64,000 nucleotides of DNA from an uncultured Acidobacteriota bacterium (GTDB taxonomy: Bacteria; Acidobacteriota; Thermoanaerobaculia; UBA5066; DATFVB01), in the NCBI GenBank assembly GCA_963813155.1, contig CAWEYG010000006.1, positions 32,001 to 96,000 of the forward strand. The letters are read 5' to 3'. A program made the translations under genes and the position numbers. The stretch's first letter is position 1; every line of letters starts with the position of its first letter. Of this stretch, positions 1 through 64,000 are shown piece after piece. Under the pieces are notes generated by a model that was not told where the DNA came from, did not search any database, and worked only from the letters and a program-made list of their open reading frames with translations.

Positions 1-1060
1 CCCGGAGTTCGGCCGCGCGGTCCAGTGGGACGTGCCCCTGACGGAGGGCTACGACCACGAATTCTTGCCGATCGAGTCGGCCGCCAGCCCAAATCAGCTT
101 TTGGCAGATCGACAATCCCGCAATCGGGAACGCTCTGTCGAAATTCGATCCCGACGTCGTCTGCGTTCACGGCTACGCGCAGCGCACGCTCTGGCGGGCG
201 ATCGGCTGGGCTCGGCGCAACCGGCGGCCCGTTCTGCTTTACGGCGACTCCAGCGCATCGACTCGCACCCCATGGCACAAGCGAGTTCTCAAGAGCGTGG
301 TGGTCACCGAGATTTATCGCCGGATCGACGGGGCGATGGCCGTCGGCGACCGGAATCGCGAATACCACCGGCGGTTCGGCATGCCGGAGGAGCGGCTCTT
401 CCCGGGGGTTCTGCCCGTTGATGCGAAGCGAATTCTCGCGGCCGTGCCGGACCGCGAGTCCGCGCGGATGGAAATCCGGCGCAGCTTCGGCATCTCTCCC
501 GAAGCTTTCGTCGTGTTTTTCGCCGGAAAATACGTGCCCTGGAAGCGGCCTCTCGACCTTTCGGGAGCAGTCTCGCTTCTGACTAGTCGCGGCCGCGACG
601 TCGTCGGGTTATTCGCGGGGGACGGCCCGCTGGCGCCCGAAATCGAGGCCGCGGCGCGGGCGATCGGAGGCAACCGAATCGTTCTTGCGGGTTTCGTGAA
701 TCAGGCGGAGATTCCGCGGCTGTACGCGGCGGCGGACGTTCTCGCGGTGCCGTCGGAGCGGGACTCCCATCCGCTCGCGGTCAGCGAGGCAGCGACGCTC
801 GGCGTTCCGTCCATTCTCAGCGAGCGATGCGGCTGCATCGGCGAGAACGACGTGGCGCGCCCCGGTGAAACGGCCTGGTGCACGAATGCGGCGACGTCGA
901 AGGGTTGGCGGCGGCGATCGAACGGCTGGCCGCGGATCGCGAGCTCCTCGGCCGCCTGGGCTCCCGTGCACGCGAGGTCGCGGCGACCCAGGACGTCAAA
1001 CCCGCGGCAAAGCTCTTCACCGAGGCCGCGAAGAAACTGGCGGAGATGGGGCCAAGGTGA
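1..1060 (+). CDS. Glycosyltransferase family 4 (5'-truncated, frameshifted in assembly)
   Basis: Pieces in several frames: QWDVPLTEGY..., FFAGKYVPWKRPLDL, GFVNQAEIPRLYAAADVLAVPSERDSHPLAVSEA (GT-B E-x7-E-like motif); ends at TGA 1058-1060 via ORF 878..1060. Confidence 0.85.
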
Positions 1061-1081
1061 GACGTCATCGCGAGCGGCCTT

Positions 1082-1105
1082 CCCCCTCTCCAGGTGGAGA
1101 GGGGG
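1082..1105. repeat. BoxC-like palindromic repeat (CCCCCTCTCCA-gg-TGGAGAGGGGG)
   Basis: Perfect 11-bp stem; same core as other copies in the window. Confidence 0.75.
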
Positions 1106-1562
1106 CGGCCAGGTTCAGGCCCGAGCGATCCTGGCGCGGACCGAGGCAATGGAGTCATGAATTTCGTCGTTTGAGAAACGCAAGACCTGAATTCCCCGTG
1201 AGAGAAGATAGCGGTCTCGCTCGGCGTCCCGCTCACGGCTGGAATGGCGGATCGGGCCGTCTACTTCGACAGCGACATTTGCGATCTATCGCAACAGTCA
1301 GCGAACATCTAGAATGAAGGGGCCAACCGGCGTGCTGACGTGTCGGAATCGAAGGTCCCATGAAACTCTTCACCTCTGAGCTCCTCCCAGAGGGTTGCCT
1401 CAGCCGATCGTTCGGGCGAGACCGAAAATCAAGGCAGGATCACGTCGAGCTGGTCCCCAATGATCACCGGCGATGAACCCCACCTGGGAGCTCTTTCCGA
1501 TCCACGTCACGATTAGCACGATTGCCGCGGTCGGCCTTCGGCCTCCCTCGCAATGACAGCGA

Positions 1563-2463
1563 GTGATGGGGCTGAGCTTCTCCATCGTCATCCCCACCTA
1601 TCGGCGCGAAGCGGTCCTCGTTGCGACGCTCGACGCGCTGCTTCGCCTGCGCGAGCCGGCGGACGAAGTGCTGATTGTCGATCAGACCCCCGTGCACGAA
1701 GAAGCAACCGAGAGGGAGCTCGCGGCGTGGGAAGGAAACGGACGCATCCGTCGGATACGTCTGCCGCGACCCTCAATTCCCAAAGCGATGAACGAGGGTC
1801 TGCGCGAGGCGCGGGGAGAGATCGCTCTTTTCCTGGACGACGACATCATCCCCGGCGAGGAGCTCGTCTCCGCTCATCGCGACGCCCACGCCGCAAGCGG
1901 AAACACGATCGTGGCCGGACAGGTCCTTCAGCCGGGAGAGGAGGCAATCGGCGGCCGGGAGCGACGACGCATTCCGGTTCTGCCACAGCGGACCTCGATG
2001 GCTCGAGGAGTTCATGGGGGGAAATTTCTCGATCGACAGGAAAGCCGCGTTGAGCCTCGGGGGTTTCGACGAAAACTTCGTCGGCGGAGGATATCGATTC
2101 GAGCGCGATTTCGCCCGAAGGTCGCTCGGGGCGGGCGTCCGGATCTACTTCGAGCCGAGGGCGAGCATCCGTCACTTGCGGGCTTCCGTGGGTGGAACGC
2201 GGGCATATGGGAACCATCTGCGGTCGGCGAGCCCCGCGCACTCCGTCGGCGAGTACTACGATTTTCTCAAGTGGTCGTCGCCCGGCAGGCTTTTTCCGAA
2301 TATTCTGGGGCGCATGTTTCGTTCGATCCGGACTCGCCATCACGCGCGGCATCCCTGGTGGATTCCGGTGACGCTCGCCGCAGAGCTCGGCGGACTCGGC
2401 TGGGCGGCTGCGCTCCGCTTGCGCGGATCGCGAAACATTCAAAGTCCCGGAGCTCGCCCATGA
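1563..2463 (+). CDS. Glycosyltransferase family 2 (frameshift near 1980-2014)
   Basis: FSIVIPTYRR...VLIVDQ...ALFLDDDI in ORF 1563; continues as MGGNFSIDRKAALSLGGFDENF in ORF 2014..2463. Confidence 0.88.
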
Positions 2464-3911
2464 TGGAGATGGTCATCCTCCTGGGGGTGTTTGGGCTGCT
2501 GATTTGTTTCGCGAGCCCGCCAATCGGGATGTTCATCACCCTGGCAGTGGGATTTCTCGCCGATCCCCTGCGAAAGACGTTGCCCGGCGAACCGGTCTTT
2601 CTCGTGGCCGTCGTGGCGATCTTCGCGGGAGTGACCTTTTTCGGGGCCGTGGTCCGAGGCGTCTTGCCTCCGCCAAAGGTGCTGCTGGCCCGCACGGGCC
2701 GGATGCGTCGGCCGATCCTCTTCTTTCTGGCGCTCGTCCTCGCCCAGAGCGCGATTTCTTTGGTCAGAACCGGAAGCCCGGTCATCGCGGGGATCGGAGT
2801 TCTCGCCTATACGGCGCCCATTCCCGCGGTCCTTCTTGGCTACGCGGCCGGCAGTTCCCAGCGCTCAATGATCCGGATCATCTCCTTCTACGTTTTGGTC
2901 GTCGCGATTTTCGCGTCCGGAATCTATCTGGACGTGGCGGGCTGGCACAATCGGCTCTTCTACGGAGTGGGGGAAGAGTTGATGGTGTATTCGCCCACGA
3001 CCGGGGAGGCGATGCAGCTCTTCTGCGGCCTTTTTCGCACCTCGGAGATCGCCGCGTGGCACTGCGCGACCGCTGCCTGCTTTCTGATCATTTTGGCCGC
3101 GGCCTACCGGCGGAAACCGCAGATGGTTGCGCTGGCCGGCCTGGGAAGCGTCTATTTGTTCGTCGCGATCGTGTTCACCGGGAGGCGAAAGGCCTTTGCG
3201 GCGGTCGTCCTGTTCGGCCTGCTCTTCGGTCTGTTCCTCCTCCGCCATCGCCGCAGCCCGCGCACCCTGATCGCAGTCTTCGTCGTCGCGATCACGGGAG
3301 CCGCCCTTTTCGGAGAAACAGCCATCTTTTCGGAGAACTTCGCGACCCGATATCAGATGTACTTCGAGAGAGAGCAGACAACGACGCCCACGTCGGCCGT
3401 CGAGAGACTGAAAGACATGACGGTCGATTCGGTCGGCTACACGGTTCGCCAGAACGGTTTCTTCGGCGTCGGCGCGGGAGTCGGCAGCCAGGGCGCCCAG
3501 CACTTCGGCGGCGGAGCGGAGGTCGTCGGCGGCTCTGCCGAAGGAGGACTGGGAAAGATTCTTGCCGAGCTCGGCGTTCCCGGGTTCGCCCTCATCCTGT
3601 GGATCGGATATCTGACATTTCGCCGTTTGATGAGAGAAATCCGCCGATTCGGCAGGACCGAATCGGTGCCGGCGGTTCTCAGCCTCGGATTGATAGCGCT
3701 GATCGCGACAAATGCGATCGAGTTCGTCACTGCCCATCAAGCCTTTGGCGATCCCTTCGTTCTGCTCATGCTCGGGTGGATGCTGGGCATTCTTCTCGGC
3801 CTTCTCCGCCGGGAGCGGGCCGCGCGCCGGCCCGCCCCGAGGTTGCCGCAGGCCCGGAAAGGGCCGTCGGCCATTCTCCCGAAGCCGATTCTCGGAATCG
3901 AGGGGTTCTGA
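2460..3911 (+). CDS. Polytopic membrane protein, Wzy polymerase / O-antigen ligase-like
   Basis: ATG 2460 overlaps the upstream stop; about 10-12 hydrophobic segments, FTGRRK and FFGVGAG...ILAELGVPG motifs, located in a polysaccharide locus. Confidence 0.65.
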   Translation: MMEMVILLGVFGLLICFASPPIGMFITLAVGFLADPLRKTLPGEPVFLVAVVAIFAGVTFFGAVVRGVLPPPKVLLARTGRMRRPILFFLALVLAQSAISLVRTGSPVIAGIGVLAYTAPIPAVLLGYAAGSSQRSMIRIISFYVLVVAIFASGIYLDVAGWHNRLFYGVGEELMVYSPTTGEAMQLFCGLFRTSEIAAWHCATAACFLIILAAAYRRKPQMVALAGLGSVYLFVAIVFTGRRKAFAAVVLFGLLFGLFLLRHRRSPRTLIAVFVVAITGAALFGETAIFSENFATRYQMYFEREQTTTPTSAVERLKDMTVDSVGYTVRQNGFFGVGAGVGSQGAQHFGGGAEVVGGSAEGGLGKILAELGVPGFALILWIGYLTFRRLMREIRRFGRTESVPAVLSLGLIALIATNAIEFVTAHQAFGDPFVLLMLGWMLGILLGLLRRERAARRPAPRLPQARKGPSAILPKPILGIEGF

Positions 3912-5289
3912 AGATCCTCCACGTGATCCCGTCGACTGCGGCGAGAGACGGTGGGCCCAGCATGGTCGTCTTGAAGATGTCCGCGGAGCTTCGGCGCTGC
4001 GGCGCCGACGCTGCAATTGCGACAACGGACGCCGACGGCCCGGGCCGGCTGCCGGTTCGTTGCGGCACGATGCGCGAGCACGAAGGCATTCCGATGATCT
4101 TTTTCCACCGGCGGTTCTCGGAATCGTTCAAGTATTCGAGGCCGTTCGCGACGTGGCTGGGAAAGCATGTCGCGGAATTCGACGCCGTTCACATCCACGG
4201 CGTTTTCTCGCATTCGTGTCTGGCCGCGGCGCGAGCCTGCCGGCGAGGCTCCGTTCCCTACATTGTCCGCCCGCTCGGAGCGCTCGAGCGGTGGAGCCTT
4301 CGCCAGAAGCCCGTCCGCAAGCGAATCGCTCTTGCCCTGGGAGCGCGAAAGATGCTGGCGGAGGCCGCGGCGGTCCACTACACGACGGAGCGAGAGCGCA
4401 GGGAATCGGAGCGGATGCTCGAGCTGTCGAACGGGGTCGTGATTCCGTTGGGGGTGGACCCGCCTTCGCTCTCACCGAGCTTCGGCGCGGTTCCTCCCCA
4501 AAATCGAGCAATCGAGCAATCCAGCAATCGAGCAATGAATATTCTTTTTCTTTCGCGCTTGCATCCGAAGAAGGGGATCGAGCTGTTGTTGGAGGCGTTT
4601 GCGACGGTCGGACCGTCACCCCGCGAAGGGGGGCGCGGGGGAAGTCGCGAGGCCACCCCGTGATCGCCGGCTCGGGCGAGCCGGCCTACGAGGAGGAGCT
4701 TCGTCGTCTCGCGGAATCGCTGGGAATCGCCGAACGAGTGTCGTTCTCCGGATGGCTCGACGGCGAGGCGAAGGCCACCGCGCTCGCGGGGGCGGACCTC
4801 TACGTTCTGCCCTCCGCGCAGGAGAATTTCGGCCTGTCGGTTCTGGAAGCGATGGCCGCCGGCGTGCCGGTGGCCGTGAGCCGCGAGGTCGATCTGTCGG
4901 ACGACATCGAATTGGCCGGAGCCGGATGGGTATTCGAGCGAACCCCTTCATCGCTCACGGCCGTTCTTCGGGAAGCGCTTTCCGGGGAAGAAGAGCGCCG
5001 CTCCCGGGGGAGCCGCGGCCGGGAGCTCGTCGAACAGCGATATCAGTGGCCGGGAATCACGATGGAGTTGCAGAGCCTCTATCGGTCGATAACCGACGCC
5101 AGACCGCCCGTCCTCACCCCCCCGGCCCCCTCTCCAGCATCTGGAGAGGGGGAGAGATCCTATCCCTCTCCACTTGGTGGAGAGGGGGGACCGCCGCAGC
5201 GGTGGGTGAGGCCGTGGCCACCTCCGTCTCCGCGATCGTCCTCACTTTCAACGAGGAAAAGAATCTTCCCGATTGCCTGGAGAGCTTGA
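3908..5289 (+). CDS. Glycosyltransferase family 4 (frameshift near 4620-4660; C-terminus reads through a palindromic repeat)
   Basis: LKILHVIPSTAARDGGPS, ILFLSRLHPKKGIELL, then VLPSAQENFGLSVLEAMAAGVPV in the next frame. Confidence 0.85.
4502..4533 (+). repeat. 8-bp tandem repeat (AATCGAGC)x4 inside the GT4 gene
   Basis: aatcgagc aatcgagc aatccagc aatcgagc read directly. Confidence 0.9.
5112..5211. repeat. Full composite BoxC-like element: CCTCACCCC-hairpin-spacer-hairpin-GGGTGAGG
   Basis: Hairpins ccccctctccag-cat-ctggagaggggg (5126-5152) and ccctctccac-ttg-gtggagaggg (5164-5186); inverted termini; CCGT on both flanks. Confidence 0.85.
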
Positions 5290-6098
5290 AGGGCGTCGCG
5301 GACGAAGTCTTCGTCGTCGATTCCGGCAGCACCGACGCGACCCGCGAGATCGCGGTCCGGTACGGCGCGAGGGTGGTCGAGCACGCTTTCGAGAACTATG
5401 CGTTGCAGCGGAACTGGGCGATCGACAATCTTCCGCTTTCAGGCGCCTGGATCCTTCACCTCGACGCCGACGAGAGACTCACTCCCGGATCTGTGCAGCG
5501 AGATGCCTGGAGCATCTTCCCGGAGCCAGGATGGCGTGACGGGTTTCTCTTTCGGAAACGTCCGATTTTCATGGGGCGGTGGATCCGGCATGGCGGCCAT
5601 TACCCGTCGTTCCATCTGCGGCTCATTCGAAAGGCGAAGGGGACGGTGCGAGGATCGTCTTTATGACCAGCATTTCCGTCGTCGGCGGCGAGGTGCGCGG
5701 CTCTTCGACACGACTATCTGGACGTGATCGCTTCTGATCTGGACACCTGGACGGAACGCCACCTTCGCTGGGCGAAGCTCGAAGCGGAAGAAATTCAGTC
5801 GAGCGCTTCAAATAAGGCGTTGCGTGTGCGAGCCGAGTTCTCTGGCGATCCCATCCAGAGGCGTCGATGGCTTCGCGACAAGGCCTATCTTCGCGGCCCG
5901 TTATTTTTTCGGGCGTTTGCTTACTTCTTCTATCGGTACGTCATCCGCCTTGGCTTTCTGGACGGGAAGGAAGGCTTGATTTTTCATTTTCTTCAGGGGT
6001 GCTGGTACCGGTTCCTCGTGGACGTGACTATTGACCAGCAGCGGAGATTCTCGAAGGTCTCGAAGGTCTCGAAGGTTTCGAAGGGGAGACGCGGGTGA
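5214..6098 (+). CDS. Glycosyltransferase family 2 (frameshifted near 5640-5720)
   Basis: VSAIVLTFNEEKNLPDCL...VVDSGSTD...LHLDADE; C-terminal YVIRLGFLDGKEGLIFHFLQG in ORF 5724..6098. Confidence 0.88.
6049..6084 (+). repeat. 9-bp tandem repeat (TCTCGAAGG)x4 at the GT2 3' end
   Basis: Encodes SKVSKVSKVSK; read directly. Confidence 0.9.
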
Positions 6099-6667
6099 AG
6101 ACTTTCCTCTTCATTCTCCTTCTTCCCAGTCTCGTCGTCATCTTTCTCGTCACGCCCGCCGGGCACACCGTGCTGATGAGGGCAGGCCAGTGGCTTGTCG
6201 TCACGACGCCTGTTCACCGCGCCGACGTCATCGTGGCCCTCGGCGGGGACCGCGCGCGCCAGGAAAAAGCCGCCGAGCTCTATCGGCAGGGGTTGGCGCC
6301 ATTCGTCCTCTTCACGGGCGCGGATGCCCGCAATCGCGACTACGGGTGTCTCGGAATTCCGCCGGAAGCAGCGCTCGCCGTTCCGCGGCCGGTCTTCACG
6401 ACGAACGCCGAAGGGGATACCGTCCGCGAGATCGTGGACAAGAACCGGTACCGCTCGATCCTCCTCGTCACCTCGCCGTACCATTCGCGGCGTGCGCTGG
6501 CCGTCTTCCAGAAGGAATTCCGAGGCAAGCCCGTCGAGGTGCTGCTGACGACCTGCGATCCGCCCGCCTTTCTGGATCATGTCTGGTGGAGATCGCATAT
6601 GGGAGTGAAGACGATTCTTACGGAGTATTTCGGGATGAGCTATTACTGGCTTAAGGGATTCGTGTGA
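6095..6667 (+). CDS. YdcF/ElyC-like (DUF218) envelope protein
   Basis: N-terminal TM segment, ADVIVALGG, LFTG, ILLVTSPYHSRRA motifs. Confidence 0.85.
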   Translation: MKTFLFILLLPSLVVIFLVTPAGHTVLMRAGQWLVVTTPVHRADVIVALGGDRARQEKAAELYRQGLAPFVLFTGADARNRDYGCLGIPPEAALAVPRPVFTTNAEGDTVREIVDKNRYRSILLVTSPYHSRRALAVFQKEFRGKPVEVLLTTCDPPAFLDHVWWRSHMGVKTILTEYFGMSYYWLKGFV

Positions 6668-6713
6668 GAAACGACCGCGAGCACCTGGGCTGGATTCGTC
6701 GGACTGGTGATTC

Positions 6714-7439
6714 TTGAGGACACCGATTCGAGAGTGGATTGTACAGAGGCTGGGTGAGCAGCGAGTGGGGTTGGCTCAGTTTCTGATTCAGACACTTCGC
6801 GGTGAGGTGTCCCGAAGAACTGGGTTCAACGGCCAGCCCGGGCGGCAGGCCCTGTTTCGCGGGCTAGTGACCGCAATTGCATTCGACGAGATCATCGAAA
6901 CTGGCACCTTCCGCGGTGACACTACAGCTTTCATGACGCGGATCTCTAGCCTACCAGTGCAGAGCAGCGAAACGTCCGCGCGCCACTATAGCTACTCGCG
7001 GTCCCGGTTTCTCTTCAACAGCAACGTTAGCGTTTATCGATCAGATTCGAGGGCGTTTCTCAGCAAATATTTCGCTGACTGCCGGAACTCAAAAAAAGCA
7101 GTATTCGTCTATCTCGACGCGCATTGGAATTCCGATTTACCGTTGTTTGATGAAACCAGAATCCTGTTCGCGAGTTCTGCCGATATCGTGGTAATGATCG
7201 ATGACTTTCAAGTGCCTGGCGATTCAGGTTATCGGTATGACAGCTATGGGGCGAGCGCAACTCTTAATCTCGAATACCTACGGCTCGAGGAGATGCCTGC
7301 GGTTCGCGTGTTTTTTCCGACGCTCCCGTCGAAAGAGGAAGGGGGCGCCCGTAGGGGATGCGTGGTCCTCGCGAGTTCCGGGCAACTGGTCGAAAAGCTT
7401 CAATCGATGAATGCTCTTCATTTGTGGTGCCAGAAGTGA
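6714..7439 (+). CDS. Hypothetical protein, probable SAM-dependent methyltransferase-like fold
   Basis: IIETGTFRGDTT, VYLDAHW, VMIDDF motifs; visibly lower GC than flanks. Confidence 0.55.
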   Translation: MRTPIREWIVQRLGEQRVGLAQFLIQTLRGEVSRRTGFNGQPGRQALFRGLVTAIAFDEIIETGTFRGDTTAFMTRISSLPVQSSETSARHYSYSRSRFLFNSNVSVYRSDSRAFLSKYFADCRNSKKAVFVYLDAHWNSDLPLFDETRILFASSADIVVMIDDFQVPGDSGYRYDSYGASATLNLEYLRLEEMPAVRVFFPTLPSKEEGGARRGCVVLASSGQLVEKLQSMNALHLWCQK

Positions 7440-8368
7440 ATCGTGCCGGCGTGGCTCCCGCCGAACTCAGGGGCGGGTACCAGAAGCTCAACGAATCCTT
7501 TTCCAGATCGTTCGCATTTCGATGTGGAAGAGGGGTCGGGTTTTGCGCAGAGATCGGGGGTCTTATCAAATGTATGATGCGGTGCCTCCATGGCAGGATT
7601 CGGCTCTGCGCAAGTCACGGCGGTCGCCCGACGGGGATCGCTACCGCACGGGGCCTGACGGACTACTTCGTGCCTCTTTTCCCGGAAGTAGAGATTGGCA
7701 TTCTGAACCTGTTGAACAGGCCGACCTATCCCGGAGCAGGTCGGTTCCGATGGGCTCGGCAAGCGGCTTCCCGAGTATTGCATACAACGACGGGTATCGA
7801 CTTGTTCATGATGGATGATCTTGGGCCCCTACCGGATGGTTTCACGATTCCGGAACTTGGAATCGACCTCCGATACTGGGACGCCTGCGCATACCTATCA
7901 AGGCTTCTCTGGACGTACCGCCCGGAAATCCGCGACGATGTGTTTGCGACGGTGTCTCGACTGGGCCTTCCAGATTCGTATGTGTCGGTTCACTTGCGAC
8001 GTGGCGACAAGAAAACCGAGAGCCCCTACGCTAGCGTCGAGGCCTATGCCGCAGCCTTGATTCGCGCACGGCCAGGGGGGTGTGTCTTGGCTGTTGCCTC
8101 GGATGATGGAGATGCTATTCGTAGGCTGGCAAGTTGTCTGCCAGCCGTTTTCGAGGTGATTTCTTGCTCCGATCCCAACGCGAAGGGCTATGTTCAGGGC
8201 GATTTCAATTCGTTGTCCGCTACCGTCCGATTTGCGCTAGTCAAACGATTTCTCGCCGAGTTTGAAGCGCTTCGAGGCGGAGAAGTCTTCGTGGGCTCTG
8301 CGACTTCCAACGTGACCTATCTTGTCCAGATGATGAGGGCCGGGCAGAGAGTTCTTCGAATCGACTGA
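7436..8368 (+). CDS. NodZ/FUT8-like (GT23-type) GDP-sugar transferase
   Basis: YVSVHLRRGDK (fucosyltransferase motif I), VASDD (motif II), FVGSATSNV (motif III); GTG overlaps the upstream TGA. Confidence 0.65.
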   Translation: MNRAGVAPAELRGGYQKLNESFSRSFAFRCGRGVGFCAEIGGLIKCMMRCLHGRIRLCASHGGRPTGIATARGLTDYFVPLFPEVEIGILNLLNRPTYPGAGRFRWARQAASRVLHTTTGIDLFMMDDLGPLPDGFTIPELGIDLRYWDACAYLSRLLWTYRPEIRDDVFATVSRLGLPDSYVSVHLRRGDKKTESPYASVEAYAAALIRARPGGCVLAVASDDGDAIRRLASCLPAVFEVISCSDPNAKGYVQGDFNSLSATVRFALVKRFLAEFEALRGGEVFVGSATSNVTYLVQMMRAGQRVLRID

Positions 8369-8430
8369 CGGCCCGGAGTTGATCTGGAGGAAAAGCGCAT
8401 AACTTCGACTACTTTGGAAGGTGACTAGAA

Positions 8431-10191
8431 GTGGGATCTGTGATCCTCGGCATCAACGCTTTCCACGGCGATTCTGCCGCCGCGCTGCTCGACGAAGGCA
8501 TTTTCAAGTGCGGGGTCGAAGAGGAGCGGCTCAACAGAATCAAGCACTGGGCCGGGTTTCCCGGGCTCGCGATCCAGGCGGTGCTGGCGGATTCCGGGGC
8601 GATGCTCGCCGACGTCGAGCACGTCGCGATCTCTCGCGACCCGGCCGCGCATCTCCTCAGCAAGGTGATGTTCGCGCTTCGAAAGCGCCCCGGCCTCGAA
8701 GCGATCCGGTCGCGGCTCGCGAACCAGGGGAAGGTCCGGAACATGGGGGAGCTGCTGAACAACCTCACCTCCGCCCCTTTCCGCGGCACCATCCACAACG
8801 TCGAGCATCACCGCGCGCACCTCGCTTCGGCGTTCTTCTGTTCTCCCTTCGACCAGGCCGCCTGCCTGACGGTCGACGGCTTCGGGGACTTTCTCTCTTC
8901 GATGAGCGCCGTCGGGAAGGGGAACCGCCTGGAAAAGATCGACGACGTGATGTTTCCGCATTCGCTCGGCATTTTCTACACGGCGGTGACGCAGTATCTC
9001 GGCTTCCCGAAATACGGAGACGAGTACAAGGTGATGGGGCTCGCGTCCTATGGAAGGCCCTCGTTTCTCCCGGAGATGCGCCGGATCGTGCATCTCGAGA
9101 ACGAGGGCCAGTTCACCGTCGATCTCGACTATTTCGTCCACGCCAGCGAGGGAGCGACGATGTCGTGGGACAACGGCGAGCCGGTCATCGGCCCGCTCTG
9201 GTCGAAGAAATTCGTGGAGCTCCTCGGCGCCGCCCGGGATCCCGGAAGCGAGTTGACCGAGCGCCACCACGACCTGGCCGCGTCGCTGCAGGCGATGTAC
9301 GAGGAGACATTCTTTCACCGGGTCAACTGGCTTCAAAAAAAGACGGGTCTCACGGCGCTCTGCCTCGCCGGCGGGTGCGCAATGAATTCCGTCGCGAACG
9401 GCAAGCTCTTCGCGAAGACCGATTTTCGGGACGTCTATATCCAGAGCGCGGCCGGCGACGCCGGGACCGCCCTGGGCGCCGCGCTTTCCGTCTGGCACGA
9501 GGTTCTCGGCAAGCCGCGCGGGTTCGTGATGGAGCACTCTTACTGGGGGCCGGAGTTCGGCGATGCCGACGTTCGTCAGGCGTTGGAGGCGAGTCGGGAG
9601 GAGTTGGAGAAACAGGGCTGCCGGGTGCGAAGGATCGAAGACGTGGACACGCTGTGCCGGAGCACCGCCGAAAAGATCGCCAACGGGAAGATCGTCGGGT
9701 GGTACCAGGGGAGAAGCGAGTGGGGCCCGCGCGCGCTCGGGAATCGCTCGATCGTCGTCGATCCCCGCCGCGCCGAGATGAAAGACGTGCTGAACTCGCG
9801 CATCAAGCGGCGCGAGCCGTTTCGCCCGTTCGCGCCGTCGATTCTCGAAGAGCGTGTCGGCGACTACTTCGAGGAGTCGTACCCCGATCCCTTCATGATC
9901 AAGGTCTACCCGGTTCGTCCGGAGAAGCGTTCGGAGATTCCGGCCGTAACGCACGTCGACGGCACCGGGCGGCTTCAGACGGTGTCCCGGGCGCAGAACC
10001 CCCGATACTGGGCGCTGATCAAGGCGTTCGAGGCGCAGACGGGAGTTCCCGTCGTCCTGAACACGTCGTTCAACGAGAACGAGCCAATCGTCAACACGCC
10101 CGCCGAGGCGTTGGCGTGTTTCCTGAGAACGAAGATGGACGTGCTCGTGATGGGGGATTGGGTCGTGGAGCGGGCAAGTAGAGAGTCGTGA
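8431..10191 (+). CDS. Carbamoyltransferase, NodU/CmcH family
   Basis: ILGINAFHGDSAAA, EEERLNRIKH, EHHRAH, EYKVMGLA, GPRALGNRS, RPFAP, LNTSFN. Confidence 0.95.
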   Translation: MGSVILGINAFHGDSAAALLDEGIFKCGVEEERLNRIKHWAGFPGLAIQAVLADSGAMLADVEHVAISRDPAAHLLSKVMFALRKRPGLEAIRSRLANQGKVRNMGELLNNLTSAPFRGTIHNVEHHRAHLASAFFCSPFDQAACLTVDGFGDFLSSMSAVGKGNRLEKIDDVMFPHSLGIFYTAVTQYLGFPKYGDEYKVMGLASYGRPSFLPEMRRIVHLENEGQFTVDLDYFVHASEGATMSWDNGEPVIGPLWSKKFVELLGAARDPGSELTERHHDLAASLQAMYEETFFHRVNWLQKKTGLTALCLAGGCAMNSVANGKLFAKTDFRDVYIQSAAGDAGTALGAALSVWHEVLGKPRGFVMEHSYWGPEFGDADVRQALEASREELEKQGCRVRRIEDVDTLCRSTAEKIANGKIVGWYQGRSEWGPRALGNRSIVVDPRRAEMKDVLNSRIKRREPFRPFAPSILEERVGDYFEESYPDPFMIKVYPVRPEKRSEIPAVTHVDGTGRLQTVSRAQNPRYWALIKAFEAQTGVPVVLNTSFNENEPIVNTPAEALACFLRTKMDVLVMGDWVVERASRES

Positions 10192-10207
10192 GTGACAGGT
10201 TCGCCTC

Positions 10208-11362
10208 GTGACGACTGATTCTCTCGACGAATGTCTCCCTCCGGAGCTGGCCACGGCTCCGGTTTCCTCGTCCCGCCGAATTCACCTGCCCGCTCTCGAC
10301 GGCCTTCGGGGGTTCGGGATTCTCGGGGTCATGATCATGCATTTCTCAAATCATGACCCGGGCCTCCGCGCGCTCGGCCGTTCGGCCATCCTGCTGGACC
10401 TGTCGGCATGGGGAATGCCGATGTTCTTCCTTCTGTCGGGCTTTCTCATCACCGGGATTCTCCTTGAGGCTCGCGATAAGCCTCACTATTTCCGCAATTT
10501 CTTCGTCCGCCGGATCCTGCGGATCTTTCCGCTCTATTACGGGGTCCTCCTGCTCCTCTTCGTGATCCATCCCGCCTGGGGACACGCGATCGGAGGCACC
10601 TCGAGTCCCCGCTGGCTGTGGCTGTACGCCTCGAATATCGAAATGGCCCGGAAGGACAGCTGGACCTACGACTTCGTTTCCCATTTCTGGTCGCTCGCGG
10701 TCGAGGAGCAGTACTACCTCTTCTGGCCGTTCATCGTTCTGGCATTCAAGCCCCGCCGGCTCCTCGTCGTCTGCGCGGCGCTCGGCGCGTTCTCGGTCGC
10801 ACTTCGGATCACGATGACGGCCGGATGGAGTCACCTGACCGGCGCGTATATCCTGATGCCCGCTCAGCTCGATCCGCTGGCGATGGGAGGCGTGCTCGCC
10901 GTTCTCGTGCGGCGGCGGCCGCCAGAGAGCTATCGGACCCTCGCCCGCTGGGCCGTCATCGCTTCTCTGGCGGTCTTCTTTTCTCTCGGCTGGTATAAGA
11001 AGCCGATGATGAGCCGGCCGCTGATCGTGGGCCGGCCGCTGCTTTCCTGTTCCCTGTTCGGCGGAATCCTGCTGCTCGCGATCGGAGAATCGGGGTTCTT
11101 TCGCCGTGTCCTGAGTTTGAGAGTTCTGACGTTTCTCGGCAAATACAGCTACGGGCTCTACGTTTTCCACTTTCCCCTTTTGCCGGTTTTCTCGCTCTGT
11201 TTCCCTCGTGAGGCGATCGGGCGCATTTTCAGTTCCCCCCTCGCGAGCCTGGTTCTCGCCGTGCTGTTGTCGATTGCCGCGACGCTAGTCCTCGCCATCG
11301 CGAGCTACGAGCTCTACGAGAAGCGATTCCTGCGGCTTAAGAGCCGGTTCGGATCGACGTGA
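10208..11362 (+). CDS. Acyltransferase family 3 (OafA-like O-acyltransferase), paralog 1
   Basis: LDGLRG, FFLLSGFLIT, RRILRIFPLYY, HFWSLAVEEQYY, GKYSYGLY. Confidence 0.92.
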   Translation: MTTDSLDECLPPELATAPVSSSRRIHLPALDGLRGFGILGVMIMHFSNHDPGLRALGRSAILLDLSAWGMPMFFLLSGFLITGILLEARDKPHYFRNFFVRRILRIFPLYYGVLLLLFVIHPAWGHAIGGTSSPRWLWLYASNIEMARKDSWTYDFVSHFWSLAVEEQYYLFWPFIVLAFKPRRLLVVCAALGAFSVALRITMTAGWSHLTGAYILMPAQLDPLAMGGVLAVLVRRRPPESYRTLARWAVIASLAVFFSLGWYKKPMMSRPLIVGRPLLSCSLFGGILLLAIGESGFFRRVLSLRVLTFLGKYSYGLYVFHFPLLPVFSLCFPREAIGRIFSSPLASLVLAVLLSIAATLVLAIASYELYEKRFLRLKSRFGST

Positions 11363-11381
11363 GAGCGTGAAACGTGAGCAA

Positions 11382-12545
11382 GTGAGCCAGGACTCACGAC
11401 TCACGGCTGACGAGGCGTCGCTTGCGGCCGCCCCCATCCGATCGGCGCGAAGGATCCACCTCCCGGCGCTCGACGGGATTCGCGGCGTTGCCATTCTCTC
11501 GGTCCTCGTCGTGCACTTCGCCGGCGACAATCCGACCGCGCGGGGGGGCCTCGAGGGCGACTCGCCATTTCTCGATCTGCTGACATTCGTCCTCGGGACT
11601 CCGGTATTCTTCGTTCTGTCGGGCTTCCTGATCACCGGCATTCTTCTGCGAGCGCGCGAGAAGCCGCACTACTTTCGAAACTTCTACGTTCGCCGGGTGC
11701 TTCGGATTTTTCCTCTCTACTTCGCGGTGCTCGCGGTTCTCTTCGTGATTCATCCGGTGTGGGGTCGGTCCGTCGGCGGAACATCGAGCCCGGGCTGGCT
11801 CTGGGTGTTTCTGGAAAACGTCGAGCTCGCGAGGAAGAACCACTGGACCTTCGGGTTCCTCAATCACTTCTGGTCGCTCGCCGTCGAAGAGCAGTACTAC
11901 CTCGTTTGGCCGCTCATCGTCCTGGCTCTTCGGCCGAAGCGCCTCCTGGTCGCGTGCGTCGGGTTCGCGGCTTTCTCTTTTCTGCTGCGTCTCGTCCTGA
12001 CGTCGGGGTGGTCGCACCTCGTCGGCGCCTACGTACTCACGCCGTGCCAGCTCGACCCGCTCTGCACGGGTGGCGCCCTCGCGATTCTCGTGAGTCATTG
12101 GCCGGCCTCGCGGTTTCGCGTCCCCGCGCGATTGGCGATTGTCGTCGCTCTCGCATCGTATTTTCTCCTGGGCTGGCAGCGGGAGGACTGGATGACGCGG
12201 CCGAAGATCGTCGGCAAGCCGCTCCTCTCCGCACTCCTGTCCGGAGGCGTCCTCCTTCTCGCAGTCGGAGAGACGGGGTTCTTTCGCCGCATCCTCGGAT
12301 CCCGCCCCTTGACGTTCGTCGGGAAGTACAGTTACGGCCTGTACGCCTTTCATTTCCCGCTTCTGCCGTTCCTGGCCCGTCGATTTTCGCCCGCCGCGAT
12401 TGGCGCCAAGCTGGGTTCGCCCCTCGCGGGCCTCTCGGTGAGTGTCGCGCTGTCGATAACGACCTGTCTGCTGATCTCGATTGCGAGCTACGAGCTCTTC
12501 GAGAAGCGAATCCTGCGGCTCAAGAGCCGGTTCGGATCGACGTGA
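11382..12545 (+). CDS. Acyltransferase family 3, paralog 2
   Basis: Same AT3 motifs; high similarity to neighbouring paralogs. Confidence 0.92.
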   Translation: MSQDSRLTADEASLAAAPIRSARRIHLPALDGIRGVAILSVLVVHFAGDNPTARGGLEGDSPFLDLLTFVLGTPVFFVLSGFLITGILLRAREKPHYFRNFYVRRVLRIFPLYFAVLAVLFVIHPVWGRSVGGTSSPGWLWVFLENVELARKNHWTFGFLNHFWSLAVEEQYYLVWPLIVLALRPKRLLVACVGFAAFSFLLRLVLTSGWSHLVGAYVLTPCQLDPLCTGGALAILVSHWPASRFRVPARLAIVVALASYFLLGWQREDWMTRPKIVGKPLLSALLSGGVLLLAVGETGFFRRILGSRPLTFVGKYSYGLYAFHFPLLPFLARRFSPAAIGAKLGSPLAGLSVSVALSITTCLLISIASYELFEKRILRLKSRFGST

Positions 12546-12588
12546 GAGCGTGAAGGCGTGAGAACGTGAGCAAGTGAGCGCGTGAGCC
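12541..12588 (+). repeat. Degenerate 8-bp tandem repeat (CGTGAGNN)x6 between acyltransferase genes
   Basis: cgtgagag cgtgaagg cgtgagaa cgtgagca agtgagcg cgtgagcc; a shorter version lies at about 11358-11388. Confidence 0.8.
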
Positions 12589-13742
12589 AGGACTCTCGAC
12601 TCACGGCTGACGAGGCGTCGCTTGCGGCCGCCCCGATCCGATCGTCGCGAAGGGTCCACCTGCCGGCGCTCGACGGGATCCGCGGATTTGGAGTGATGCT
12701 CGTCCTCCTGATCCACTTCGTCGGTTATGGCCCGGCCGCCCCGACGGACCAGGGGAAGGCCGTGCCGTTTCTCAACTTCCTCTCATTCGCGTTCGGCATC
12801 CCGGTGTTCTTCGTTCTCTCGGGCTTCCTGATCACCGGAATCCTTCTGGAGGCGCGCGAAAAGCCTCACTACTTCCGGAACTTCTATACGCGCCGCGTTC
12901 TTCGGATCTTTCCCCTGTATTACGGAGTGCTGGCCGTTCTTTTCGTGGTTCACCCGGCGTGGGGGCGCGCGATCGCGGGAAACTCGAGCCCGGGCTGGCT
13001 CTGGGCCTACATGTCGAACGTCGAACAGGCCCGTCAGAATAATATGACCTACCACTATCTGGGGCATTTCTGGTCGCTCGCGGTCGAAGAGCAGTACTAC
13101 CTCGTCTGGCCTTTCATCGTCCTGGCCTTTCGTCCCCGATATCTGTTCGCGGTCTGCGTCGCGTTGGGTGGTTTCTCGGTAGGCCTGCGATTTTTTCTGA
13201 CGGCGGGATGGGGTCATCTCGTCTCGACCTACGTGTTGACGCCGTGTCAGCTCGACCCGCTCTGCACGGGAGGCGCGCTGGCGATCCTCGTGCGGAAATG
13301 GCCGCTGCGGCGACTTCAGGTTTTCGCCCGTTTCGCCGTGTTCGGTTCCCTTGCGGCCTACTTTCTCCTGGGCTGGCAGAGCGAGCCCAGGGCGTCGCGG
13401 CAGCAGGTCGTGGGCCGGCCGCTTCTTTCCTGTTTTCTGTTCGGCGGAGTCGTTTTGCTCGCGATCGGGGAAACGGGGTTCTTTCGCCGCGTGCTGGGTG
13501 CCCGGCCAGTGACATTCCTCGGCAAGTACAGTTACGGTCTTTATGTCTTTCACTACATGCTCATGCCATTCTTCGCAGTCTGTTTCCCGAGACAGGAGCT
13601 CGGTCGCGAGCTCGGTTCGCCGCTCGCGGGGATCGCAAGCTCGATAGCGCTTTCGGCGGCCGCCGTTGTCCTCGTGTCGATCGCGAGCTACGAGCTCTAC
13701 GAGAAGCGATTCCTGCGGCTGAAAGCCCGGTTTTCGGCGTGA
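12582..13742 (+). CDS. Acyltransferase family 3, paralog 3
   Basis: Same AT3 motifs; N-terminus SQDSRLTADEASLAAAPIRS identical to paralog 2. Confidence 0.92.
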   Translation: MSQDSRLTADEASLAAAPIRSSRRVHLPALDGIRGFGVMLVLLIHFVGYGPAAPTDQGKAVPFLNFLSFAFGIPVFFVLSGFLITGILLEAREKPHYFRNFYTRRVLRIFPLYYGVLAVLFVVHPAWGRAIAGNSSPGWLWAYMSNVEQARQNNMTYHYLGHFWSLAVEEQYYLVWPFIVLAFRPRYLFAVCVALGGFSVGLRFFLTAGWGHLVSTYVLTPCQLDPLCTGGALAILVRKWPLRRLQVFARFAVFGSLAAYFLLGWQSEPRASRQQVVGRPLLSCFLFGGVVLLAIGETGFFRRVLGARPVTFLGKYSYGLYVFHYMLMPFFAVCFPRQELGRELGSPLAGIASSIALSAAAVVLVSIASYELYEKRFLRLKARFSA

Positions 13743-14950
13743 AAGTTCTTTTTGTGAACCAGGTTTATACGCCGGATGTCGCGGCGACCGCCGGCCAGCT
13801 TGCGGATCTCGCGGAGGCAATGGCCGCTCGGGGAGACGAGGTCCGGGTGATCGCGTCGCGTCGCGGATATTCGGAAGCCGGGCGAAGTTTTCCTCGCCGG
13901 TCGGCGGTAAAGGGCGTACGGGTCGAGAGGGTCTGGGAGCCTCGTCTCGAGAAGCGCGGCTTCTGGCGGCGGATCGTTCGGGCGGCAGCTTTTTTCGCAG
14001 GAGCGGGCGTTCGCGCGCTTGCCGGCCCGCGGCCCGACGCGATCGTCGTCCTGACCTCGCCGCCGCTGCTTCCCGTTCTCGGCCGAACCGTCGCTGCGCT
14101 TCGGCGGCGGCCGTATGCGATCTGGCTGATGGATCTGAATCCGGACGAGGCGATTGCCGCCGGCGCCGTGCGGCCGGGTGGGGCGACCGCGAAGCTCCTC
14201 GCGGGGCTGACCCGCTTCAGTCTTCGAGGGGCGGCGAGGGTCGTCGTGCTCGACCGATTCATGAGGGAAAGGGTGGAACGTTACGGCGTGCAGCCGGACC
14301 GGACCGTGATAATCGCTCCCTGGTCGCACGATGCGGACGTGCGCGACGACGAAGCTGGAAGGAATCAGTTCCGGAAACGGCACGCCCTCGAGGGGCGAAT
14401 CGTCGTGATGTATGCGGGCAACTTCAGCCTCTGCCATCCTCTCGACACTCTTCTCGAGACGGCGCGAAGATTGAAAGACGAGCCCGATTTCCTCTTCCTC
14501 TTCGTCGGGGGCGGCGAAGGAGCTCGTCAGGTCCGGGCGGCCGCCGAGTCGGGAACGCTTCCGAACGTCCGGCTGCTCTCTTATCAGCCCCGGGAAGGAC
14601 TCGCGGCCTCGCTCTCGGCTGCCGACGTGCACGTCGTCGTCATGGGAAACGCGTACGTCGGGATTCTCCATCCTTCGAAGGTGTACAACGCGCTTCGCGT
14701 CAACCGGCCCGTGCTCTACATCGGTCCGGAAGAGAGCCCCGTCGCGGACGTCCTCGAGGCTGCCGGCAAGGGCGCCGTCTGGCGCTCCGTTCGGCATGGC
14801 GACGTCGACGGCGCGGTCCGCGCGCTTCGCGAGTTGCAAGACGAGCGGGGAGAGGGCGCCGGTCTGGAGGAGAGCTCCGCGGAGCGATCCGTTCCGCGTA
14901 TGATCACGGAGTTGGATCGGGTCGCGCGAAAGGAGAGCGGAAGATCGTGA
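13739..14950 (+). CDS. Glycosyltransferase family 4 (WbuB/WcaI-like)
   Basis: VKVLFVNQVYTPDVAATAGQLADLA, LTSPPLL, MDLNPD, VMYAGNF, HPSKVY. Confidence 0.88.
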   Translation: MKVLFVNQVYTPDVAATAGQLADLAEAMAARGDEVRVIASRRGYSEAGRSFPRRSAVKGVRVERVWEPRLEKRGFWRRIVRAAAFFAGAGVRALAGPRPDAIVVLTSPPLLPVLGRTVAALRRRPYAIWLMDLNPDEAIAAGAVRPGGATAKLLAGLTRFSLRGAARVVVLDRFMRERVERYGVQPDRTVIIAPWSHDADVRDDEAGRNQFRKRHALEGRIVVMYAGNFSLCHPLDTLLETARRLKDEPDFLFLFVGGGEGARQVRAAAESGTLPNVRLLSYQPREGLAASLSAADVHVVVMGNAYVGILHPSKVYNALRVNRPVLYIGPEESPVADVLEAAGKGAVWRSVRHGDVDGAVRALRELQDERGEGAGLEESSAERSVPRMITELDRVARKESGRS

Positions 14951-15942
14951 CAGCAGCTACGAGAGTCCTCGTGACGGGCGCCGGGGGGTTCATCGGCCAG
15001 CATCTCGCCACTTACCTCAAGAGCAAGGGTTACTGGGTGCGGGGCGCGGACCTGAAATTCCCCGAATACTCGCCGAGCGCCGCGGACGAATTTTCGATCC
15101 TGGACCTGCGCCGCTGGGAAAACTGCCTCGAGGCCACGAAGGACGTCGACGAAGTCTACGCGCTCGCGGCGGACATGGGTGGAATGGGGTTCATTTCGGC
15201 CAATCACGCCCAGGTGCTGCACAACAACGCTCTGATCAATCTCCATACGATCGAGGCGGCTCGCCAGAACGGCGTGAAGCGCTACGTTTACTCGTCCTCC
15301 GCGTGTGTTTATCCGCAGTATCGCCAGCGCGAGGCGAGCGTCACGCCGCTCAAGGAAGAGGATGCGATGCCGGCGGACCCGGAGGACGGATACGGCTGGG
15401 AGAAGCTCGTCACCGAGAAGCTCTGCGGGTACTACCGCCACGATTTCGGGCTTGCGACTCACGTCGTCCGGTTCCACAACATCTACGGGCCGAAAGGAAC
15501 GTGGGACGGGGGGCGGGAAAAGGCTCCCGCCGCGCTGTGCCGCAAGATCGCCGCCGCAAAGCTCGCCGGAAGCCGCGAGATCGAGATCTGGGGCGACGGC
15601 GAGCAGACTCGCTCTTTCTGCTACATCGACGACTGCACGACGGGTCTCGAAAAGCTGATGCGCAGCGACTACGGCGAGCCTCTCAACCTGGGCCAGGACC
15701 GGCTGATCTCGATCAACGCGCTGGCGGACCTGATCGCCTCGATCGCGGGGGTCTCGGTCGTCCGGAAGCACGTGGAAGGGCCGCAGGGCGTGCGCGGAAG
15801 AAATTCCGACAACTCGCGCCTTCGCCAGGTCCTGAAGTGGGAGCCGACCGTCTCGCTCGAGGACGGTCTGGCGAAGACCTACGCGTGGATCGAAGACCAG
15901 GTGAAGAAGCGGGCAACCGAAACTGTGAGCAGTGAAAAGTGA
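14947..15942 (+). CDS. NAD-dependent epimerase, GDP-mannose 3,5-epimerase-like
   Basis: TGAGGFIG, ALAADMGGMGFI, SSACVYP, YGWEK, RFHNIYGP..TWDGGREKAPAALCRK, GVRGRNSDN, matching GME-type signatures. Confidence 0.88.
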   Translation: MTAATRVLVTGAGGFIGQHLATYLKSKGYWVRGADLKFPEYSPSAADEFSILDLRRWENCLEATKDVDEVYALAADMGGMGFISANHAQVLHNNALINLHTIEAARQNGVKRYVYSSSACVYPQYRQREASVTPLKEEDAMPADPEDGYGWEKLVTEKLCGYYRHDFGLATHVVRFHNIYGPKGTWDGGREKAPAALCRKIAAAKLAGSREIEIWGDGEQTRSFCYIDDCTTGLEKLMRSDYGEPLNLGQDRLISINALADLIASIAGVSVVRKHVEGPQGVRGRNSDNSRLRQVLKWEPTVSLEDGLAKTYAWIEDQVKKRATETVSSEK

Positions 15943-16089
15943 CTCGCAGACCCCCTTTTGCCGCTCGCGGCGCGAAGTCGTCGCAAAGGCCTTAGAACGC
16001 AGCGAGCGGAAAAGCGGGGCGAGTCCCATGACAGGACCCTCGCCGGCCGAGCAGTCTCTCCGAGGTGGCATGCCTAGGAAACTCGAGTA

Positions 16090-17931
16090 ATGCCGATCAT
16101 CTTTTTCGTCCTCCCGGCGATTCTGGCCGCCGCCATCAGTTTTTCCCTGACCCCGTTTGCGCGCCGTCTCGCCCTGCGGGTCGGCGCCGTGGACCAGCCG
16201 GGCCCGCGAAAGATGCACGCGCAGCCGACTCCGCGCCTGGGCGGTCTCGCGGTCGTCGCGTCGGTCTTCCTCGTGACCCTCCTGGTTCAGGCGGTCAACA
16301 ACCCGGGCATTCACAAGATCGAGCCCAGGCTTTTGACCGGGCTCGCGCTCGGAGTTCTGCCGGTGCTCGTCGTCTCGATCCGGGACGACATCCGCCCGCT
16401 GCGCGTCTTTCCGCGATTCCTCGCGCAGTTTGCGGGCGCGGGGATCGCGATGATGTACGGCATCCAGCTCGGAACGCGGATTCACCTCTTCGCCCTCGAC
16501 CTGTCGATCGGCTGGCTCTCGGTCCCGATTTCGCTTCTCTGGATCGTCGGGGTGACGAACGCGTTCAACATCGTCGACGGCCTCGACGGTCTCTCCGCCG
16601 GGCTCGCGCTCATCGCGGCCTTTTCCCTCGTCGGGGTGGGGTTGATGACGGGGCGTGTCGCGCTCGCGTCGATCTCGATGATCCTCGGTGGAGCGCTCGT
16701 GGGGTTCCTTCCGTACAACCTGTTCCCCGCGAGGATCTTTCTCGGGGACACGGGCTCGACCGCGATCGGCTTCTGGCTCGCGTGTCTTGCTCTTCGCGGC
16801 GGATCGACGCTGTCGGCGGGGATGGCCATTCTCGTTCCGATCCTCGTGATCGGCGTTCCGCTGACGGAAACTCTCGTTTCGATGATCCGTCGCTTCGTGC
16901 GCCGGATCGAGAAGAAGGGCGGGGGAGTGTTCTCCGCCGATCGCGAGCACATGCACCACCGCCTCGTCGCGAGCGGCATCACTCAGCGCCGGGCGGTCAT
17001 TCTTCTCTACAGCGCGGGAGTCGTCGCGGCCGCGGCGGCGCTCCTGTCGCTCTTTTTGACGGCTCAGGCCGCGGCGGTCCTCGTCGTTACCGTGCTCGCC
17101 GCGGCGGTGATCGGAATCACGCGCCTCAACTACGACGAGTTCGCTCTCGTTCGCCGCGGGTTCGTGCTGAAGATTTACGACGCCCCGGTGTTGAAGCGCG
17201 CGTTCTTCCCGGTCTTTTTCGACATCGCCCTGGTCGCGATCTCGATTTACGGGGCGATCGTGCTGAAGTCCGACGACTGGGGCCTCGTCTCGAGGCGCGC
17301 CCTGGCGCTCGAGCTGCTCGAGATCCTCCCGATCGTGACGATCGTCGTCTTCTGGTTTTTTCGGCTGTACAGGGGATCGTGGAGGAACGCGAGCATCGCC
17401 GACTTCATCCGGTCGAGCTCGGCGGTCGTGGCTTCTGCCGTTTTCGGCGCTCTCGTTTGCCTCGTGGTCCTGCGCAACCCGCCGAGAATCACCCTTTTCG
17501 TGATCGAGGCGCTGCTCCTTCTGCTCCTCGTCAACGGATCGAGGGCGTCTTACCGGCTGCTCTCCCACTGGAATCTCCGGTCCGTCCGGGAAGGGGAGCG
17601 CGTGCTCCTTTACGGGGCGGGACTCGCCGGGACGCTCGCGCTGCGGGAGATCCTGTCGAACCCCTCGTGGGGCATGCGACCCGTCGGGTTCATCGACGAC
17701 GATCCGGAGCGGATCGGCCGGGAGGTCAACGGATATCCGGTGATCGGGACACTCGCGTCGCTTCCCGAGGCGATCGGCGAGCGCCAGATCCGTTCGGTGA
17801 TCGTGGCCTCTCCCAAGATCGACCGGGAGCATCTCGCCGAGCTCGAGAAAATCGGCCGCGCGACAGGCATTCGGGTGAGCCGGTTCCGGATCGAATTCGT
17901 CGACATGGAGCCGGTGAAGACGCTTCCTTGA
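16090..17931 (+). CDS. WecA/MraY-like undecaprenyl-phosphate sugar-1-phosphate transferase fused to a CapD-N-like membrane plus Rossmann domain
   Basis: HAQPTPRLGG, RDD, NAFNIVDGLDGL, IFLGDTGS, ADREHMHH; C-terminal VLLYGAGLAG...GFIDDD. Confidence 0.85.
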   Translation: MPIIFFVLPAILAAAISFSLTPFARRLALRVGAVDQPGPRKMHAQPTPRLGGLAVVASVFLVTLLVQAVNNPGIHKIEPRLLTGLALGVLPVLVVSIRDDIRPLRVFPRFLAQFAGAGIAMMYGIQLGTRIHLFALDLSIGWLSVPISLLWIVGVTNAFNIVDGLDGLSAGLALIAAFSLVGVGLMTGRVALASISMILGGALVGFLPYNLFPARIFLGDTGSTAIGFWLACLALRGGSTLSAGMAILVPILVIGVPLTETLVSMIRRFVRRIEKKGGGVFSADREHMHHRLVASGITQRRAVILLYSAGVVAAAAALLSLFLTAQAAAVLVVTVLAAAVIGITRLNYDEFALVRRGFVLKIYDAPVLKRAFFPVFFDIALVAISIYGAIVLKSDDWGLVSRRALALELLEILPIVTIVVFWFFRLYRGSWRNASIADFIRSSSAVVASAVFGALVCLVVLRNPPRITLFVIEALLLLLLVNGSRASYRLLSHWNLRSVREGERVLLYGAGLAGTLALREILSNPSWGMRPVGFIDDDPERIGREVNGYPVIGTLASLPEAIGERQIRSVIVASPKIDREHLAELEKIGRATGIRVSRFRIEFVDMEPVKTLP

Positions 17932-17940
17932 CGCCAGGGT

Positions 17941-17988
17941 CCTCACCCCGACCTCTCGGTCACCCCTCTCCACCATGTGGAGAGGGGG
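17941..17988. repeat. BoxC-like repeat, left flank of the DUF559 gene
   Basis: cctcacccc...cccctctccac-cat-gtggagagggg. Confidence 0.85.
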
Positions 17989-18402
17989 AAAAACTTGAAT
18001 AGACTGTCGATCAAGCTGATGAATTGGCCGCTCACAAAGCAGATCGTCAAACGGTTGCGGCGTCAACCAACTCCGGCGGAAGCGATCCTTTGGGAGCGGC
18101 TGCGAGGTGGCGGCGTCCACGGGCTAAAGTTTCGTCGTCAGCACGCGATCGGTTCGTTCATCGCAGATTTCTACTGCGCGCGACCGCTTCTCGTCATCGA
18201 GCTCGACGGGGGGATTCACGAGTTTCAGAAAGTGAGAGACCGTGAACGTCAGATATATCTTGAGCGGCGGGGCCGAGCGGTGCTGAGGTTCTCGAATGAA
18301 GAGGTCCTCGCTGACCTTGAGGGAGTTGTTTCCCGAATTGTCGAGGCAGCCGCGCTCCGCACCCCCTCTCCAGATGCTGGCAGCCTTCAGATCGAGAAGT
18401 GA
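17977..18402 (+). CDS. DUF559 (Vsr-like, YcjD-like) endonuclease domain protein
   Basis: LRRQPTPAEAILWERLR, KFRRQH, IADFYC, IELDGGIH, VLRFSNEEV; start codon uncertain. Confidence 0.9.
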   Translation: MERGKNLNRLSIKLMNWPLTKQIVKRLRRQPTPAEAILWERLRGGGVHGLKFRRQHAIGSFIADFYCARPLLVIELDGGIHEFQKVRDRERQIYLERRGRAVLRFSNEEVLADLEGVVSRIVEAAALRTPSPDAGSLQIEK

Positions 18403-18428
18403 ACGCGGGAGGGGGCGGGGGGGTGAGG
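18362..18428. repeat. BoxC-like repeat, right flank of the DUF559 gene (interrupted hairpin)
   Basis: ccccctctccagatgctgg[insert]gagggggcgggggggtgagg equals the reverse complement of 5112-5152 with an insertion of about 28 bp. Confidence 0.8.
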
Positions 18429-18495
18429 CGCGGCTGGCAGAGCCCCAGGTCCCTTGCGGTCTCTTTCCCCTCGACTTAGAATGGCCCTCGGGAAA

Positions 18496-18799
18496 ATGTC
18501 TCAAAACGAACGAATGGTGCGCGCGGATGGATTTGCGACCCGAAATGTCGCGGGTGAGACGATCCTCGTGCCGATTCGCAAGGGCGTCGCCGACCTCGAG
18601 TGCGTCTTCACGCTCGACGAGGTCGGCTACGGTCGTCTGGCGCGCTCTCGAGTCGCCGAAGAGCGCCGAGGAAGTCGCCGGCGAAATCGCCCGGGAGTTC
18701 GACGTGGACGAATCGGAGGCCCGGCGGGATGTTGCCGAGTTTCTCGGCGTCCTCCGGGAATCGCGTCTCGTTCGCGACGCGGGCGAGGCCGCGCCTTGA
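18496..18799 (+). CDS. PqqD-family RiPP recognition element (RRE), frameshift near 18625
   Basis: FATRNVAGETILVPI...VFTLDEVG then VWRALESPKSAEEVAGEIAREFDVDESEARRDVAEFLGVLRESRLV, the typical stand-alone PqqD pattern. Confidence 0.88.
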
Positions 18800-20074
18800 G
18801 CGCCGAAGTCGGGCGGTATCTCGACTTCAGCGCTGCGCTGAATTCGCGCGTTCTGCAGACCCGAATTCCGTCCGTCGTCTCGATCGAGGTCACCCGGCGG
18901 TGCTCTCTCAATTGCTCGCATTGCTACAACAACCTTCCGATGGCCGACATGGAGACGGCCCGGAAGGAGCTTCAGTTCGAAGACTACTGCCGGGTCCTGG
19001 ACGAGCTCGCCGAGATGGGAACGCTCTGGCTGCTGTTCACCGGCGGCGAGATCTTCGCGCGGCGCGACTTCCTGGACATCTATACGTACGCGAAAAAGAA
19101 GGGCTTCATCATCACGCTCTTCACGAACGGAACGCTGATCACGCCGAAGGTCGCCGACTACCTCGCGGAGTGGCCCCCGTTCTCGATCGAGATCACGCTG
19201 TACGGCCGGACGAAAGAAACTTACGAGCGGCTGACGCGCATCCCCGGATCCTACGAGAGGTGCATCCGCGGAATCGAGCTCCTGAAGGAGCGCGGTCTCC
19301 CGCTGACTCTCAAGACCGTCGCGGTGACCGTCAACAAGCACGAGATCTGGGACATGAAGAAGTTCGTGGAGGACGACCTCGGGCTGCCGTTCAAGTTCGA
19401 TCGCGATGATCAATGCGCGCATCGACTGCTCCCTGTCGCCGCTGGAAGTGCGGCTGACGCCGGAAGAGATCGTGGATCTCGATCTTCGGGACCCCGAGCG
19501 CCAGGAGGAGTGGAAGCGGTTCTCGACGAAATTCATCGCGCCGATGCATCCCGAAGGAAAAGAGGACGAGGTCTACCACTGCGGCGGAGGAGCGAACACC
19601 TTCGCGCTCGATCCACTGGGGAAAATGACGATCTGCGTCCTTTCGCACTTCGACGAATACGACGTGCGGGCCGGGACCGTCCGCGAGGGCTGGGAGCATT
19701 TTCTGCTTCGGGTTCGCGCGAAGAAGACGACGCGCATCACGAAGTGCACGGCCTGCCAGCTGAAGGCCGTTTGCGGAATGTGCGCCGCGAACGCGGAGCT
19801 GGAGAACGGCGACGCCGAGGCCCCGGTGGATTTCCTCTGCCACACGGCGCACCTGCGGGCTCACACCCTCGGTTGGGAAATCCCGGCGCACGGCGAGTGC
19901 GAGTACTGCGAGGGCGCCGGTTACGCGACGGTGCGGGAAGAGGCGGGTCGTTTGATGGCGGGGCAGGCCCCGCGTGCGCGTCCGGCCATGTTGCCCTCGC
20001 TTTCCCCGGCGGGAGAATCGATGTCGTCGCTTCCCTCCGCGGGGGGCGGATGCGGCGGATGCGGAAGCCACTGA
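18796..20074 (+). CDS. Radical SAM protein with SPASM domain (frameshift near 19400)
   Basis: CSLNCSHC (CxxxCxxC), FTGGE, TNGT; SPASM CGGG..IC..CTACQLKAVCGMC...C; extra Cys-rich tail CEYC...CGGC. Confidence 0.92.
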
Positions 20075-20106
20075 AAAGGACGATTCGAATCGGATGGAGG
20101 TGAGAG

Positions 20107-20292
20107 ATGGAACGGACCTCGGATAGAAACTCGAACGGCAAGAAAAAATATCGGAAACCGTCCGTGAGGATGATTCCCCTGCGGCCCGAAGAGGCGATTC
20201 TCGGTTCGTGCAAGAGCGCGACGACGGGAGCCTTGAATGGCGGCGGCGGCCACTGCAACATTCCCACGAATTGCTCCACGATCGGGTCCTGA
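20107..20292 (+). CDS. Putative RiPP precursor peptide (61 aa)
   Basis: Strong RBS GGAGGTGA; leader KKKYRKPSV (RRE-binding YxxPxL-like) plus EEAIL; Gly/Ser/Thr-rich core with Cys35, Cys50, Cys56; directly follows the rSAM gene. Confidence 0.8.
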   Translation: MERTSDRNSNGKKKYRKPSVRMIPLRPEEAILGSCKSATTGALNGGGGHCNIPTNCSTIGS

Positions 20293-21290
20293 GCGAGCCG
20301 GGCTCTCTCCCGGCCTTCTTCTCGGTCGCCCGCGAGGGATTCGTTCTCCATCCCCGGGGTTCCCTGAACATTCGCCTGGATCGCGCGAGCCGTCTCTTTT
20401 CGGGCGAGACCCCGGAAGACACCGTCGAATTCGACGTGCGATGGGGAGACCTGAGCGGCGTGGACCGCGGAGCGGCCGCATTCGACTCGGGCGGCTGCTG
20501 GGCGCTGCGCCGCGATCCGGACGCCCTCGTTTTCGACGTCTATTCGCCCCTTTTCGGGGCGACCCCCATCCATTCGCTCCGTCTCGACGGCGACCGGCGA
20601 AGGGGAGAGATCGTCCTGGAGCGTTCCCACTTCCGCGACGGGGAGGGCGTCGATCCGCTCGGATTTCCGCTCGCGGAGCTGCTCACCAACCAGCGCCTCG
20701 CGCGCGCCGGCGGAGTCGAATTCCACGGGTGCGGAATCCGGACGCCGGAAGGAGGCGGCCTCCTGTTCGTCGGCCATTCGGGCGACGGAAAGACGACGAC
20801 CGCGAAGCTGTGGGACGGCCGGCCGGGAGTCACGATCCTGAGCGACGACCGGATCATCGTGCGAGCCGAGGAGGGTGAGGAGGGCGTGCCTCACCGGCTG
20901 CGCCGCCCTTCGAGCATCTCGAGGGGAAGCGAGCTGCTCTCCGGGGGTGAGAAGGGTGGCGCGTCCGAGCGCCCGACAGCTCGTACCGCATCTACGGCAC
21001 TCCCTGGCACGGCGAGGGGCAGTTCGCGGCGAACGCCGACGCGCCCCTCACGGCGATCTTCATTCTGGAGCGCGGGAAAGCAACTCGCGCCGTCCCCGTC
21101 AACGGCGCGGAGGCCGTTTCGCTCCTCTTCGCGCGGGCTTTTCCGCCCTTCTACGACGCGGCGGCCGTCGAGGCTGTGCTCGAAACGATCGACAGGATCG
21201 TCGAACGCGTTCCCGTGTATCGATTCGCATTCGTTCCGGATGCCACCGCGATCGAGGCCGCGCTCGAGATCCGCCGGGGAGGCGCCGTGA
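20289..21290 (+). CDS. HPr kinase-related P-loop protein (insertion and frameshift near 20890-20980)
   Basis: EFHGCG, LFVGHSGDGKTT (Walker A), LSDDRIIV, then YRIYGTPWHGEG in the shifted frame; start uncertain. Confidence 0.8.
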   Translation: MSEPGSLPAFFSVAREGFVLHPRGSLNIRLDRASRLFSGETPEDTVEFDVRWGDLSGVDRGAAAFDSGGCWALRRDPDALVFDVYSPLFGATPIHSLRLDGDRRRGEIVLERSHFRDGEGVDPLGFPLAELLTNQRLARAGGVEFHGCGIRTPEGGGLLFVGHSGDGKTTTAKLWDGRPGVTILSDDRIIVRAEEGEEGVPHRLRRPSSISRGSELLSGGEKGGASERPTARTASTALPGTARGSSRRTPTRPSRRSSFWSAGKQLAPSPSTARRPFRSSSRGLFRPSTTRRPSRLCSKRSTGSSNAFPCIDSHSFRMPPRSRPRSRSAGEAP

Positions 21291-21794
21291 GCACGAACGG
21301 TTTTTCGGAGCTGTGCGGCGACCTGCTTTCCGACGGAACGCCGATTCGTTTCCGGGCGACGCGGGGCGAGCATGGCTCCGGCGATCCGGGACGGCGACCT
21401 GTTGACGGTCGAGCCTGTCGCCAATCGCGCCCTTTCCGAAGGCGACATCGTGCTCTATCCGGTCGGAACTGGCTTTCGCGCCCATCGGGTGAGGAGCTTC
21501 GATCGGCACTGCAAAGAGTTGATCTGTCAGGGGGATAGCTGGTTCTGCCGTCCGGAGGTCGTTTCGGCCGGGGCGGTAATCGGGGTCGTGACGGGCCTCG
21601 GGTCGGGGGCGACCGCGGCTCCGCCCCGGCGGCCGTTGGTCATCTGGGGGAAGGCGCTCCGGGGACGTCTGGGGAGGGTGCTCCGGGCAGGCCTCAGGAT
21701 GGGATCTGGATTTCGGAGGGGAAAAATGGTAATCTCTCGACAGGCGTCGGAAGAGGGCCGACAAGGCTCCACGGGAAAGGGTTCACAAAAATGA
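21287..21794 (+). CDS. S24/S26-family peptidase (frameshift near 21362)
   Basis: IRFRAT-G-ASMAPAIRDGD (catalytic Ser), GDIVLY, AHRV (His), QGDS. Confidence 0.8.
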
Positions 21795-24700
21795 AATTCA
21801 CTAGAACTTGTGTAGCCTGGAAGAGCTTTGCTCTTTTCGGGGCGTTGGTCTTCGCTGCGCTCGCTTTTTCGAGCACGGCATCGGCAGCCCTCGCCGTCGA
21901 TAGCACGAGCAATGCGAGCAGCGCCGGCGCAGTCAATTCGCTGAGCTGGGTTCACACGACGAACACCTCGACGACCGGGCAAAACACGCTGCTCGTCGTC
22001 GGCGTCTCGATCAACGGCACGAGCACCGTCTCGAGCGTCACGATGGGAGCGACTCTCGGTTCCATCGGCTCGAGTATTCCGAGCGACGACCTGCCCTCGA
22101 ACCTGACTCTCGCCACGAGCAAGAACAGCACGAACAACCTGACACGAATGGAGATCTGGTATCTCCTGGCCCCGCCGGTCAAAGGCACGACGGCGGGGGC
22201 TTCGGGCTCCGAGCCGACGCTTCAGATCACGGTGACGCTCTCGGGCGGGGCGACGAAGTCGATGGTCGCGGGCGCCGTCTTCTTCACGGGCGCGATGCAG
22301 GTCGCGCCGACGGCCTGGACCGCGACGACCGCGGCGACTGGGAATGCTTCGATCACCGGAACATCGAATGCGACCGACATCGTCGTGGACACGATCGCGA
22401 CGATCGGGACCGCGACCTCGGTGACGGTCGACGGGGCCAGACCTCTCGGTGGAACGTCGCGACGGGCGGACCGCCACGAACGCGATCGGCGGCGGATCGA
22501 CGAAGGCGAACGCAACGTCCATGTCGTGGACGATCGGGACCGACGCACGACTGGGCGATGGGCGCTGTCGTCGTGCAGGCCTCGGCAAACACCCGTTTCA
22601 CGGCACCCGCATCAACATGGACGACCTCTACGGCATCGACTCGAACAATCCGGCGAACCCGGCCGTACCTCTCGCCGATCGGCATTCACCTGACGAACAC
22701 CGGTGCGCAGTTGACGGACGTGTCGGTCACGATCACGCTTTTCGACACCCCGAACAGCTGCGGCAGCGGCGGCACGACGGCGTGCGTCACGCTCAACAAC
22801 ACGACGTTCACGTCGCAGACGATCCCGGCCAGCGGGTAGCTTCGACTATTACTTCATTCTGAACGAGAGCAACCTGTTCGCGAAGAACAACGCGAAGACG
22901 TCGATCAACAAGGCCTTCAGCTATGTGATCACGGTTCACAGCGCGACCGTGCCCGCGACGGACGACCGACACCTTTCCTCCGGAATGGAGATGGCGATCG
23001 ATCTCGTCTCGCAGAACCGGAACACGACGGATTTCACGTCGTGCAACGGTATCTCGAGCGGTGACCGGCACCAGCCCCCGGAACAGATCGCCGTCATCGG
23101 TTCACGCAGGGTCTCCGAATTCCAGTGCACGATCACGTCCACCTCGACCGGAAGCGGCGCGTTCAACACGATGCGTATCTGGCAGGACTGGGACGGACAA
23201 CACTTTCGTGATCGACAAGGTCGACACGAACTACCCGACGGCGCACTTAGTACAGCCCTGACGAGCCCGGACTGCTTCAACAACGGCTGCGGCGGCTCGG
23301 GCGTACCCGTACACCCAGGTTACGTCACGCTTCGCGCGCGTCGGCTCCCTGGATCGCCTGACCGACTCCGAACGGGGTCGTGCGTGACGCCCTTCATCCT
23401 GGATCGATTCGGGCGGAACCTTCCATTACAACCAGACGTCGCCGGCGTCACGGCGTCGATCACGATCACGACCCCCACGGCCGTGAAGCTCCGCAGTCTC
23501 GATGTCGCGCGGCAAGGCGAGGACAACGTGGTCTCCTGGCGAACGGGACACGAGGTGAACAACCTCGGATTCCGGATCTATCGGGAGGACGCCAACGGCG
23601 GGCGGGTTCCCGTCACCAACGGGCTCGTCGCCGGGAACGTGCTCTTCAGCGGACCGTCGATTGCTCTCACTTCCGGCCGCAGCTACAGCTACAGGGATCA
23701 AAACGCTCCCGCCGGAGCGGCGTACTGGCTCGAAGACGTGGATATTTCCGGACCGTCGACGATGAACGGTCCCGCGATCGCGCGCGAGGAGGAAGAAGCT
23801 TCGAGGCTCTTCCCGGCGAGCGGCCAGAGCGAGACGATGAAGGCCGGCGGCAACTCTCCGCTGCTCGATTCGAGCTCGTTTGTCGGCAAAGGCGGGCATG
23901 GAAGTTCGAGCTCTCCCGGTTTCGACTCGAAGCCCCACGGGAAAGTTCAATCGGGAACGGCCAGCACGACTTCGGCCAGCCAGAACAGGCAGTTTTCGCT
24001 CGCTTCGAGCGCGGGAGTGAAGGCCCTCGTGAATCAGGAGGGGTGGTACCACGTGAGCCATCAGGACCTGATCAACGCGGGTTGGAACCCCGGCAACTCG
24101 CCGGCGAATTTGCAGCTCTTCGTCGAGGCGCAGCCGATCCCCATGCTCGTGAGCGACTCGGGCGGCGGCAACTACTCGATGGAGTTCTACGCGACGGGAC
24201 TCAACACGGTGGCGACCGACACGCGCGTCTATTGGATCGGTCTCAACTCCACGCCCGGCTCGCGTCTGGCGAACAAGAGCTCGGCTTCCGGCAGCTCGCC
24301 GGGCGCCGACTTTCCGTTCACCGTCTCGCGAAGAGATCGGGTCGTGTACGTTCCGGGAATTTTGAACGGCGACGCGGAGAGCTGGTACGGACCCATCGTC
24401 GGCGGAACTTCGTTCGGACCGGCCGATCAGTCGGTCACGGTCACCCACCTCGACACCTCCAACAGCGGATCCGCCAACCTCGAGTTCGCGATCGAAACGG
24501 CCACGCCGTCGGTCGGTCACGCGATCGACGTGACGGTCAACGGCAATTTCGCGGGCACGGTGACGCACTTCGACCAGGGCTATTTCGATTCCAACCTTTC
24601 GATCCCGGTTTCATGGCTCGTCGAGGGCACGAACTCGATTCTTCTTCAGGAGGAAGGCGATTCGAACTTCGCGATCATGGACTACGTCGCGCTGACGTAT

Positions 24701-26053
24701 CCTCACGTCTTCACGGCGGATTCCGATGCCCTCGAATTCACGACATCCGGCTCGAAACACGTCTCGATCGGGGGCTTCACCGTTCCGGGCGTTCGGGTGT
24801 TCGACGTGACGAACCCGTCGGCCGTCGCGGCCCTCTCCGCATCCGTCGGGCCTGACGGGAGCGGCGGATATGCGGTCACGGTCAACACGCCGTCCGCCGT
24901 CGGGGCGCTTCGCATACTGGCGGTCGGCAGCGATCGGGTTTCCGCGCCGGCAGGTCTCGCAAACAACACGCCGTCGGACCTGAACAAGAAGAACAATTCC
25001 GCGGACTTCGCGATGATCGCGTACCCGTCGTTCGTTTCGGCGCTCGCGCCGCTGCAGGCGCTCCGGCAGTCGCAGGGGTTGGCGACGCAGGTCGTCGACG
25101 TCACCGACATCTACGACGAATTCAGCTTCGGCGAGAAGGATCCCGCCGCGATCAAGGCGTTCCTGCAGTGGACACAGGCGAACTGGAAGAAAGCGCCGAG
25201 GTACGTGCTTCTCGCCGGCGACGGGTCGTACGACCCGCGCGACTATTTCGGAATCGGGACGACGGACTTCATTCCCGCGAAGCTCGTCCAGACCGTGTAT
25301 CTCAAGACCGCTTCGGACGACTGGTACGTCGATTTCAACAACGACGGGCTTCCCGACATGGCGATCGGGCGCCTTCCGGCGGAGAGCCTGTCGGATGCGT
25401 CCACCATGGTTTCGAAGATCGTGGGCTACGACTCAGCGGCGCCGAGCTCGAGCGTCCTTCTCGTCGGGGACACCGAGGACGAGAACGACTTCCACGGCGC
25501 GATCTCGGCCCTCAAGACGCTCGTTGCCGGAAAGACGGCCCAGGCGATCTGTATCGACCCCGATCCGGTCGACGCGAGCTACCCGAACATCGGGCCCTGC
25601 GTGAGCGCTTCGACGGCGCACGGCCAGATCCTGAACGCCTTCAATAGCGGCCAGTCGGTCGTGAACTGGGTGGGACACGGCGAGCCGACGTCCTGGAGCA
25701 AGAGCGACGTCTTCGACACGTCCGACGTTCCGTCCCTCGCGAATTCCGCGCACCTGCCCCTTGCGCTCACGATGGACTGCCTGAACGGGTACTTCCATGA
25801 CCCGAACACCGAATCCTTCGCCGAGGCTCTCCTGCGCGCTCCGAACGGCGGCGCGGTGGCGGTGTGGGCGTCGTCTTCTCTGACTCTCTTCGAATCGCAG
25901 GTCCCGGTGAACCAGACGCTCTTCCAGCTTCTGTTCACGACGCCCGCCCCCCGGCTGGGCGACGCCGTGAAGACGGCGAAGGGCGTGACGACGGACTCCG
26001 ACGTTCGCAGGACCTGGAACTTCTTCGGCGATCCGACCATGAAACTGAAGTAA
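21791..26053 (+). CDS. Large secreted protein with Ser/Thr-rich N-terminal domain and C-terminal peptidase C25 (gingipain-family) domain; several frameshifts in 22440-23430
   Basis: Signal peptide MKFTRT...ASA; internal PTAVKL..WRTGHEVNNLGFRIYR module; IYDEFSFG, YVLLAGDGSYDP, MAIGRLP, NWVGHG (His), MDCLNGYF (Cys), FFGDPTMKLK. Confidence 0.85.
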
Positions 26054-26084
26054 CGGCCAGTCGAGCTAGGCGTAGCCCCCTGGA

Positions 26085-26114
26085 AAGCCCCCGGAAACGG
26101 GGGCTTCTTTTTTT
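26085..26114 (+). terminator. Rho-independent terminator after the first C25 gene
   Basis: aagcccccg-gaaa-cgggggctt followed by cttttttt. Confidence 0.88.
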
Positions 26115-26308
26115 GCGGATCGCCGGAGATTTCGTCTCACGCCATATTGAGAGTGCAACGCATGGGCCGCCTCCTAGTCTGGGCGGCAGCATGCGTAAGT
26201 TGCGTGTTTCAAGATAGTTTGAAGACTGCGATCTCGCTGGCCTCGCCGGGCGAGTCTCGATTCCGGATTTCGATTCTGGAAATTGGAGAGCGGTGAACTC
26301 ACCAGTCG

Positions 26309-26347
26309 TCTGAAGGCTGCCAGCTGGAGAGGGGGACGGGGGTGAGG
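26309..26347. repeat. BoxC-like half element, inverted relative to 18362-18389
   Basis: tctgaaggctgccagctggagagggggacgggggtgagg. Confidence 0.7.
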
Positions 26348-26620
26348 TCGGTACGTCAACACCTGGATTGCTGGTGCGGGTGACGAACACCCTCCGTGAC
26401 CCTTTCCCGATTTCAAGAGGACGAATCTCTTCGCACTCCCCTTAGAGGACTCGCGCGAGACGCGACGGTTTTGAGCGACCTCGGCGACGAGCGTTCTCCC
26501 CTCCCTTCTCCAGAATTCCTTTCTCAGTTTCGGAAACCTCTTCCGCCCCGCCTTTCCCTCTCTCTTCTCAACCGATTCGTTTCTCGCAGGTTGACTCCGA
26601 TGGGTCGTGTCCGGCACGGC

Positions 26621-26635
26621 TGGTCCCGACATTGC
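26621..26635 (+). promoter_or_regulatory. Candidate sigma-54 (-24/-12) promoter
   Basis: TGGTCCCGACATTGC has the GG-N10-GC spacing of TGGCACN5TTGC, about 58 bp upstream of ATG 26694. Confidence 0.5.
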
Positions 26636-26693
26636 GATCTCCCTTCGCCGAGTGGCAACGGAAACGAAACGAAAGAACGAAAGGGAGACGACA

Positions 26694-28883
26694 ATGAAAA
26701 CCACGACGAACCGGATCTCGACCCTGATTCTCGGAACGACTCTTCTTCTCTCCATCGGCAAGACCCGCCTGCGGCCGGCAAGGGCGGCGGCGGTGGCTCC
26801 ACCGGCGGCACGACGACGACGATCACGACGAATCCTCTGGCGGGCCAGGCCGGCGCGAAGATCTTCGTGCAGCAGGAAGGCTGGTACAGCGTCTCGCGTC
26901 AGAACCTGATCGACGCGGGATGGGATTGCGGAACTTCGGCCACGTACCTTCAGTTGTGGGCGGAGGGAACGCAGCAGTCCGATCCTGGTCAACGCGGGCA
27001 CGAACGGGACCCTGGACCCGACCGACACGATCGAGTTCTACGCGACGGGGATCGACACGCCGTCGACGGGCACGCGCGTCTACTGGCTCGTCCAGGGCAC
27101 GTCCCCCGGGCTTCGAATTGCGACTACGGCCGCTCCCAAGGGAAAGCTTGGGTCCACGCCGTCGAACTTCAATTCTTCGGTGAGCATCAATCCCAAAGAG
27201 TATTACGCGCCCGGAATCGCGAACGGCAGCCCGGACGGTTTCTACGGCGACATGGTGACTTCGACGCCGATCACGGAGTCGATCACGGTCATCGACCCGG
27301 CGTCCTCGACGGCAAGCGCGACTCTCACGGTGACTCTGACCAGGCGCCTACTGGTGGAGCCACAACGTCAACGTCAGCCTGAACGGCAACCTGGCGGGCT
27401 CGATGAACTTCAACGGCGAGCTCGTGCAGACGACGAGCTTCACCGTTCCGAGCTCCTGGATCGTTCCCGGCGCGAACTCGGTGACGTTCGTCGCCCCGGA
27501 CGGCGGCAACGACGTCAGCCTCGTCACGTCGATCTCTCTCACCTACCCGCGGCTCTACAAGGCCCTGAACAACTCGCTCAAGTCGACGGCGACCGGCAGC
27601 GTCTCGCTGCTCGGTCGACGGATTCTCGAATTCTTCGATCCGCGCCTTCGACATCACGACTCCGGCGACTCCGCAACAGCTCGTTGGTGACGATCTCGGC
27701 AGGGGGAGGGGGTTACTCGGCGACGCTTACGACGCCTAGCTCGACCGGGAACCGAACAGTGTTGGCAATTGCGACCGACCAGATCCTCTCTCCCGCCGGG
27801 ATCGTCCCCAACGTTTCCTCGAATCTGAGCGCGACCACGAACTCAGGCGAACTTCGTGATCATCGCGTACCCGACGATGATGTCGGCGGCTTCCGCCCTC
27901 GCCGCGCTCCGCCAGTCGCAGGGAATGCAGGTCTCCGTCGTCAACGTCACCGACGTTTACGACGAGTTCAACTTCGGCGAAAAGGACCCCTCGGCCATCA
28001 AGAACTTCCTTCAGTACACCCAGACCAAGTGGGCGAAGCCGCGCCTCGCTACGTGCTGCTCCTCGGTGGCGCGTCGTCGACACGCGGAACTACCTCGGCT
28101 ACGGCAACCTGGACCTCGTTCCGACGCGATTACATCGCGACGAGCGCTCAGCCGGACCGCCTCGGATGACTGGTTCGTCGATTTCAACAACGACGGGCTA
28201 CCGGACATGGCGATCGGACGGATTCCGGTGCTGACCGCCGCCGACGCTGCGACAGTGATCTCGAAGATCACGAGCTACGGCCAGACGACGGGCGCCTGGA
28301 CGAAGAACGTCCTGATGGCCGCCGACGCGAACGACGCGAACAATGATTTCGAAGGCGCGTCGGCCAACGTCGCCGCGCAGATCCCCATCGGCTATTCCGT
28401 CAGAACGTCTCTGACCGGGCAGATCGGCGGCTCAGCGGCTCGGACCGCGATCCCGGACGGCATCAACGTCAGGGGCAGCTCATCGTCAACTACAACGGGC
28501 CACGGTTTTGAGCAGGCGTGGAGCAGCTCGAGAATCTTCTACGATCGACGACATGTCCAACCTGACGAATGCATCACAGCTCCCCTTCGTCGTGTCGATC
28601 GGCTTGCCTGACCGGCTACTTCCAGGACCCGTCGACGGTTTCCTTCGCGGCTGCGGCGCTCTCAGCGCCGAATGCGGAGCCGTTGCCGTTTGGGCGTCCT
28701 CGGGGTTGCCCGGTCTTCCGGGTGAAGCGCTGGTAAACCAAGCGCTCTTCAGCGAGCCTGCTCGGCGGGAGCCGCCCGTCTCTCGGCGACGCGGTCATGC
28801 AGGCCAAGGCCGCAACGACCGACCAGGACGTTCGGCGAACCTGGATCTTGTTCGGCGATCCGACGATGAAGCTGGCGCAGTAA
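26694..28883 (+). CDS. Second secreted peptidase C25-family protein (multiple frameshifts)
   Basis: MKTTTNRISTLILG signal-like start; KIFVQQEGWYSV, VYDEFNFGEKDP, SDDWFVDFNNDGLPDMAIGRIP, GHG and CLTGYF split across frames, LFGDPTMKLAQ-TAA. Confidence 0.82.
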
Positions 28884-28925
28884 CGCCGGCTCCTTCGTCT
28901 TCGATTCGTTGTCCTCCCTCCACTC

Positions 28926-28958
28926 CGGCCCCTCTCCAGCGAACCTGGAGGGGGGCCG
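28926..28958. repeat. BoxC-like hairpin between convergent genes
   Basis: cggcccctctccag-cgaac-ctggaggggggccg. Confidence 0.7.
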
Positions 28959-28992
28959 TCCCTTTTGTGGAGCGGAAGAGTGTCGTGTTGCG

Positions 28993-30866
28993 TTAGCGGC
29001 GCCGGACGGTTGTGCTCTTCGGCGCGCACTGCAAGTTACCAGGGCTCAGCCGGAAAATTTGCGCCTGGATGTCGGGTGACCGCTTGAAGGGATTGCGCGT
29101 CGCCGATCGAAAGATCCGGACCGGCGAGTCGGGGACGGCGCAGGGGGCGAGCGTGGATGTCAGATTGCGCTCCACCGGAAGAACGAGAACCGTGGCACCC
29201 GACGATCGAGCGAGAGAGAAGATGTTCTTCGGGAAGGGCTCGGCCGAGTAGTTCGCGGCGTCGCTTCCGACGAAAGGGCGGGGAATCAGGGCCGAGGACC
29301 GGAAGACGGCGAGGACGACATCCGAGTCCCGAAGAGTCCGGTCGAGCCATCGGGCTTCGGCGTAGCCATTCGCGTGGGCAGTCATCACTCGGTCGCGCCA
29401 GCCGTTTGAAAACGCGCCGGGAATCAGAATTACCGCCATCCCGACGGCGACGATTGCCGTGGCCGCGCCTTGAAGCGAGAGGGCTTTGAACAGGAGGGCC
29501 TTTCGGGGACCTGGCGATGCGGCGACGGCGGCCGCCCCTGCCCAGAGATACGGTTCGAGAAAAAACCTCGCCGACAGCTGGCCGAAAGCCACGATCAGGA
29601 TCGTCGACATGAAGGCGGCGGCGAGAAAGAGTCTGGACTTGCCTCGGGTTCCGAACGCGGTAACGCCCGCGAAGACGCCGAGGCCGAGCATCGTCGAAAA
29701 GTCCGCGGGATGGATCGTTGCGGTCAGATCGAGGGGCAGGCGAATCAACCGGCCGAAGGATCGCGGGCCCGCATAGTCCCGCAGGTATTCCGCGAATCGG
29801 ATCACGGCGGGATCGGGCTGGCCGCGAAGCCTCTCGAGCAGGGGAGAGAGCGGATCGCCGTAGAAAGCGAAACTTCGGGCGTAGACCGGGAGTGCGAAGA
29901 ACGAGAAAGCTGCGGCGGTGATTCCCGCGGCCGTGACGAGCCGGCCGCAGCGGCGAGCAGCCGTCGAGCGCGAGAGCCAGCACGACGAGTCCTGAGAGGA
30001 GAAACGAATACTTGCAGGCGATCGCGAACATGGTTGCTCCGATTGCGAGCGTGAGGATCCCGGCGTCGAGGTTGTTCCCGGAGCGCACGATCAGGGCCAG
30101 AGCCAACGTCAGTGCGGCGGCGGGCAGAAGCTGCGGTTTCTGATTCGGAACCAGGAAGAGCATCAGGGGACAGGCCACGACGAGCAGCGCCGCGAGGATT
30201 CGTCCCCGGCGATCACTCGCGCCGGCCGAGAGAGCGATCACGGCGGCGACGAGCCCCGAGAATTGAAAGACCGCGCTCAGGACATCAGTCCCCGCCGCAA
30301 GTCCCAGGAGGTTCAGCCCTTCCCCGAGTCCTGTCAGCCGAGCGCAGAACCAGTCAGGCCTCGGGTAGGCGGCTCCATGGCGAATCCAATCCAGAGGGAC
30401 GCCGAGGTGGTAGTCGAGTGAGTCGGCGTCGGTAGGGGGGGCAAGGGCCGCCGCGCCGAGGGCGCAGGTCGTTACCGCCAGCGCCGACGAGTGCGATCCG
30501 CTCGAAGGACCGGGACCTCGCAGACGCGGCTCCGAAGCGACGTGACATCTTGCTCGTGTCCGGCGAGCCAGCCGGGGAATTTCGAAGGCTCCGGCGACGG
30601 CCAGCGCTCGCCCGAGCCAGCGCAGACCCGATGGGAAATGCGAATCCGGACCATGCGGCGGCGAGCGAGACACGAGGCGAGTCCAGCCGCAGCGAGGATG
30701 AAGCCGGCCGCCCGGTCGAGGCGATCGTCACTTCCGGGTCGAATCCTGGACGCGATCGAGCGCCCGACACCGGCGGTAGCCGAGAACGATCAGATACCGC
30801 GAGCACGGCGGGAAGAGGCTCCGCGAGCACGAGATCGGCGAGCTGGAGAAAGTGCGTTTGCGTCAT
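28993..30866 (-). CDS. Polytopic membrane protein, DUF1420-like / putative GT-C glycosyltransferase (frameshifted)
   Basis: PPTDADSLDYHLGVPL, QKPQL, ACKYSFL, QLSARFFLEPY across ORFs 30354-30866, 29036-30673 and 28993-29805. Confidence 0.6.
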
Positions 30867-30926
30867 CGGGAGAGAAGAATTCTACAGCCCGTGCGCTCGC
30901 GAGTTTTCGGATACAATTCCCGCGCA

Positions 30927-31883
30927 ATGGAACACCTGTTCCGATACGGCGACCTGAAAATCTTCTCCGGCCGGGCGCACCCGAGCCTGGCCGCGGAGAT
31001 CTGCGCGTACCTCGGCGTGGAGCTGGGGAGAGTCAAGCTCTTCAACTTCTCCGACGGCGAGAACAACTGCCAGATCGAAGAGAACGTGCGCGGCGCCGAC
31101 GTGTTCATCATCCAGCCGACCTCGACGCCCGTCAACGACCACCTGATGGAGCTTCTGATCCTGCTCGACGCGTTCAAACGGTCGTCGGCGACGCGCATCA
31201 CGGCCGTGATCCCGTACTACGGCTACGCCCGCCAGGACCGAAAGGACCGCCCGCGCGTCCCGATCACTTCGAAGCTCGTCGCCGATCTCCTGACGGCCGG
31301 CGGCGCGGACCGGATCCTCACGATGGACCTGCACGCCGCGCAGATCCAGGGCTTCTTCAACATCCCGGTGGACCACCTGTTCGCCGCTCCGGTGATCCTC
31401 GAATCGGTCCGAAAGATGGAAATCGAGGACCTGACGATCATTTCTCCGGATGTCGGCGGGGTCGAGCGGGCGAGGGCGTTCGCGAAGAGGCTCGGCGCCT
31501 CGCTCGCGATCGTCGACAAGCGTCGCACGGGCCCGAACGAGGCGGAGGTCCTGAACGTCATCGGCGACGTGCAGGGGCGCTCGGCCCTGATTCTCGACGA
31601 CATCATCGACACGGCGGGGACGCTCATCAAGGCGACCGAAGCGCTCGAGGCGTACGGCGCGCGGGAGATCTTCGCGGCCGGGGTCCACGCGGTCCTCTCG
31701 GGGCCCGCGATCGACCGGATCAACGCGTCCCGGCTGAAGTCGGTCCTCGTCACGAACACGATTCCCGTGACCGCGTCCGAGGCCCGTTGCCCCCGGATTC
31801 GGTCGTTTTCGGTTGCGCCGCTTCTCGGCGAGGCGATCCAGCGGATCCACGACGGGGCCTCGGTTTCCTCGCTTTTCGTGTAG
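30927..31883 (+). CDS. prs: Ribose-phosphate pyrophosphokinase
   Basis: FSDGE, PYYGYARQDRK, MDLHAAQIQGFF, SPDVGG, DDIIDTAGT. Confidence 0.97.
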   Translation: MEHLFRYGDLKIFSGRAHPSLAAEICAYLGVELGRVKLFNFSDGENNCQIEENVRGADVFIIQPTSTPVNDHLMELLILLDAFKRSSATRITAVIPYYGYARQDRKDRPRVPITSKLVADLLTAGGADRILTMDLHAAQIQGFFNIPVDHLFAAPVILESVRKMEIEDLTIISPDVGGVERARAFAKRLGASLAIVDKRRTGPNEAEVLNVIGDVQGRSALILDDIIDTAGTLIKATEALEAYGAREIFAAGVHAVLSGPAIDRINASRLKSVLVTNTIPVTASEARCPRIRSFSVAPLLGEAIQRIHDGASVSSLFV

Positions 31884-31928
31884 AGGCCGGACCAGCAGGC
31901 GCGACTCCCGGCCCGGAGCAGGCATGCG

Positions 31929-31991
31929 ACCTCACCCTCCGAGCCCCTCTCCAGCTGGAGAGAGGGTGGCGCGGAGCGCCGGGGGTGAGGT
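31929..31991. repeat. BoxC-like element between prs and rplY
   Basis: acctcaccc...ccctctccagctggagagaggg...ggggtgaggt with inverted termini. Confidence 0.8.
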
Positions 31992-32017
31992 AGGCGCTCG
32001 ACGGCGGAGGCAGGGGC

Positions 32018-32047
32018 TTGGGCCTCATCGGCCTCTTGGGGTATACT
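32018..32047 (+). promoter_or_regulatory. Candidate sigma-70 promoter for rplY
   Basis: TTGGGC-N18-TATACT, about 40 bp upstream of ATG 32088. Confidence 0.5.
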
Positions 32048-32087
32048 TCGCCCCTTTGACTTGGAAGAGGACAGAAGGAACTGAGAT

Positions 32088-32785
32088 ATGGCCAACATTG
32101 AACTGGACGTCGAGCGCCGGGAGGCGATCGGGAAGAACAACGCCCGCAGGGCGCGAGCCGAGGGGAGAGTCCCCGCGATCGTGTACGGAGCGAAGAAAGA
32201 GACGGTTCCGATCTACGTCAACGCGAGGGCGCTGACGACCGTCTTTCGCGAGGGCGCCGGCTCGAACTCGATCTATCTTCTCAAGATGACGGGCACCGAC
32301 AAGGCGCGGCACGCGATGATCAAAGAGATCAACCGCGACCCGATTTCCCGGAAAGTCCTGCACATCGATTTCGTTCGCGTGTTGATGGACGTCAAGGTAC
32401 GGGTCTCGGTCGGGCTCGAGCTCGTCGGCACTCCGATCGGGGTCCGACAGGACGCCGGCATCCTGGACTTCGTGACCCGCGAGATCGAGATCGAATGCCT
32501 TCCGAGCGACATTCCCGCGAGCATCCCGGTCGACGTTTCGGAGATCGGGATGGGGCAGTCGATGCGCGTGTCGCAGATTCCCGCGCCCGAGGGAATCCGG
32601 ATCCTCGAAGACGCCGAAAAGGTCATCGCGCACGTCGCGCATCCGGCGAAGGAAGAGGAAGCTCCGGTTCCGGGCGTCGAAGCGGAGGCCGCGGCGGCCG
32701 AGCCCGAGGTCATCAAGAAGGGCAAGGTCGATACCGAGGAAGCCCTGCCGGAAGAAGGGGGGGAAGGAAGGGAATCCTCCCTTGC
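32088..32785 (+). CDS. rplY: 50S ribosomal protein L25/Ctc (stop lost, probably through a homopolymer error near 32757-32775; end approximate)
   Basis: GKNNARRARAEGRVPAIVYG, LHIDF, LPSDIP, EPEVIKKGK. Confidence 0.93.
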
Positions 32786-33357
32786 GTCTGGTCGCGGGGC
32801 TGGGAAATCCCGGTCCGGAATACGAAGGCACGCGCCACAACGTGGGTTTCGCCGTCGTCGACCGGTTGGCCGCCGACGAGAAAATTTCCGTCAAGCGGGT
32901 CGACTGCCGGGCGCTGACGGGGCGGGGGCGAATCGGGGACGAGGTCGCCGTTTTCGCCAAGCCGGTGACGTACATGAACGCCTCGGGCGAGGCGGTCTCT
33001 GCTCTTTTGAAAAAGTTGGAATTGGCCGCGGAGGACCTTCTCGTCGTCTCCGACGACATCGATCTCCCGGTGGGCGCTCTCCGGTTCAAGCCGAAGGGGT
33101 CTTCCGGGGGGCAGAAGGGGCTCCGGTCGATCGAGTCCGCGCTCGGGACGAAGGAGTTCGCGAGGCTGCGGGTGGGGATCCGGGGGGAGCACTACACCCG
33201 GGAGAACGAGCTCTCGGACTACGTTCTCGACCGGTTCTCCCGCTCCGAAAGATCCGCGATCGACCAGACGGTCGGCCGAGCGGCCGATGCCGTCCGGGTG
33301 TGGATCACCGAGGGCGTCGTCGCGGCCATGAATCGTTTCAACGCGATCTCCGAATAG
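32782..33357 (+). CDS. pth: Peptidyl-tRNA hydrolase
   Basis: GLGNPG.EYEGTRHNVGF, KPVTYMNASG, DDIDLP, GSSGGQKG, RLRVGI. Confidence 0.96.
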   Translation: MRLVAGLGNPGPEYEGTRHNVGFAVVDRLAADEKISVKRVDCRALTGRGRIGDEVAVFAKPVTYMNASGEAVSALLKKLELAAEDLLVVSDDIDLPVGALRFKPKGSSGGQKGLRSIESALGTKEFARLRVGIRGEHYTRENELSDYVLDRFSRSERSAIDQTVGRAADAVRVWITEGVVAAMNRFNAISE

Positions 33358-33418
33358 TTCGGAGTCGTTTTTATCTCCTCGGTCCCGCCAGACGGGATCT
33401 TGAGATCCAGGAGGAGTC

Positions 33419-33823
33419 ATGCGGATTTACGACATCGTGGTGGTGTTGAGTCCGGACGGAACGCCGGACCAGACTACCGGCCTCGTCGAGGGGTTCAAGA
33501 AGATCCTCGTCGACGACGGCGCGAACGTGGTTCTCGAAGAGCCGTGGGGCCGACGCCGCCTCGCGTACGCGATCGGGAAACGGCGCGAGGGCATTTACCA
33601 CTACTGGCAGGTCGAGGCGAAGGCCGAGACGATCGCGGAGCTCGAGCGAAAGCTCCGCCTCTCCGACGACGTCCTGCGGCACCTCGCGGTGCGCGCCGAC
33701 GAAGAGCTCAAGCGCGCGACGAAGCTCAAGAAGATTCGCGACGCGAAGGCCGCGAGCAAACCGCCGAAGAAGGTGCCCGCGGAAGCCGCTGCGCCTCCGG
33801 CCGCCGAAGACGTGAACGCGTGA
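33419..33823 (+). CDS. rpsF: 30S ribosomal protein S6
   Basis: [36 protein letters not shown]. Confidence 0.95.
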
Positions 33824-33833
33824 GGGGGAGACG

Positions 33834-34097
33834 ATGAGAGAGAGAGACAAAAAAGACAAGAAAACGGGAAACCGCAAGAAGTTCTTCGTCCGACGCCGTA
33901 AGGCCTGCAAGTTCTGCGTGGAGAAGATCGACTACATCGACTGGAAGGACCTGAAGACGCTTCAGGGGTTCATCCCCGAGCGGGGCAAGATCCTGCCGCG
34001 GCGGATCTCCGGCGTGTGCTCGCTCCACCAGCGGAAGCTGCAGACGGCGATCAAGCGGGCCCGCGCGATCGCGCTCCTGCCGTACGCCACGGACTAG
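33834..34097 (+). CDS. rpsR: 30S ribosomal protein S18
   Basis: [36 protein letters not shown]. Confidence 0.97.
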
Positions 34098-34110
34098 GGT
34101 GACAGGAATT

Positions 34111-34220
34111 CCTCACCCTCTCCCCTTGCGGGAGAGGGACGGGGTGAGGGGTGGTGCACGGTGCCCGCCCCCTCACCCGCCGCTTCGCGGCGGCCTCTCC
34201 CACAGGGGGAGAGGCGAATC
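34111..34220. repeat. Composite BoxC-like element
   Basis: ccctctccc-cttgc-gggagaggg..gggtgagggg...cccctcaccc..cctctcccacagggggagagg; 34169-34220 is a near-identical reverse complement of about 46785-46836. Confidence 0.85.
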
Positions 34221-35240
34221 GTGAGCACAGAGTCATCGTCTCCGAGCGGTGACCCGACAGGGGGTGGCGTCAGCCGGGGTGAGGACGGAAGTCCTGCCGA
34301 GCCCCGTTCCCTCCTCGGCGAAGCGCTGGCCACGGCCTTCCTGTCCGCGACGTTCTTCTGGGGTCTGCGCTTCCTTCTGATCTTCGCCGTCGCGTTCGTG
34401 CCGGCGGCCGCGCTTCCGCTCGTCCGGTTCGGGTATCGCCGCGGCATGGCAGCCGTTCTCGCGGCGTGCGCGGGCGGCGCGGCCTTCGCGGCCGTCTTTG
34501 CCCTTCTGCTCGGACAAAAGTGGCCCGATGCGGCAGCCGAAGCGGCGATCTATCTCGCGACGGCGGGGGTCTGCGGCCTTGCCGGGGCGATCGCGCGGTC
34601 GCGAAGCGCCTCGGCTGTGTTCCTGGGGCTTTGCCTCTACGGGTCGATCGGCATCGCGGCTTTCGCGCTCGCCGGGCCGCCCGAACGGGGCCAGATCGAG
34701 AAGCAATTCGACGCCTATTCGAAGACGTGGATGGACTCCTCGCGCCAGTCCGGGACCGATCCGGAGACCCTGAAGTCCCTCCAGTCGGCCCTCGACTCCG
34801 CCCGGGCGATTTCGCTCGATTACGCGCCGGGCCTCGCCGCGATGCTCTGGATTTTGCTCGCCGCGGCGGCCTTCTTCCTCGGTTTGCGCTTCGGGCGGGC
34901 GGGGGGCCCGGGGGACGATTTCTCCGCGTTTCGGTTGCCGCCCCACCTGGCCGGCCTCTTCGTCCTTTCGGGGGCCGGAGCGGCGCTGTGGCGCGGCGAC
35001 GGGCGACGGCTGGCGCTCGACGTCCTGGGGCCCCTGCTCGTCTTGTATTTTCTGGCCGGACTCTCTATCATCGCGTTCTTTGCCCGGAGGTGGCTGCGGA
35101 CGCGGTTCTTCCGGGTGGCCCTGTACGTCGTGGCGTTCTGCTTTCCGTTTTCGGCTGCGACGGCGGGGTTGGGGCTTTTCGACTGGTATTTCGACGTCCG
35201 CCGGAGGGCGGACAAACAGAGGGACGGGAGAAGCGAATGA
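34221..35240 (+). CDS. DUF2232 (YybS-like) membrane protein
   Basis: Multi-TM protein, YFLAGLS and GLGLFDWYFDVRR C-terminal motif, conserved position between rpsR and rplI. Confidence 0.8.
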   Translation: MSTESSSPSGDPTGGGVSRGEDGSPAEPRSLLGEALATAFLSATFFWGLRFLLIFAVAFVPAAALPLVRFGYRRGMAAVLAACAGGAAFAAVFALLLGQKWPDAAAEAAIYLATAGVCGLAGAIARSRSASAVFLGLCLYGSIGIAAFALAGPPERGQIEKQFDAYSKTWMDSSRQSGTDPETLKSLQSALDSARAISLDYAPGLAAMLWILLAAAAFFLGLRFGRAGGPGDDFSAFRLPPHLAGLFVLSGAGAALWRGDGRRLALDVLGPLLVLYFLAGLSIIAFFARRWLRTRFFRVALYVVAFCFPFSAATAGLGLFDWYFDVRRRADKQRDGRSE

Positions 35241-35695
35241 AAATCATTCTGACCGACGAAGTGCGCGGGCTCGGCCACCGGGGCGACCAGGTGGAAGTCA
35301 AGAACGGCTACGCCCGGAATTTCCTTTTGCCGCAGGGGCTCGCGTTCCTCGCGACCCAGGCGAACAAGCGGCGTCTGGAAGAAGAGAAGAAGTCCTACGA
35401 CGAGAAGGTCCTGCGCGAAAAGGCGGTCTCCGAGGAAGTCGCGCGAAAAATGGAAGGCATGCGCCTGACGCTCGTGAAGAAGGCGGGCGAAGGGGACGTC
35501 CTGTACGGTTCCGTCACGACCGCCGACATCGCCGACGCGCTCGCGGAGAAGGGCATCCAGGTGGACCGCCGCCGCGTGGAGCTGGAAGAGCCGATCAAGC
35601 GGCTCGGCGAGCACCAGGTGCACGTGAAGCTGCACCGCGACGTCTCCGTGCCGGTCATCATTGACGTGCAGGGGCTTCAGCCCGCGGTTTCCTAG
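35237..35695 (+). CDS. rplI: 50S ribosomal protein L9
   Basis: MKIILTDEVRGLG..GDQVEVKNGYARNFLLP, LYGSVT, PIKRLG. Confidence 0.97.
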   Translation: MKIILTDEVRGLGHRGDQVEVKNGYARNFLLPQGLAFLATQANKRRLEEEKKSYDEKVLREKAVSEEVARKMEGMRLTLVKKAGEGDVLYGSVTTADIADALAEKGIQVDRRRVELEEPIKRLGEHQVHVKLHRDVSVPVIIDVQGLQPAVS

Positions 35696-35865
35696 AGGTC
35701 ATCTCGCCGCCGTCGCCGGAATCGCCCGGAGCGGGGGCCCTGCATTGCACCGGAGTTTGCCGTTCTTCCCTGATATAGTTGTGTCTTCAGGCCTTGCCCT
35801 GGCGGTAACCGTCGGGAATTGGACAGTCTTCGGTTGCTGCAGCCAGGCAGACCGCGTGGTGACCA

Positions 35866-37803
35866 GTGACAAGTCATCGTCCGGCGAATGGTCCTCCGAT
35901 TTCGCCCGAGGCGCTCATCGAGGCGAACGCGGACGCCCTGTTCGCCGCGACCGAGGCCGGAGAGATCCTCACCTGGAATGAGGGCGCGCGTCGGATGTTT
36001 GGCTTTTCCCCGGAAGCCGCGATCGGCCGTTCTCTCGTTGACCTGCTTCATCCACCGGACACGGCCGATGAGATTCGCCGCTGGCTCACCGTCGCCGCGG
36101 AAATGGGAACCGCCGTCTACGAGACCGTATGCCTCCGGGAGGACGGAATGCCGCTGAACGTGGACGCCTCGATCACGGCGGTTCGAAACCCGGATCCCCG
36201 CCTGAGCTATCTCGCGATCAGCAAGAAGGACGTCTCCGAGCTCAAGTATCGCCGCGCCGCGAGGCTCGTCCAGGAGCGGTTCGGCCCCCTTCTCGAGGCT
36301 GCGCCCGACGCGATGGTCATCGTCGACCGTACCGGCCGTATCGCGACGCTCAACGAGCAGAGCGAGAAGTTGTTCGGCTACACGCGCCTGGAGCTGCTCG
36401 GAAAGCCCGTGGAAGTCCTCGTTCCCGAAAGATTCCACGGGAAGCATCCGGCGCATCGCATCGGATATTTCGGGGCCCCTCGCAGGCGCACGATGGGGTC
36501 GGGCCTCGAGCTTCACGCCCGTCGAAAGGACGGGACGGAATTTCCGGTCGAGATCAGCCTGAGCCCGCTCGAAACGGAGGAGGGCACTCTCGTGACGGCC
36601 GCGATCCGGGACATCGGCGATCGCAAGAAGGTCGAGGCGAAATTTCGCGGCCTGCTGGAGTCCGCGCCCGACGCGATGGTCATCGTCGATCGCCAGGGCG
36701 AGATCGTTCTCGTCAACGCCCAGACGGAGCGGCTGTTCGGATACTCGAGGCAGGAGCTGCTCGGCAAGACCGTCGAGCTTCTGGTTCCTTCGCGGTTTCG
36801 GGGCCAGCATCCGGAGCATCGCGGGCACTACTTCGTCGATCCCCGCGTCCGGGCCATGGGAACGGGAATGGAGCTGTACGGGCTGCGCAAGGACGGAACG
36901 GAATTTCCGGTCGAAATCAGCCTCAGCCCTCTGGAGACGGAGGAGGGATTGCTCGTCTCGAGCGCGATCCGCGACATCACCGCGCAGAAGGTTCTCGAGG
37001 AGGAGCTTCGGCGGAAGAACGACGAAGTCGTCGATCAGAGCCAGAAGATCCAGGAGGCGAACCGCCTCAAGAGCGAGTTCCTCGCGAACATGTCGCATGA
37101 GCTGAGGACGCCGTTGAACGCCATCATCGGATTCGCCGAGCTGATGCACGACGGCAAAGTCGGGCCCGTGTCCGCGGAGCACAAGGAGTACCTCGGCGAC
37201 ATCCTGACGAGCTCGCGCCACCTGCTCCAGTTGATCAACGACGTGCTCGATCTCGCGAAGGTCGAGTCCGGAAAGATGTCGTTCCTGCCGGAGCCGGTGG
37301 ACCTTCGGCGCGTGATCGGCGAGGTGGGCGACATTCTCCGAACGCTTGCCGCTCAGCGGCACATCGAGATCGGGGTCGAGGTGGATCCGAAGCTCGGCGA
37401 CATCGTCGTCGACCCATCGAAATTGAAGCAGGTGCTCTACAACTTCCTTTCCAACGCCCTGAAATTTTCGCCCGACAGGGCGCGGGTCGAGGTGCGCGCG
37501 GTGTCCGAGGGCCACGAGGAGCTTCGGATCGAGGTCGAGGACTCGGGCATCGGGATCAGAGCGGAAGACATCCCCCGGCTGTTCGTGGAGTTTCAACAGC
37601 TGGACGCCAGCACCGCCAAGAAGTACGCCGGCACCGGCCTCGGGCTCGCGTTGACGAAGCGGATCGTGGAGGCCCAGGGCGGCCGCGTCGGAGTCGCGAG
37701 CGAGCCCGGCAAGGGGAGCACGTTCTTCGCGGTGCTGCCCCGCGACGGTTCGTCGAGCGCGGCGGCTGTTCGAACGAAGGAGGAGGACGCGCGTGGCCGG
37801 TGA
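35866..37803 (+). CDS. Cytoplasmic three-PAS sensor histidine kinase
   Basis: Three PAS repeats (APDAMVIVD...FPVEISLSP), [33 protein letters not shown]. Confidence 0.93.
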
Positions 37804-38170
37804 ACCGATTCTGATCGTGGACGACAACGCCGCGAATCTGAAGCTCGCGCGAGTGCTCCTTCAGGCGGAGGGCTACGAGGTGCGGGCAGCCGCCAATGCC
37901 GAGGAAGCCCTTGCAGTTCTGAAAGGGTACCGGCCGCGCCTGATCCTCATGGACATCCAGATGCCGGGCATGGACGGGCTGGAGCTCACGCGGCGCCTGA
38001 AAGCGGACCCGTCGCTTTCCCATGTCGTCATCCTCGCGCTCACGTCCTACGCGATGAAGGGAGACGAGGAAAAGGCGATGGCCGCCGGCTGCGACGGCTA
38101 CTTCGCCAAGCCGATCGACACTCGCCGGCTGCCGGCGCAGATCGCGGAATTTCTGGCGAGGCGGAAATGA
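37793..38170 (+). CDS. Single-domain response regulator (DivK/CheY-like)
   Basis: [32 protein letters not shown]. Confidence 0.93.
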
Positions 38171-41100
38171 GAGTCCTGATCGTCGACGACCTCCCGTTGA
38201 ACCGCAAGCTGTTGCGGGCGATCCTGGCCTCGGCCGGGCACGAGACGGCGGAGGCCGGCGACGGACGCGAGGCTCTCGAGGCGCTCCGGCAAAGCGCGTT
38301 CGATGTCGTCGTGACCGACATTCTCATGCCGGGGATGGACGGCTACCGGCTGTGCAGTGAAATGCGCCAGAGCGAGGACTTTCGGAGGATCCCGATCGTC
38401 GTGTACACGTCGACGTACACATCTCCCGCGGACGAGAAGATGGCGATGAGAGTCGGCGCGGACCGTTTTCTGCGAAAACCCGCGACACCGGCGGAAATCC
38501 TCGGCGTGCTGGAGTCCGTGGCGAGCGAGCCCCGTCCGACTTCTGGGGGCGAGTCGCTCCAAGATGCCGCGACGATCCGGGAGTACAGCGATGTTCTCGT
38601 CCGAAAGCTCGAGGAAAAGAACCTTGACCTCGAGACCTCGGAGCGCCGCATTCGCGAGCTCGTCGACTTTTCTCCGATTGGAATCTGCCAGTCCACGCCG
38701 GAGGGAGTTCTGACGTCGGCGAATTCGGCCGCCGCCGCGATGCTCGGCTACGGGTCCCCGGAGGAGCTCGTCGGCCTGAACATGCCGCGCGAGGTCTACT
38801 TCGACCCTGCCGATCGGGCGGGCGTGGTCGCGGGGTTCGCCAGGGGCGAGCGGGATGTCGAGGTCCAGTGGAAGAGGAAGGATGGCTCGCCGATCTGGGT
38901 GCAACTGGACGGCCGGATCGCCCGGGACGAATCGGGCGGGGAGACGCACCACGAAGCGTTCGTCCGCGACGTTTCGGCGCGCAAGAGGGCGGAGGCTGAG
39001 TCGGAGCGTTCCATGGCCGAGTCCACCGGCCTTCACCGGCGAAAAGTCGGCATCGACATCCTCGTCATGGCGGTCGTGGCGGGACTCGTGGCCTACATCG
39101 ACCACCAGTACGGTCTGTTCGATGGGGTCGTCAAGTGGATGCTGGCGCACGAACCGGGGCCGTACGACGAAATTCTGACCGCGGTCATCGTCCTGTCGGT
39201 TCTCGGCGGCATCTTTTCGTTCCGGCGCTGGCGAGATCATGCGATTGGAAACACGCTCCCGGGAGCAGACGGAGCGGGCTCTCCGGCTCCTTCGAACCGA
39301 TCTCGAAAATCGAGTCGAGGCCCGGACCGCGGAGCTTCAGGCGGACATCGCTCAGCGCAAGGTCGCGGAAGATTCCCTCGCCGCATCGGAAGTTCGCTAC
39401 CGCCGGCTCTTCGAGGCAGCGAGAGACGGCATTCTGATTCTGGATTTCGAAACCGGGCGGATTACCGATGCGAACCCGTTCCTCTCCGAGCTCCTGGGGT
39501 TTTCGCGCGACGAAATGATCGGCAAGACCGTGGGAGAGCTCAGCCCGTTCCGGGACCTTGCGGCGAACGAGATCATGCTCGACCGGCTGCAAGAACGTGA
39601 GTACATCCGCTATGAAGATCTCCCGCTGGAGACGAAGGACGGCCGAAAGAGCGCCGTGGAATTCGTCAGCAACGTGTATGACGTCGGCGGACAAAAGGTC
39701 ATTCAATGCAACATCCGCGACATCACGGAGCGCAAGCGCGCGGAAAACGGCATTCGCGCCTCCGAGGAGCGTGTTCGGGTGTTGATGGAGAATGCGAAGG
39801 ACGCGATCTTCGTGAACTCGCCCGATGGCATGATCGTCGGCTGCAACCGGGCGGCGGAATCCCTTCTCGGCCGTCCGCGATCGGAGATCGTCGGATCGTC
39901 GGTCGCGGAGATCGTGGCTCCCGAGGAGCGGGAGAGGGTTGGCCGCTCGATTGCCGCGACGGTCTCTACCGGCAGCGTCGACGGCTTCGAGACCTTCCTG
40001 CTGAAGTCGGACGGCGTGAAAGTACCGGTCGAGGTGTCGGCCTCGCTCGTGGAGGTCGCGGGCGAGAAGGTCATCCACGCGATCGTTCGCGACGCGACCG
40101 AACGAAAACGACTGGAAGAGCAGTATCGCCATGCGCAGAAGATGGAGGCGGTCGGACGGCTGGCCGGGGGCATCGCGCACGACTTCAATAACCTCCTGAT
40201 GGTCGTCCAGAGCTTCGTGGACGTTCTTCCCCTCCACCTCGGCGACGAGAAAGCGGTCCGGCACGACCTCGATCAGCTTCGCTCGACCGCGGGCCGCGGG
40301 GCATCGCTCACCCGGCAGCTCCTGGCGTTCTCGCGCAAGCAGCTTGTCCGGACCGAAACGCTCGATGTGAAGAACGTCGCCGCGGAGATGGCCTCCCTCC
40401 TGGAAAAGCTCCTTGGCGAGGATGTGCAGCTCGAGATCCGGCTCGATCCGTCGCCGTGCCTCGTGAAGGCCGACCGTGGACAGGTCGAGCAGGTGCTGAT
40501 GAATCTCGCCGTCAACGCGCGGGACGCCATGCCCCGGGGGGGAAGATCGTCATCGACGTTCGGCCCGAGCAGTTGGACGCAAGTTTCGCTGCGACGCATT
40601 CGGGCCTGACCCCGGGGTCGTTCGTCCGGGCTTCGGTCAGCGACACGGGAACGGGCATCAGCGCGGAAGTTCGCAAGCACCTGTTCGAGCCCTTTTTCAC
40701 GACGAAGGAAAGCGGCCGCGGAACGGGCCTGGGACTGGCGACGGTCTACGGAATCGTCAAGGCCGCCGGGGGAGACGTCTGGGTCTACAGCGAGCCCGGC
40801 AAGGGATCGGTTTTCAACGTTTACCTTCCCCGCGTCGACCGCGCCGGCGAGCCTTCGAGGCACGAGCCGGCCGAGGTCTCGGTGACCCGGGGGAGCGAGA
40901 CGATTTTTCTCGTCGAAGACGAAGACGTCATTCGAGAGATGGTCCGGGAGTATCTCGGAGCGAAAGGATACACGGTTCACGCCGCGGGGAGCGGGCACGA
41001 CGCGATCCGGCAGGCGTCCGCCCTTCGCGAGCCGATCGACCTCCTTCTCACCGACATCGTGCTGCCGGGACCCAACGGGCGGGAAGTCTCGGAGGCCCTG

Positions 41101-41259
41101 TCGCGCTCGAGGCCGACGATGAAAACCATCTTCATGTCCGGATACGTCGACGACGCGCAGACCGTGGGCCAGATCCTGTCGGAAGGGCGCGATTTCATTC
41201 AGAAGCCGATCGGACTCGAGGCGTTGGCGCGGAAGATCCGGGAGATCCTGGACCGTTAG
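38167..41259 (+). CDS. Hybrid histidine kinase REC-PAS-TM-PAS-PAS-HisKA-HATPase-REC (frameshifts near 39240 and 40540)
   Basis: LIVDD/TDILMP, PAS domains, [43 protein letters not shown]. Confidence 0.85.
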
Positions 41260-41277
41260 ACCGCGAAAGCGGAAGCG

Positions 41278-43638
41278 TCAGTTCTTCGGCTGAGGTTCCG
41301 CCGCCTCTTCGCTCTTTTTCCCCTTGTAGAAGCTCTGCTGGAGCGACCAGGGGAGCGAGAGGAGTCCCTGCCACCGCGGCGTCCATTCCTCGGTCGGCTG
41401 CGATCCGACCGCGAACGCCTCCAGGATCGGGTGCGGAGTGGACGGTGTCGCCCGGAGGCCCGTCTCGTAGTCGACCGGCTGGAACGAGATGTTCGGGGGC
41501 ACCTCGAAATTGGCCTTCGCGTCGATGTAGCCGGCGTCCCGCATCTTTCCGACGATCCGCATCCAGGCCGGCAAAGCCGCGCGGGCTCCCTCCATCTTCG
41601 GGCCCAGCGGAATCCGCTTCTCGTCGTTCCCGACCCACACGCCGATCGTGTACTTCGGGGTGAATCCGAGGAACCAGGCGTCGGTGTATTCGTTCGTCGT
41701 CCCGGTCTTGCCGGCGATGTTGTCGAGATTGAGCTGTCGCGAGCTGGCGGCGGTGCCGCGTTCCATCACCCCCTTGAGCATCCAGAGAAGCTGGAAGCAC
41801 GTCTGGGGCGAGGCGATTTCTTTCGCGTCGGAACGGCTCTGCTCCAGGACGTCCCCCTCGGAATCGGTGACTCGCTCGATCGTGTACGGGGGCACCTGGA
41901 GGCCTTCGTTCGCGAAGGTCTCGTACGCGGTCGTCATTTCCCAGAGCGTCGTTTCGAACGAGCCGAGCGCGATCGAGGGGTAGGCCAGGAGCTGCTCGTG
42001 GATTCCGAACCGGTGCGCGGTGTCGACGACGTTCTTCAACCCGACCATCCTCGCCATCTTCACGGCGGGGATGTTGATGGAATGCTCGAGCGCCCTGCGG
42101 ATCGTGACGATGCCCGAATAGTCGTTGTGGTAGTTGTGAGGCTGGTACGGCGGCTGGTGGGGGTCGATCACGATGGAGATCGGACCGTCGAACAGCGTGT
42201 CGGACGGCGTGTATCCGTTCTCGAGAGCCGTGAGGTAGACGAACGGCTTGAACGAGGAACCGGTCTGTCGCAGCGCCTGGACGGCCCGGTTGAATTTCGA
42301 CTGGTCCCAGTCGTACCCCCCGACCATCGCGCGAACGGCCCCCGTGGCATTCTCGAGGATCAGCACGGCGCCCTGCGCCCGGGGGAGGGGATCGACGGTC
42401 ACGGTCGACTTCCCTTTTTCGTCGGTCTCGGTCGTCAGGGCGACGAGGTCGCCGCGGCGGAGATTCGCGGGAAACGCGGCGGACCCCGTCCAGCGGAACG
42501 CGGAGGGCGCGACGGGCTCGCGGCGGTCCCCGATTTTCAGGATCGCCTGTCTTTTCGTGACGCTGAGCACGACGGCAACGGAAGCCGAATCCGCCTGCGT
42601 GTTTCTCGACCAGGAAGGGTCGACGTAGCGCTCCGGATCGTCGGCGCCCTCTTCGATCACGTTCCGCGGTTTGCGAAAACCGTGGCTCCGTTCGATGTGC
42701 CGCAGGCCCCAGCGAATCGCCTCCTCCGAGAAGGCCTGGAGCTTGGGGTCGAGCGTCGAATCGACGCGGAGGCCCCGGCGGTAGAGGTCTTTTTCGCCGT
42801 AGGTCTTCTCCAGGTACTGTCGGATGTCCTCGCAGAGGTACGGGGCGACGACGGATTCGGGTTGCGACGGCGCTTTCGGAAGCGGTTCGGCTTCCGCGGC
42901 GTCCGCCTGCGCGCGCGTGATCCATCGCTCCTCCAGCATTCGCCGGAGGACGTGCCGGCGCCGGGCGAGGGCCTTGGCGGGATTGCGGAACGGCGAGTAT
43001 TCCTCCGGCCGCTGGATCAGCCCGGCGAGAGTCGCCGCCTCGGCGAGCGTGAGCTTCGACACCGTCTGGCCGAAGTAATAGCGCGCCGCGGACTCCATGC
43101 CGTAGTTCCCGTGGCCGAGGTAGATCTGGTTGCAGTACAGCGTGAGGATCTGGTCCTTCGTGAAGCGCCGTTCGATCTCGACCGCGAGGAGCGCCTCGTT
43201 GACCTTGCGCGAGAGGCTCTTCTGCGGCGTCAGGAAGACGGCGCGGGCGAGCTGTTGGGTCAGCGTCGAAGCCCCCTCGGCGTAACGGTGAAGAACGAAG
43301 TCCTTGATTCCCGCCGAAGCGATGCGGAGGAGGTCGATTCCCCCGTGGTGGTAGAAGTTCTTGTCTTCGGTCGCGACGATCGCGTTCTTGAGAGAGGCCG
43401 GAAGGTCGCGCTGGCGAACGAGGATCCTTCGCTCGACGGCGTAGCGCGCGATCGTCGAGCCATCCGCAGCCCGGATTTCGGTGATGATGTCCGGCCGGTA
43501 CGTGGCGAGCTCTTCGACGCGCGGAATTCGAATCAGGTGCGCGCCGGCGTACCCCGCGAGGATGCCGAGCGCTGCCGCGAGCGCGACCGGGACGAGGACC
43601 GGCGCCGAAAGGAGGCGCCGGCGCAGCGTGGCCGTCAT
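41278..43638 (-). CDS. Penicillin-binding protein 1A family (transglycosylase-transpeptidase)
   Basis: EDKNFYHH, GASTLTQQLAR, RKVNE, GSSFKP (SxxK), SIN, KTGT. Confidence 0.95.
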   Translation of the reverse strand: MTATLRRRLLSAPVLVPVALAAALGILAGYAGAHLIRIPRVEELATYRPDIITEIRAADGSTIARYAVERRILVRQRDLPASLKNAIVATEDKNFYHHGGIDLLRIASAGIKDFVLHRYAEGASTLTQQLARAVFLTPQKSLSRKVNEALLAVEIERRFTKDQILTLYCNQIYLGHGNYGMESAARYYFGQTVSKLTLAEAATLAGLIQRPEEYSPFRNPAKALARRRHVLRRMLEERWITRAQADAAEAEPLPKAPSQPESVVAPYLCEDIRQYLEKTYGEKDLYRRGLRVDSTLDPKLQAFSEEAIRWGLRHIERSHGFRKPRNVIEEGADDPERYVDPSWSRNTQADSASVAVVLSVTKRQAILKIGDRREPVAPSAFRWTGSAAFPANLRRGDLVALTTETDEKGKSTVTVDPLPRAQGAVLILENATGAVRAMVGGYDWDQSKFNRAVQALRQTGSSFKPFVYLTALENGYTPSDTLFDGPISIVIDPHQPPYQPHNYHNDYSGIVTIRRALEHSINIPAVKMARMVGLKNVVDTAHRFGIHEQLLAYPSIALGSFETTLWEMTTAYETFANEGLQVPPYTIERVTDSEGDVLEQSRSDAKEIASPQTCFQLLWMLKGVMERGTAASSRQLNLDNIAGKTGTTNEYTDAWFLGFTPKYTIGVWVGNDEKRIPLGPKMEGARAALPAWMRIVGKMRDAGYIDAKANFEVPPNISFQPVDYETGLRATPSTPHPILEAFAVGSQPTEEWTPRWQGLLSLPWSLQQSFYKGKKSEEAAEPQPKN

Positions 43639-45044
43639 GCGCGCTTCAACCGGAGCGCGGCACGCTCGAGGATCTCTTCGCAGGCGGCCCGGTCCTCGTG
43701 TTCGCAGTACAGTCGGATCATCGGCTCCGTTCCGGAGCGTCGCAGCAGGAGCCACCCCTGCTCGCCGAAGAGCAGCTTGACGCCGTCCTTGACGACGCAG
43801 CCCGTCACGCGGCGCCCGGCGACCGAGCGGGGGGGCGACGCGGCGACCCGGTCGAGAAACGCGCGCACGGCCGGCAGCGGCCAGGGAATGTCGCGGCGGG
43901 AATACTCGAAGCTCCCGAACTCCCCGGCCATGTCGGCGAGGGCGGCGTCGAGCGTGCGTCCCGTTTTCGCGAGGTGTTCGAGGAGAACGAGCGCGGAAAG
44001 GGTTCCGTCGCGTTCCGGGAGATAGAACGCGAACCCGTAGCCGCCGCTCTCCTCGCCGCCGACGACGGCTTTCCCGGAGATCATGAGGTCCGCGACGTAT
44101 TTGAAGCCGATCGACGTCTCGAAGAGGGGGACGCCGAGGCGGGAAGCGATGCGGTCGATCAGGAGCGACGTCGAAAACGTCTTCGCGATTCCGCCCGCGA
44201 GGCCACGCACGCGCAGCGTGTGCAGGATCAGGAGGCCGAGAACGCGGTGGGCGGAGACGAATGCCCCGCGCGAATCCAGGACCCCGAGGCGGTCGGCATC
44301 GCCGTCGTTGGCGGCCGCGAGCGCGAACCCTCCCTCGCGGACGCGCCGGGCGGCGGCGGAGAGGTTGGCCCCGATCGGTTCCGGATGGCCTCCTCCGAAC
44401 GAGACGTCCCGATCGGCGCGCATCGTCTCGACCCGGGCCCCCGGACCGGCGACGATCTCCTCGAACAGGCGGCCGGCGGCGCCGTGCATCGCGTCGATCA
44501 GGACGGGGATGCCGGCCGACCGGATGGCCTCGACGTCGACGACCCCGGCGAGCGCCTGCCGGTACGCCGTCCAGAGGTCGGTCCGGACGACGGGCGCGGG
44601 CCGCGATCCCTTCCGGAACGGCCGATCGACTCTCTTCTCGACCTGTTCATACAGCTGCGGAGGAGCGCTTCCGCCGTAGTGGGCCTTCAGCTTGAACCCG
44701 TTGTAGGTTGCCGGATTGTGGCTCGCCGTGATCGCGACACCTCCCGAAAGGCCGAGACGGCGGACGTGGAGAGAGACTGCCGGCGTCGGGATCGGGCGAT
44801 CCGAGAGGAGAACCTCGATCCCGGCCGAGCGGAAGACCTCCGCGACGACCGCGGCAAACTCTTCGGACAGAAATCGCGTGTCGTGGCCCACGACGATGCG
44901 GGTGCGGTCGCCGGGGCCGAAGGCGCCCTCGCGATAGCAGCCGGCCGCCGCGGTCGCGAGGCGTCGAAAAGTCTCGAACGTGGCGTCTTCGGCGATGGTG
45001 CCGCGCCAGCCGTCCGTTCCGAAGCGAAGCGAGGGGAGCGTCAA
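43635..45044 (-). CDS. Phosphoglucomutase/phosphomannomutase family protein
   Basis: FGTDGWRG, ITASHNP, DGDADR, GEESGG, RRSGTEP. Confidence 0.95.
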   Translation of the reverse strand: MTLPSLRFGTDGWRGTIAEDATFETFRRLATAAAGCYREGAFGPGDRTRIVVGHDTRFLSEEFAAVVAEVFRSAGIEVLLSDRPIPTPAVSLHVRRLGLSGGVAITASHNPATYNGFKLKAHYGGSAPPQLYEQVEKRVDRPFRKGSRPAPVVRTDLWTAYRQALAGVVDVEAIRSAGIPVLIDAMHGAAGRLFEEIVAGPGARVETMRADRDVSFGGGHPEPIGANLSAAARRVREGGFALAAANDGDADRLGVLDSRGAFVSAHRVLGLLILHTLRVRGLAGGIAKTFSTSLLIDRIASRLGVPLFETSIGFKYVADLMISGKAVVGGEESGGYGFAFYLPERDGTLSALVLLEHLAKTGRTLDAALADMAGEFGSFEYSRRDIPWPLPAVRAFLDRVAASPPRSVAGRRVTGCVVKDGVKLLFGEQGWLLLRRSGTEPMIRLYCEHEDRAACEEILERAALRLKRA

Positions 45045-46129
45045 CGGGGTACGCTTTCCGCCCGAAGAAATTCGGTCGCCGTCGCGAAGCGATAGCCTTC
45101 CGCGGCGAGGCCGTCCAGCAGGCGCGGAACTTCCCGCCCGACGGGGTCTCCCTTCCTCTCGGAGCCGAGGTGCATGAGAATGATTCCGCCGGGCCGCGCG
45201 GCCGCGAGAAGGCGATCGATGACCCGGCGCGAGGAACGATACCGCGGGGACGCTTCGTCGGAGACCCAGTCGAGCGAATCGAGGCTCTCTCCGGTCCCGT
45301 GAGTCCAGGAGACGTGGGCATACCCGGCGCTCGCGGCCCATGCGCGAATCTCCGCGTTCTCCTCACCGAATGGAGCGCGCCAGATCGGGGCCATCTTTCG
45401 GCCCGTCGTCTTTTCGTAGGCTTCCGCGGTCCTCCGCAACTCCTCCCGAAGAAAGTCTTCCGTCACGCCCGGGCGAAGTTTCTGGCCGCCGCCCGAGGCG
45501 AAGAGGGTCAGGTGCGGGTGGGTGAAGGTGTGATTGCCGACTTCGTGGCCGTCCTCGGCGACTCGTCGGGCGACCGCGGGGTATCGCGAGATGAATTCTC
45601 CCGTGAGGAACACGGTCGTCCGAATGGACCGATTCCGCAGCGCGTCGAGGATCTCGTTCGCGCCGCGGTCCGAAGAGCCTGCGTCGAAAGAGAGCACGAT
45701 CGGCCGATCGGCCGCCGCCGACGGCGGGGCTTCCAGAAGATCCGGAGGGCCGTTGGGCCGGAGGCGGGCGGCGATTCGAACGGTTGCCGGCTTCGAAGCC
45801 GGTTGGGCGATCGGGCGATCCGCGGGCGCGAGACGGACGGATGCGGGCAGGGCGGCCGGCGCCGGAGGTCGGGCGGCGGGCCCGGCGGAGGGGCGAGGCC
45901 GAAGCGCCCACCACGCGGCCCCGGCCGCGAACGCGACGAGGATCGAGGCCGCGAGAAATCCGGCGGCCGGAGTCTTCGGCGGGTTGGAAGCGGCCAGATT
46001 CGCGCACGCCGGCCCGCAGTAGAGCCGGCCCCCGCGGCGGAACTCGCAGCGCGCGCAGACCGGACGCCGGCACGATCGGCAGGTCCGCGGCGCTCGCTCC
46101 TTCGGATGTCGGGGACAGAGACGGGGCAC
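45041..46129 (-). CDS. Polysaccharide deacetylase (CE4) with N-terminal B-box-like zinc finger and TM segment
   Basis: CPRH...CRSC..VCARC..YCGPAC; LSFDAG, GNHTFTHP, WRAPFGE, IILMH. Confidence 0.85.
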   Translation of the reverse strand: MPRLCPRHPKERAPRTCRSCRRPVCARCEFRRGGRLYCGPACANLAASNPPKTPAAGFLAASILVAFAAGAAWWALRPRPSAGPAARPPAPAALPASVRLAPADRPIAQPASKPATVRIAARLRPNGPPDLLEAPPSAAADRPIVLSFDAGSSDRGANEILDALRNRSIRTTVFLTGEFISRYPAVARRVAEDGHEVGNHTFTHPHLTLFASGGGQKLRPGVTEDFLREELRRTAEAYEKTTGRKMAPIWRAPFGEENAEIRAWAASAGYAHVSWTHGTGESLDSLDWVSDEASPRYRSSRRVIDRLLAAARPGGIILMHLGSERKGDPVGREVPRLLDGLAAEGYRFATATEFLRAESVPR

Positions 46130-46237
46130 GAAGCGATTCTCGCACGAGTTCGCGTTCTCGACGAGAGAACCGGCGGCGGCGTTTCGCCCGGCGCCGAAAC
46201 CTTGATCGAGACCCCTGCCTCTGAGAGAATTCAGCGG

Positions 46238-46786
46238 TTGAAGCTGAATCTTCCGAACTGGCTGACACTCCTCCGGATCTTCCTGGTTCCGTTCCTCGTC
46301 GTCGTGCTGCTCACGAAATTCGATTTTCGGGAAGTCCTCGGGCTCGCGATCTTCTGGCTGGCCGCGATCACGGACTTCTTCGACGGTTATTTCGCGCGAA
46401 AGCGCAAAGAGGTGACGCGCCTCGGCACGCTTCTCGACCCGATCGCCGACAAGCTTCTCACCTCGGCCGCTTTCATTTCGCTCGTCGATCTCGGCGTCGC
46501 CCCCGCGTGGACCGTCGTCGTGATCATCGGCCGCGAGTTCGCGGTTTCGGGGCTGCGCTCGATCGCGGCGGATCGCGGCATCATGATTCCCGCTTCGCCG
46601 CTCGGAAAATTCAAGATGTTCTCGCAGATCGTCGCGATCTCGCTGCTGATCGTGAGGTTCCGCTACGGGTGGCTCGCGACGACGTCGAAGGTCGCGCTCT
46701 ACACGGTCGTCTTCTTCGCGGTCGCGTCCGCCGTGGACTACTTCCAGAAATTCTGGCGAAGCGTTCTCGTCGAAGAGCCGGTGTGA
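46238..46786 (+). CDS. pgsA: CDP-diacylglycerol--glycerol-3-phosphate 3-phosphatidyltransferase
   Basis: NLPNWLTLLRI, TDFFDGYFARK, GTLLDPIADKLL, REFAVSGLR. Confidence 0.92.
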   Translation: MKLNLPNWLTLLRIFLVPFLVVVLLTKFDFREVLGLAIFWLAAITDFFDGYFARKRKEVTRLGTLLDPIADKLLTSAAFISLVDLGVAPAWTVVVIIGREFAVSGLRSIAADRGIMIPASPLGKFKMFSQIVAISLLIVRFRYGWLATTSKVALYTVVFFAVASAVDYFQKFWRSVLVEEPV

Positions 46787-46905
46787 TTCGCCTCTCCCCC
46801 TGCGGGAGAGGCCGCCGCGCAGCGGCGGGTGAGGGGGACGTACTCGGGCTACCCCTCACCCTCCGCACCTTCGGTGCTCCACCCTCTCCCTCAAGGGGAG
46901 AGGGG
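46785..46905. repeat. Composite BoxC-like element between convergent pgsA and trmB
   Basis: cctctccccctgcgggagagg...gggtgagggg...cccctcaccc...ccctctccctcaaggggagaggg. Confidence 0.85.
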
Positions 46906-46916
46906 GATGCGGACGC

Positions 46917-47522
46917 TCAGCTCTTCTTCAGCAAGAAACGGTGGAAGTCGCGTCCGAGGACGCGGTACTTCAGCTCGTAGTGGGTCGGCGGGGGAGCTTC
47001 CTCGCTCTCCCAGGGGGCCGGCCGCCAGCCGATGCCGGACCGGCGAATTTCTTCGATCGCCTCGCCGATGGCGGCCGCGTATTCCTCGTGGTCGGTGACG
47101 ACGCGAAAGGTCGCGCCGGGGACGGCCTTCGGGAAGGTCGAGGCGAAGAACTCCGCGCGGAGGAGCCGCCTCTTCCGCTGCTTTTTCTTCGGCCAGGGGT
47201 CGAGGAAATATGCGTGGAAAGCGGAGACGGAGGAGTCGGCGAGAAAATCCACGATCTCCTCCGCCTGGGCGCGCACGATGCAGACGTTGGGCAGCCCGGC
47301 GCGCTCGACCCGATCGCGGGCGATGCGGTAATAGGAGAGGCTTCGCTCCAGACCGAGGTAATTGCGATCCGGGTGGCGCCGCCCGGACTCGATGAGGAAC
47401 CGCGCCTTGCCCGAACCGAACTCGATTTCCAGCGGCGCCTCGCCCGGGAAGAGCGCGCCGGGGGAAAACGGCGCCGTCCGCACGTGTTCGTCGGGCGTCA
47501 AAGGGAGTCGCGTTGAATCCAT
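46917..47522 (-). CDS. trmB: tRNA (guanine-N7)-methyltransferase
   Basis: LEIEFGSGKARF, NYLGLE, YFLDPWPKKKQRKRRL, VTDHEEY, THYE.KY. Confidence 0.88.
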   Translation of the reverse strand: MDSTRLPLTPDEHVRTAPFSPGALFPGEAPLEIEFGSGKARFLIESGRRHPDRNYLGLERSLSYYRIARDRVERAGLPNVCIVRAQAEEIVDFLADSSVSAFHAYFLDPWPKKKQRKRRLLRAEFFASTFPKAVPGATFRVVTDHEEYAAAIGEAIEEIRRSGIGWRPAPWESEEAPPPTHYELKYRVLGRDFHRFLLKKS

Positions 47523-47553
47523 CGCAGGGTGGATGCTAACCTCGACCGCGCGA

Positions 47554-47847
47554 ATGCCGACAGTCGTATTTCTCAACGAGGGGAAGGCGGGCCAGGTCCC
47601 CGAAGGCACGTCCGTCCTCGACGCCGCGCTCTCGATGGGGGTCCGAATCTCGCACGTGTGCAACGGCGGGGGCACCTGTTCCACTTGCCGGGTCGAAGCG
47701 GTCGCGGGCGGCGATAACCTCTCGCCGATCGAGCCCAACGAGATTGCCTACACGATGGGGCCGAATGTGCGCCTCGGCTGCCAGGCGAGAATCCGCGGAA
47801 ACGTCGGCGTCCGCGTTCTCATCATTCCGAAGATCGAGTTGTACTGA
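47554..47847 (+). CDS. 2Fe-2S ferredoxin
   Basis: CNGGGTCSTC...RLGCQ. Confidence 0.9.
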   Translation: MPTVVFLNEGKAGQVPEGTSVLDAALSMGVRISHVCNGGGTCSTCRVEAVAGGDNLSPIEPNEIAYTMGPNVRLGCQARIRGNVGVRVLIIPKIELY

Positions 47848-47865
47848 GGGAAAGCCGCCGGCCCG

Positions 47866-49521
47866 CTAGCGCGCCGGATTTCCGGTGCCGAGAGCGGCCG
47901 TTTCGAGGTCTCTCGCCGCGCTGGCCTTCGCGAGAGCGGCCTGCGCGTCGGCGGAGGCGGGCGACAGCTGGGCTTCCTTTTCGAACGCCCGCGCCGCTTC
48001 CCCGAAACGGCCGAGCTGGAACTCGGCGACCCCGAGGTCGTGGGCGAGGATCGCCGATTCCGGGTGTTCCGCCTGCGACTTCCGGAGGAGCTCGGCGGCG
48101 GCCGCCCAGTTCGAGGCCGCGGCGAGCCCGGCGGCCCTGCCGGTGATCGCGATCTCGTCGCCGCCGGAGATTTCCAGGGAATGCGAGAACGCCTCCGCCG
48201 CGCCGTTGCCGTCGTTGCCCGCGAGGAGGACCGTTCCCAGAGCGTTCCAGGAGCCGGCGTCCTTCGCGTCGATTCGAACCGCCTCGCGCAACTCGCGCTC
48301 GGATTCCTTGAGCATTTTCGATCTCATGTAGTCGCGGCCGAGGTGGGCGTGGTACGCGGCGACGGAGCCGTCGAGCTTGACCGCTTCGATCGCCTGATCG
48401 GTGGCGGGCCCGAGCTCGTTCTCCGACGCGAGGTACACGCCGAATCGATCCCGTGCGGCCGCGTTCTTCGGATCGATCTCGGTCGCCTGCCCGAACGCGA
48501 GGCGCGCTCCGCTTTTGTCCCCGAGCAGGACGAGCGCTTCGCCGAGGCCCGAGGCCGCGGGCTGGGACCGGGGATTGAGCTCCAGCGCTCTCCGGTAGTG
48601 CGCGGCCGCCGTGTTCGGCTGGCCGGCCTTCTCGGCGATCCGGGCGAGACCGATCTGGGTTCTCCCGTCCGCGGGGTCGAGGGCGCTCGCGGCGAGAAAT
48701 TCGCGTTCGGCCGTCGCCGCGTCTCCCTGTCCGAGCGCCGCCTCTCCCGCGATGCGGTGGGCCGGCGCGCTCCGGGGATCGATTTCCTGGGCCTTGTGGG
48801 CCGCGTCGAGCGCGCCCGCAAAGTCGCCTTTCGCCAGCGCCTGCTCGCCGTTGGCGAGGAGCTCGTTCGGGTTCCCCGGGGGAGGCGGCGGCGGGGCGGT
48901 CGCGGCACCCGCGGGAGGAAGCGCGCCGATGGACGATTCGGAAATGCCGCCCGCCTCGAGCACCGAAGCCCGTTTCTTCTCGGCCTCGGCTTCGGCCGTC
49001 TTGCCGACCTTCTCGTATGCCTGGGAAAGAAGGCGATGGATTTCCGGGTCGTTGGAGTCCGAGACGCGCTTGAGGTCGTACACGACGTCCTGGGCGAGCC
49101 CGCCGGCGAGCCGCTCCCGCGCCGAGGCCTTCAGGGCCTCGAAATCGACCTTGGGCGGCGGCGGCATTTCCGCCTTGATCGCCGAAGCGAGCTTCGCGAA
49201 ATCGTCGCTGTAGAACTCGGGGAGCACCTGGAGTTGGGGACGCGCGAGGAACGCTTTCTTCAGCGCCGAGCGCGAGCCGGGGACGTCTCCGCCGATGTAG
49301 CACGCCCACGCGGACTGCAGCGCGAGGTCCGCGACCCGATCGGGCTCGAGCGTCGGCTCATTGGAAGCCTGCAGGTATTTTGCGGCGGCTTCGCGGAATT
49401 TTCCCGCTTCGAACGCGCGCCGCGCGTCCGCAACGAGCTTCTCGGTGTCCGCCGCGAAAGCGAGGAGCGAGCAAAGCAGGGCGAACGCAGCGATTCCGGC
49501 GAGCCGGGCTCTTCCCTTCAT
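47866..49521 (-). CDS. Secreted tetratricopeptide repeat protein
   Basis: Signal peptide MKGRARLAGIAAFALL; repeated ...ALELNP/ATEIDP TPR ends. Confidence 0.85.
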   Translation of the reverse strand: MKGRARLAGIAAFALLCSLLAFAADTEKLVADARRAFEAGKFREAAAKYLQASNEPTLEPDRVADLALQSAWACYIGGDVPGSRSALKKAFLARPQLQVLPEFYSDDFAKLASAIKAEMPPPPKVDFEALKASARERLAGGLAQDVVYDLKRVSDSNDPEIHRLLSQAYEKVGKTAEAEAEKKRASVLEAGGISESSIGALPPAGAATAPPPPPPGNPNELLANGEQALAKGDFAGALDAAHKAQEIDPRSAPAHRIAGEAALGQGDAATAEREFLAASALDPADGRTQIGLARIAEKAGQPNTAAAHYRRALELNPRSQPAASGLGEALVLLGDKSGARLAFGQATEIDPKNAAARDRFGVYLASENELGPATDQAIEAVKLDGSVAAYHAHLGRDYMRSKMLKESERELREAVRIDAKDAGSWNALGTVLLAGNDGNGAAEAFSHSLEISGGDEIAITGRAAGLAAASNWAAAAELLRKSQAEHPESAILAHDLGVAEFQLGRFGEAARAFEKEAQLSPASADAQAALAKASAARDLETAALGTGNPAR

Positions 49522-51338
49522 GGGTTCCTGTCCGGCGGGGCGATGTGGAGCTCCTCCCGCTTTCCGGCCTGGATCGTGATCGTCTTGAGCACCGGCGGAA
49601 TTCCCTCCGCGGAGATGGCCACTTCGTGGGCTCCCGGGGAAACGAGCAGCGGAATGGTCGGAATCCGGCCGCGCGTCTTCCCGTCGACGAGGACTCTCGC
49701 GCCCTTCCACTCCGGGCTCGCGGTGATGAGAATCGACCCGACAGGGAAGGAATGGAAGAAAGTGTCTTTCTCGCCTTTCCCGACCTTGAAGCTTTCGGTG
49801 TATTCGGTCCCGTCTTCGAGGTCGAACCGCAGGCGGTGCGGGCCTTCGTCGAGCTTCAGCGTTTGGCGAGGAACCGTGTCGCCGATTTCCTTGCCGTCGA
49901 TGAAGAGAGTCGAGTTCGGCGTCGTCGAGAAATTCACGGCGTATCTCTTCGCGGGCGCAGCCTCTTCGGTGGACTTTTCGGGGGCCTTCTTCACGGCCGC
50001 CGTTTCGCTGGGTTTCGCCGCGGGAGGCGGTTCGACGGCCTTCGCGGCCGCCGGGGCCGGGAGCTCGGCGGATGTCGTCGCCGGCGCGGCGCCGGGAGGA
50101 GGAACCGCGGGAGCGGCCGGAGACGTGGCCGGGGCCGGCGCGGCCGTTTGCGCGATCTGGGCCGGGCGAATTTTGAACCAGTAGAACGCGCCGGCGCCCG
50201 CGAGCAGCACCGCGACGACGGCGAAAACGATCCCCATATTCGACTTCGATTCCTTCGGGGCCGCGCCCGACAGGCTTTGCGGAACGGGCGGGAGCGCTTC
50301 GCCCCCGGAAGGGTTCCGGAAGTCCATCAATTCCAGCGACCGGGCCGCGGAGTTGGGCGCGGGAGTCGCGTCGGCCGGCGCGGAGAGATTCGGAGACCGG
50401 GCGAGCGCGCCCGAAGGGGGAGTGACGCCCGCTTCGAAGTGCGACGTCATCGCCTCGGAGTTGTCGATGTCCGGCACCGCGCGGATGTGCTCGCGCGCCG
50501 GGGTGCGGGCCGTGACGCCCGGTTCCCCGCCCAGGGTCTCGAGCACGGCCGTGAGGTCCCGGCGAAAATCCGCGACGGTCTCGTATCTCTCCGTCGGCGA
50601 CTTCTCCATCGCGGTCGCGACCGCGTTGTCGAGGGCGGGAGGCGCGTCGGGGGACTGGGCCGAGATCGGCTCGGGCTTCTCGTTGAGAATCTTGAACAAC
50701 ACGGTCGAGATGTGCTCTCCCCGGAACGGCTTCTGGTAGGTGAAGAGCTCGTAGGCGAGGACTCCGAGCGAGAAAATATCGGTGCGAGGGTCGACGCCTT
50801 CGCCGCGAATCTGCTCGGGAGCGAGATACGCGGCCGTGCCGAGAGTGATTCCGGTCTGCGTGAGGTTGGATTCGGTCTGAAAGGACTTCGCGATGCCGAA
50901 ATCCATGATCTTGACGTCGCCGTTGGCGAGGACGCGGACGTTCGACGGCTTGATGTCGCGGTGAATGATCCCCGCGCCGTGCGCGTACCCGAGTCCGTCG
51001 CAGATGTCCTGGAGGATTTCGAGCTTCCGGCGAAGGGGAATCACGTCGCCGCGCTTGACCATCTTGTCGAGGTCCTCGCCGGTCAGATATTCCTGGACGA
51101 TGTAGGGAATTCCGTCCTGGACGCCGAAGTCGTAGATCGTCGTGATGTTGCGGTGATGAAGGTTTCCCGAGAGCTCCGCCTCGCGAAAGAAACGCTTCTT
51201 GATTTCGTCGTCGTCGGACTGGCAGGTTTTGACCGCGACCGTTCTCTTGATGAACGGATCCCGACCCCGATAGACCGTGCCGAACCCGCCGACGCCGATC
51301 TTTTCGACGATTTCGTACTTCCCGAGTTTTTCGATCAT
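49518..51338 (-). CDS. Hanks-type Ser/Thr protein kinase with TM segment and PEGA-like domains
   Basis: GVGGFG, VAVK, HRDIKPSN, DFG, YLAPE; TM segment; C-terminal beta-rich repeats; RBS GGAGG. Confidence 0.93.
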   Translation of the reverse strand: MIEKLGKYEIVEKIGVGGFGTVYRGRDPFIKRTVAVKTCQSDDDEIKKRFFREAELSGNLHHRNITTIYDFGVQDGIPYIVQEYLTGEDLDKMVKRGDVIPLRRKLEILQDICDGLGYAHGAGIIHRDIKPSNVRVLANGDVKIMDFGIAKSFQTESNLTQTGITLGTAAYLAPEQIRGEGVDPRTDIFSLGVLAYELFTYQKPFRGEHISTVLFKILNEKPEPISAQSPDAPPALDNAVATAMEKSPTERYETVADFRRDLTAVLETLGGEPGVTARTPAREHIRAVPDIDNSEAMTSHFEAGVTPPSGALARSPNLSAPADATPAPNSAARSLELMDFRNPSGGEALPPVPQSLSGAAPKESKSNMGIVFAVVAVLLAGAGAFYWFKIRPAQIAQTAAPAPATSPAAPAVPPPGAAPATTSAELPAPAAAKAVEPPPAAKPSETAAVKKAPEKSTEEAAPAKRYAVNFSTTPNSTLFIDGKEIGDTVPRQTLKLDEGPHRLRFDLEDGTEYTESFKVGKGEKDTFFHSFPVGSILITASPEWKGARVLVDGKTRGRIPTIPLLVSPGAHEVAISAEGIPPVLKTITIQAGKREELHIAPPDRNP

Positions 51339-51380
51339 CAGCCTCCGCAAGTTTAATCGAAGCGAGGGGTTCGGTAAAGT

Positions 51381-51965
51381 ATGCGGGTGAGGCTCTTGCT
51401 GGTTGCGTCGTTGTTGGTCCTGGTTTCCTGCGGCGCTCCGCGGGAAACGGAGAATCGCGGCCCGGGTGCCGCCGCCCATCCCCGGGCCTACATGCCCCCG
51501 GCCGACGGCCGCCTGACGGAGGCACAGGTCGCGAAATACGTGGCGTTTCTCCAAAACCGGGCGCGGCTCTCTCCGGCGGAGGCCGATTCCGAGGGCGAAT
51601 CCCGGGTCGACCGCGAGGCCGAGGCGGCCCGTTCCCTCGGGGTCAATCCCGACGAAATCCGCTGGATCGGCCAGAAAGTGCTGGAAGCCAGGATCCGGAT
51701 CGCCGAAAAAGAGGCCGACCGGCGAAATCTGGACACCTACCGCGCGACGCTCGTCTCGCTCCGAAAAGCGCTCGACGCCTCGACGGACCCGGCGACCCGT
51801 TCGACGGTTTCTCGCCAGATCGGCGAGCTCGAAAAGGAGTCGGCGGAAATCGAGCGGTCGCTGCGCCGGCCGACGGAGAGGGTGCTCGCCTCCAACCAGG
51901 CGCTCGTCCTCCACTATCGGGTCGATCTGGACGCCGCGCGCGGCATCCTGCCGGCCTCCCATTGA
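51381..51965 (+). CDS. Hypothetical lipoprotein
   Basis: Lipobox LVSC after a hydrophobic stretch; helical body. Confidence 0.65.
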   Translation: MRVRLLLVASLLVLVSCGAPRETENRGPGAAAHPRAYMPPADGRLTEAQVAKYVAFLQNRARLSPAEADSEGESRVDREAEAARSLGVNPDEIRWIGQKVLEARIRIAEKEADRRNLDTYRATLVSLRKALDASTDPATRSTVSRQIGELEKESAEIERSLRRPTERVLASNQALVLHYRVDLDAARGILPASH

Positions 51966-52981
51966 ACGGGCTGGTCGATTTCCTGGAACGCGAGGTCGAG
52001 CGCGGGAGCTTTCCCTCCGGCACGGCGCTCGTCGGAAGCGGCGAAGAGATCCTCGGAGTCGGGTCGGCCGGCTGCGGGCCCGAAACCGTTTTCGACCTGG
52101 CTTCCCTGACGAAGGTCCTCGCGACCGCCGCCGCGGCGACGCTTGCCGTGCGCGAGGGTCTCGCGTGGGACCGCCCGATCGGGGAATACCTCTCCGATTT
52201 CCGCCGCACGAGATTCGACGGAATTCGCGTGAGCGACCTCGCGACGCATACCTCCGGACTCCCGGCCTGGCGCCCGCTCTACGCCTCCGGATTCGGCGCC
52301 GCTGCGTACCGGAAGGCCCTCGCGGTGCTGGAGCCCGAGTCGAAGCCGGGCGCCCGGGTCGTCTACAGCGACCTCGGGACGCTCGTCTTCGGCGAGATCC
52401 TCGAGGCGGCGCTCTCCGAGTCCCTCGACCGGATCTTCGACCGGGAAATCGCTCCCGCCGCCGGGGCGCGCGCCCGGTTCGGACCGCTGCCGGCCGGTTC
52501 CGACGTCGCGCCCACCGAGGAGGGCAACCGTTTCGAGAAGAAGATGTGCGAAGAGCTCGGGATTCGCTTCGACGGATTTCGCACCGGGATGATCCTCGGG
52601 GAGGTCCACGACGGAAACGCGTTCTACCGCGGCGGCGTCGCGGCCCACGCCGGCCTGTTCGGCACGGCGGAGGACGTCTGGAAGCTCGCGCGCCCCTGGC
52701 TTTCGCGTCACCGCGAATTCGCGGCGGACCGGACGCCGGATCTGTCCGAATCGCGGGGGCTTTTCTGGCAGCTCAAGCGCGGGGCCGGCTCGGCGATCGA
52801 AGAATTCGGAAAGGACGCGTTCGGCCATACGGGGTTCACCGGAACGTCCGTCTGGGCGGATCCGGAAAGCGAACGGATCTTCGTGCTGCTCACGAATCGC
52901 GTTCACCCGGAAGTGAAGCCGTCCGACTTCAACGAGGTCCGGCGGCGATTTCACGAGGCTGCCATAGACTGGGGAACCTGA
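51962..52981 (+). CDS. Serine hydrolase, beta-lactamase class C-like family
   Basis: FDLASLTK (SxxK), THTSGL, YSD, HAGLF, GHTGFTG. Confidence 0.9.
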   Translation: MNGLVDFLEREVERGSFPSGTALVGSGEEILGVGSAGCGPETVFDLASLTKVLATAAAATLAVREGLAWDRPIGEYLSDFRRTRFDGIRVSDLATHTSGLPAWRPLYASGFGAAAYRKALAVLEPESKPGARVVYSDLGTLVFGEILEAALSESLDRIFDREIAPAAGARARFGPLPAGSDVAPTEEGNRFEKKMCEELGIRFDGFRTGMILGEVHDGNAFYRGGVAAHAGLFGTAEDVWKLARPWLSRHREFAADRTPDLSESRGLFWQLKRGAGSAIEEFGKDAFGHTGFTGTSVWADPESERIFVLLTNRVHPEVKPSDFNEVRRRFHEAAIDWGT

Positions 52982-53000
52982 GAGACAAGGAGTCGTCCCG

Positions 53001-54188
53001 ATGAAGCCGGAAAAGGAAATCGTCATCCTCGAGGGGGCCCGCACGCCGATGGCCGATTACAACGGCGTCTTCTCCGACGTCTCCGCGATCGACCTCGGAG
53101 TCGAAGCGGGGAAGGAAGCGATGCGCCGCTCGAAGACGGATCCGTCCGAGATCGGGCACGTCATCTTCGGAAACGTCATTCAGTCCTCTCCCGACGCGGC
53201 CTACGGCGCGCGGCACGTCGGGTTGAAGGCGGGAGTGCCGAAGGAAGTTCCGGCGGTCACGGTCAACCGGCTGTGCGGCTCGGGCTTTGAGGCGATCGCG
53301 CAGGGCGCCCAGCGGATTCTCCTGGGGGAGACCGAGACCGTCCTCGCGGGCGGGATGGAGAACATGACTCAGGCGCCTCACGTCTTGCGCGGAGCGCGGC
53401 GGGGATTCCGGCTCGGCGGTGCGAAGCTCGAGGATTCGCTCTTCGAGGCTCTGCTCGACACCTACTGCGGCCTGATGATGGCGCAGACCTCGGATCGGAT
53501 CGCGAAGAAATACGGGCTCACGCGCCAGGAGCAGGACGAGTTCGCGCTCGAGTCGCAGAAGCGCGCCGCCGCGGCGCAGGCGGCCGGGAAGTTCCGGGAG
53601 GAAATCGTTCCGGTGGCCGTACCCGGCCGGAAGGGGCCCCAGACGATCGCGGAAGACAATTCGCTTCGGCCCGACACGTCGCTCGAAGCGCTCTCGAAAT
53701 TGAAGGCGTCGTTCGGCGAAGGAGGGATGGTCACCGCGGGAAACGCATCCGGAATCGTCGACGGCGCCGCGGCGGTCGTCGTCTCGTCCGGGCGCCGCGC
53801 GAAGGAGAAGGGGATTGCTCCGATCGGCAGAATCGTCTCCTGGGGCGTCGTCGGCTGCGAGCCGGAGCTGATGGGGATCGGCCCGGCCCCGGCCTCGCGA
53901 AAGGCGCTCGACCTGGCGGGGCTCAAAATCTCGGACATCGATCTCTGGGAAATCAACGAGGCCTTTGCCGGCCAGATCCTCGGCGTCGTGAAGGAGCTCG
54001 GCCTCGACCGCGCGAAATTGAACGTCAACGGCGGCGCGATCGCGCTCGGCCACCCTCTCGGCGCGACGGGGGCGCGGCTCGTGCTGACCCTCCTGAAGGA
54101 GCTCCGGCGCAGCGGAAAACGTCTCGGCCTGGCCGGCGCGTGCATCGGGGGAGGGCAGGGGTTCGCGATGATCCTCGAGTCCGCATAG
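53001..54188 (+). CDS. Acetyl-CoA acyltransferase (thiolase)
   Basis: VNRLCGSG, NEAFA, GHPLGATG, CIGGGQG. Confidence 0.96.
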   Translation: MKPEKEIVILEGARTPMADYNGVFSDVSAIDLGVEAGKEAMRRSKTDPSEIGHVIFGNVIQSSPDAAYGARHVGLKAGVPKEVPAVTVNRLCGSGFEAIAQGAQRILLGETETVLAGGMENMTQAPHVLRGARRGFRLGGAKLEDSLFEALLDTYCGLMMAQTSDRIAKKYGLTRQEQDEFALESQKRAAAAQAAGKFREEIVPVAVPGRKGPQTIAEDNSLRPDTSLEALSKLKASFGEGGMVTAGNASGIVDGAAAVVVSSGRRAKEKGIAPIGRIVSWGVVGCEPELMGIGPAPASRKALDLAGLKISDIDLWEINEAFAGQILGVVKELGLDRAKLNVNGGAIALGHPLGATGARLVLTLLKELRRSGKRLGLAGACIGGGQGFAMILESA

Positions 54189-54195
54189 GCGGATC

Positions 54196-54492
54196 GTGGA
54201 GTTCAGCGCCCGTCTTCTCGACTTTCCGGTGCGGACCGCCGCCGTCGCCTCGTTCCTCGCGGATCTGAAGGCGAAGGGGATCGGCGACATCGGAGCTCTC
54301 CAGGCGGTGATCGGCGACGCGGCGCTGTGGGACGATCTTCTTGGGTTCTGGCTCGACCGGGCGTGGGTCCGCCCGGCGCCGCATTCGCCGATCCACCTGT
54401 TTCCCGGAGAGAACTTCGATTCGAATCTGACGCTGCGCGAATTCTGCGGGGAAGATTTCGAGTCGGAAACGGATGAGCCGGTTTCGGAGTAG
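54196..54492 (+). CDS. Small hypothetical protein
   Basis: 98-aa ORF filling the gap in the operon, GC-rich codon usage. Confidence 0.5.
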   Translation: MEFSARLLDFPVRTAAVASFLADLKAKGIGDIGALQAVIGDAALWDDLLGFWLDRAWVRPAPHSPIHLFPGENFDSNLTLREFCGEDFESETDEPVSE

Positions 54493-54537
54493 TGCTAAAT
54501 TCCACCTCTTGCGGATCAGAAGGAGCCGAGTTTGACG

Positions 54538-55398
54538 ATGAAGAAGGTCGGAGTCCTGGGATGCGGGCTCATGGGGTCGGGAATCGCGGAGGTCTGCGCG
54601 AAGGCCGGCTACGAAACGGTCGTCCGGGAGGTCGATGAGGCGTTCCTCAAGAAGGGCCTCTCCCGGATCGAGGGCTCGCTCGCGCGCGCCGTCGAAAAGG
54701 GAAAGTTGAAGCCCGAGGAAAAGGCCGCGATGAAGCTCTCGGGCACGACGAAGCTCGAGGACCTGAAGGATTGCGACATCATCCTCGAGGCGATCATCGA
54801 AAATCTGGACCTCAAGAAAGAGACCTACGCGACGCTCGACCGGACCTGCAAATCGGAGACGATCTTCTGCTCGAACACGTCCTCGCTCACGATCATCGAA
54901 ATGTCGATGGCGACGAAACGAGCCGATCGGTTCGCCGGACTGCATTTCTTCAATCCCGTCCCGGTGATGAAGCTGGTCGAGGTCGTCCAGACGATTCTGA
55001 CGTCCGCCGCGACGCAGAAGGCCGTCTTCGAGTTCGCGAAATCGCTCGGCAAAGAACCGATCGCCGCCCGCGACAACTCGGGCTTCATCGTGAACCGCCT
55101 TCTCGTTCCCTACCTGCTCGACGCGATCCGCGCGCTCGAGGAAGGCGTCGGCTCGGTGGAGGACATCGACAAGGGGATGCAGCTCGGCTGCGCGTATCCG
55201 ATGGGCCCGTTCACCCTGCTCGACTTCGTCGGGATCGACACGGCGTATTACATCAGCGAGATCATGTTCACCGAGTACCGGGAGAAGCGCTTCGCTCCTC
55301 CTCCCCTCATGAAGAAGATGGTCCTCGCCGGGCTGTTCGGGAAAAAGACCGGCAAGGGATTCTACGAGTACGACGAGAAGGGCAACCGGAAAGGCTAG
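54538..55398 (+). CDS. hbd: 3-hydroxybutyryl-CoA dehydrogenase
   Basis: GCGLMGSGIA, EAIIE, SNTSS, LHFFNPVP, GFIVNRL, PMGP. Confidence 0.92.
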   Translation: MKKVGVLGCGLMGSGIAEVCAKAGYETVVREVDEAFLKKGLSRIEGSLARAVEKGKLKPEEKAAMKLSGTTKLEDLKDCDIILEAIIENLDLKKETYATLDRTCKSETIFCSNTSSLTIIEMSMATKRADRFAGLHFFNPVPVMKLVEVVQTILTSAATQKAVFEFAKSLGKEPIAARDNSGFIVNRLLVPYLLDAIRALEEGVGSVEDIDKGMQLGCAYPMGPFTLLDFVGIDTAYYISEIMFTEYREKRFAPPPLMKKMVLAGLFGKKTGKGFYEYDEKGNRKG

Positions 55399-55407
55399 GA
55401 GGCGACC

Positions 55408-55908
55408 ATGGCGAAGAGGGACTCCATCCTGCACGTTCTCGACCGGGAAGCCCCGGCGACGTCCAAAGCGCTCTCGCGCGCGCCGCTCGACCGGGCGGAC
55501 TGGAAGCCGCATCCGAAATCGATGTCGCTCGGCCATCTCGTGGGATGGATCGCGGGGGCTCCGGGCTGGGCTGCGGGCGCGATTGGACAGGACGGGTTCG
55601 ACGTTTCGAAGTTTCAGCCGCTGCCGGCGCCGAAGACGGCGGCCGGCGCGGTGGAGACCTACGAAGCCGGGCTCGCGGCCGCGCGGAAGGCCCTCGAGCG
55701 GCTCGACGACGCGGCGATGGACGGGAGCTGGAGCTTCCGGCTCGGCGACAAGGCGCTGAATACGATCACGCGGTTCGACGCCGCGTCGCTGTTTCTCGTT
55801 TTCGACGCGATTCACCACCGCGGCCAGCTGTCGGTGTTTCTGCGGCTGCTCGACGTTCCCGTGCCGTCGATCTACGGACCGAGCGCGGACGACAACCCGT
55901 TTTTCTGA
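55408..55908 (+). CDS. DinB family protein
   Basis: WKPHPKSMSLG, IHHRGQLSVFLRLLDVPVPSIYGPSAD. Confidence 0.88.
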   Translation: MAKRDSILHVLDREAPATSKALSRAPLDRADWKPHPKSMSLGHLVGWIAGAPGWAAGAIGQDGFDVSKFQPLPAPKTAAGAVETYEAGLAAARKALERLDDAAMDGSWSFRLGDKALNTITRFDAASLFLVFDAIHHRGQLSVFLRLLDVPVPSIYGPSADDNPFF

Positions 55909-55918
55909 GGAGTCCCCG

Positions 55919-56695
55919 ATGAGCTTCGTTCGAACCGAGACCTCCGACCGCATCGCGGTCCTCACGATCGACCGCCAGGAAAAGCTGAACGCGCTCAATT
56001 CCGAGGTCCTGACCGACCTGGACGCGGCGCTCGACGCGGCGCGGGCGAATTCGGAAGTCGGTGCGGTCGTGATCACCGGGGCGGGGCCGAAGGCTTTCGT
56101 CGCGGGGGCGGACATCGGCGAGCTCTCGAAGATGACGCCGATCACCGGCCGGATGCACGCTCTTCGCGGCCAGGCGGTGTTTTCGAAGATCGAGACCCTC
56201 GGAAAGCCGGTCATCGCGGCGATCAACGGTTTCGCGCTCGGGGGCGGGTGCGAGCTCGCTCTCGCGTGCACCCTCCGCGTCGCCGCCGAGAACGCGAAGC
56301 TCGGCCAGCCGGAAGTCAAGCTCGGGATCCTTCCCGGTTATGGCGGCTCCCAGCGGCTCGCCCGGATCGTCGGGAAGGGGCGCGCGATGGAGATCTGCCT
56401 GACGGCGGAGCCGATCTCGGCCGAAGAAGCCCACCGGATCGGGCTCGTGAACCGGATCGTTCCGGCCGGGCAGGCGCTCGCCGCCGCGCGCGAGATCGCG
56501 GGCAAGATCCTCGCGAACGGCCCTCTCGCCGTCGCGTACACGATGGAAGCGATTCATCATGGGCTCGACCTGCCCCTGGAAGACGGTCTCCTGCTCGAGG
56601 CGACGCTGTTCGGCCTCTGCGCCTCGAGCGCCGACATGAAGGAGGGGATGGCCGCGTTTCTCGAGAAAAGGCCCGCGCGCTTCGAGGGAAGGTGA
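55919..56695 (+). CDS. Enoyl-CoA hydratase (crotonase)
   Basis: AFVAGADI, GFALGGGCELA, GQPEVKLG.PGYGG. Confidence 0.94.
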   Translation: MSFVRTETSDRIAVLTIDRQEKLNALNSEVLTDLDAALDAARANSEVGAVVITGAGPKAFVAGADIGELSKMTPITGRMHALRGQAVFSKIETLGKPVIAAINGFALGGGCELALACTLRVAAENAKLGQPEVKLGILPGYGGSQRLARIVGKGRAMEICLTAEPISAEEAHRIGLVNRIVPAGQALAAAREIAGKILANGPLAVAYTMEAIHHGLDLPLEDGLLLEATLFGLCASSADMKEGMAAFLEKRPARFEGR

Positions 56696-57964
56696 GCTAT
56701 TACCGGGGCGTGAAGCTGGCCGGCTTCGCGCGCAGGCACCTGGGAAAGATGAGCAGCGGGCGAAAGGCCGTGATGGCGCACCTCGCGTCTCCCCGCCCGG
56801 ACAATCTCCCGCTGCCGACGTTCGTCCAGCTTCGGGTGACGAATCTCTGCAACCTCCGCTGCAAGATGTGCGGACAGTGGGGCGACACCGGGATCTACCG
56901 GACCGACGGCTTCTCCGCCTCGGCGACCGACGGCCGCGCGGAGCAGGCGCGAATCCGGGAATTGATCGGCGCGAAACGCCAGCTCTCGCTTTCCGACTAC
57001 GTCTCGCTCCTCGACGAGCTCGAAGCCGTCGAGCCCGATCGTCAGCCTCTTCGGCGGAGAGCCGCTGCTCTATCCGGAGATTCTGCCGCTCGTTCGCGAG
57101 ATCAAGGCCCGGAAAATGACGTGCTCCATCATCACGAACGGCGGAAAACTCGAGGCCTATGCGCGGGAGCTCGTCGAGTCGGGCATCGATCTCATCGCGG
57201 TCTCGATCGACGGGCCTCCCGAGGTTCACGACCGGATTCGCGGCCAGGCCGGGGCCTACGAAAAAGCCGAAGCGGGAATCCGGGCGATCGCCCGGTGGCG
57301 GTCGAAGCTCCGGCGGGCGCTCCCGATGCTCGTCGGCATCCTCCCGGTGACCGAGCTCAACCTGGGCTCGATTGCGCCGGCGATCGAATCGCTGCGGAAG
57401 CTTCCGATCGACACGATCAACGTGGGCCTCCGGTGGTTCGTGCCGAAGGAAGCGGGCGCCGATTACGAATCGGTGATGCGGGAGACGTTCGGCATCGAAG
57501 CGACCTCGTGGAAGGGATTCGACTTCGACTGGTCGAAGGCCGGCGCGGGAAAGACGCGCCAGATGACCGATCTCGTGAAGCTCCTGAAGGGCCTCAAGCG
57601 CCGCCGCTTCTGGGATTCCGCGCGCGGCCTGCCCTGGACCTCGTTCGTGCCGAACGTTCCGGTGGAAAAGGTGCCCGAATACTTTTCCGACTCCCGGCAG
57701 ACCTTCGGCCACAACCTCTGCCCGGTGGCCTGGTACTTCGCCCAGGTCGAGCCGGGCGGCGAAGTCTGTTTCTGCGGGGACTTTCCCGACTACTTCATCG
57801 GCAACGTGCGCGAACGGCCGTTCGGGGAGATCTGGAGGGGCGAAAAGGCCTGGAAGTTCCGAGAAAAGCTGGCGAAGGAGCCGCTGCCGATCTGCAGCCG
57901 CTGCTGCGGAAACTTCGTCTACGGCAAGTGGGACCGGCCGGCCTCTCCGCCCCAGAACCTGTAG
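56692..57964 (+). CDS. Radical SAM protein with Twitch/SPASM-like domain (frameshift near 57035)
   Basis: TNLCNLRCKMC, SLFGGEPL, ITNG, VSIDG, C-terminal LCPVAW...CFC...CSRCC. Confidence 0.88.
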
Positions 57965-58857
57965 AAGTTGAACCACTGGGTGGGATCGCCCCGCACGGCC
58001 TGCTCGAGGTCCGCGGCGACGCTCGTCATCATCCGCTTCGCGTCTTCGTCGGGCGAGAGGCTCGCGTCGGCTCGAATCGGCGTTCCCCAGGCGTTGCGGT
58101 AGGAGCCGTCCGCATTGCGAAGGAAGAATCCGGGCAGCAGCACGCAATCGCAGAATCGCGCGAGCAGGGCCGACGATCGCAGGAACGGAGTCGCGCGCCC
58201 GAAGTAGGGGACCGCGATCCGATCTTCCGGATAGGCCCGATCGACGAGGAGGGCGACCGCGCGCCCGTTCTCGATCGCCGTCCTCACCTGGAACGCCGTC
58301 GCCATCGACGAGCCGATGTCGATCGACTCGACGCCGAGGCGCCGCCGCAGATGCTGCCGCATTTCGTGCACGCGGGGGTCGAGCTCGGGCTGGCCGACGA
58401 CGGCGGGAGTCAGCCCGTGCCCGCGGAGCGTGACGGCGCCCATCTCCCAGTTGCCGAGGTGGCCGGTGACGAGAAGAAACCCGCGGCCGTCCGGCCGGAC
58501 CTGGGAAAGGATCTCCGCGTCCTGGGCGAACGTCGTGATCTTCGGAGTGAATGCTTCGCTCCGCATGCGCCAGACGTCGATCGTCGATTTTCCGTACTCG
58601 AAGAAGACCCGCCGGGCGAGCGACCGGGCCTCCGCGGGCGTCGCGCCGAGCGCGACACGAAAGTTGTCTTCCATCCCCGCCCGCGTGTCCCGCATCAGCG
58701 CGACCGCGATCGAGTTTCCGAAGTACGAGATTCCGTGGAGGACCGGGAGGGGAAGCCACCGCGCGCCGTAGTGAAGGCCGCCGTAGACGACCGCGTTGGA
58801 GAGGCCGTGGCTGACCCATTTTTTGCGGCCGCGCGGCGCGTTTTCGTTCTCGCGCAT
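57919..58857 (-). CDS. Lipid A lauroyl / lysophospholipid acyltransferase family protein
   Basis: VTGHLGNWE, LLVDR, YFGR, PTQWFNFYRFW. Confidence 0.88.
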   Translation of the reverse strand: MRENENAPRGRKKWVSHGLSNAVVYGGLHYGARWLPLPVLHGISYFGNSIAVALMRDTRAGMEDNFRVALGATPAEARSLARRVFFEYGKSTIDVWRMRSEAFTPKITTFAQDAEILSQVRPDGRGFLLVTGHLGNWEMGAVTLRGHGLTPAVVGQPELDPRVHEMRQHLRRRLGVESIDIGSSMATAFQVRTAIENGRAVALLVDRAYPEDRIAVPYFGRATPFLRSSALLARFCDCVLLPGFFLRNADGSYRNAWGTPIRADASLSPDEDAKRMMTSVAADLEQAVRGDPTQWFNFYRFWGGEAGRSHLP

Positions 58858-58883
58858 CGCGCGCGAATATACAATGCCCCGCG

Positions 58884-60169
58884 ATGAGCGCAGGCTCCAA
58901 CGGAATTCGCGAGGCGGTCGTCATCGGCGCGGGGCCGGGCGGCGCCTCCACGGCCGGCTTCCTGGCTCGCGCGGGCGTCGACGTGCTCGTTCTCGAGAAG
59001 CTCGATTTTCCCCGCTTCAAGATCGGCGAGTCGCTTCTTCCGTATCATTTGCCCCTGCTCGACCGGCTCGGCGTCGGGGAACGCGTGCGGCAGGCGAAGT
59101 TCATGGTCAAGCCGGGGGCCACGTTCCTGGCCGAAGACGCCGGCGGAACGTCGCACCGTGAATTTCGTCCACGGCTGGAACGAAGACCATTCCTTCGCTT
59201 ATCAGGTGCCCCGGGCGGAGTTCGACTCCCTGGTGCTGGACCATGCGCGCGAATGCGGCGCGGAAGTCCGCCACGGCGTCGACGTCAAGAAGGTGATCTT
59301 CGAGGGAAATCGGGCCGTCGGCGTCGAGGCCGTCAATCGATGCCGGAGAGCGCGAGGAGATTCGCGCGCGCGTCGTCGTCGACGCCTCCGGAGGAGCGGC
59401 GATCCTTTCGGGCCCGCTCGGCCTCCGCATCCCGTATCCGAAGATGCGGCGCGCCGCCCTTTTTTCGCACTACCGGGGAACGCGCCAGCACCCCGAGGCC
59501 CGCAAGGGGGACATCCTCCTTCCGATCCACAACGACGTCTGGTACTGGCAGATTCCGTTTTCCGACGGGCGGGCGAGCATCGGCGCCGTTTTCGAGCCGG
59601 AGAAGGCCCGCGGCCGGGCGGGCGACACCGAGTCGCTGTTTCGCGACCTCCTCGCGGAATCGCCGGCGATGAGCCACGTGCTCGAGGGGGCCGAACGCGT
59701 GGACGAGATTCGCGGCGCGTCGGACTACTCGTGGCGCTCGCGCGAATTCGCGGGCGACGGCTGGGTCCTCGTCGGCGACGCCGCGGGGTTCCTCGATCCG
59801 ACTTTCTCCACGGGAGTGTTCCTCGCGATGCGGATGGGCGAGAAGGCCTCCGCCGCGATCGCGCGGGCGCTCCAGAAGCGGGGCAGCGTGACTCGACGCG
59901 ACCTGATCCGATACGAAAAGGAGAGCCTCCGGCTCCTGAACGCTTTTCGCCGCTACGTCGAGGCTTTCTACGGCCCCCTTTTCATGAAGACGTTCTGCAC
60001 GCCCGACCCGCCGGACCGGATGCTTCGCGCCGTGACGTCCGTGCTCGCGGGGGGTTACGAGACGCTGCCCCTCTCGGCGAGGATCTGGAACCGGCTCTTC
60101 TTCTTTTCCTACGCGCTCGACCGGCGGGTGACCGCGAGCCAGGAAGCGAAGGCGGCGGAAAAGGGATAA
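58884..60169 (+). CDS. FAD-dependent oxidoreductase, halogenase-like (frameshifts near 59155 and 59340)
   Basis: GAGPGG, FPRFKIGESLLP, YQVPRAEFD, VVDASG, WYWQIP, GDAAGFLDPTFSTGV. Confidence 0.85.
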
Positions 60170-60179
60170 AATATCCCCG

Positions 60180-61449
<1,270 letters not shown>

Positions 61450-62371
61450 TCCGGCCGAGCCGGCGACCGAATTCTTTCGGCGGTTCCTTCCCGGCTACGC
61501 CGACCATCTCTCCGTCGAGCGGGGTCTCTCGAGCCGCACCGTCGAGTCGTACGTCCGCGATCTCGACGGCTTCGGGCGCCACCTCGCGGCCGGGGCGCGA
61601 GCTGCAAGAAGGCCGTCCGGCAGGACCTCGTCCGTTACGTCCAGATCCGCCGCGCAGCGGGCCTCTCGGCCCGCTCGGCCGCGCGTCTCCTCTCCTCGCT
61701 GCGCGGGTTCTTTCGCTATTGCTCCGCGGAAGGCATCGTTTCGGAAGACTCCTCCGCGCAGCTGACGAGCCCGAAAACCTGGTCGGCCCTTCCGCACGTG
61801 CTCTCGCCGAAGGAGATCGACGCGCTGCTGGCGGCGCCGGACGTCGCCACGCCCAGGGGGCTGCGCGACCGCGCGATGATCGAGACGCTCTATGCGTCGG
61901 GCCTGCGGGTCTCCGAGCTCGTGCGGCTCGAGACCGAGCGGGCCGACCTGGACGGGGGAACGCTCCTCGTCGTCGGAAAAGGCAACAAGGAGCGTCTCGT
62001 GCCGGTCGGCCGCGACGCCCGAAAATGGATCGGCCGGTACCTGCGGGAGGCCCGGCCTTCGCTGGACCGGGCCCGGTCGGAATTCCTGTTCCTGACGGGC
62101 CGCGGAGGGCCCATGACGCGCCAGCGCTTCTGGCAGCTGATCGAGCTCTACGCGCGCGCCGCCGGCATCCGGTCCCGGATCTCGCCGCACGTCCTGCGGC
62201 ATTCTTTCGCGACGCACATGCTCGAACACGGCGCCGACCTTCGGTCCGTCCAGATGCTTCTGGGACACGCGGACATCGCGACCACCCAGATCTACACGCA
62301 CGTCTCCCGGACCCGCCTTCGCCAGGTGTACGACGACTTTCATCCGAGGGCGCGATGAGGGAATATCCGGC

Positions 62372-63118
62372 ATGGGAAAAACGTTCTCGGGGCACGTGTC
62401 CATGATCTCGAAAAGTGCGACAAATCGGGCCTTTTTCCGCCTCGGGCTTCTCCTGGCCGCTCTGGGCGCGCTCGCCGAGCCCGCTTTCGCGAAGCTCGCG
62501 ATCTTCAACGACGGCCGCGTCGTGAAGGTCACGGGGTACCACGTGGACGGCGACGACGTTTCCCTCGACCTTCCGGGCGGCGGCGGCTACACGACCTCGA
62601 TCCTGCTCGTGGACCGATTCGTCGACGACGAAGTCGCGCCCCCGCCCGCGCAGGTCCGGGCCCTCCCCCGGGCCGTCGCGGCCGATCTGTCGTACAGGGC
62701 CGCTAGAAAGCCCCTCTTCCAGTCCCGATACGACTCGTTGATCGAGTCGGAGTGCCGGAAGGCGAACCTCGACGCGGCGTTCGTCTCGGCCGTGATCAAG
62801 GCGGAGTCGAACTACGACGCGCGGGCCGTCTCGCGCAAGGGCGCCCGCGGCCTGATGCAGCTGATGCCCTCGACGGCCGCCCGGCTCGGAGTGCGCCGCA
62901 GCTACGACCCGATGTCCAACATCCGCGGGGGGGTCCTGTACCTCAAGGAGCTCGCCGCTCGCTTCGAAAATCAGCCCGCGCTCATTCTCGCGGCCTACAA
63001 CGCCGGCGAGAACGCCGTGGACTCCTACGGCGGCGTGCCGCCGTACAGGGAGACCGTGGAATACGTCGAGCGGATCCTGAAGTGGTGGTCGCCCGCCTCC
63101 GGATCCCCGTCCGTGTAG
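62372..63118 (+). CDS. Lytic transglycosylase (SLT domain)
   Basis: VIKAESNY, GARGLMQLMP, AAYNAG, ETVEYV. Confidence 0.92.
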   Translation: MGKTFSGHVSMISKSATNRAFFRLGLLLAALGALAEPAFAKLAIFNDGRVVKVTGYHVDGDDVSLDLPGGGGYTTSILLVDRFVDDEVAPPPAQVRALPRAVAADLSYRAARKPLFQSRYDSLIESECRKANLDAAFVSAVIKAESNYDARAVSRKGARGLMQLMPSTAARLGVRRSYDPMSNIRGGVLYLKELAARFENQPALILAAYNAGENAVDSYGGVPPYRETVEYVERILKWWSPASGSPSV

Positions 63119-63178
63119 AATCGCCTTCGTGCCGACCCGTAAAGCGCCCGCCTCCGTTCCGACCGGGCGGCGCATCGA

Positions 63179-64000
63179 ATGACCGAGACCGAGAAGAAAG
63201 AAGCCGCAAAACCGAAGCGCCGTGGACGGCGCGGCGGCGTGCGTCACCGAAAGAAGAGCGAGACGGCGGCCCCGCCGCCGCTCGAGCCGCCGTTCGAAAT
63301 TCCCGAGCCGGCCCCGCCCCCTCCCCAGTCCGCGGCGCCGGAAACATTGACCTTTTCATCCAGCGGAGGACCCACTCCCATGCCGAACAACCAGGCCGAC
63401 GAACAACGGCTGGCCGTCTTCATCGATTTCGACAACCTCGCGATCGGCGCGAGGGAAGCGAAGTATCCGAAATTCGACCTCGACCTCATGCTCGAGCGGC
63501 TGCTCGAGAAGGGGCGGATCGTCTACAAGAAAGCGTACGCGGACTGGAGCCGCTACCTCGACTACAAACGCCCGTTCCACGAGGCGGCGGTCGAGCTCAT
63601 CGACATTCCGCAGCGCAGCTACACCGGAAAGAACTCCGCCGACATCCGAATGGTCGTCGACGCGATGGACCTCTGCTATTCGAAGGGGCACATCACGACG
63701 TTCGTCATCGCGTCGGGCGATTCCGACTTCTCGCCTCTCGTCTCGAAGCTCAAGGAGAACGACAAGGCCGTGCTCGGAGTGGGCGTGAAGAACTCGTCGT
63801 CCGATCTCCTGGTTTCGAATTGCGACGAGTTCATCTTCTACGAGGACCTCGTCCGCGCGCCCGCGGCCGGTTCTCCCTCGCTCGACGAGCTGCCGGAGAA
63901 GAAGCGCGAGGTCTTTCGCCTGATGCTCGATTCGATTCTCGCGCTGAAGCGCGAGAACAAGGACGTGATCTGGGGCTCGATGGTGAAACAGACCATGCAG
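63179..64000 (+). CDS. NYN domain protein (LabA/DUF88), truncated at the window end; alternative start at 63380
   Basis: AVFIDFDN, KAYADW, GKNSADIRMVVDAM, ASGDSDFSPL, CDEFIFY. Confidence 0.9.
   Translation, partial: MTETEKKEAAKPKRRGRRGGVRHRKKSETAAPPPLEPPFEIPEPAPPPPQSAAPETLTFSSSGGPTPMPNNQADEQRLAVFIDFDNLAIGAREAKYPKFDLDLMLERLLEKGRIVYKKAYADWSRYLDYKRPFHEAAVELIDIPQRSYTGKNSADIRMVVDAMDLCYSKGHITTFVIASGDSDFSPLVSKLKENDKAVLGVGVKNSSSDLLVSNCDEFIFYEDLVRAPAAGSPSLDELPEKKREVFRLMLDSILALKRENKDVIWGSMVKQTMQ

Follow-up and report, generated by a model that had tools for sequence, protein, structure and literature searches.

An uncharacterised, conserved RiPP-type gene cassette from an uncultured Acidobacteriota bacterium, with a putative peptide kinase and neighbouring PorU-like C25 peptidase genes

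The 64,000-nucleotide stretch of Acidobacteriota DNA analysed here (hereafter the window) carries at 18496-21794 five co-oriented genes on the + strand, encoding a PqqD-type RRE, a radical SAM/SPASM enzyme (rSAM), a 61-aa peptide, an HprK/ScmC-like protein and an S24-like peptidase (Table 1). Reading of the window ORFs places them at the positions first claimed. The junction tetranucleotides from which mostly overlapping genes had been deduced are all present (TTGA at 18796, CTGA at 20289, GTGA at 21287 and ATGA at 21791), but their use as overlaps does not hold throughout: the start of the kinase-like gene is uncertain, CTG at 20289 being an unlikely start and the in-frame TTG at 20271 a candidate, and in the given sequence no stop separates the kinase-like frame from the S24 frame, so that the GTGA junction would be used only if a further indel lies upstream. 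The five-gene extent of the original prediction stands for its five parts and omitted a sixth, the PorU-like C25 peptidase genes, since the ATGA at 21791 opens another gene: the stop of the S24 gene overlaps the ATG of the first C25 gene. As had been stated, the window ORFs scanned contain no domain of a lasso cyclase, a lanthionine synthetase or an ABC exporter; they comprised 96 ORFs of at least 230 aa outside 15940-28995 and, scanned individually, the ORFs within 15940-28995.

Table 1. Features of the cassette, of its C25 neighbours and of split genes elsewhere in the window
Feature	Position	Strand	Remarks
Stand-alone PqqD-family RRE	18496..18799	+	frame change ~18629
Radical SAM/SPASM enzyme, ~425 aa	18796..20074	+	frame change at 19401
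61-aa precursor peptide, unbroken ORF	20107..20292	+	family profile match
HprK/ScmC-like P-loop protein, putative peptide kinase	20271..21290	+	frame change within 20879-20951
Soluble S24/S26-like Ser/His peptidase	21287..21794	+	frame change ~21362
Large PorU-like C25 (gingipain-family) peptidase	21791..26053	+	two apparent frame changes, 22560-22925
Second PorU-like C25 peptidase gene	26396..28996	+	several frame changes
Split glycosyltransferase gene	near 4.5 kb		Pfam domain in two frames
Split DUF1420 gene	near 29.9 kb		Pfam domain in two frames
Split Trp-halogenase-like gene	near 59.5 kb		Pfam domain in two frames

The cassette is a member of a very large family and not a one-off. Of the 506 candidate stretches in species genomes, 462 encode a relative of the rSAM, many of these under an Acidobacteriota title, and among the 80 loci that were kept the rSAM (80) is accompanied by the peptide in 78, the kinase-like gene in 77 (intact in 69), an intact RRE homologue in 71 and the S24 gene in 60. 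This recurrence places the gene arrangement far beyond chance. The same gene order is also found around rSAM paralogues of only 32-52% identity, with the RRE at five and the kinase-like gene at all six of these divergent loci. Near-identical sequence was retrieved from four soil or unspecified metagenome runs. Within the phylum, close orthologues are patchily distributed, with only 15 of the 401 genomes sampled having one, and the cassette was present in none of the seven sampled genomes of the order to which the window belongs. The 80 loci show no conservation of any other gene family, and no lyase, cyclase or B2 protease occurs among the conserved neighbours. The absence of an exporter had been stated for the window; an ABC exporter gene lies near only 11 of the 80 related loci, and no exporter is conserved. 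Our literature search returned nothing on this cassette.

The precursor gene has no known family match (ORF 20107-20289, family-model scan), and neither the precursor nor the rSAM carries a name or a family model. The peptide nonetheless scores 80.2 bits on the profile built for its own family, of which it is the sole copy in the genome and which comprises at least 4110 members (sequence clusters), all unnamed. Its leader combines a YxxPxV motif with LRPEEAILGSCK and is followed by a Cys-containing core ending in GS. Across the family, this pattern reads as a lasso-like YxxPxL leader motif at leader positions -17 to -12, an invariant LRPEEAVLGxCK and an acid-free core of 26-28 residues with three fixed Cys. 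The junction residues Y, P, E, L, C and K are kept in 77 of 77 aligned peptides, including the Lys that follows the first Cys, and the motif is matched by 119 of 120 database relatives (exactly three Cys in 119/119; core of 26-28 residues). The C-terminal residue is Ser or Thr in 77 of 79 locus peptides (74 Ser, 3 Thr) and in all 120 database relatives (116 Ser, 4 Thr), whose cores contain 0.3% Asp, no Glu, 22% Ser and 9% Thr. Ranthipeptides commonly have Asp/Glu acceptors, which this core lacks; this counts against a thioether view of the product. The original prediction would have been refuted by homologous rSAMs lacking a conserved adjacent small peptide; on the contrary, the conserved peptide adjoins the rSAM in the 78 loci counted above.

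The C-terminal piece of the RRE in the window (18620-18796) scores 47.8 bits on Pfam PqqD (cut-off 23.4), and the top NCBIfam matches are lasso PqqD chaperones, under their cut-off (35.6 vs 70). In the excerpted text of PMC10368454, YxxPxL is the motif needed by lasso B1 RREs. Co-folding of RRE and peptide gave an ipSAE of 0.43 against 0.00 for the best control, with a partner pLDDT of at least 51 and at least 97% of contacts agreeing between runs; the tool grades this as 'weak support', a mark that 116 of 157 solved complexes and only 2 of 215 mismatched pairs attain, but with a score of 0.60 or less in the case of only 18 of the 157 and of both mismatched pairs. Because solved RRE-leader complexes exist, the score may simply mirror likeness to them.

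The two pieces of the rSAM in the window are recognised as Radical_SAM (18796-19401, 84.5 bits vs cut-off 29.5, with the CxxxCxxC motif as CSLNCSHC) and SPASM TIGR04085 (19403-20071, 31.9 bits vs cut-off 27), and they abut without loss on an intact 426-aa homologue that is 98% identical (P0001). In the rSAM alignment (A2), C36, C40 and C43 of the CxxxCxxC motif and the SPASM cysteines C262, C280, C317, C320, C326, C329 and C348 are invariant, and four additional Cys are conserved in the C-terminal tail. Among solved structures, its nearest relatives are two peptide-modifying enzymes, PqqE and SkfB, of which PqqE is the closest by sequence (45.8 bits). No NCBIfam equivalog cut-off is reached. 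The N-terminal half scores highest with heme-pathway enzymes, and the highest score of any model, 109 bits, is that of AhbD (cut-off 500); the concern that the enzyme might cluster with a characterised non-RiPP family was not borne out, this best score comparing with characterised cut-offs of at least 265. The rSAM is likewise far under all peptide-maturase cut-offs (PapB, AlbA, StsB, SCIFF maturase, SkfB, PqqE, MftC, ScmE/F, GeoRSP and WgkB), including those of thioether-forming families (PapB 55.7 vs 340, AlbA 54 vs 850, StsB 81 vs 625). It shares with radical SAM/SPASM maturases the company of an adjoining conserved peptide and a PqqD RRE. The conserved peptide and the distance from all characterised families uphold the original reading of a RiPP-type pathway that fits no well-characterised class.

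The kinase-like protein reaches no NCBIfam cut-off. Its weak matches are HprK_rel_B, ScmC and HprK_rel_A; the window piece 20289-20879 retrieves only HprK_rel_B (19.1 bits vs cut-off 200), TIGR04249 (ScmC) gives 21 bits against a cut-off of 125, and local Pfam scans gave no ScmC match. A P-loop, GHSGDGKTT, and an SDDR motif are readable in the translated frame, and 51 kinase-like sequences share without exception the P-loop residues G, S, G and K, the pattern S-D-x-R and GTPWHG. The P-loop and DDR align to HPr kinase/phosphorylase, with a sequence match of only E 0.57. The predicted structure of a homologue (pLDDT 95.6) has the PEPCK/HPr-kinase fold, its best solved matches being PEP carboxykinases (E 2e-7) and HPr kinases (E 7e-5, target TM 0.52). 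By motifs and predicted fold, this is thus an HPr-kinase homologue with a P-loop and a catalytic Asp motif, as found in phosphorylated lasso pathways, and a putative kinase. The suspected resemblance to SynChlorMet gains some support from Pfam PF27840 (ScmC), which is assigned to relatives of 35-46% identity and to 22-51% of the members of the nearest Atlas clusters. One relative is fused to methyltransferase domains (P0242) and a database protein unites C25 and ScmC domains (P0243), although this fusion may be a gene-calling read-through. According to the available portion of PMC8498205, HPr-kinase homologues of lasso clusters phosphorylate the C-terminal Ser of precursors that share little beyond that residue, and a part of PMC10368454 describes one such kinase acting on the internal Ser3, not on the C-terminus, as well as the acceleration of such a homologue by a lasso RRE.

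The S24 fragment of the window (21372-21791) scores 17.5 bits on Pfam Peptidase_S24, below the cut-off of 23.3 which an intact homologue at another locus (L001) passes with 26.8 bits; the top NCBIfam match is the archaeal-type signal peptidase I, under its cut-off (28.4 vs 51.85). The prediction of a Ser/His-type peptidase agrees with the S24-family ORFs, 62 of 64 having GxSMxP with the Ser nucleophile and 59 of 64 xHR[VILM], whose His we take to be the general base of the archaeal/ER type, the alternative being a Lys as in LexA and bacterial signal peptidase. Among the 20 loci where the S24 gene was not found, eleven are on short contigs (<5 kb) and six are flanked by the complete 6 kb in either direction. 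We know of no RiPP pathway with a soluble Ser/His S24-type leader peptidase.

Four of the cassette genes (RRE, rSAM, kinase-like and S24) are broken by at least one frame change each, which are most likely assembly errors rather than decay, since related soil-metagenome contigs lack one base of the window at 18629, 19401 and 21362 (both X1 and X2 at the latter two) and since unrelated window genes have Pfam domains split over two frames (Table 1). This comparison covers three break sites, that of the kinase gene (20860-20988) lying outside it, and is made with relatives 90-99% alike, for which identity of strain is not proven. That the cassette of this genome is instead a decaying pseudogene cluster with real mutations appears unlikely to us. 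Such decay would account for the concentration of at least four frame changes within 3.3 kb, next to unbroken epimerase and glycosyltransferase genes upstream (14947-17931) and 3.1 kb of unbroken C25 gene, and would fit both the use of relatives in the comparison and the absence of the cassette from the sampled genomes of the order. It is opposed by a coding sequence wholly preserved except for the frame changes, with an unbroken peptide gene and rSAM pieces 96-98% identical to the intact protein and exactly abutting. Moreover, the three compared breaks are single extra bases missing from contigs of two studies, similar split genes are spread across the window, and the source genome is a 23-contig assembly of 90.8% completeness.

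The first C25 gene encodes a full domain (Peptidase_C25, 271 bits) and aligns to positions 3-733 of the 1095-position model of the T9SS sortase PorU (NF033707; 245 bits, under the 420 cut-off; E 1e-72), leaving the last third unmatched. The protein is probably secreted. The second gene scores 140.6 bits on Peptidase_C25 (27856-28608), and these two genes adjoining the cassette have the only C25 matches of the whole 3.8-Mb genome (G000). C25 homologues lie within 6 kb of 40 of the 80 loci; where the flanks are complete, the catalytic domain is present at 27 of 49 loci, mostly downstream and on the same strand, and not within 6 kb at the other 22. Divergent cassettes (L086) show the linkage as well, as do L038 and L076, two loci labelled Myxococcota. 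Within the phylum, a C25 gene occurs in 33 of the 37 genomes with an rSAM match against 128 of the 364 without, the latter including one unpublished genome (G152), so that C25 genes are also common where the cassette is absent.

Taken together, the locus is an uncharacterised RiPP-type system akin to the SynChlorMet cassette. Our favoured reading, which we hold with slightly better than even confidence, is that it represents one copy of a conserved RiPP-type maturation cassette acting in five steps. The stand-alone PqqD RRE would hold the ~60-aa precursor through its YxxPxL-type leader, and the radical SAM/SPASM enzyme would then modify the 26-28-residue core at the three fixed Cys, most likely by thioether cross-links. 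The HprK/ScmC-like enzyme would add a phosphate to the peptide, its most likely target being the near-invariant C-terminal Ser, before the soluble Ser/His S24-like peptidase cuts off the leader, plausibly after the invariant AVLG, which is in keeping with the signal-peptidase -3/-1 rule. Finally, the system would be functionally tied to the PorU-like C25 peptidases encoded alongside. The product thus appears to be cross-linked and is probably phosphorylated. The proposal of a Ser/Thr-phosphorylated peptide gains from the conserved terminal residue, the putative site; the lasso kinase that acts on Ser3 in the part of PMC10368454 cited above would be a precedent for a different one.

The same cassette could perform another chemistry, a possibility to which we give about one chance in five: the ATPase would phosphorylate internal Ser/Thr or be no kinase, and the rSAM would not form thioethers. 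Internal phosphorylation could serve as tailoring or, as in class III/IV lanthipeptides, prepare the residues for elimination and the addition of Cys, and the rSAM could, for instance, epimerise a residue, form a C-C link or alter the invariant Lys. The core rich in Ser and Thr with its three Cys, the lasso kinase working on an internal Ser (PMC10368454, in part), the poor fit of the rSAM to any thioether family model, the conservation of the Lys and the methyltransferase fusion of P0242 all point this way, but the conserved genes of the 80 loci include no lyase or cyclase family and internal Ser/Thr positions vary, in contrast to the terminal Ser/Thr, which all 120 database relatives keep. 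Fixed Cys spacing beside a SPASM enzyme is, furthermore, the usual setting of sacti- and ranthipeptides. It is also conceivable, if rather improbable, that the peptide is no free natural product and is a working part of the biology of the neighbouring C25 proteins. It could assist in maturation, act as a dedicated inhibitor of a protease, or provide the acceptor or anchor in a sortase-like transpeptidation. The linkage described above, down to its retention in Myxococcota-labelled and divergent loci and the exclusive position of the C25 genes in this genome, is consistent with such a role, as are the C25-ScmC protein P0243, the lack of a conserved exporter and the sortase-like nature of PorU (PMC4560394, in the portion available). 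The 22 full-flank loci without a nearby catalytic domain, the frequency of C25 genes in genomes without the cassette, the scores below the PorU cut-off and the possible read-through in P0243 weigh against it. More specific still, and in our opinion quite improbable, would be a single RiPP-based surface-attachment or protein-tagging system, independent of type IX secretion, in which the leader-free cross-linked peptide with a C-terminal phospho-Ser handle would serve as acceptor or anchor and the sortase-like C25 protein would join its new N-terminus or invariant Lys to itself or to cargo.

If the favoured chemistry is true, the cassette would define a new RiPP class whose leader and RRE are of the lasso style and whose enzymes are of the radical SAM/SPASM, HPr-kinase-like and S24-type peptidase kinds, and one that is not rare, given the number of precursor clusters and of species-genome stretches with rSAM relatives. 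The SynChlorMet-type ScmC proteins would gain a visible substrate, the precursor with its fixed C-terminal Ser, making their function directly testable. The steady C25 linkage also raises the question of the role of large PorU-like secreted proteases outside type IX secretion.

Several known systems share parts with the cassette. SynChlorMet (TIGR04249 ScmC, TIGR04250 ScmE, TIGR04251 ScmF; PF27840 ScmC), which is defined only bioinformatically, has in common with it a PqqD-family protein and a radical SAM/SPASM enzyme, and its HPr-kinase-like ScmC protein may have a counterpart here, PF27840 being found on relatives of the kinase-like protein described above. However, it uses two rSAMs (ScmE and ScmF) where a single one is present per cassette here, scores are far under the equivalog cut-offs (ScmC as above, ScmE 95 vs 400, ScmF 60 vs 400), and in the present cassette the precursor is clearly identified, with an S24-like peptidase and linked C25 peptidases in addition. 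Sacti- and ranthipeptide pathways, which include the widely conserved SCIFF peptides, also bring together an RRE and an rSAM/SPASM enzyme with a short precursor whose Cys positions are fixed, and SCIFF is likewise an unusually conserved peptide across many genomes with one copy per genome. The present cassette differs by having its RRE as a protein of its own, by counting a kinase-like enzyme and a Ser/His S24 peptidase among its core components and by the four extra conserved Cys in the tail of its rSAM, which falls short of every maturase family cut-off. The PQQ and mycofactocin systems (PqqA/D/E; MftA/B/C) likewise pair a small peptide with a stand-alone PqqD-type chaperone and also include an rSAM/SPASM enzyme and a peptidase, whereas scores here are far under cut-off (PqqE 75-84 vs 381, MftC 81-83 vs 265), the modified motif is another one, a kinase-like enzyme is present and there is no sign of a cofactor-using enzyme partner. 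With PorU, the type IX secretion sortase, the neighbouring large proteins share the model alignment and the full C25 domain, but they stay under the model cut-off with the last third unmatched and are linked to a RiPP-type cassette, a linkage for which our literature search found no paper. The phosphorylated lasso peptides (paeninodin, pseudomycoidin and the Bsf cluster), in the portions of PMC8498205 and PMC10368454 available, also rely on a stand-alone PqqD RRE and an HPr-kinase homologue, and their precursors have a YxxPxL-type leader and end in Ser. Their cyclase and B2 protease are absent here from the conserved neighbours and from the window, and the core is almost devoid of the Asp/Glu needed for ring closure; in the present cassette, a radical SAM/SPASM enzyme and an S24-like peptidase take the place of the cyclase and the B2 protease.

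The cassette consists of five co-oriented genes found at 18496-21794, all on the + strand, as announced by the original prediction, and every junction tetranucleotide listed there is present in the sequence (Table). Three points of its reading were modified. The CTG of the 20289 junction is an unlikely start, an in-frame TTG at 20271 being the candidate one; at the kinase/S24 junction, the kinase-like frame enters the S24 frame without a stop in the present sequence; and the operon had been described as five genes, missing a large ORF of the C25 (PorU-like, gingipain-family) peptidases that overlaps the S24 stop. Upstream, an endonuclease-like DUF559 gene lies immediately 5' of the RRE gene and is not kept in related loci, and the 18 kb 5' of the cassette form a polysaccharide-synthesis locus encoding GT1, GT2 and GT4 glycosyltransferases, a Wzy_C domain, a carbamoyltransferase, three Acyl_transf_3 proteins, a NAD epimerase and a GT4/CoA-binding priming transferase; none of its genes is kept beside the cassette across 80 related loci. 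A second radical SAM/SPASM ORF, unrelated to that of the cassette, adjoins a lipid A acyltransferase-like gene and a gene for a Trp-halogenase-like FAD enzyme.

Table. Main features of the cassette and its surroundings (window positions)
Feature	Position	Strand	Evidence or remark
Polysaccharide-synthesis locus	1-17931		
DUF559 gene	17977-18402		
PqqD-family RRE	18620-18796 (matched piece)	+	Pfam PqqD 47.8 bits
Radical SAM half of rSAM/SPASM enzyme	18796-19401	+	Radical_SAM 84.5 bits
SPASM half of rSAM/SPASM enzyme	19403-20071	+	SPASM TIGR04085 31.9 bits (cut-off 27)
Peptide ORF, intact, 61 aa	20107-20292	+	matches no family
GC hairpin, 3' of peptide gene	20297-20314		
Kinase-like P-loop protein	after peptide gene	+	sole match HprK-related kinase B, 19.1 bits (cut-off 200)
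S24-like peptidase	before 21794	+	S24 17.5 bits (cut-off 23.3); archaeal-type signal peptidase I 20.1 bits (cut-off 51.85)
First C25 gene	from 21791 (ATG, in ATGA)		C25 domain, 271 bits
Second C25 gene	26396-28996 (after first C25 gene)		more broken
Unrelated rSAM/SPASM ORF	56966-57961		
Same ORF with acyltransferase-like and halogenase-like genes	56966-60166		

In the window copy, four genes (RRE, rSAM, kinase-like and S24) carry frame shifts, which could reflect either decay of the cassette or indels of the assembly. The two pieces of the rSAM join exactly, with zero residues missing relative to intact proteins of ~425 aa, one of which (P0001) is 98% identical to it. Contigs of related soil metagenomes, 90-99% alike to the window and coming from runs of different studies, have one base fewer at 19401 and 21362 in both runs (X1 and X2) and at 18629 in X2, with which a clipped end in X1 concurs; these three sites coincide exactly with the break points. 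At the kinase-gene break (20860-20988), all related contigs end or diverge and the bin 20857-20973 is almost without depth. Some 70-90 extra bases are located there, at 20860-20990 between the SDDR motif and GTPWHGE, and two related loci (L068 and L077) have insertions at the same point; they may correspond to a variable loop or to a fault of the assembly. Moreover, Pfam domains are split over two overlapping frames in unrelated genes of the window, encoding a GT4 glycosyltransferase (~4.5 kb), a DUF1420 protein (~29.9 kb) and the Trp-halogenase-like protein (~59.5 kb), which suggests indel errors throughout the assembly (23 contigs, 3.8 Mb, 90.8% completeness). Both C25 genes are likewise split by frame changes. 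The breaks of the cassette are very likely assembly indels and not decay.

Among 6385 candidates, the N-terminal piece of the rSAM matches 5312 proteins at E <= 1e-10, with identities of 68-98% for the top 120. When one genome per species was scanned, 462 of 506 candidate stretches encoded an rSAM relative, and the top 80 were retained as related loci. According to their record titles, these belong mostly to Acidobacteriota classes, with a few Myxococcales, Entotheonella, Methylomirabilis or Aminicenantes; three titles unlikely for a mostly acidobacterial cassette, Dehalococcoidia (L029), Bordetella parapertussis (L031) and Bathyarchaeia (L047), are probably due to binning or labelling errors and not to transfer. 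The order RRE, rSAM, peptide, kinase-like gene and S24 repeats among the 80 loci. De novo clustering of all their ORFs recovered the rSAM in 80, the kinase-like gene in 77 (intact in 69 loci) and the RRE in 71; the peptide ORF is present in 78 and the S24-like ORF in 60, the 20 loci without the latter including 11 short contigs (<5 kb) and six with the full 6 kb on each side. No further gene family is common to more than 13 of the 80 loci, setting aside that of C25 and the shadows of these genes in antisense or alternative frames. In 11 of the loci, an ABC half-transporter (ABC_membrane + ABC_tran) lies no more than 6 kb from the cassette, e.g. L053:1799-3721 (-), and the window itself holds no ABC exporter, as originally stated.

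The phylum was sampled evenly with 401 genomes, of which 37 have an rSAM match at E <= 1e-80 and only 15, including the window's own genome, exceed 550 bits, with no match among the seven genomes of the window's order (0/7); the distribution of the cassette is patchy, not phylum-wide. Lower-scoring rSAM paralogues (32-52% identity) lie in cassettes of this kind whose peptide is recognisably the same, so that the family is broader than the close orthologues. Six such divergent cassettes (L081-L086, from G017, G059, G294, G176, G038 and G058) were analysed, and a peptide was found in five; in every case it retains YxxPxL in the leader, the CK motif, its three Cys and the terminal Ser.

The consensus of 77 aligned peptides, omitting those of L054 and L075 whose C-termini are aberrant, is KKPYxKPxxxxVxLRPEEAVLGxCKxxxxxGPxxxxCxxxxxCSxxGS; none of the 77 lacks Tyr or Pro of YxxP, or E, L, C or K of the junction motif, and the later two Cys are found in 76/77 and 74/77. 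The final residue of all 79 peptides is Ser in 74 and Thr in three. The window's genome holds a single copy of the gene, and a profile search scoring 8000 candidates returned at least 4110 proteins at E <= 0.001. Among the 120 relatives listed, none has a Pfam domain or a name beyond “hypothetical protein”, 119 have the leader-junction motif, and all 119 of these have exactly three Cys counted from the CK motif on; the stretch from this motif to the end is 26-28 residues long, rich in Ser, Gly and Thr, with 0.3% Asp and no Glu. All 120 terminate in Ser (116) or Thr (4). Because conservation drops after the CK motif, the alignment suggests that the leader ends near it. AVLG followed by xCK would be compatible with the -3/-1 rule of signal-peptidase-type enzymes. 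A transcription attenuator after the precursor gene, for which the GC hairpin of the window was a candidate, was rejected as a conserved feature: the 60 nt 3' of the peptide stop have a median folding energy of -15.2 kcal/mol in 77 loci vs -15.8 in 693 control windows of the rSAM gene (one-sided p 0.79). No RNA data are listed as containing the stretch.

None of the best NCBIfam matches of the RRE, to the two lasso PqqD chaperone models and to HPr-rel-A PqqD, reaches its cut-off. In lasso leaders, B1 RREs recognise YxxPxL at positions -17 to -12 (PMC10368454). Co-folding of the RRE and peptide of L001, the closest named relative, each with its own alignment, gave an ipSAE of 0.43 vs 0.00 for the best of three controls, with a partner pLDDT of at least 51 and contacts agreeing by at least 97% between runs. 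The tool rates this as weak support for the predicted binding, oftener wrong than right unless the pairing is likely beforehand, and the score may reflect likeness to solved RRE-leader complexes. The rSAM displays the CxxxCxxC motif and a complete set of SPASM cysteines; among solved structures, PqqE (45.8 bits) and SkfB (39.6 bits) are the closest to it by profile. In agreement with the earlier claim that the pathway fits no well-characterised class, the rSAM remains below all NCBIfam equivalog cut-offs (top match AhbD, 109 vs 500), the peptide-maturase models giving 54-95 bits vs cut-offs of 265-850. Its C-terminal tail has four more invariant Cys (C368, C371, C420 and C423 in alignment A2; window 19900-20071), in the motifs HGxCxYC and then a terminal GGCxSCG, which may form an additional metal site. 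An anti-phage defence system was also considered and rejected, PADLOC returning only generic viperin-type radical SAM matches for the rSAM (48.6 bits) and no match for the other five proteins.

The P-loop, an S-D-x-R motif and GTPWHG are invariant in 51 kinase-like sequences; HPr kinase/phosphorylase matches at the P-loop and DDR, with an E-value of just 0.57. PEP carboxykinases and HPr kinases have one kinase fold in common; the AlphaFold model (pLDDT 95.6, pTM 0.92) matches solved PEP carboxykinases best (E 2e-7, query TM 0.42-0.49) and HPr kinases at E 7e-5 (target TM 0.47-0.52). Pfam PF27840 ScmC is found in database relatives as well as in Atlas look-alikes. In rare long proteins, ScmC is joined with a radical SAM domain (P0241), methyltransferase domains (P0242) or a C25 peptidase (P0243), and rSAM-ScmC and ScmC-S24 forms also occur in Atlas clusters; only four longer fused forms were found among the database relatives, and some of the fusions may stem from read-through in gene calling. 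The HPr-kinase homologues of lasso clusters act on the C-terminal Ser of the precursor, which they phosphorylate ahead of ring closure (PMC8498205), and the lasso-type kinase BsfK, accelerated by the RRE, phosphorylates Ser3 instead (PMC10368454). Among 64 S24-like ORFs, GxSMxP is present in 62 and His replaces the LexA-type Lys in 59; no hydrophobic anchor was seen in those sequences that were inspected by eye.

The ORF at 21791, the first of two tandem C25 genes, leads through two apparent frame changes into a 1042-aa stretch ending in the C25 domain. Both genes align below cut-off to the model of the PorU type IX sortase (245 and 90 bits vs 420), and the 3.8-Mb genome has no further C25 match. 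A homologue to some part of the first ORF occurs in 40 of the 80 loci, and the catalytic domain in 27 of the 49 with the full 6 kb on each side, downstream only in 20, upstream only in five and on both sides in two; long C25 hits are on the same strand in 23 cases and on the opposite one in three. In several remaining loci, the N-terminal part of a C25 gene leaves the fetched end, L001 has one C25 gene on either side of the cassette, and the divergent L086 has one directly 5' of the RRE. Over the phylum sample, a C25 gene is present in 33/37 genomes with an rSAM match vs 128/364 without (including the unpublished G152), a comparison of two lists in which related genomes are not independent. 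In many genomes having both, they lie within ~12 kb on the same contig.

We propose a pathway of RiPP type: a single leader, bound by the RRE, would serve both the rSAM/SPASM enzyme, acting on the three fixed Cys, and the kinase, whose most likely target is the terminal Ser, and a Ser/His S24-type enzyme would take off the leader; the pathway would be functionally tied to the PorU-like peptidases. Our confidence is high in the gene-level statement on the cassette, and the whole chemical chain stands slightly better than an even chance.

A description of the cassette was not found in the full-text literature searched (subscription journals and supplementary files lie outside it), nor by term look-up in PMC10288494, PMC7470986, PMC13642348 and PMC13692751; our guess is that surveys by genome mining probably file it among the “ranthipeptide” or “RRE-containing” clusters. 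It occurs abundantly in soil data and can be tested directly. Its logic resembles that of sacti- and ranthipeptides and of PQQ and mycofactocin, and it reaches none of their family models. With SynChlorMet it has its parts list in common, but it has one rSAM instead of two and fails the SynChlorMet equivalog models. With phosphorylated lasso peptides it shares the leader motif, the RRE type, the kinase type and the C-terminal Ser, whereas it is devoid of the cyclase, the B2 protease and the acidic ring acceptor. The cassette is real, uncharacterised and within a known kind of RiPP system, and possibly represents a new RiPP class.
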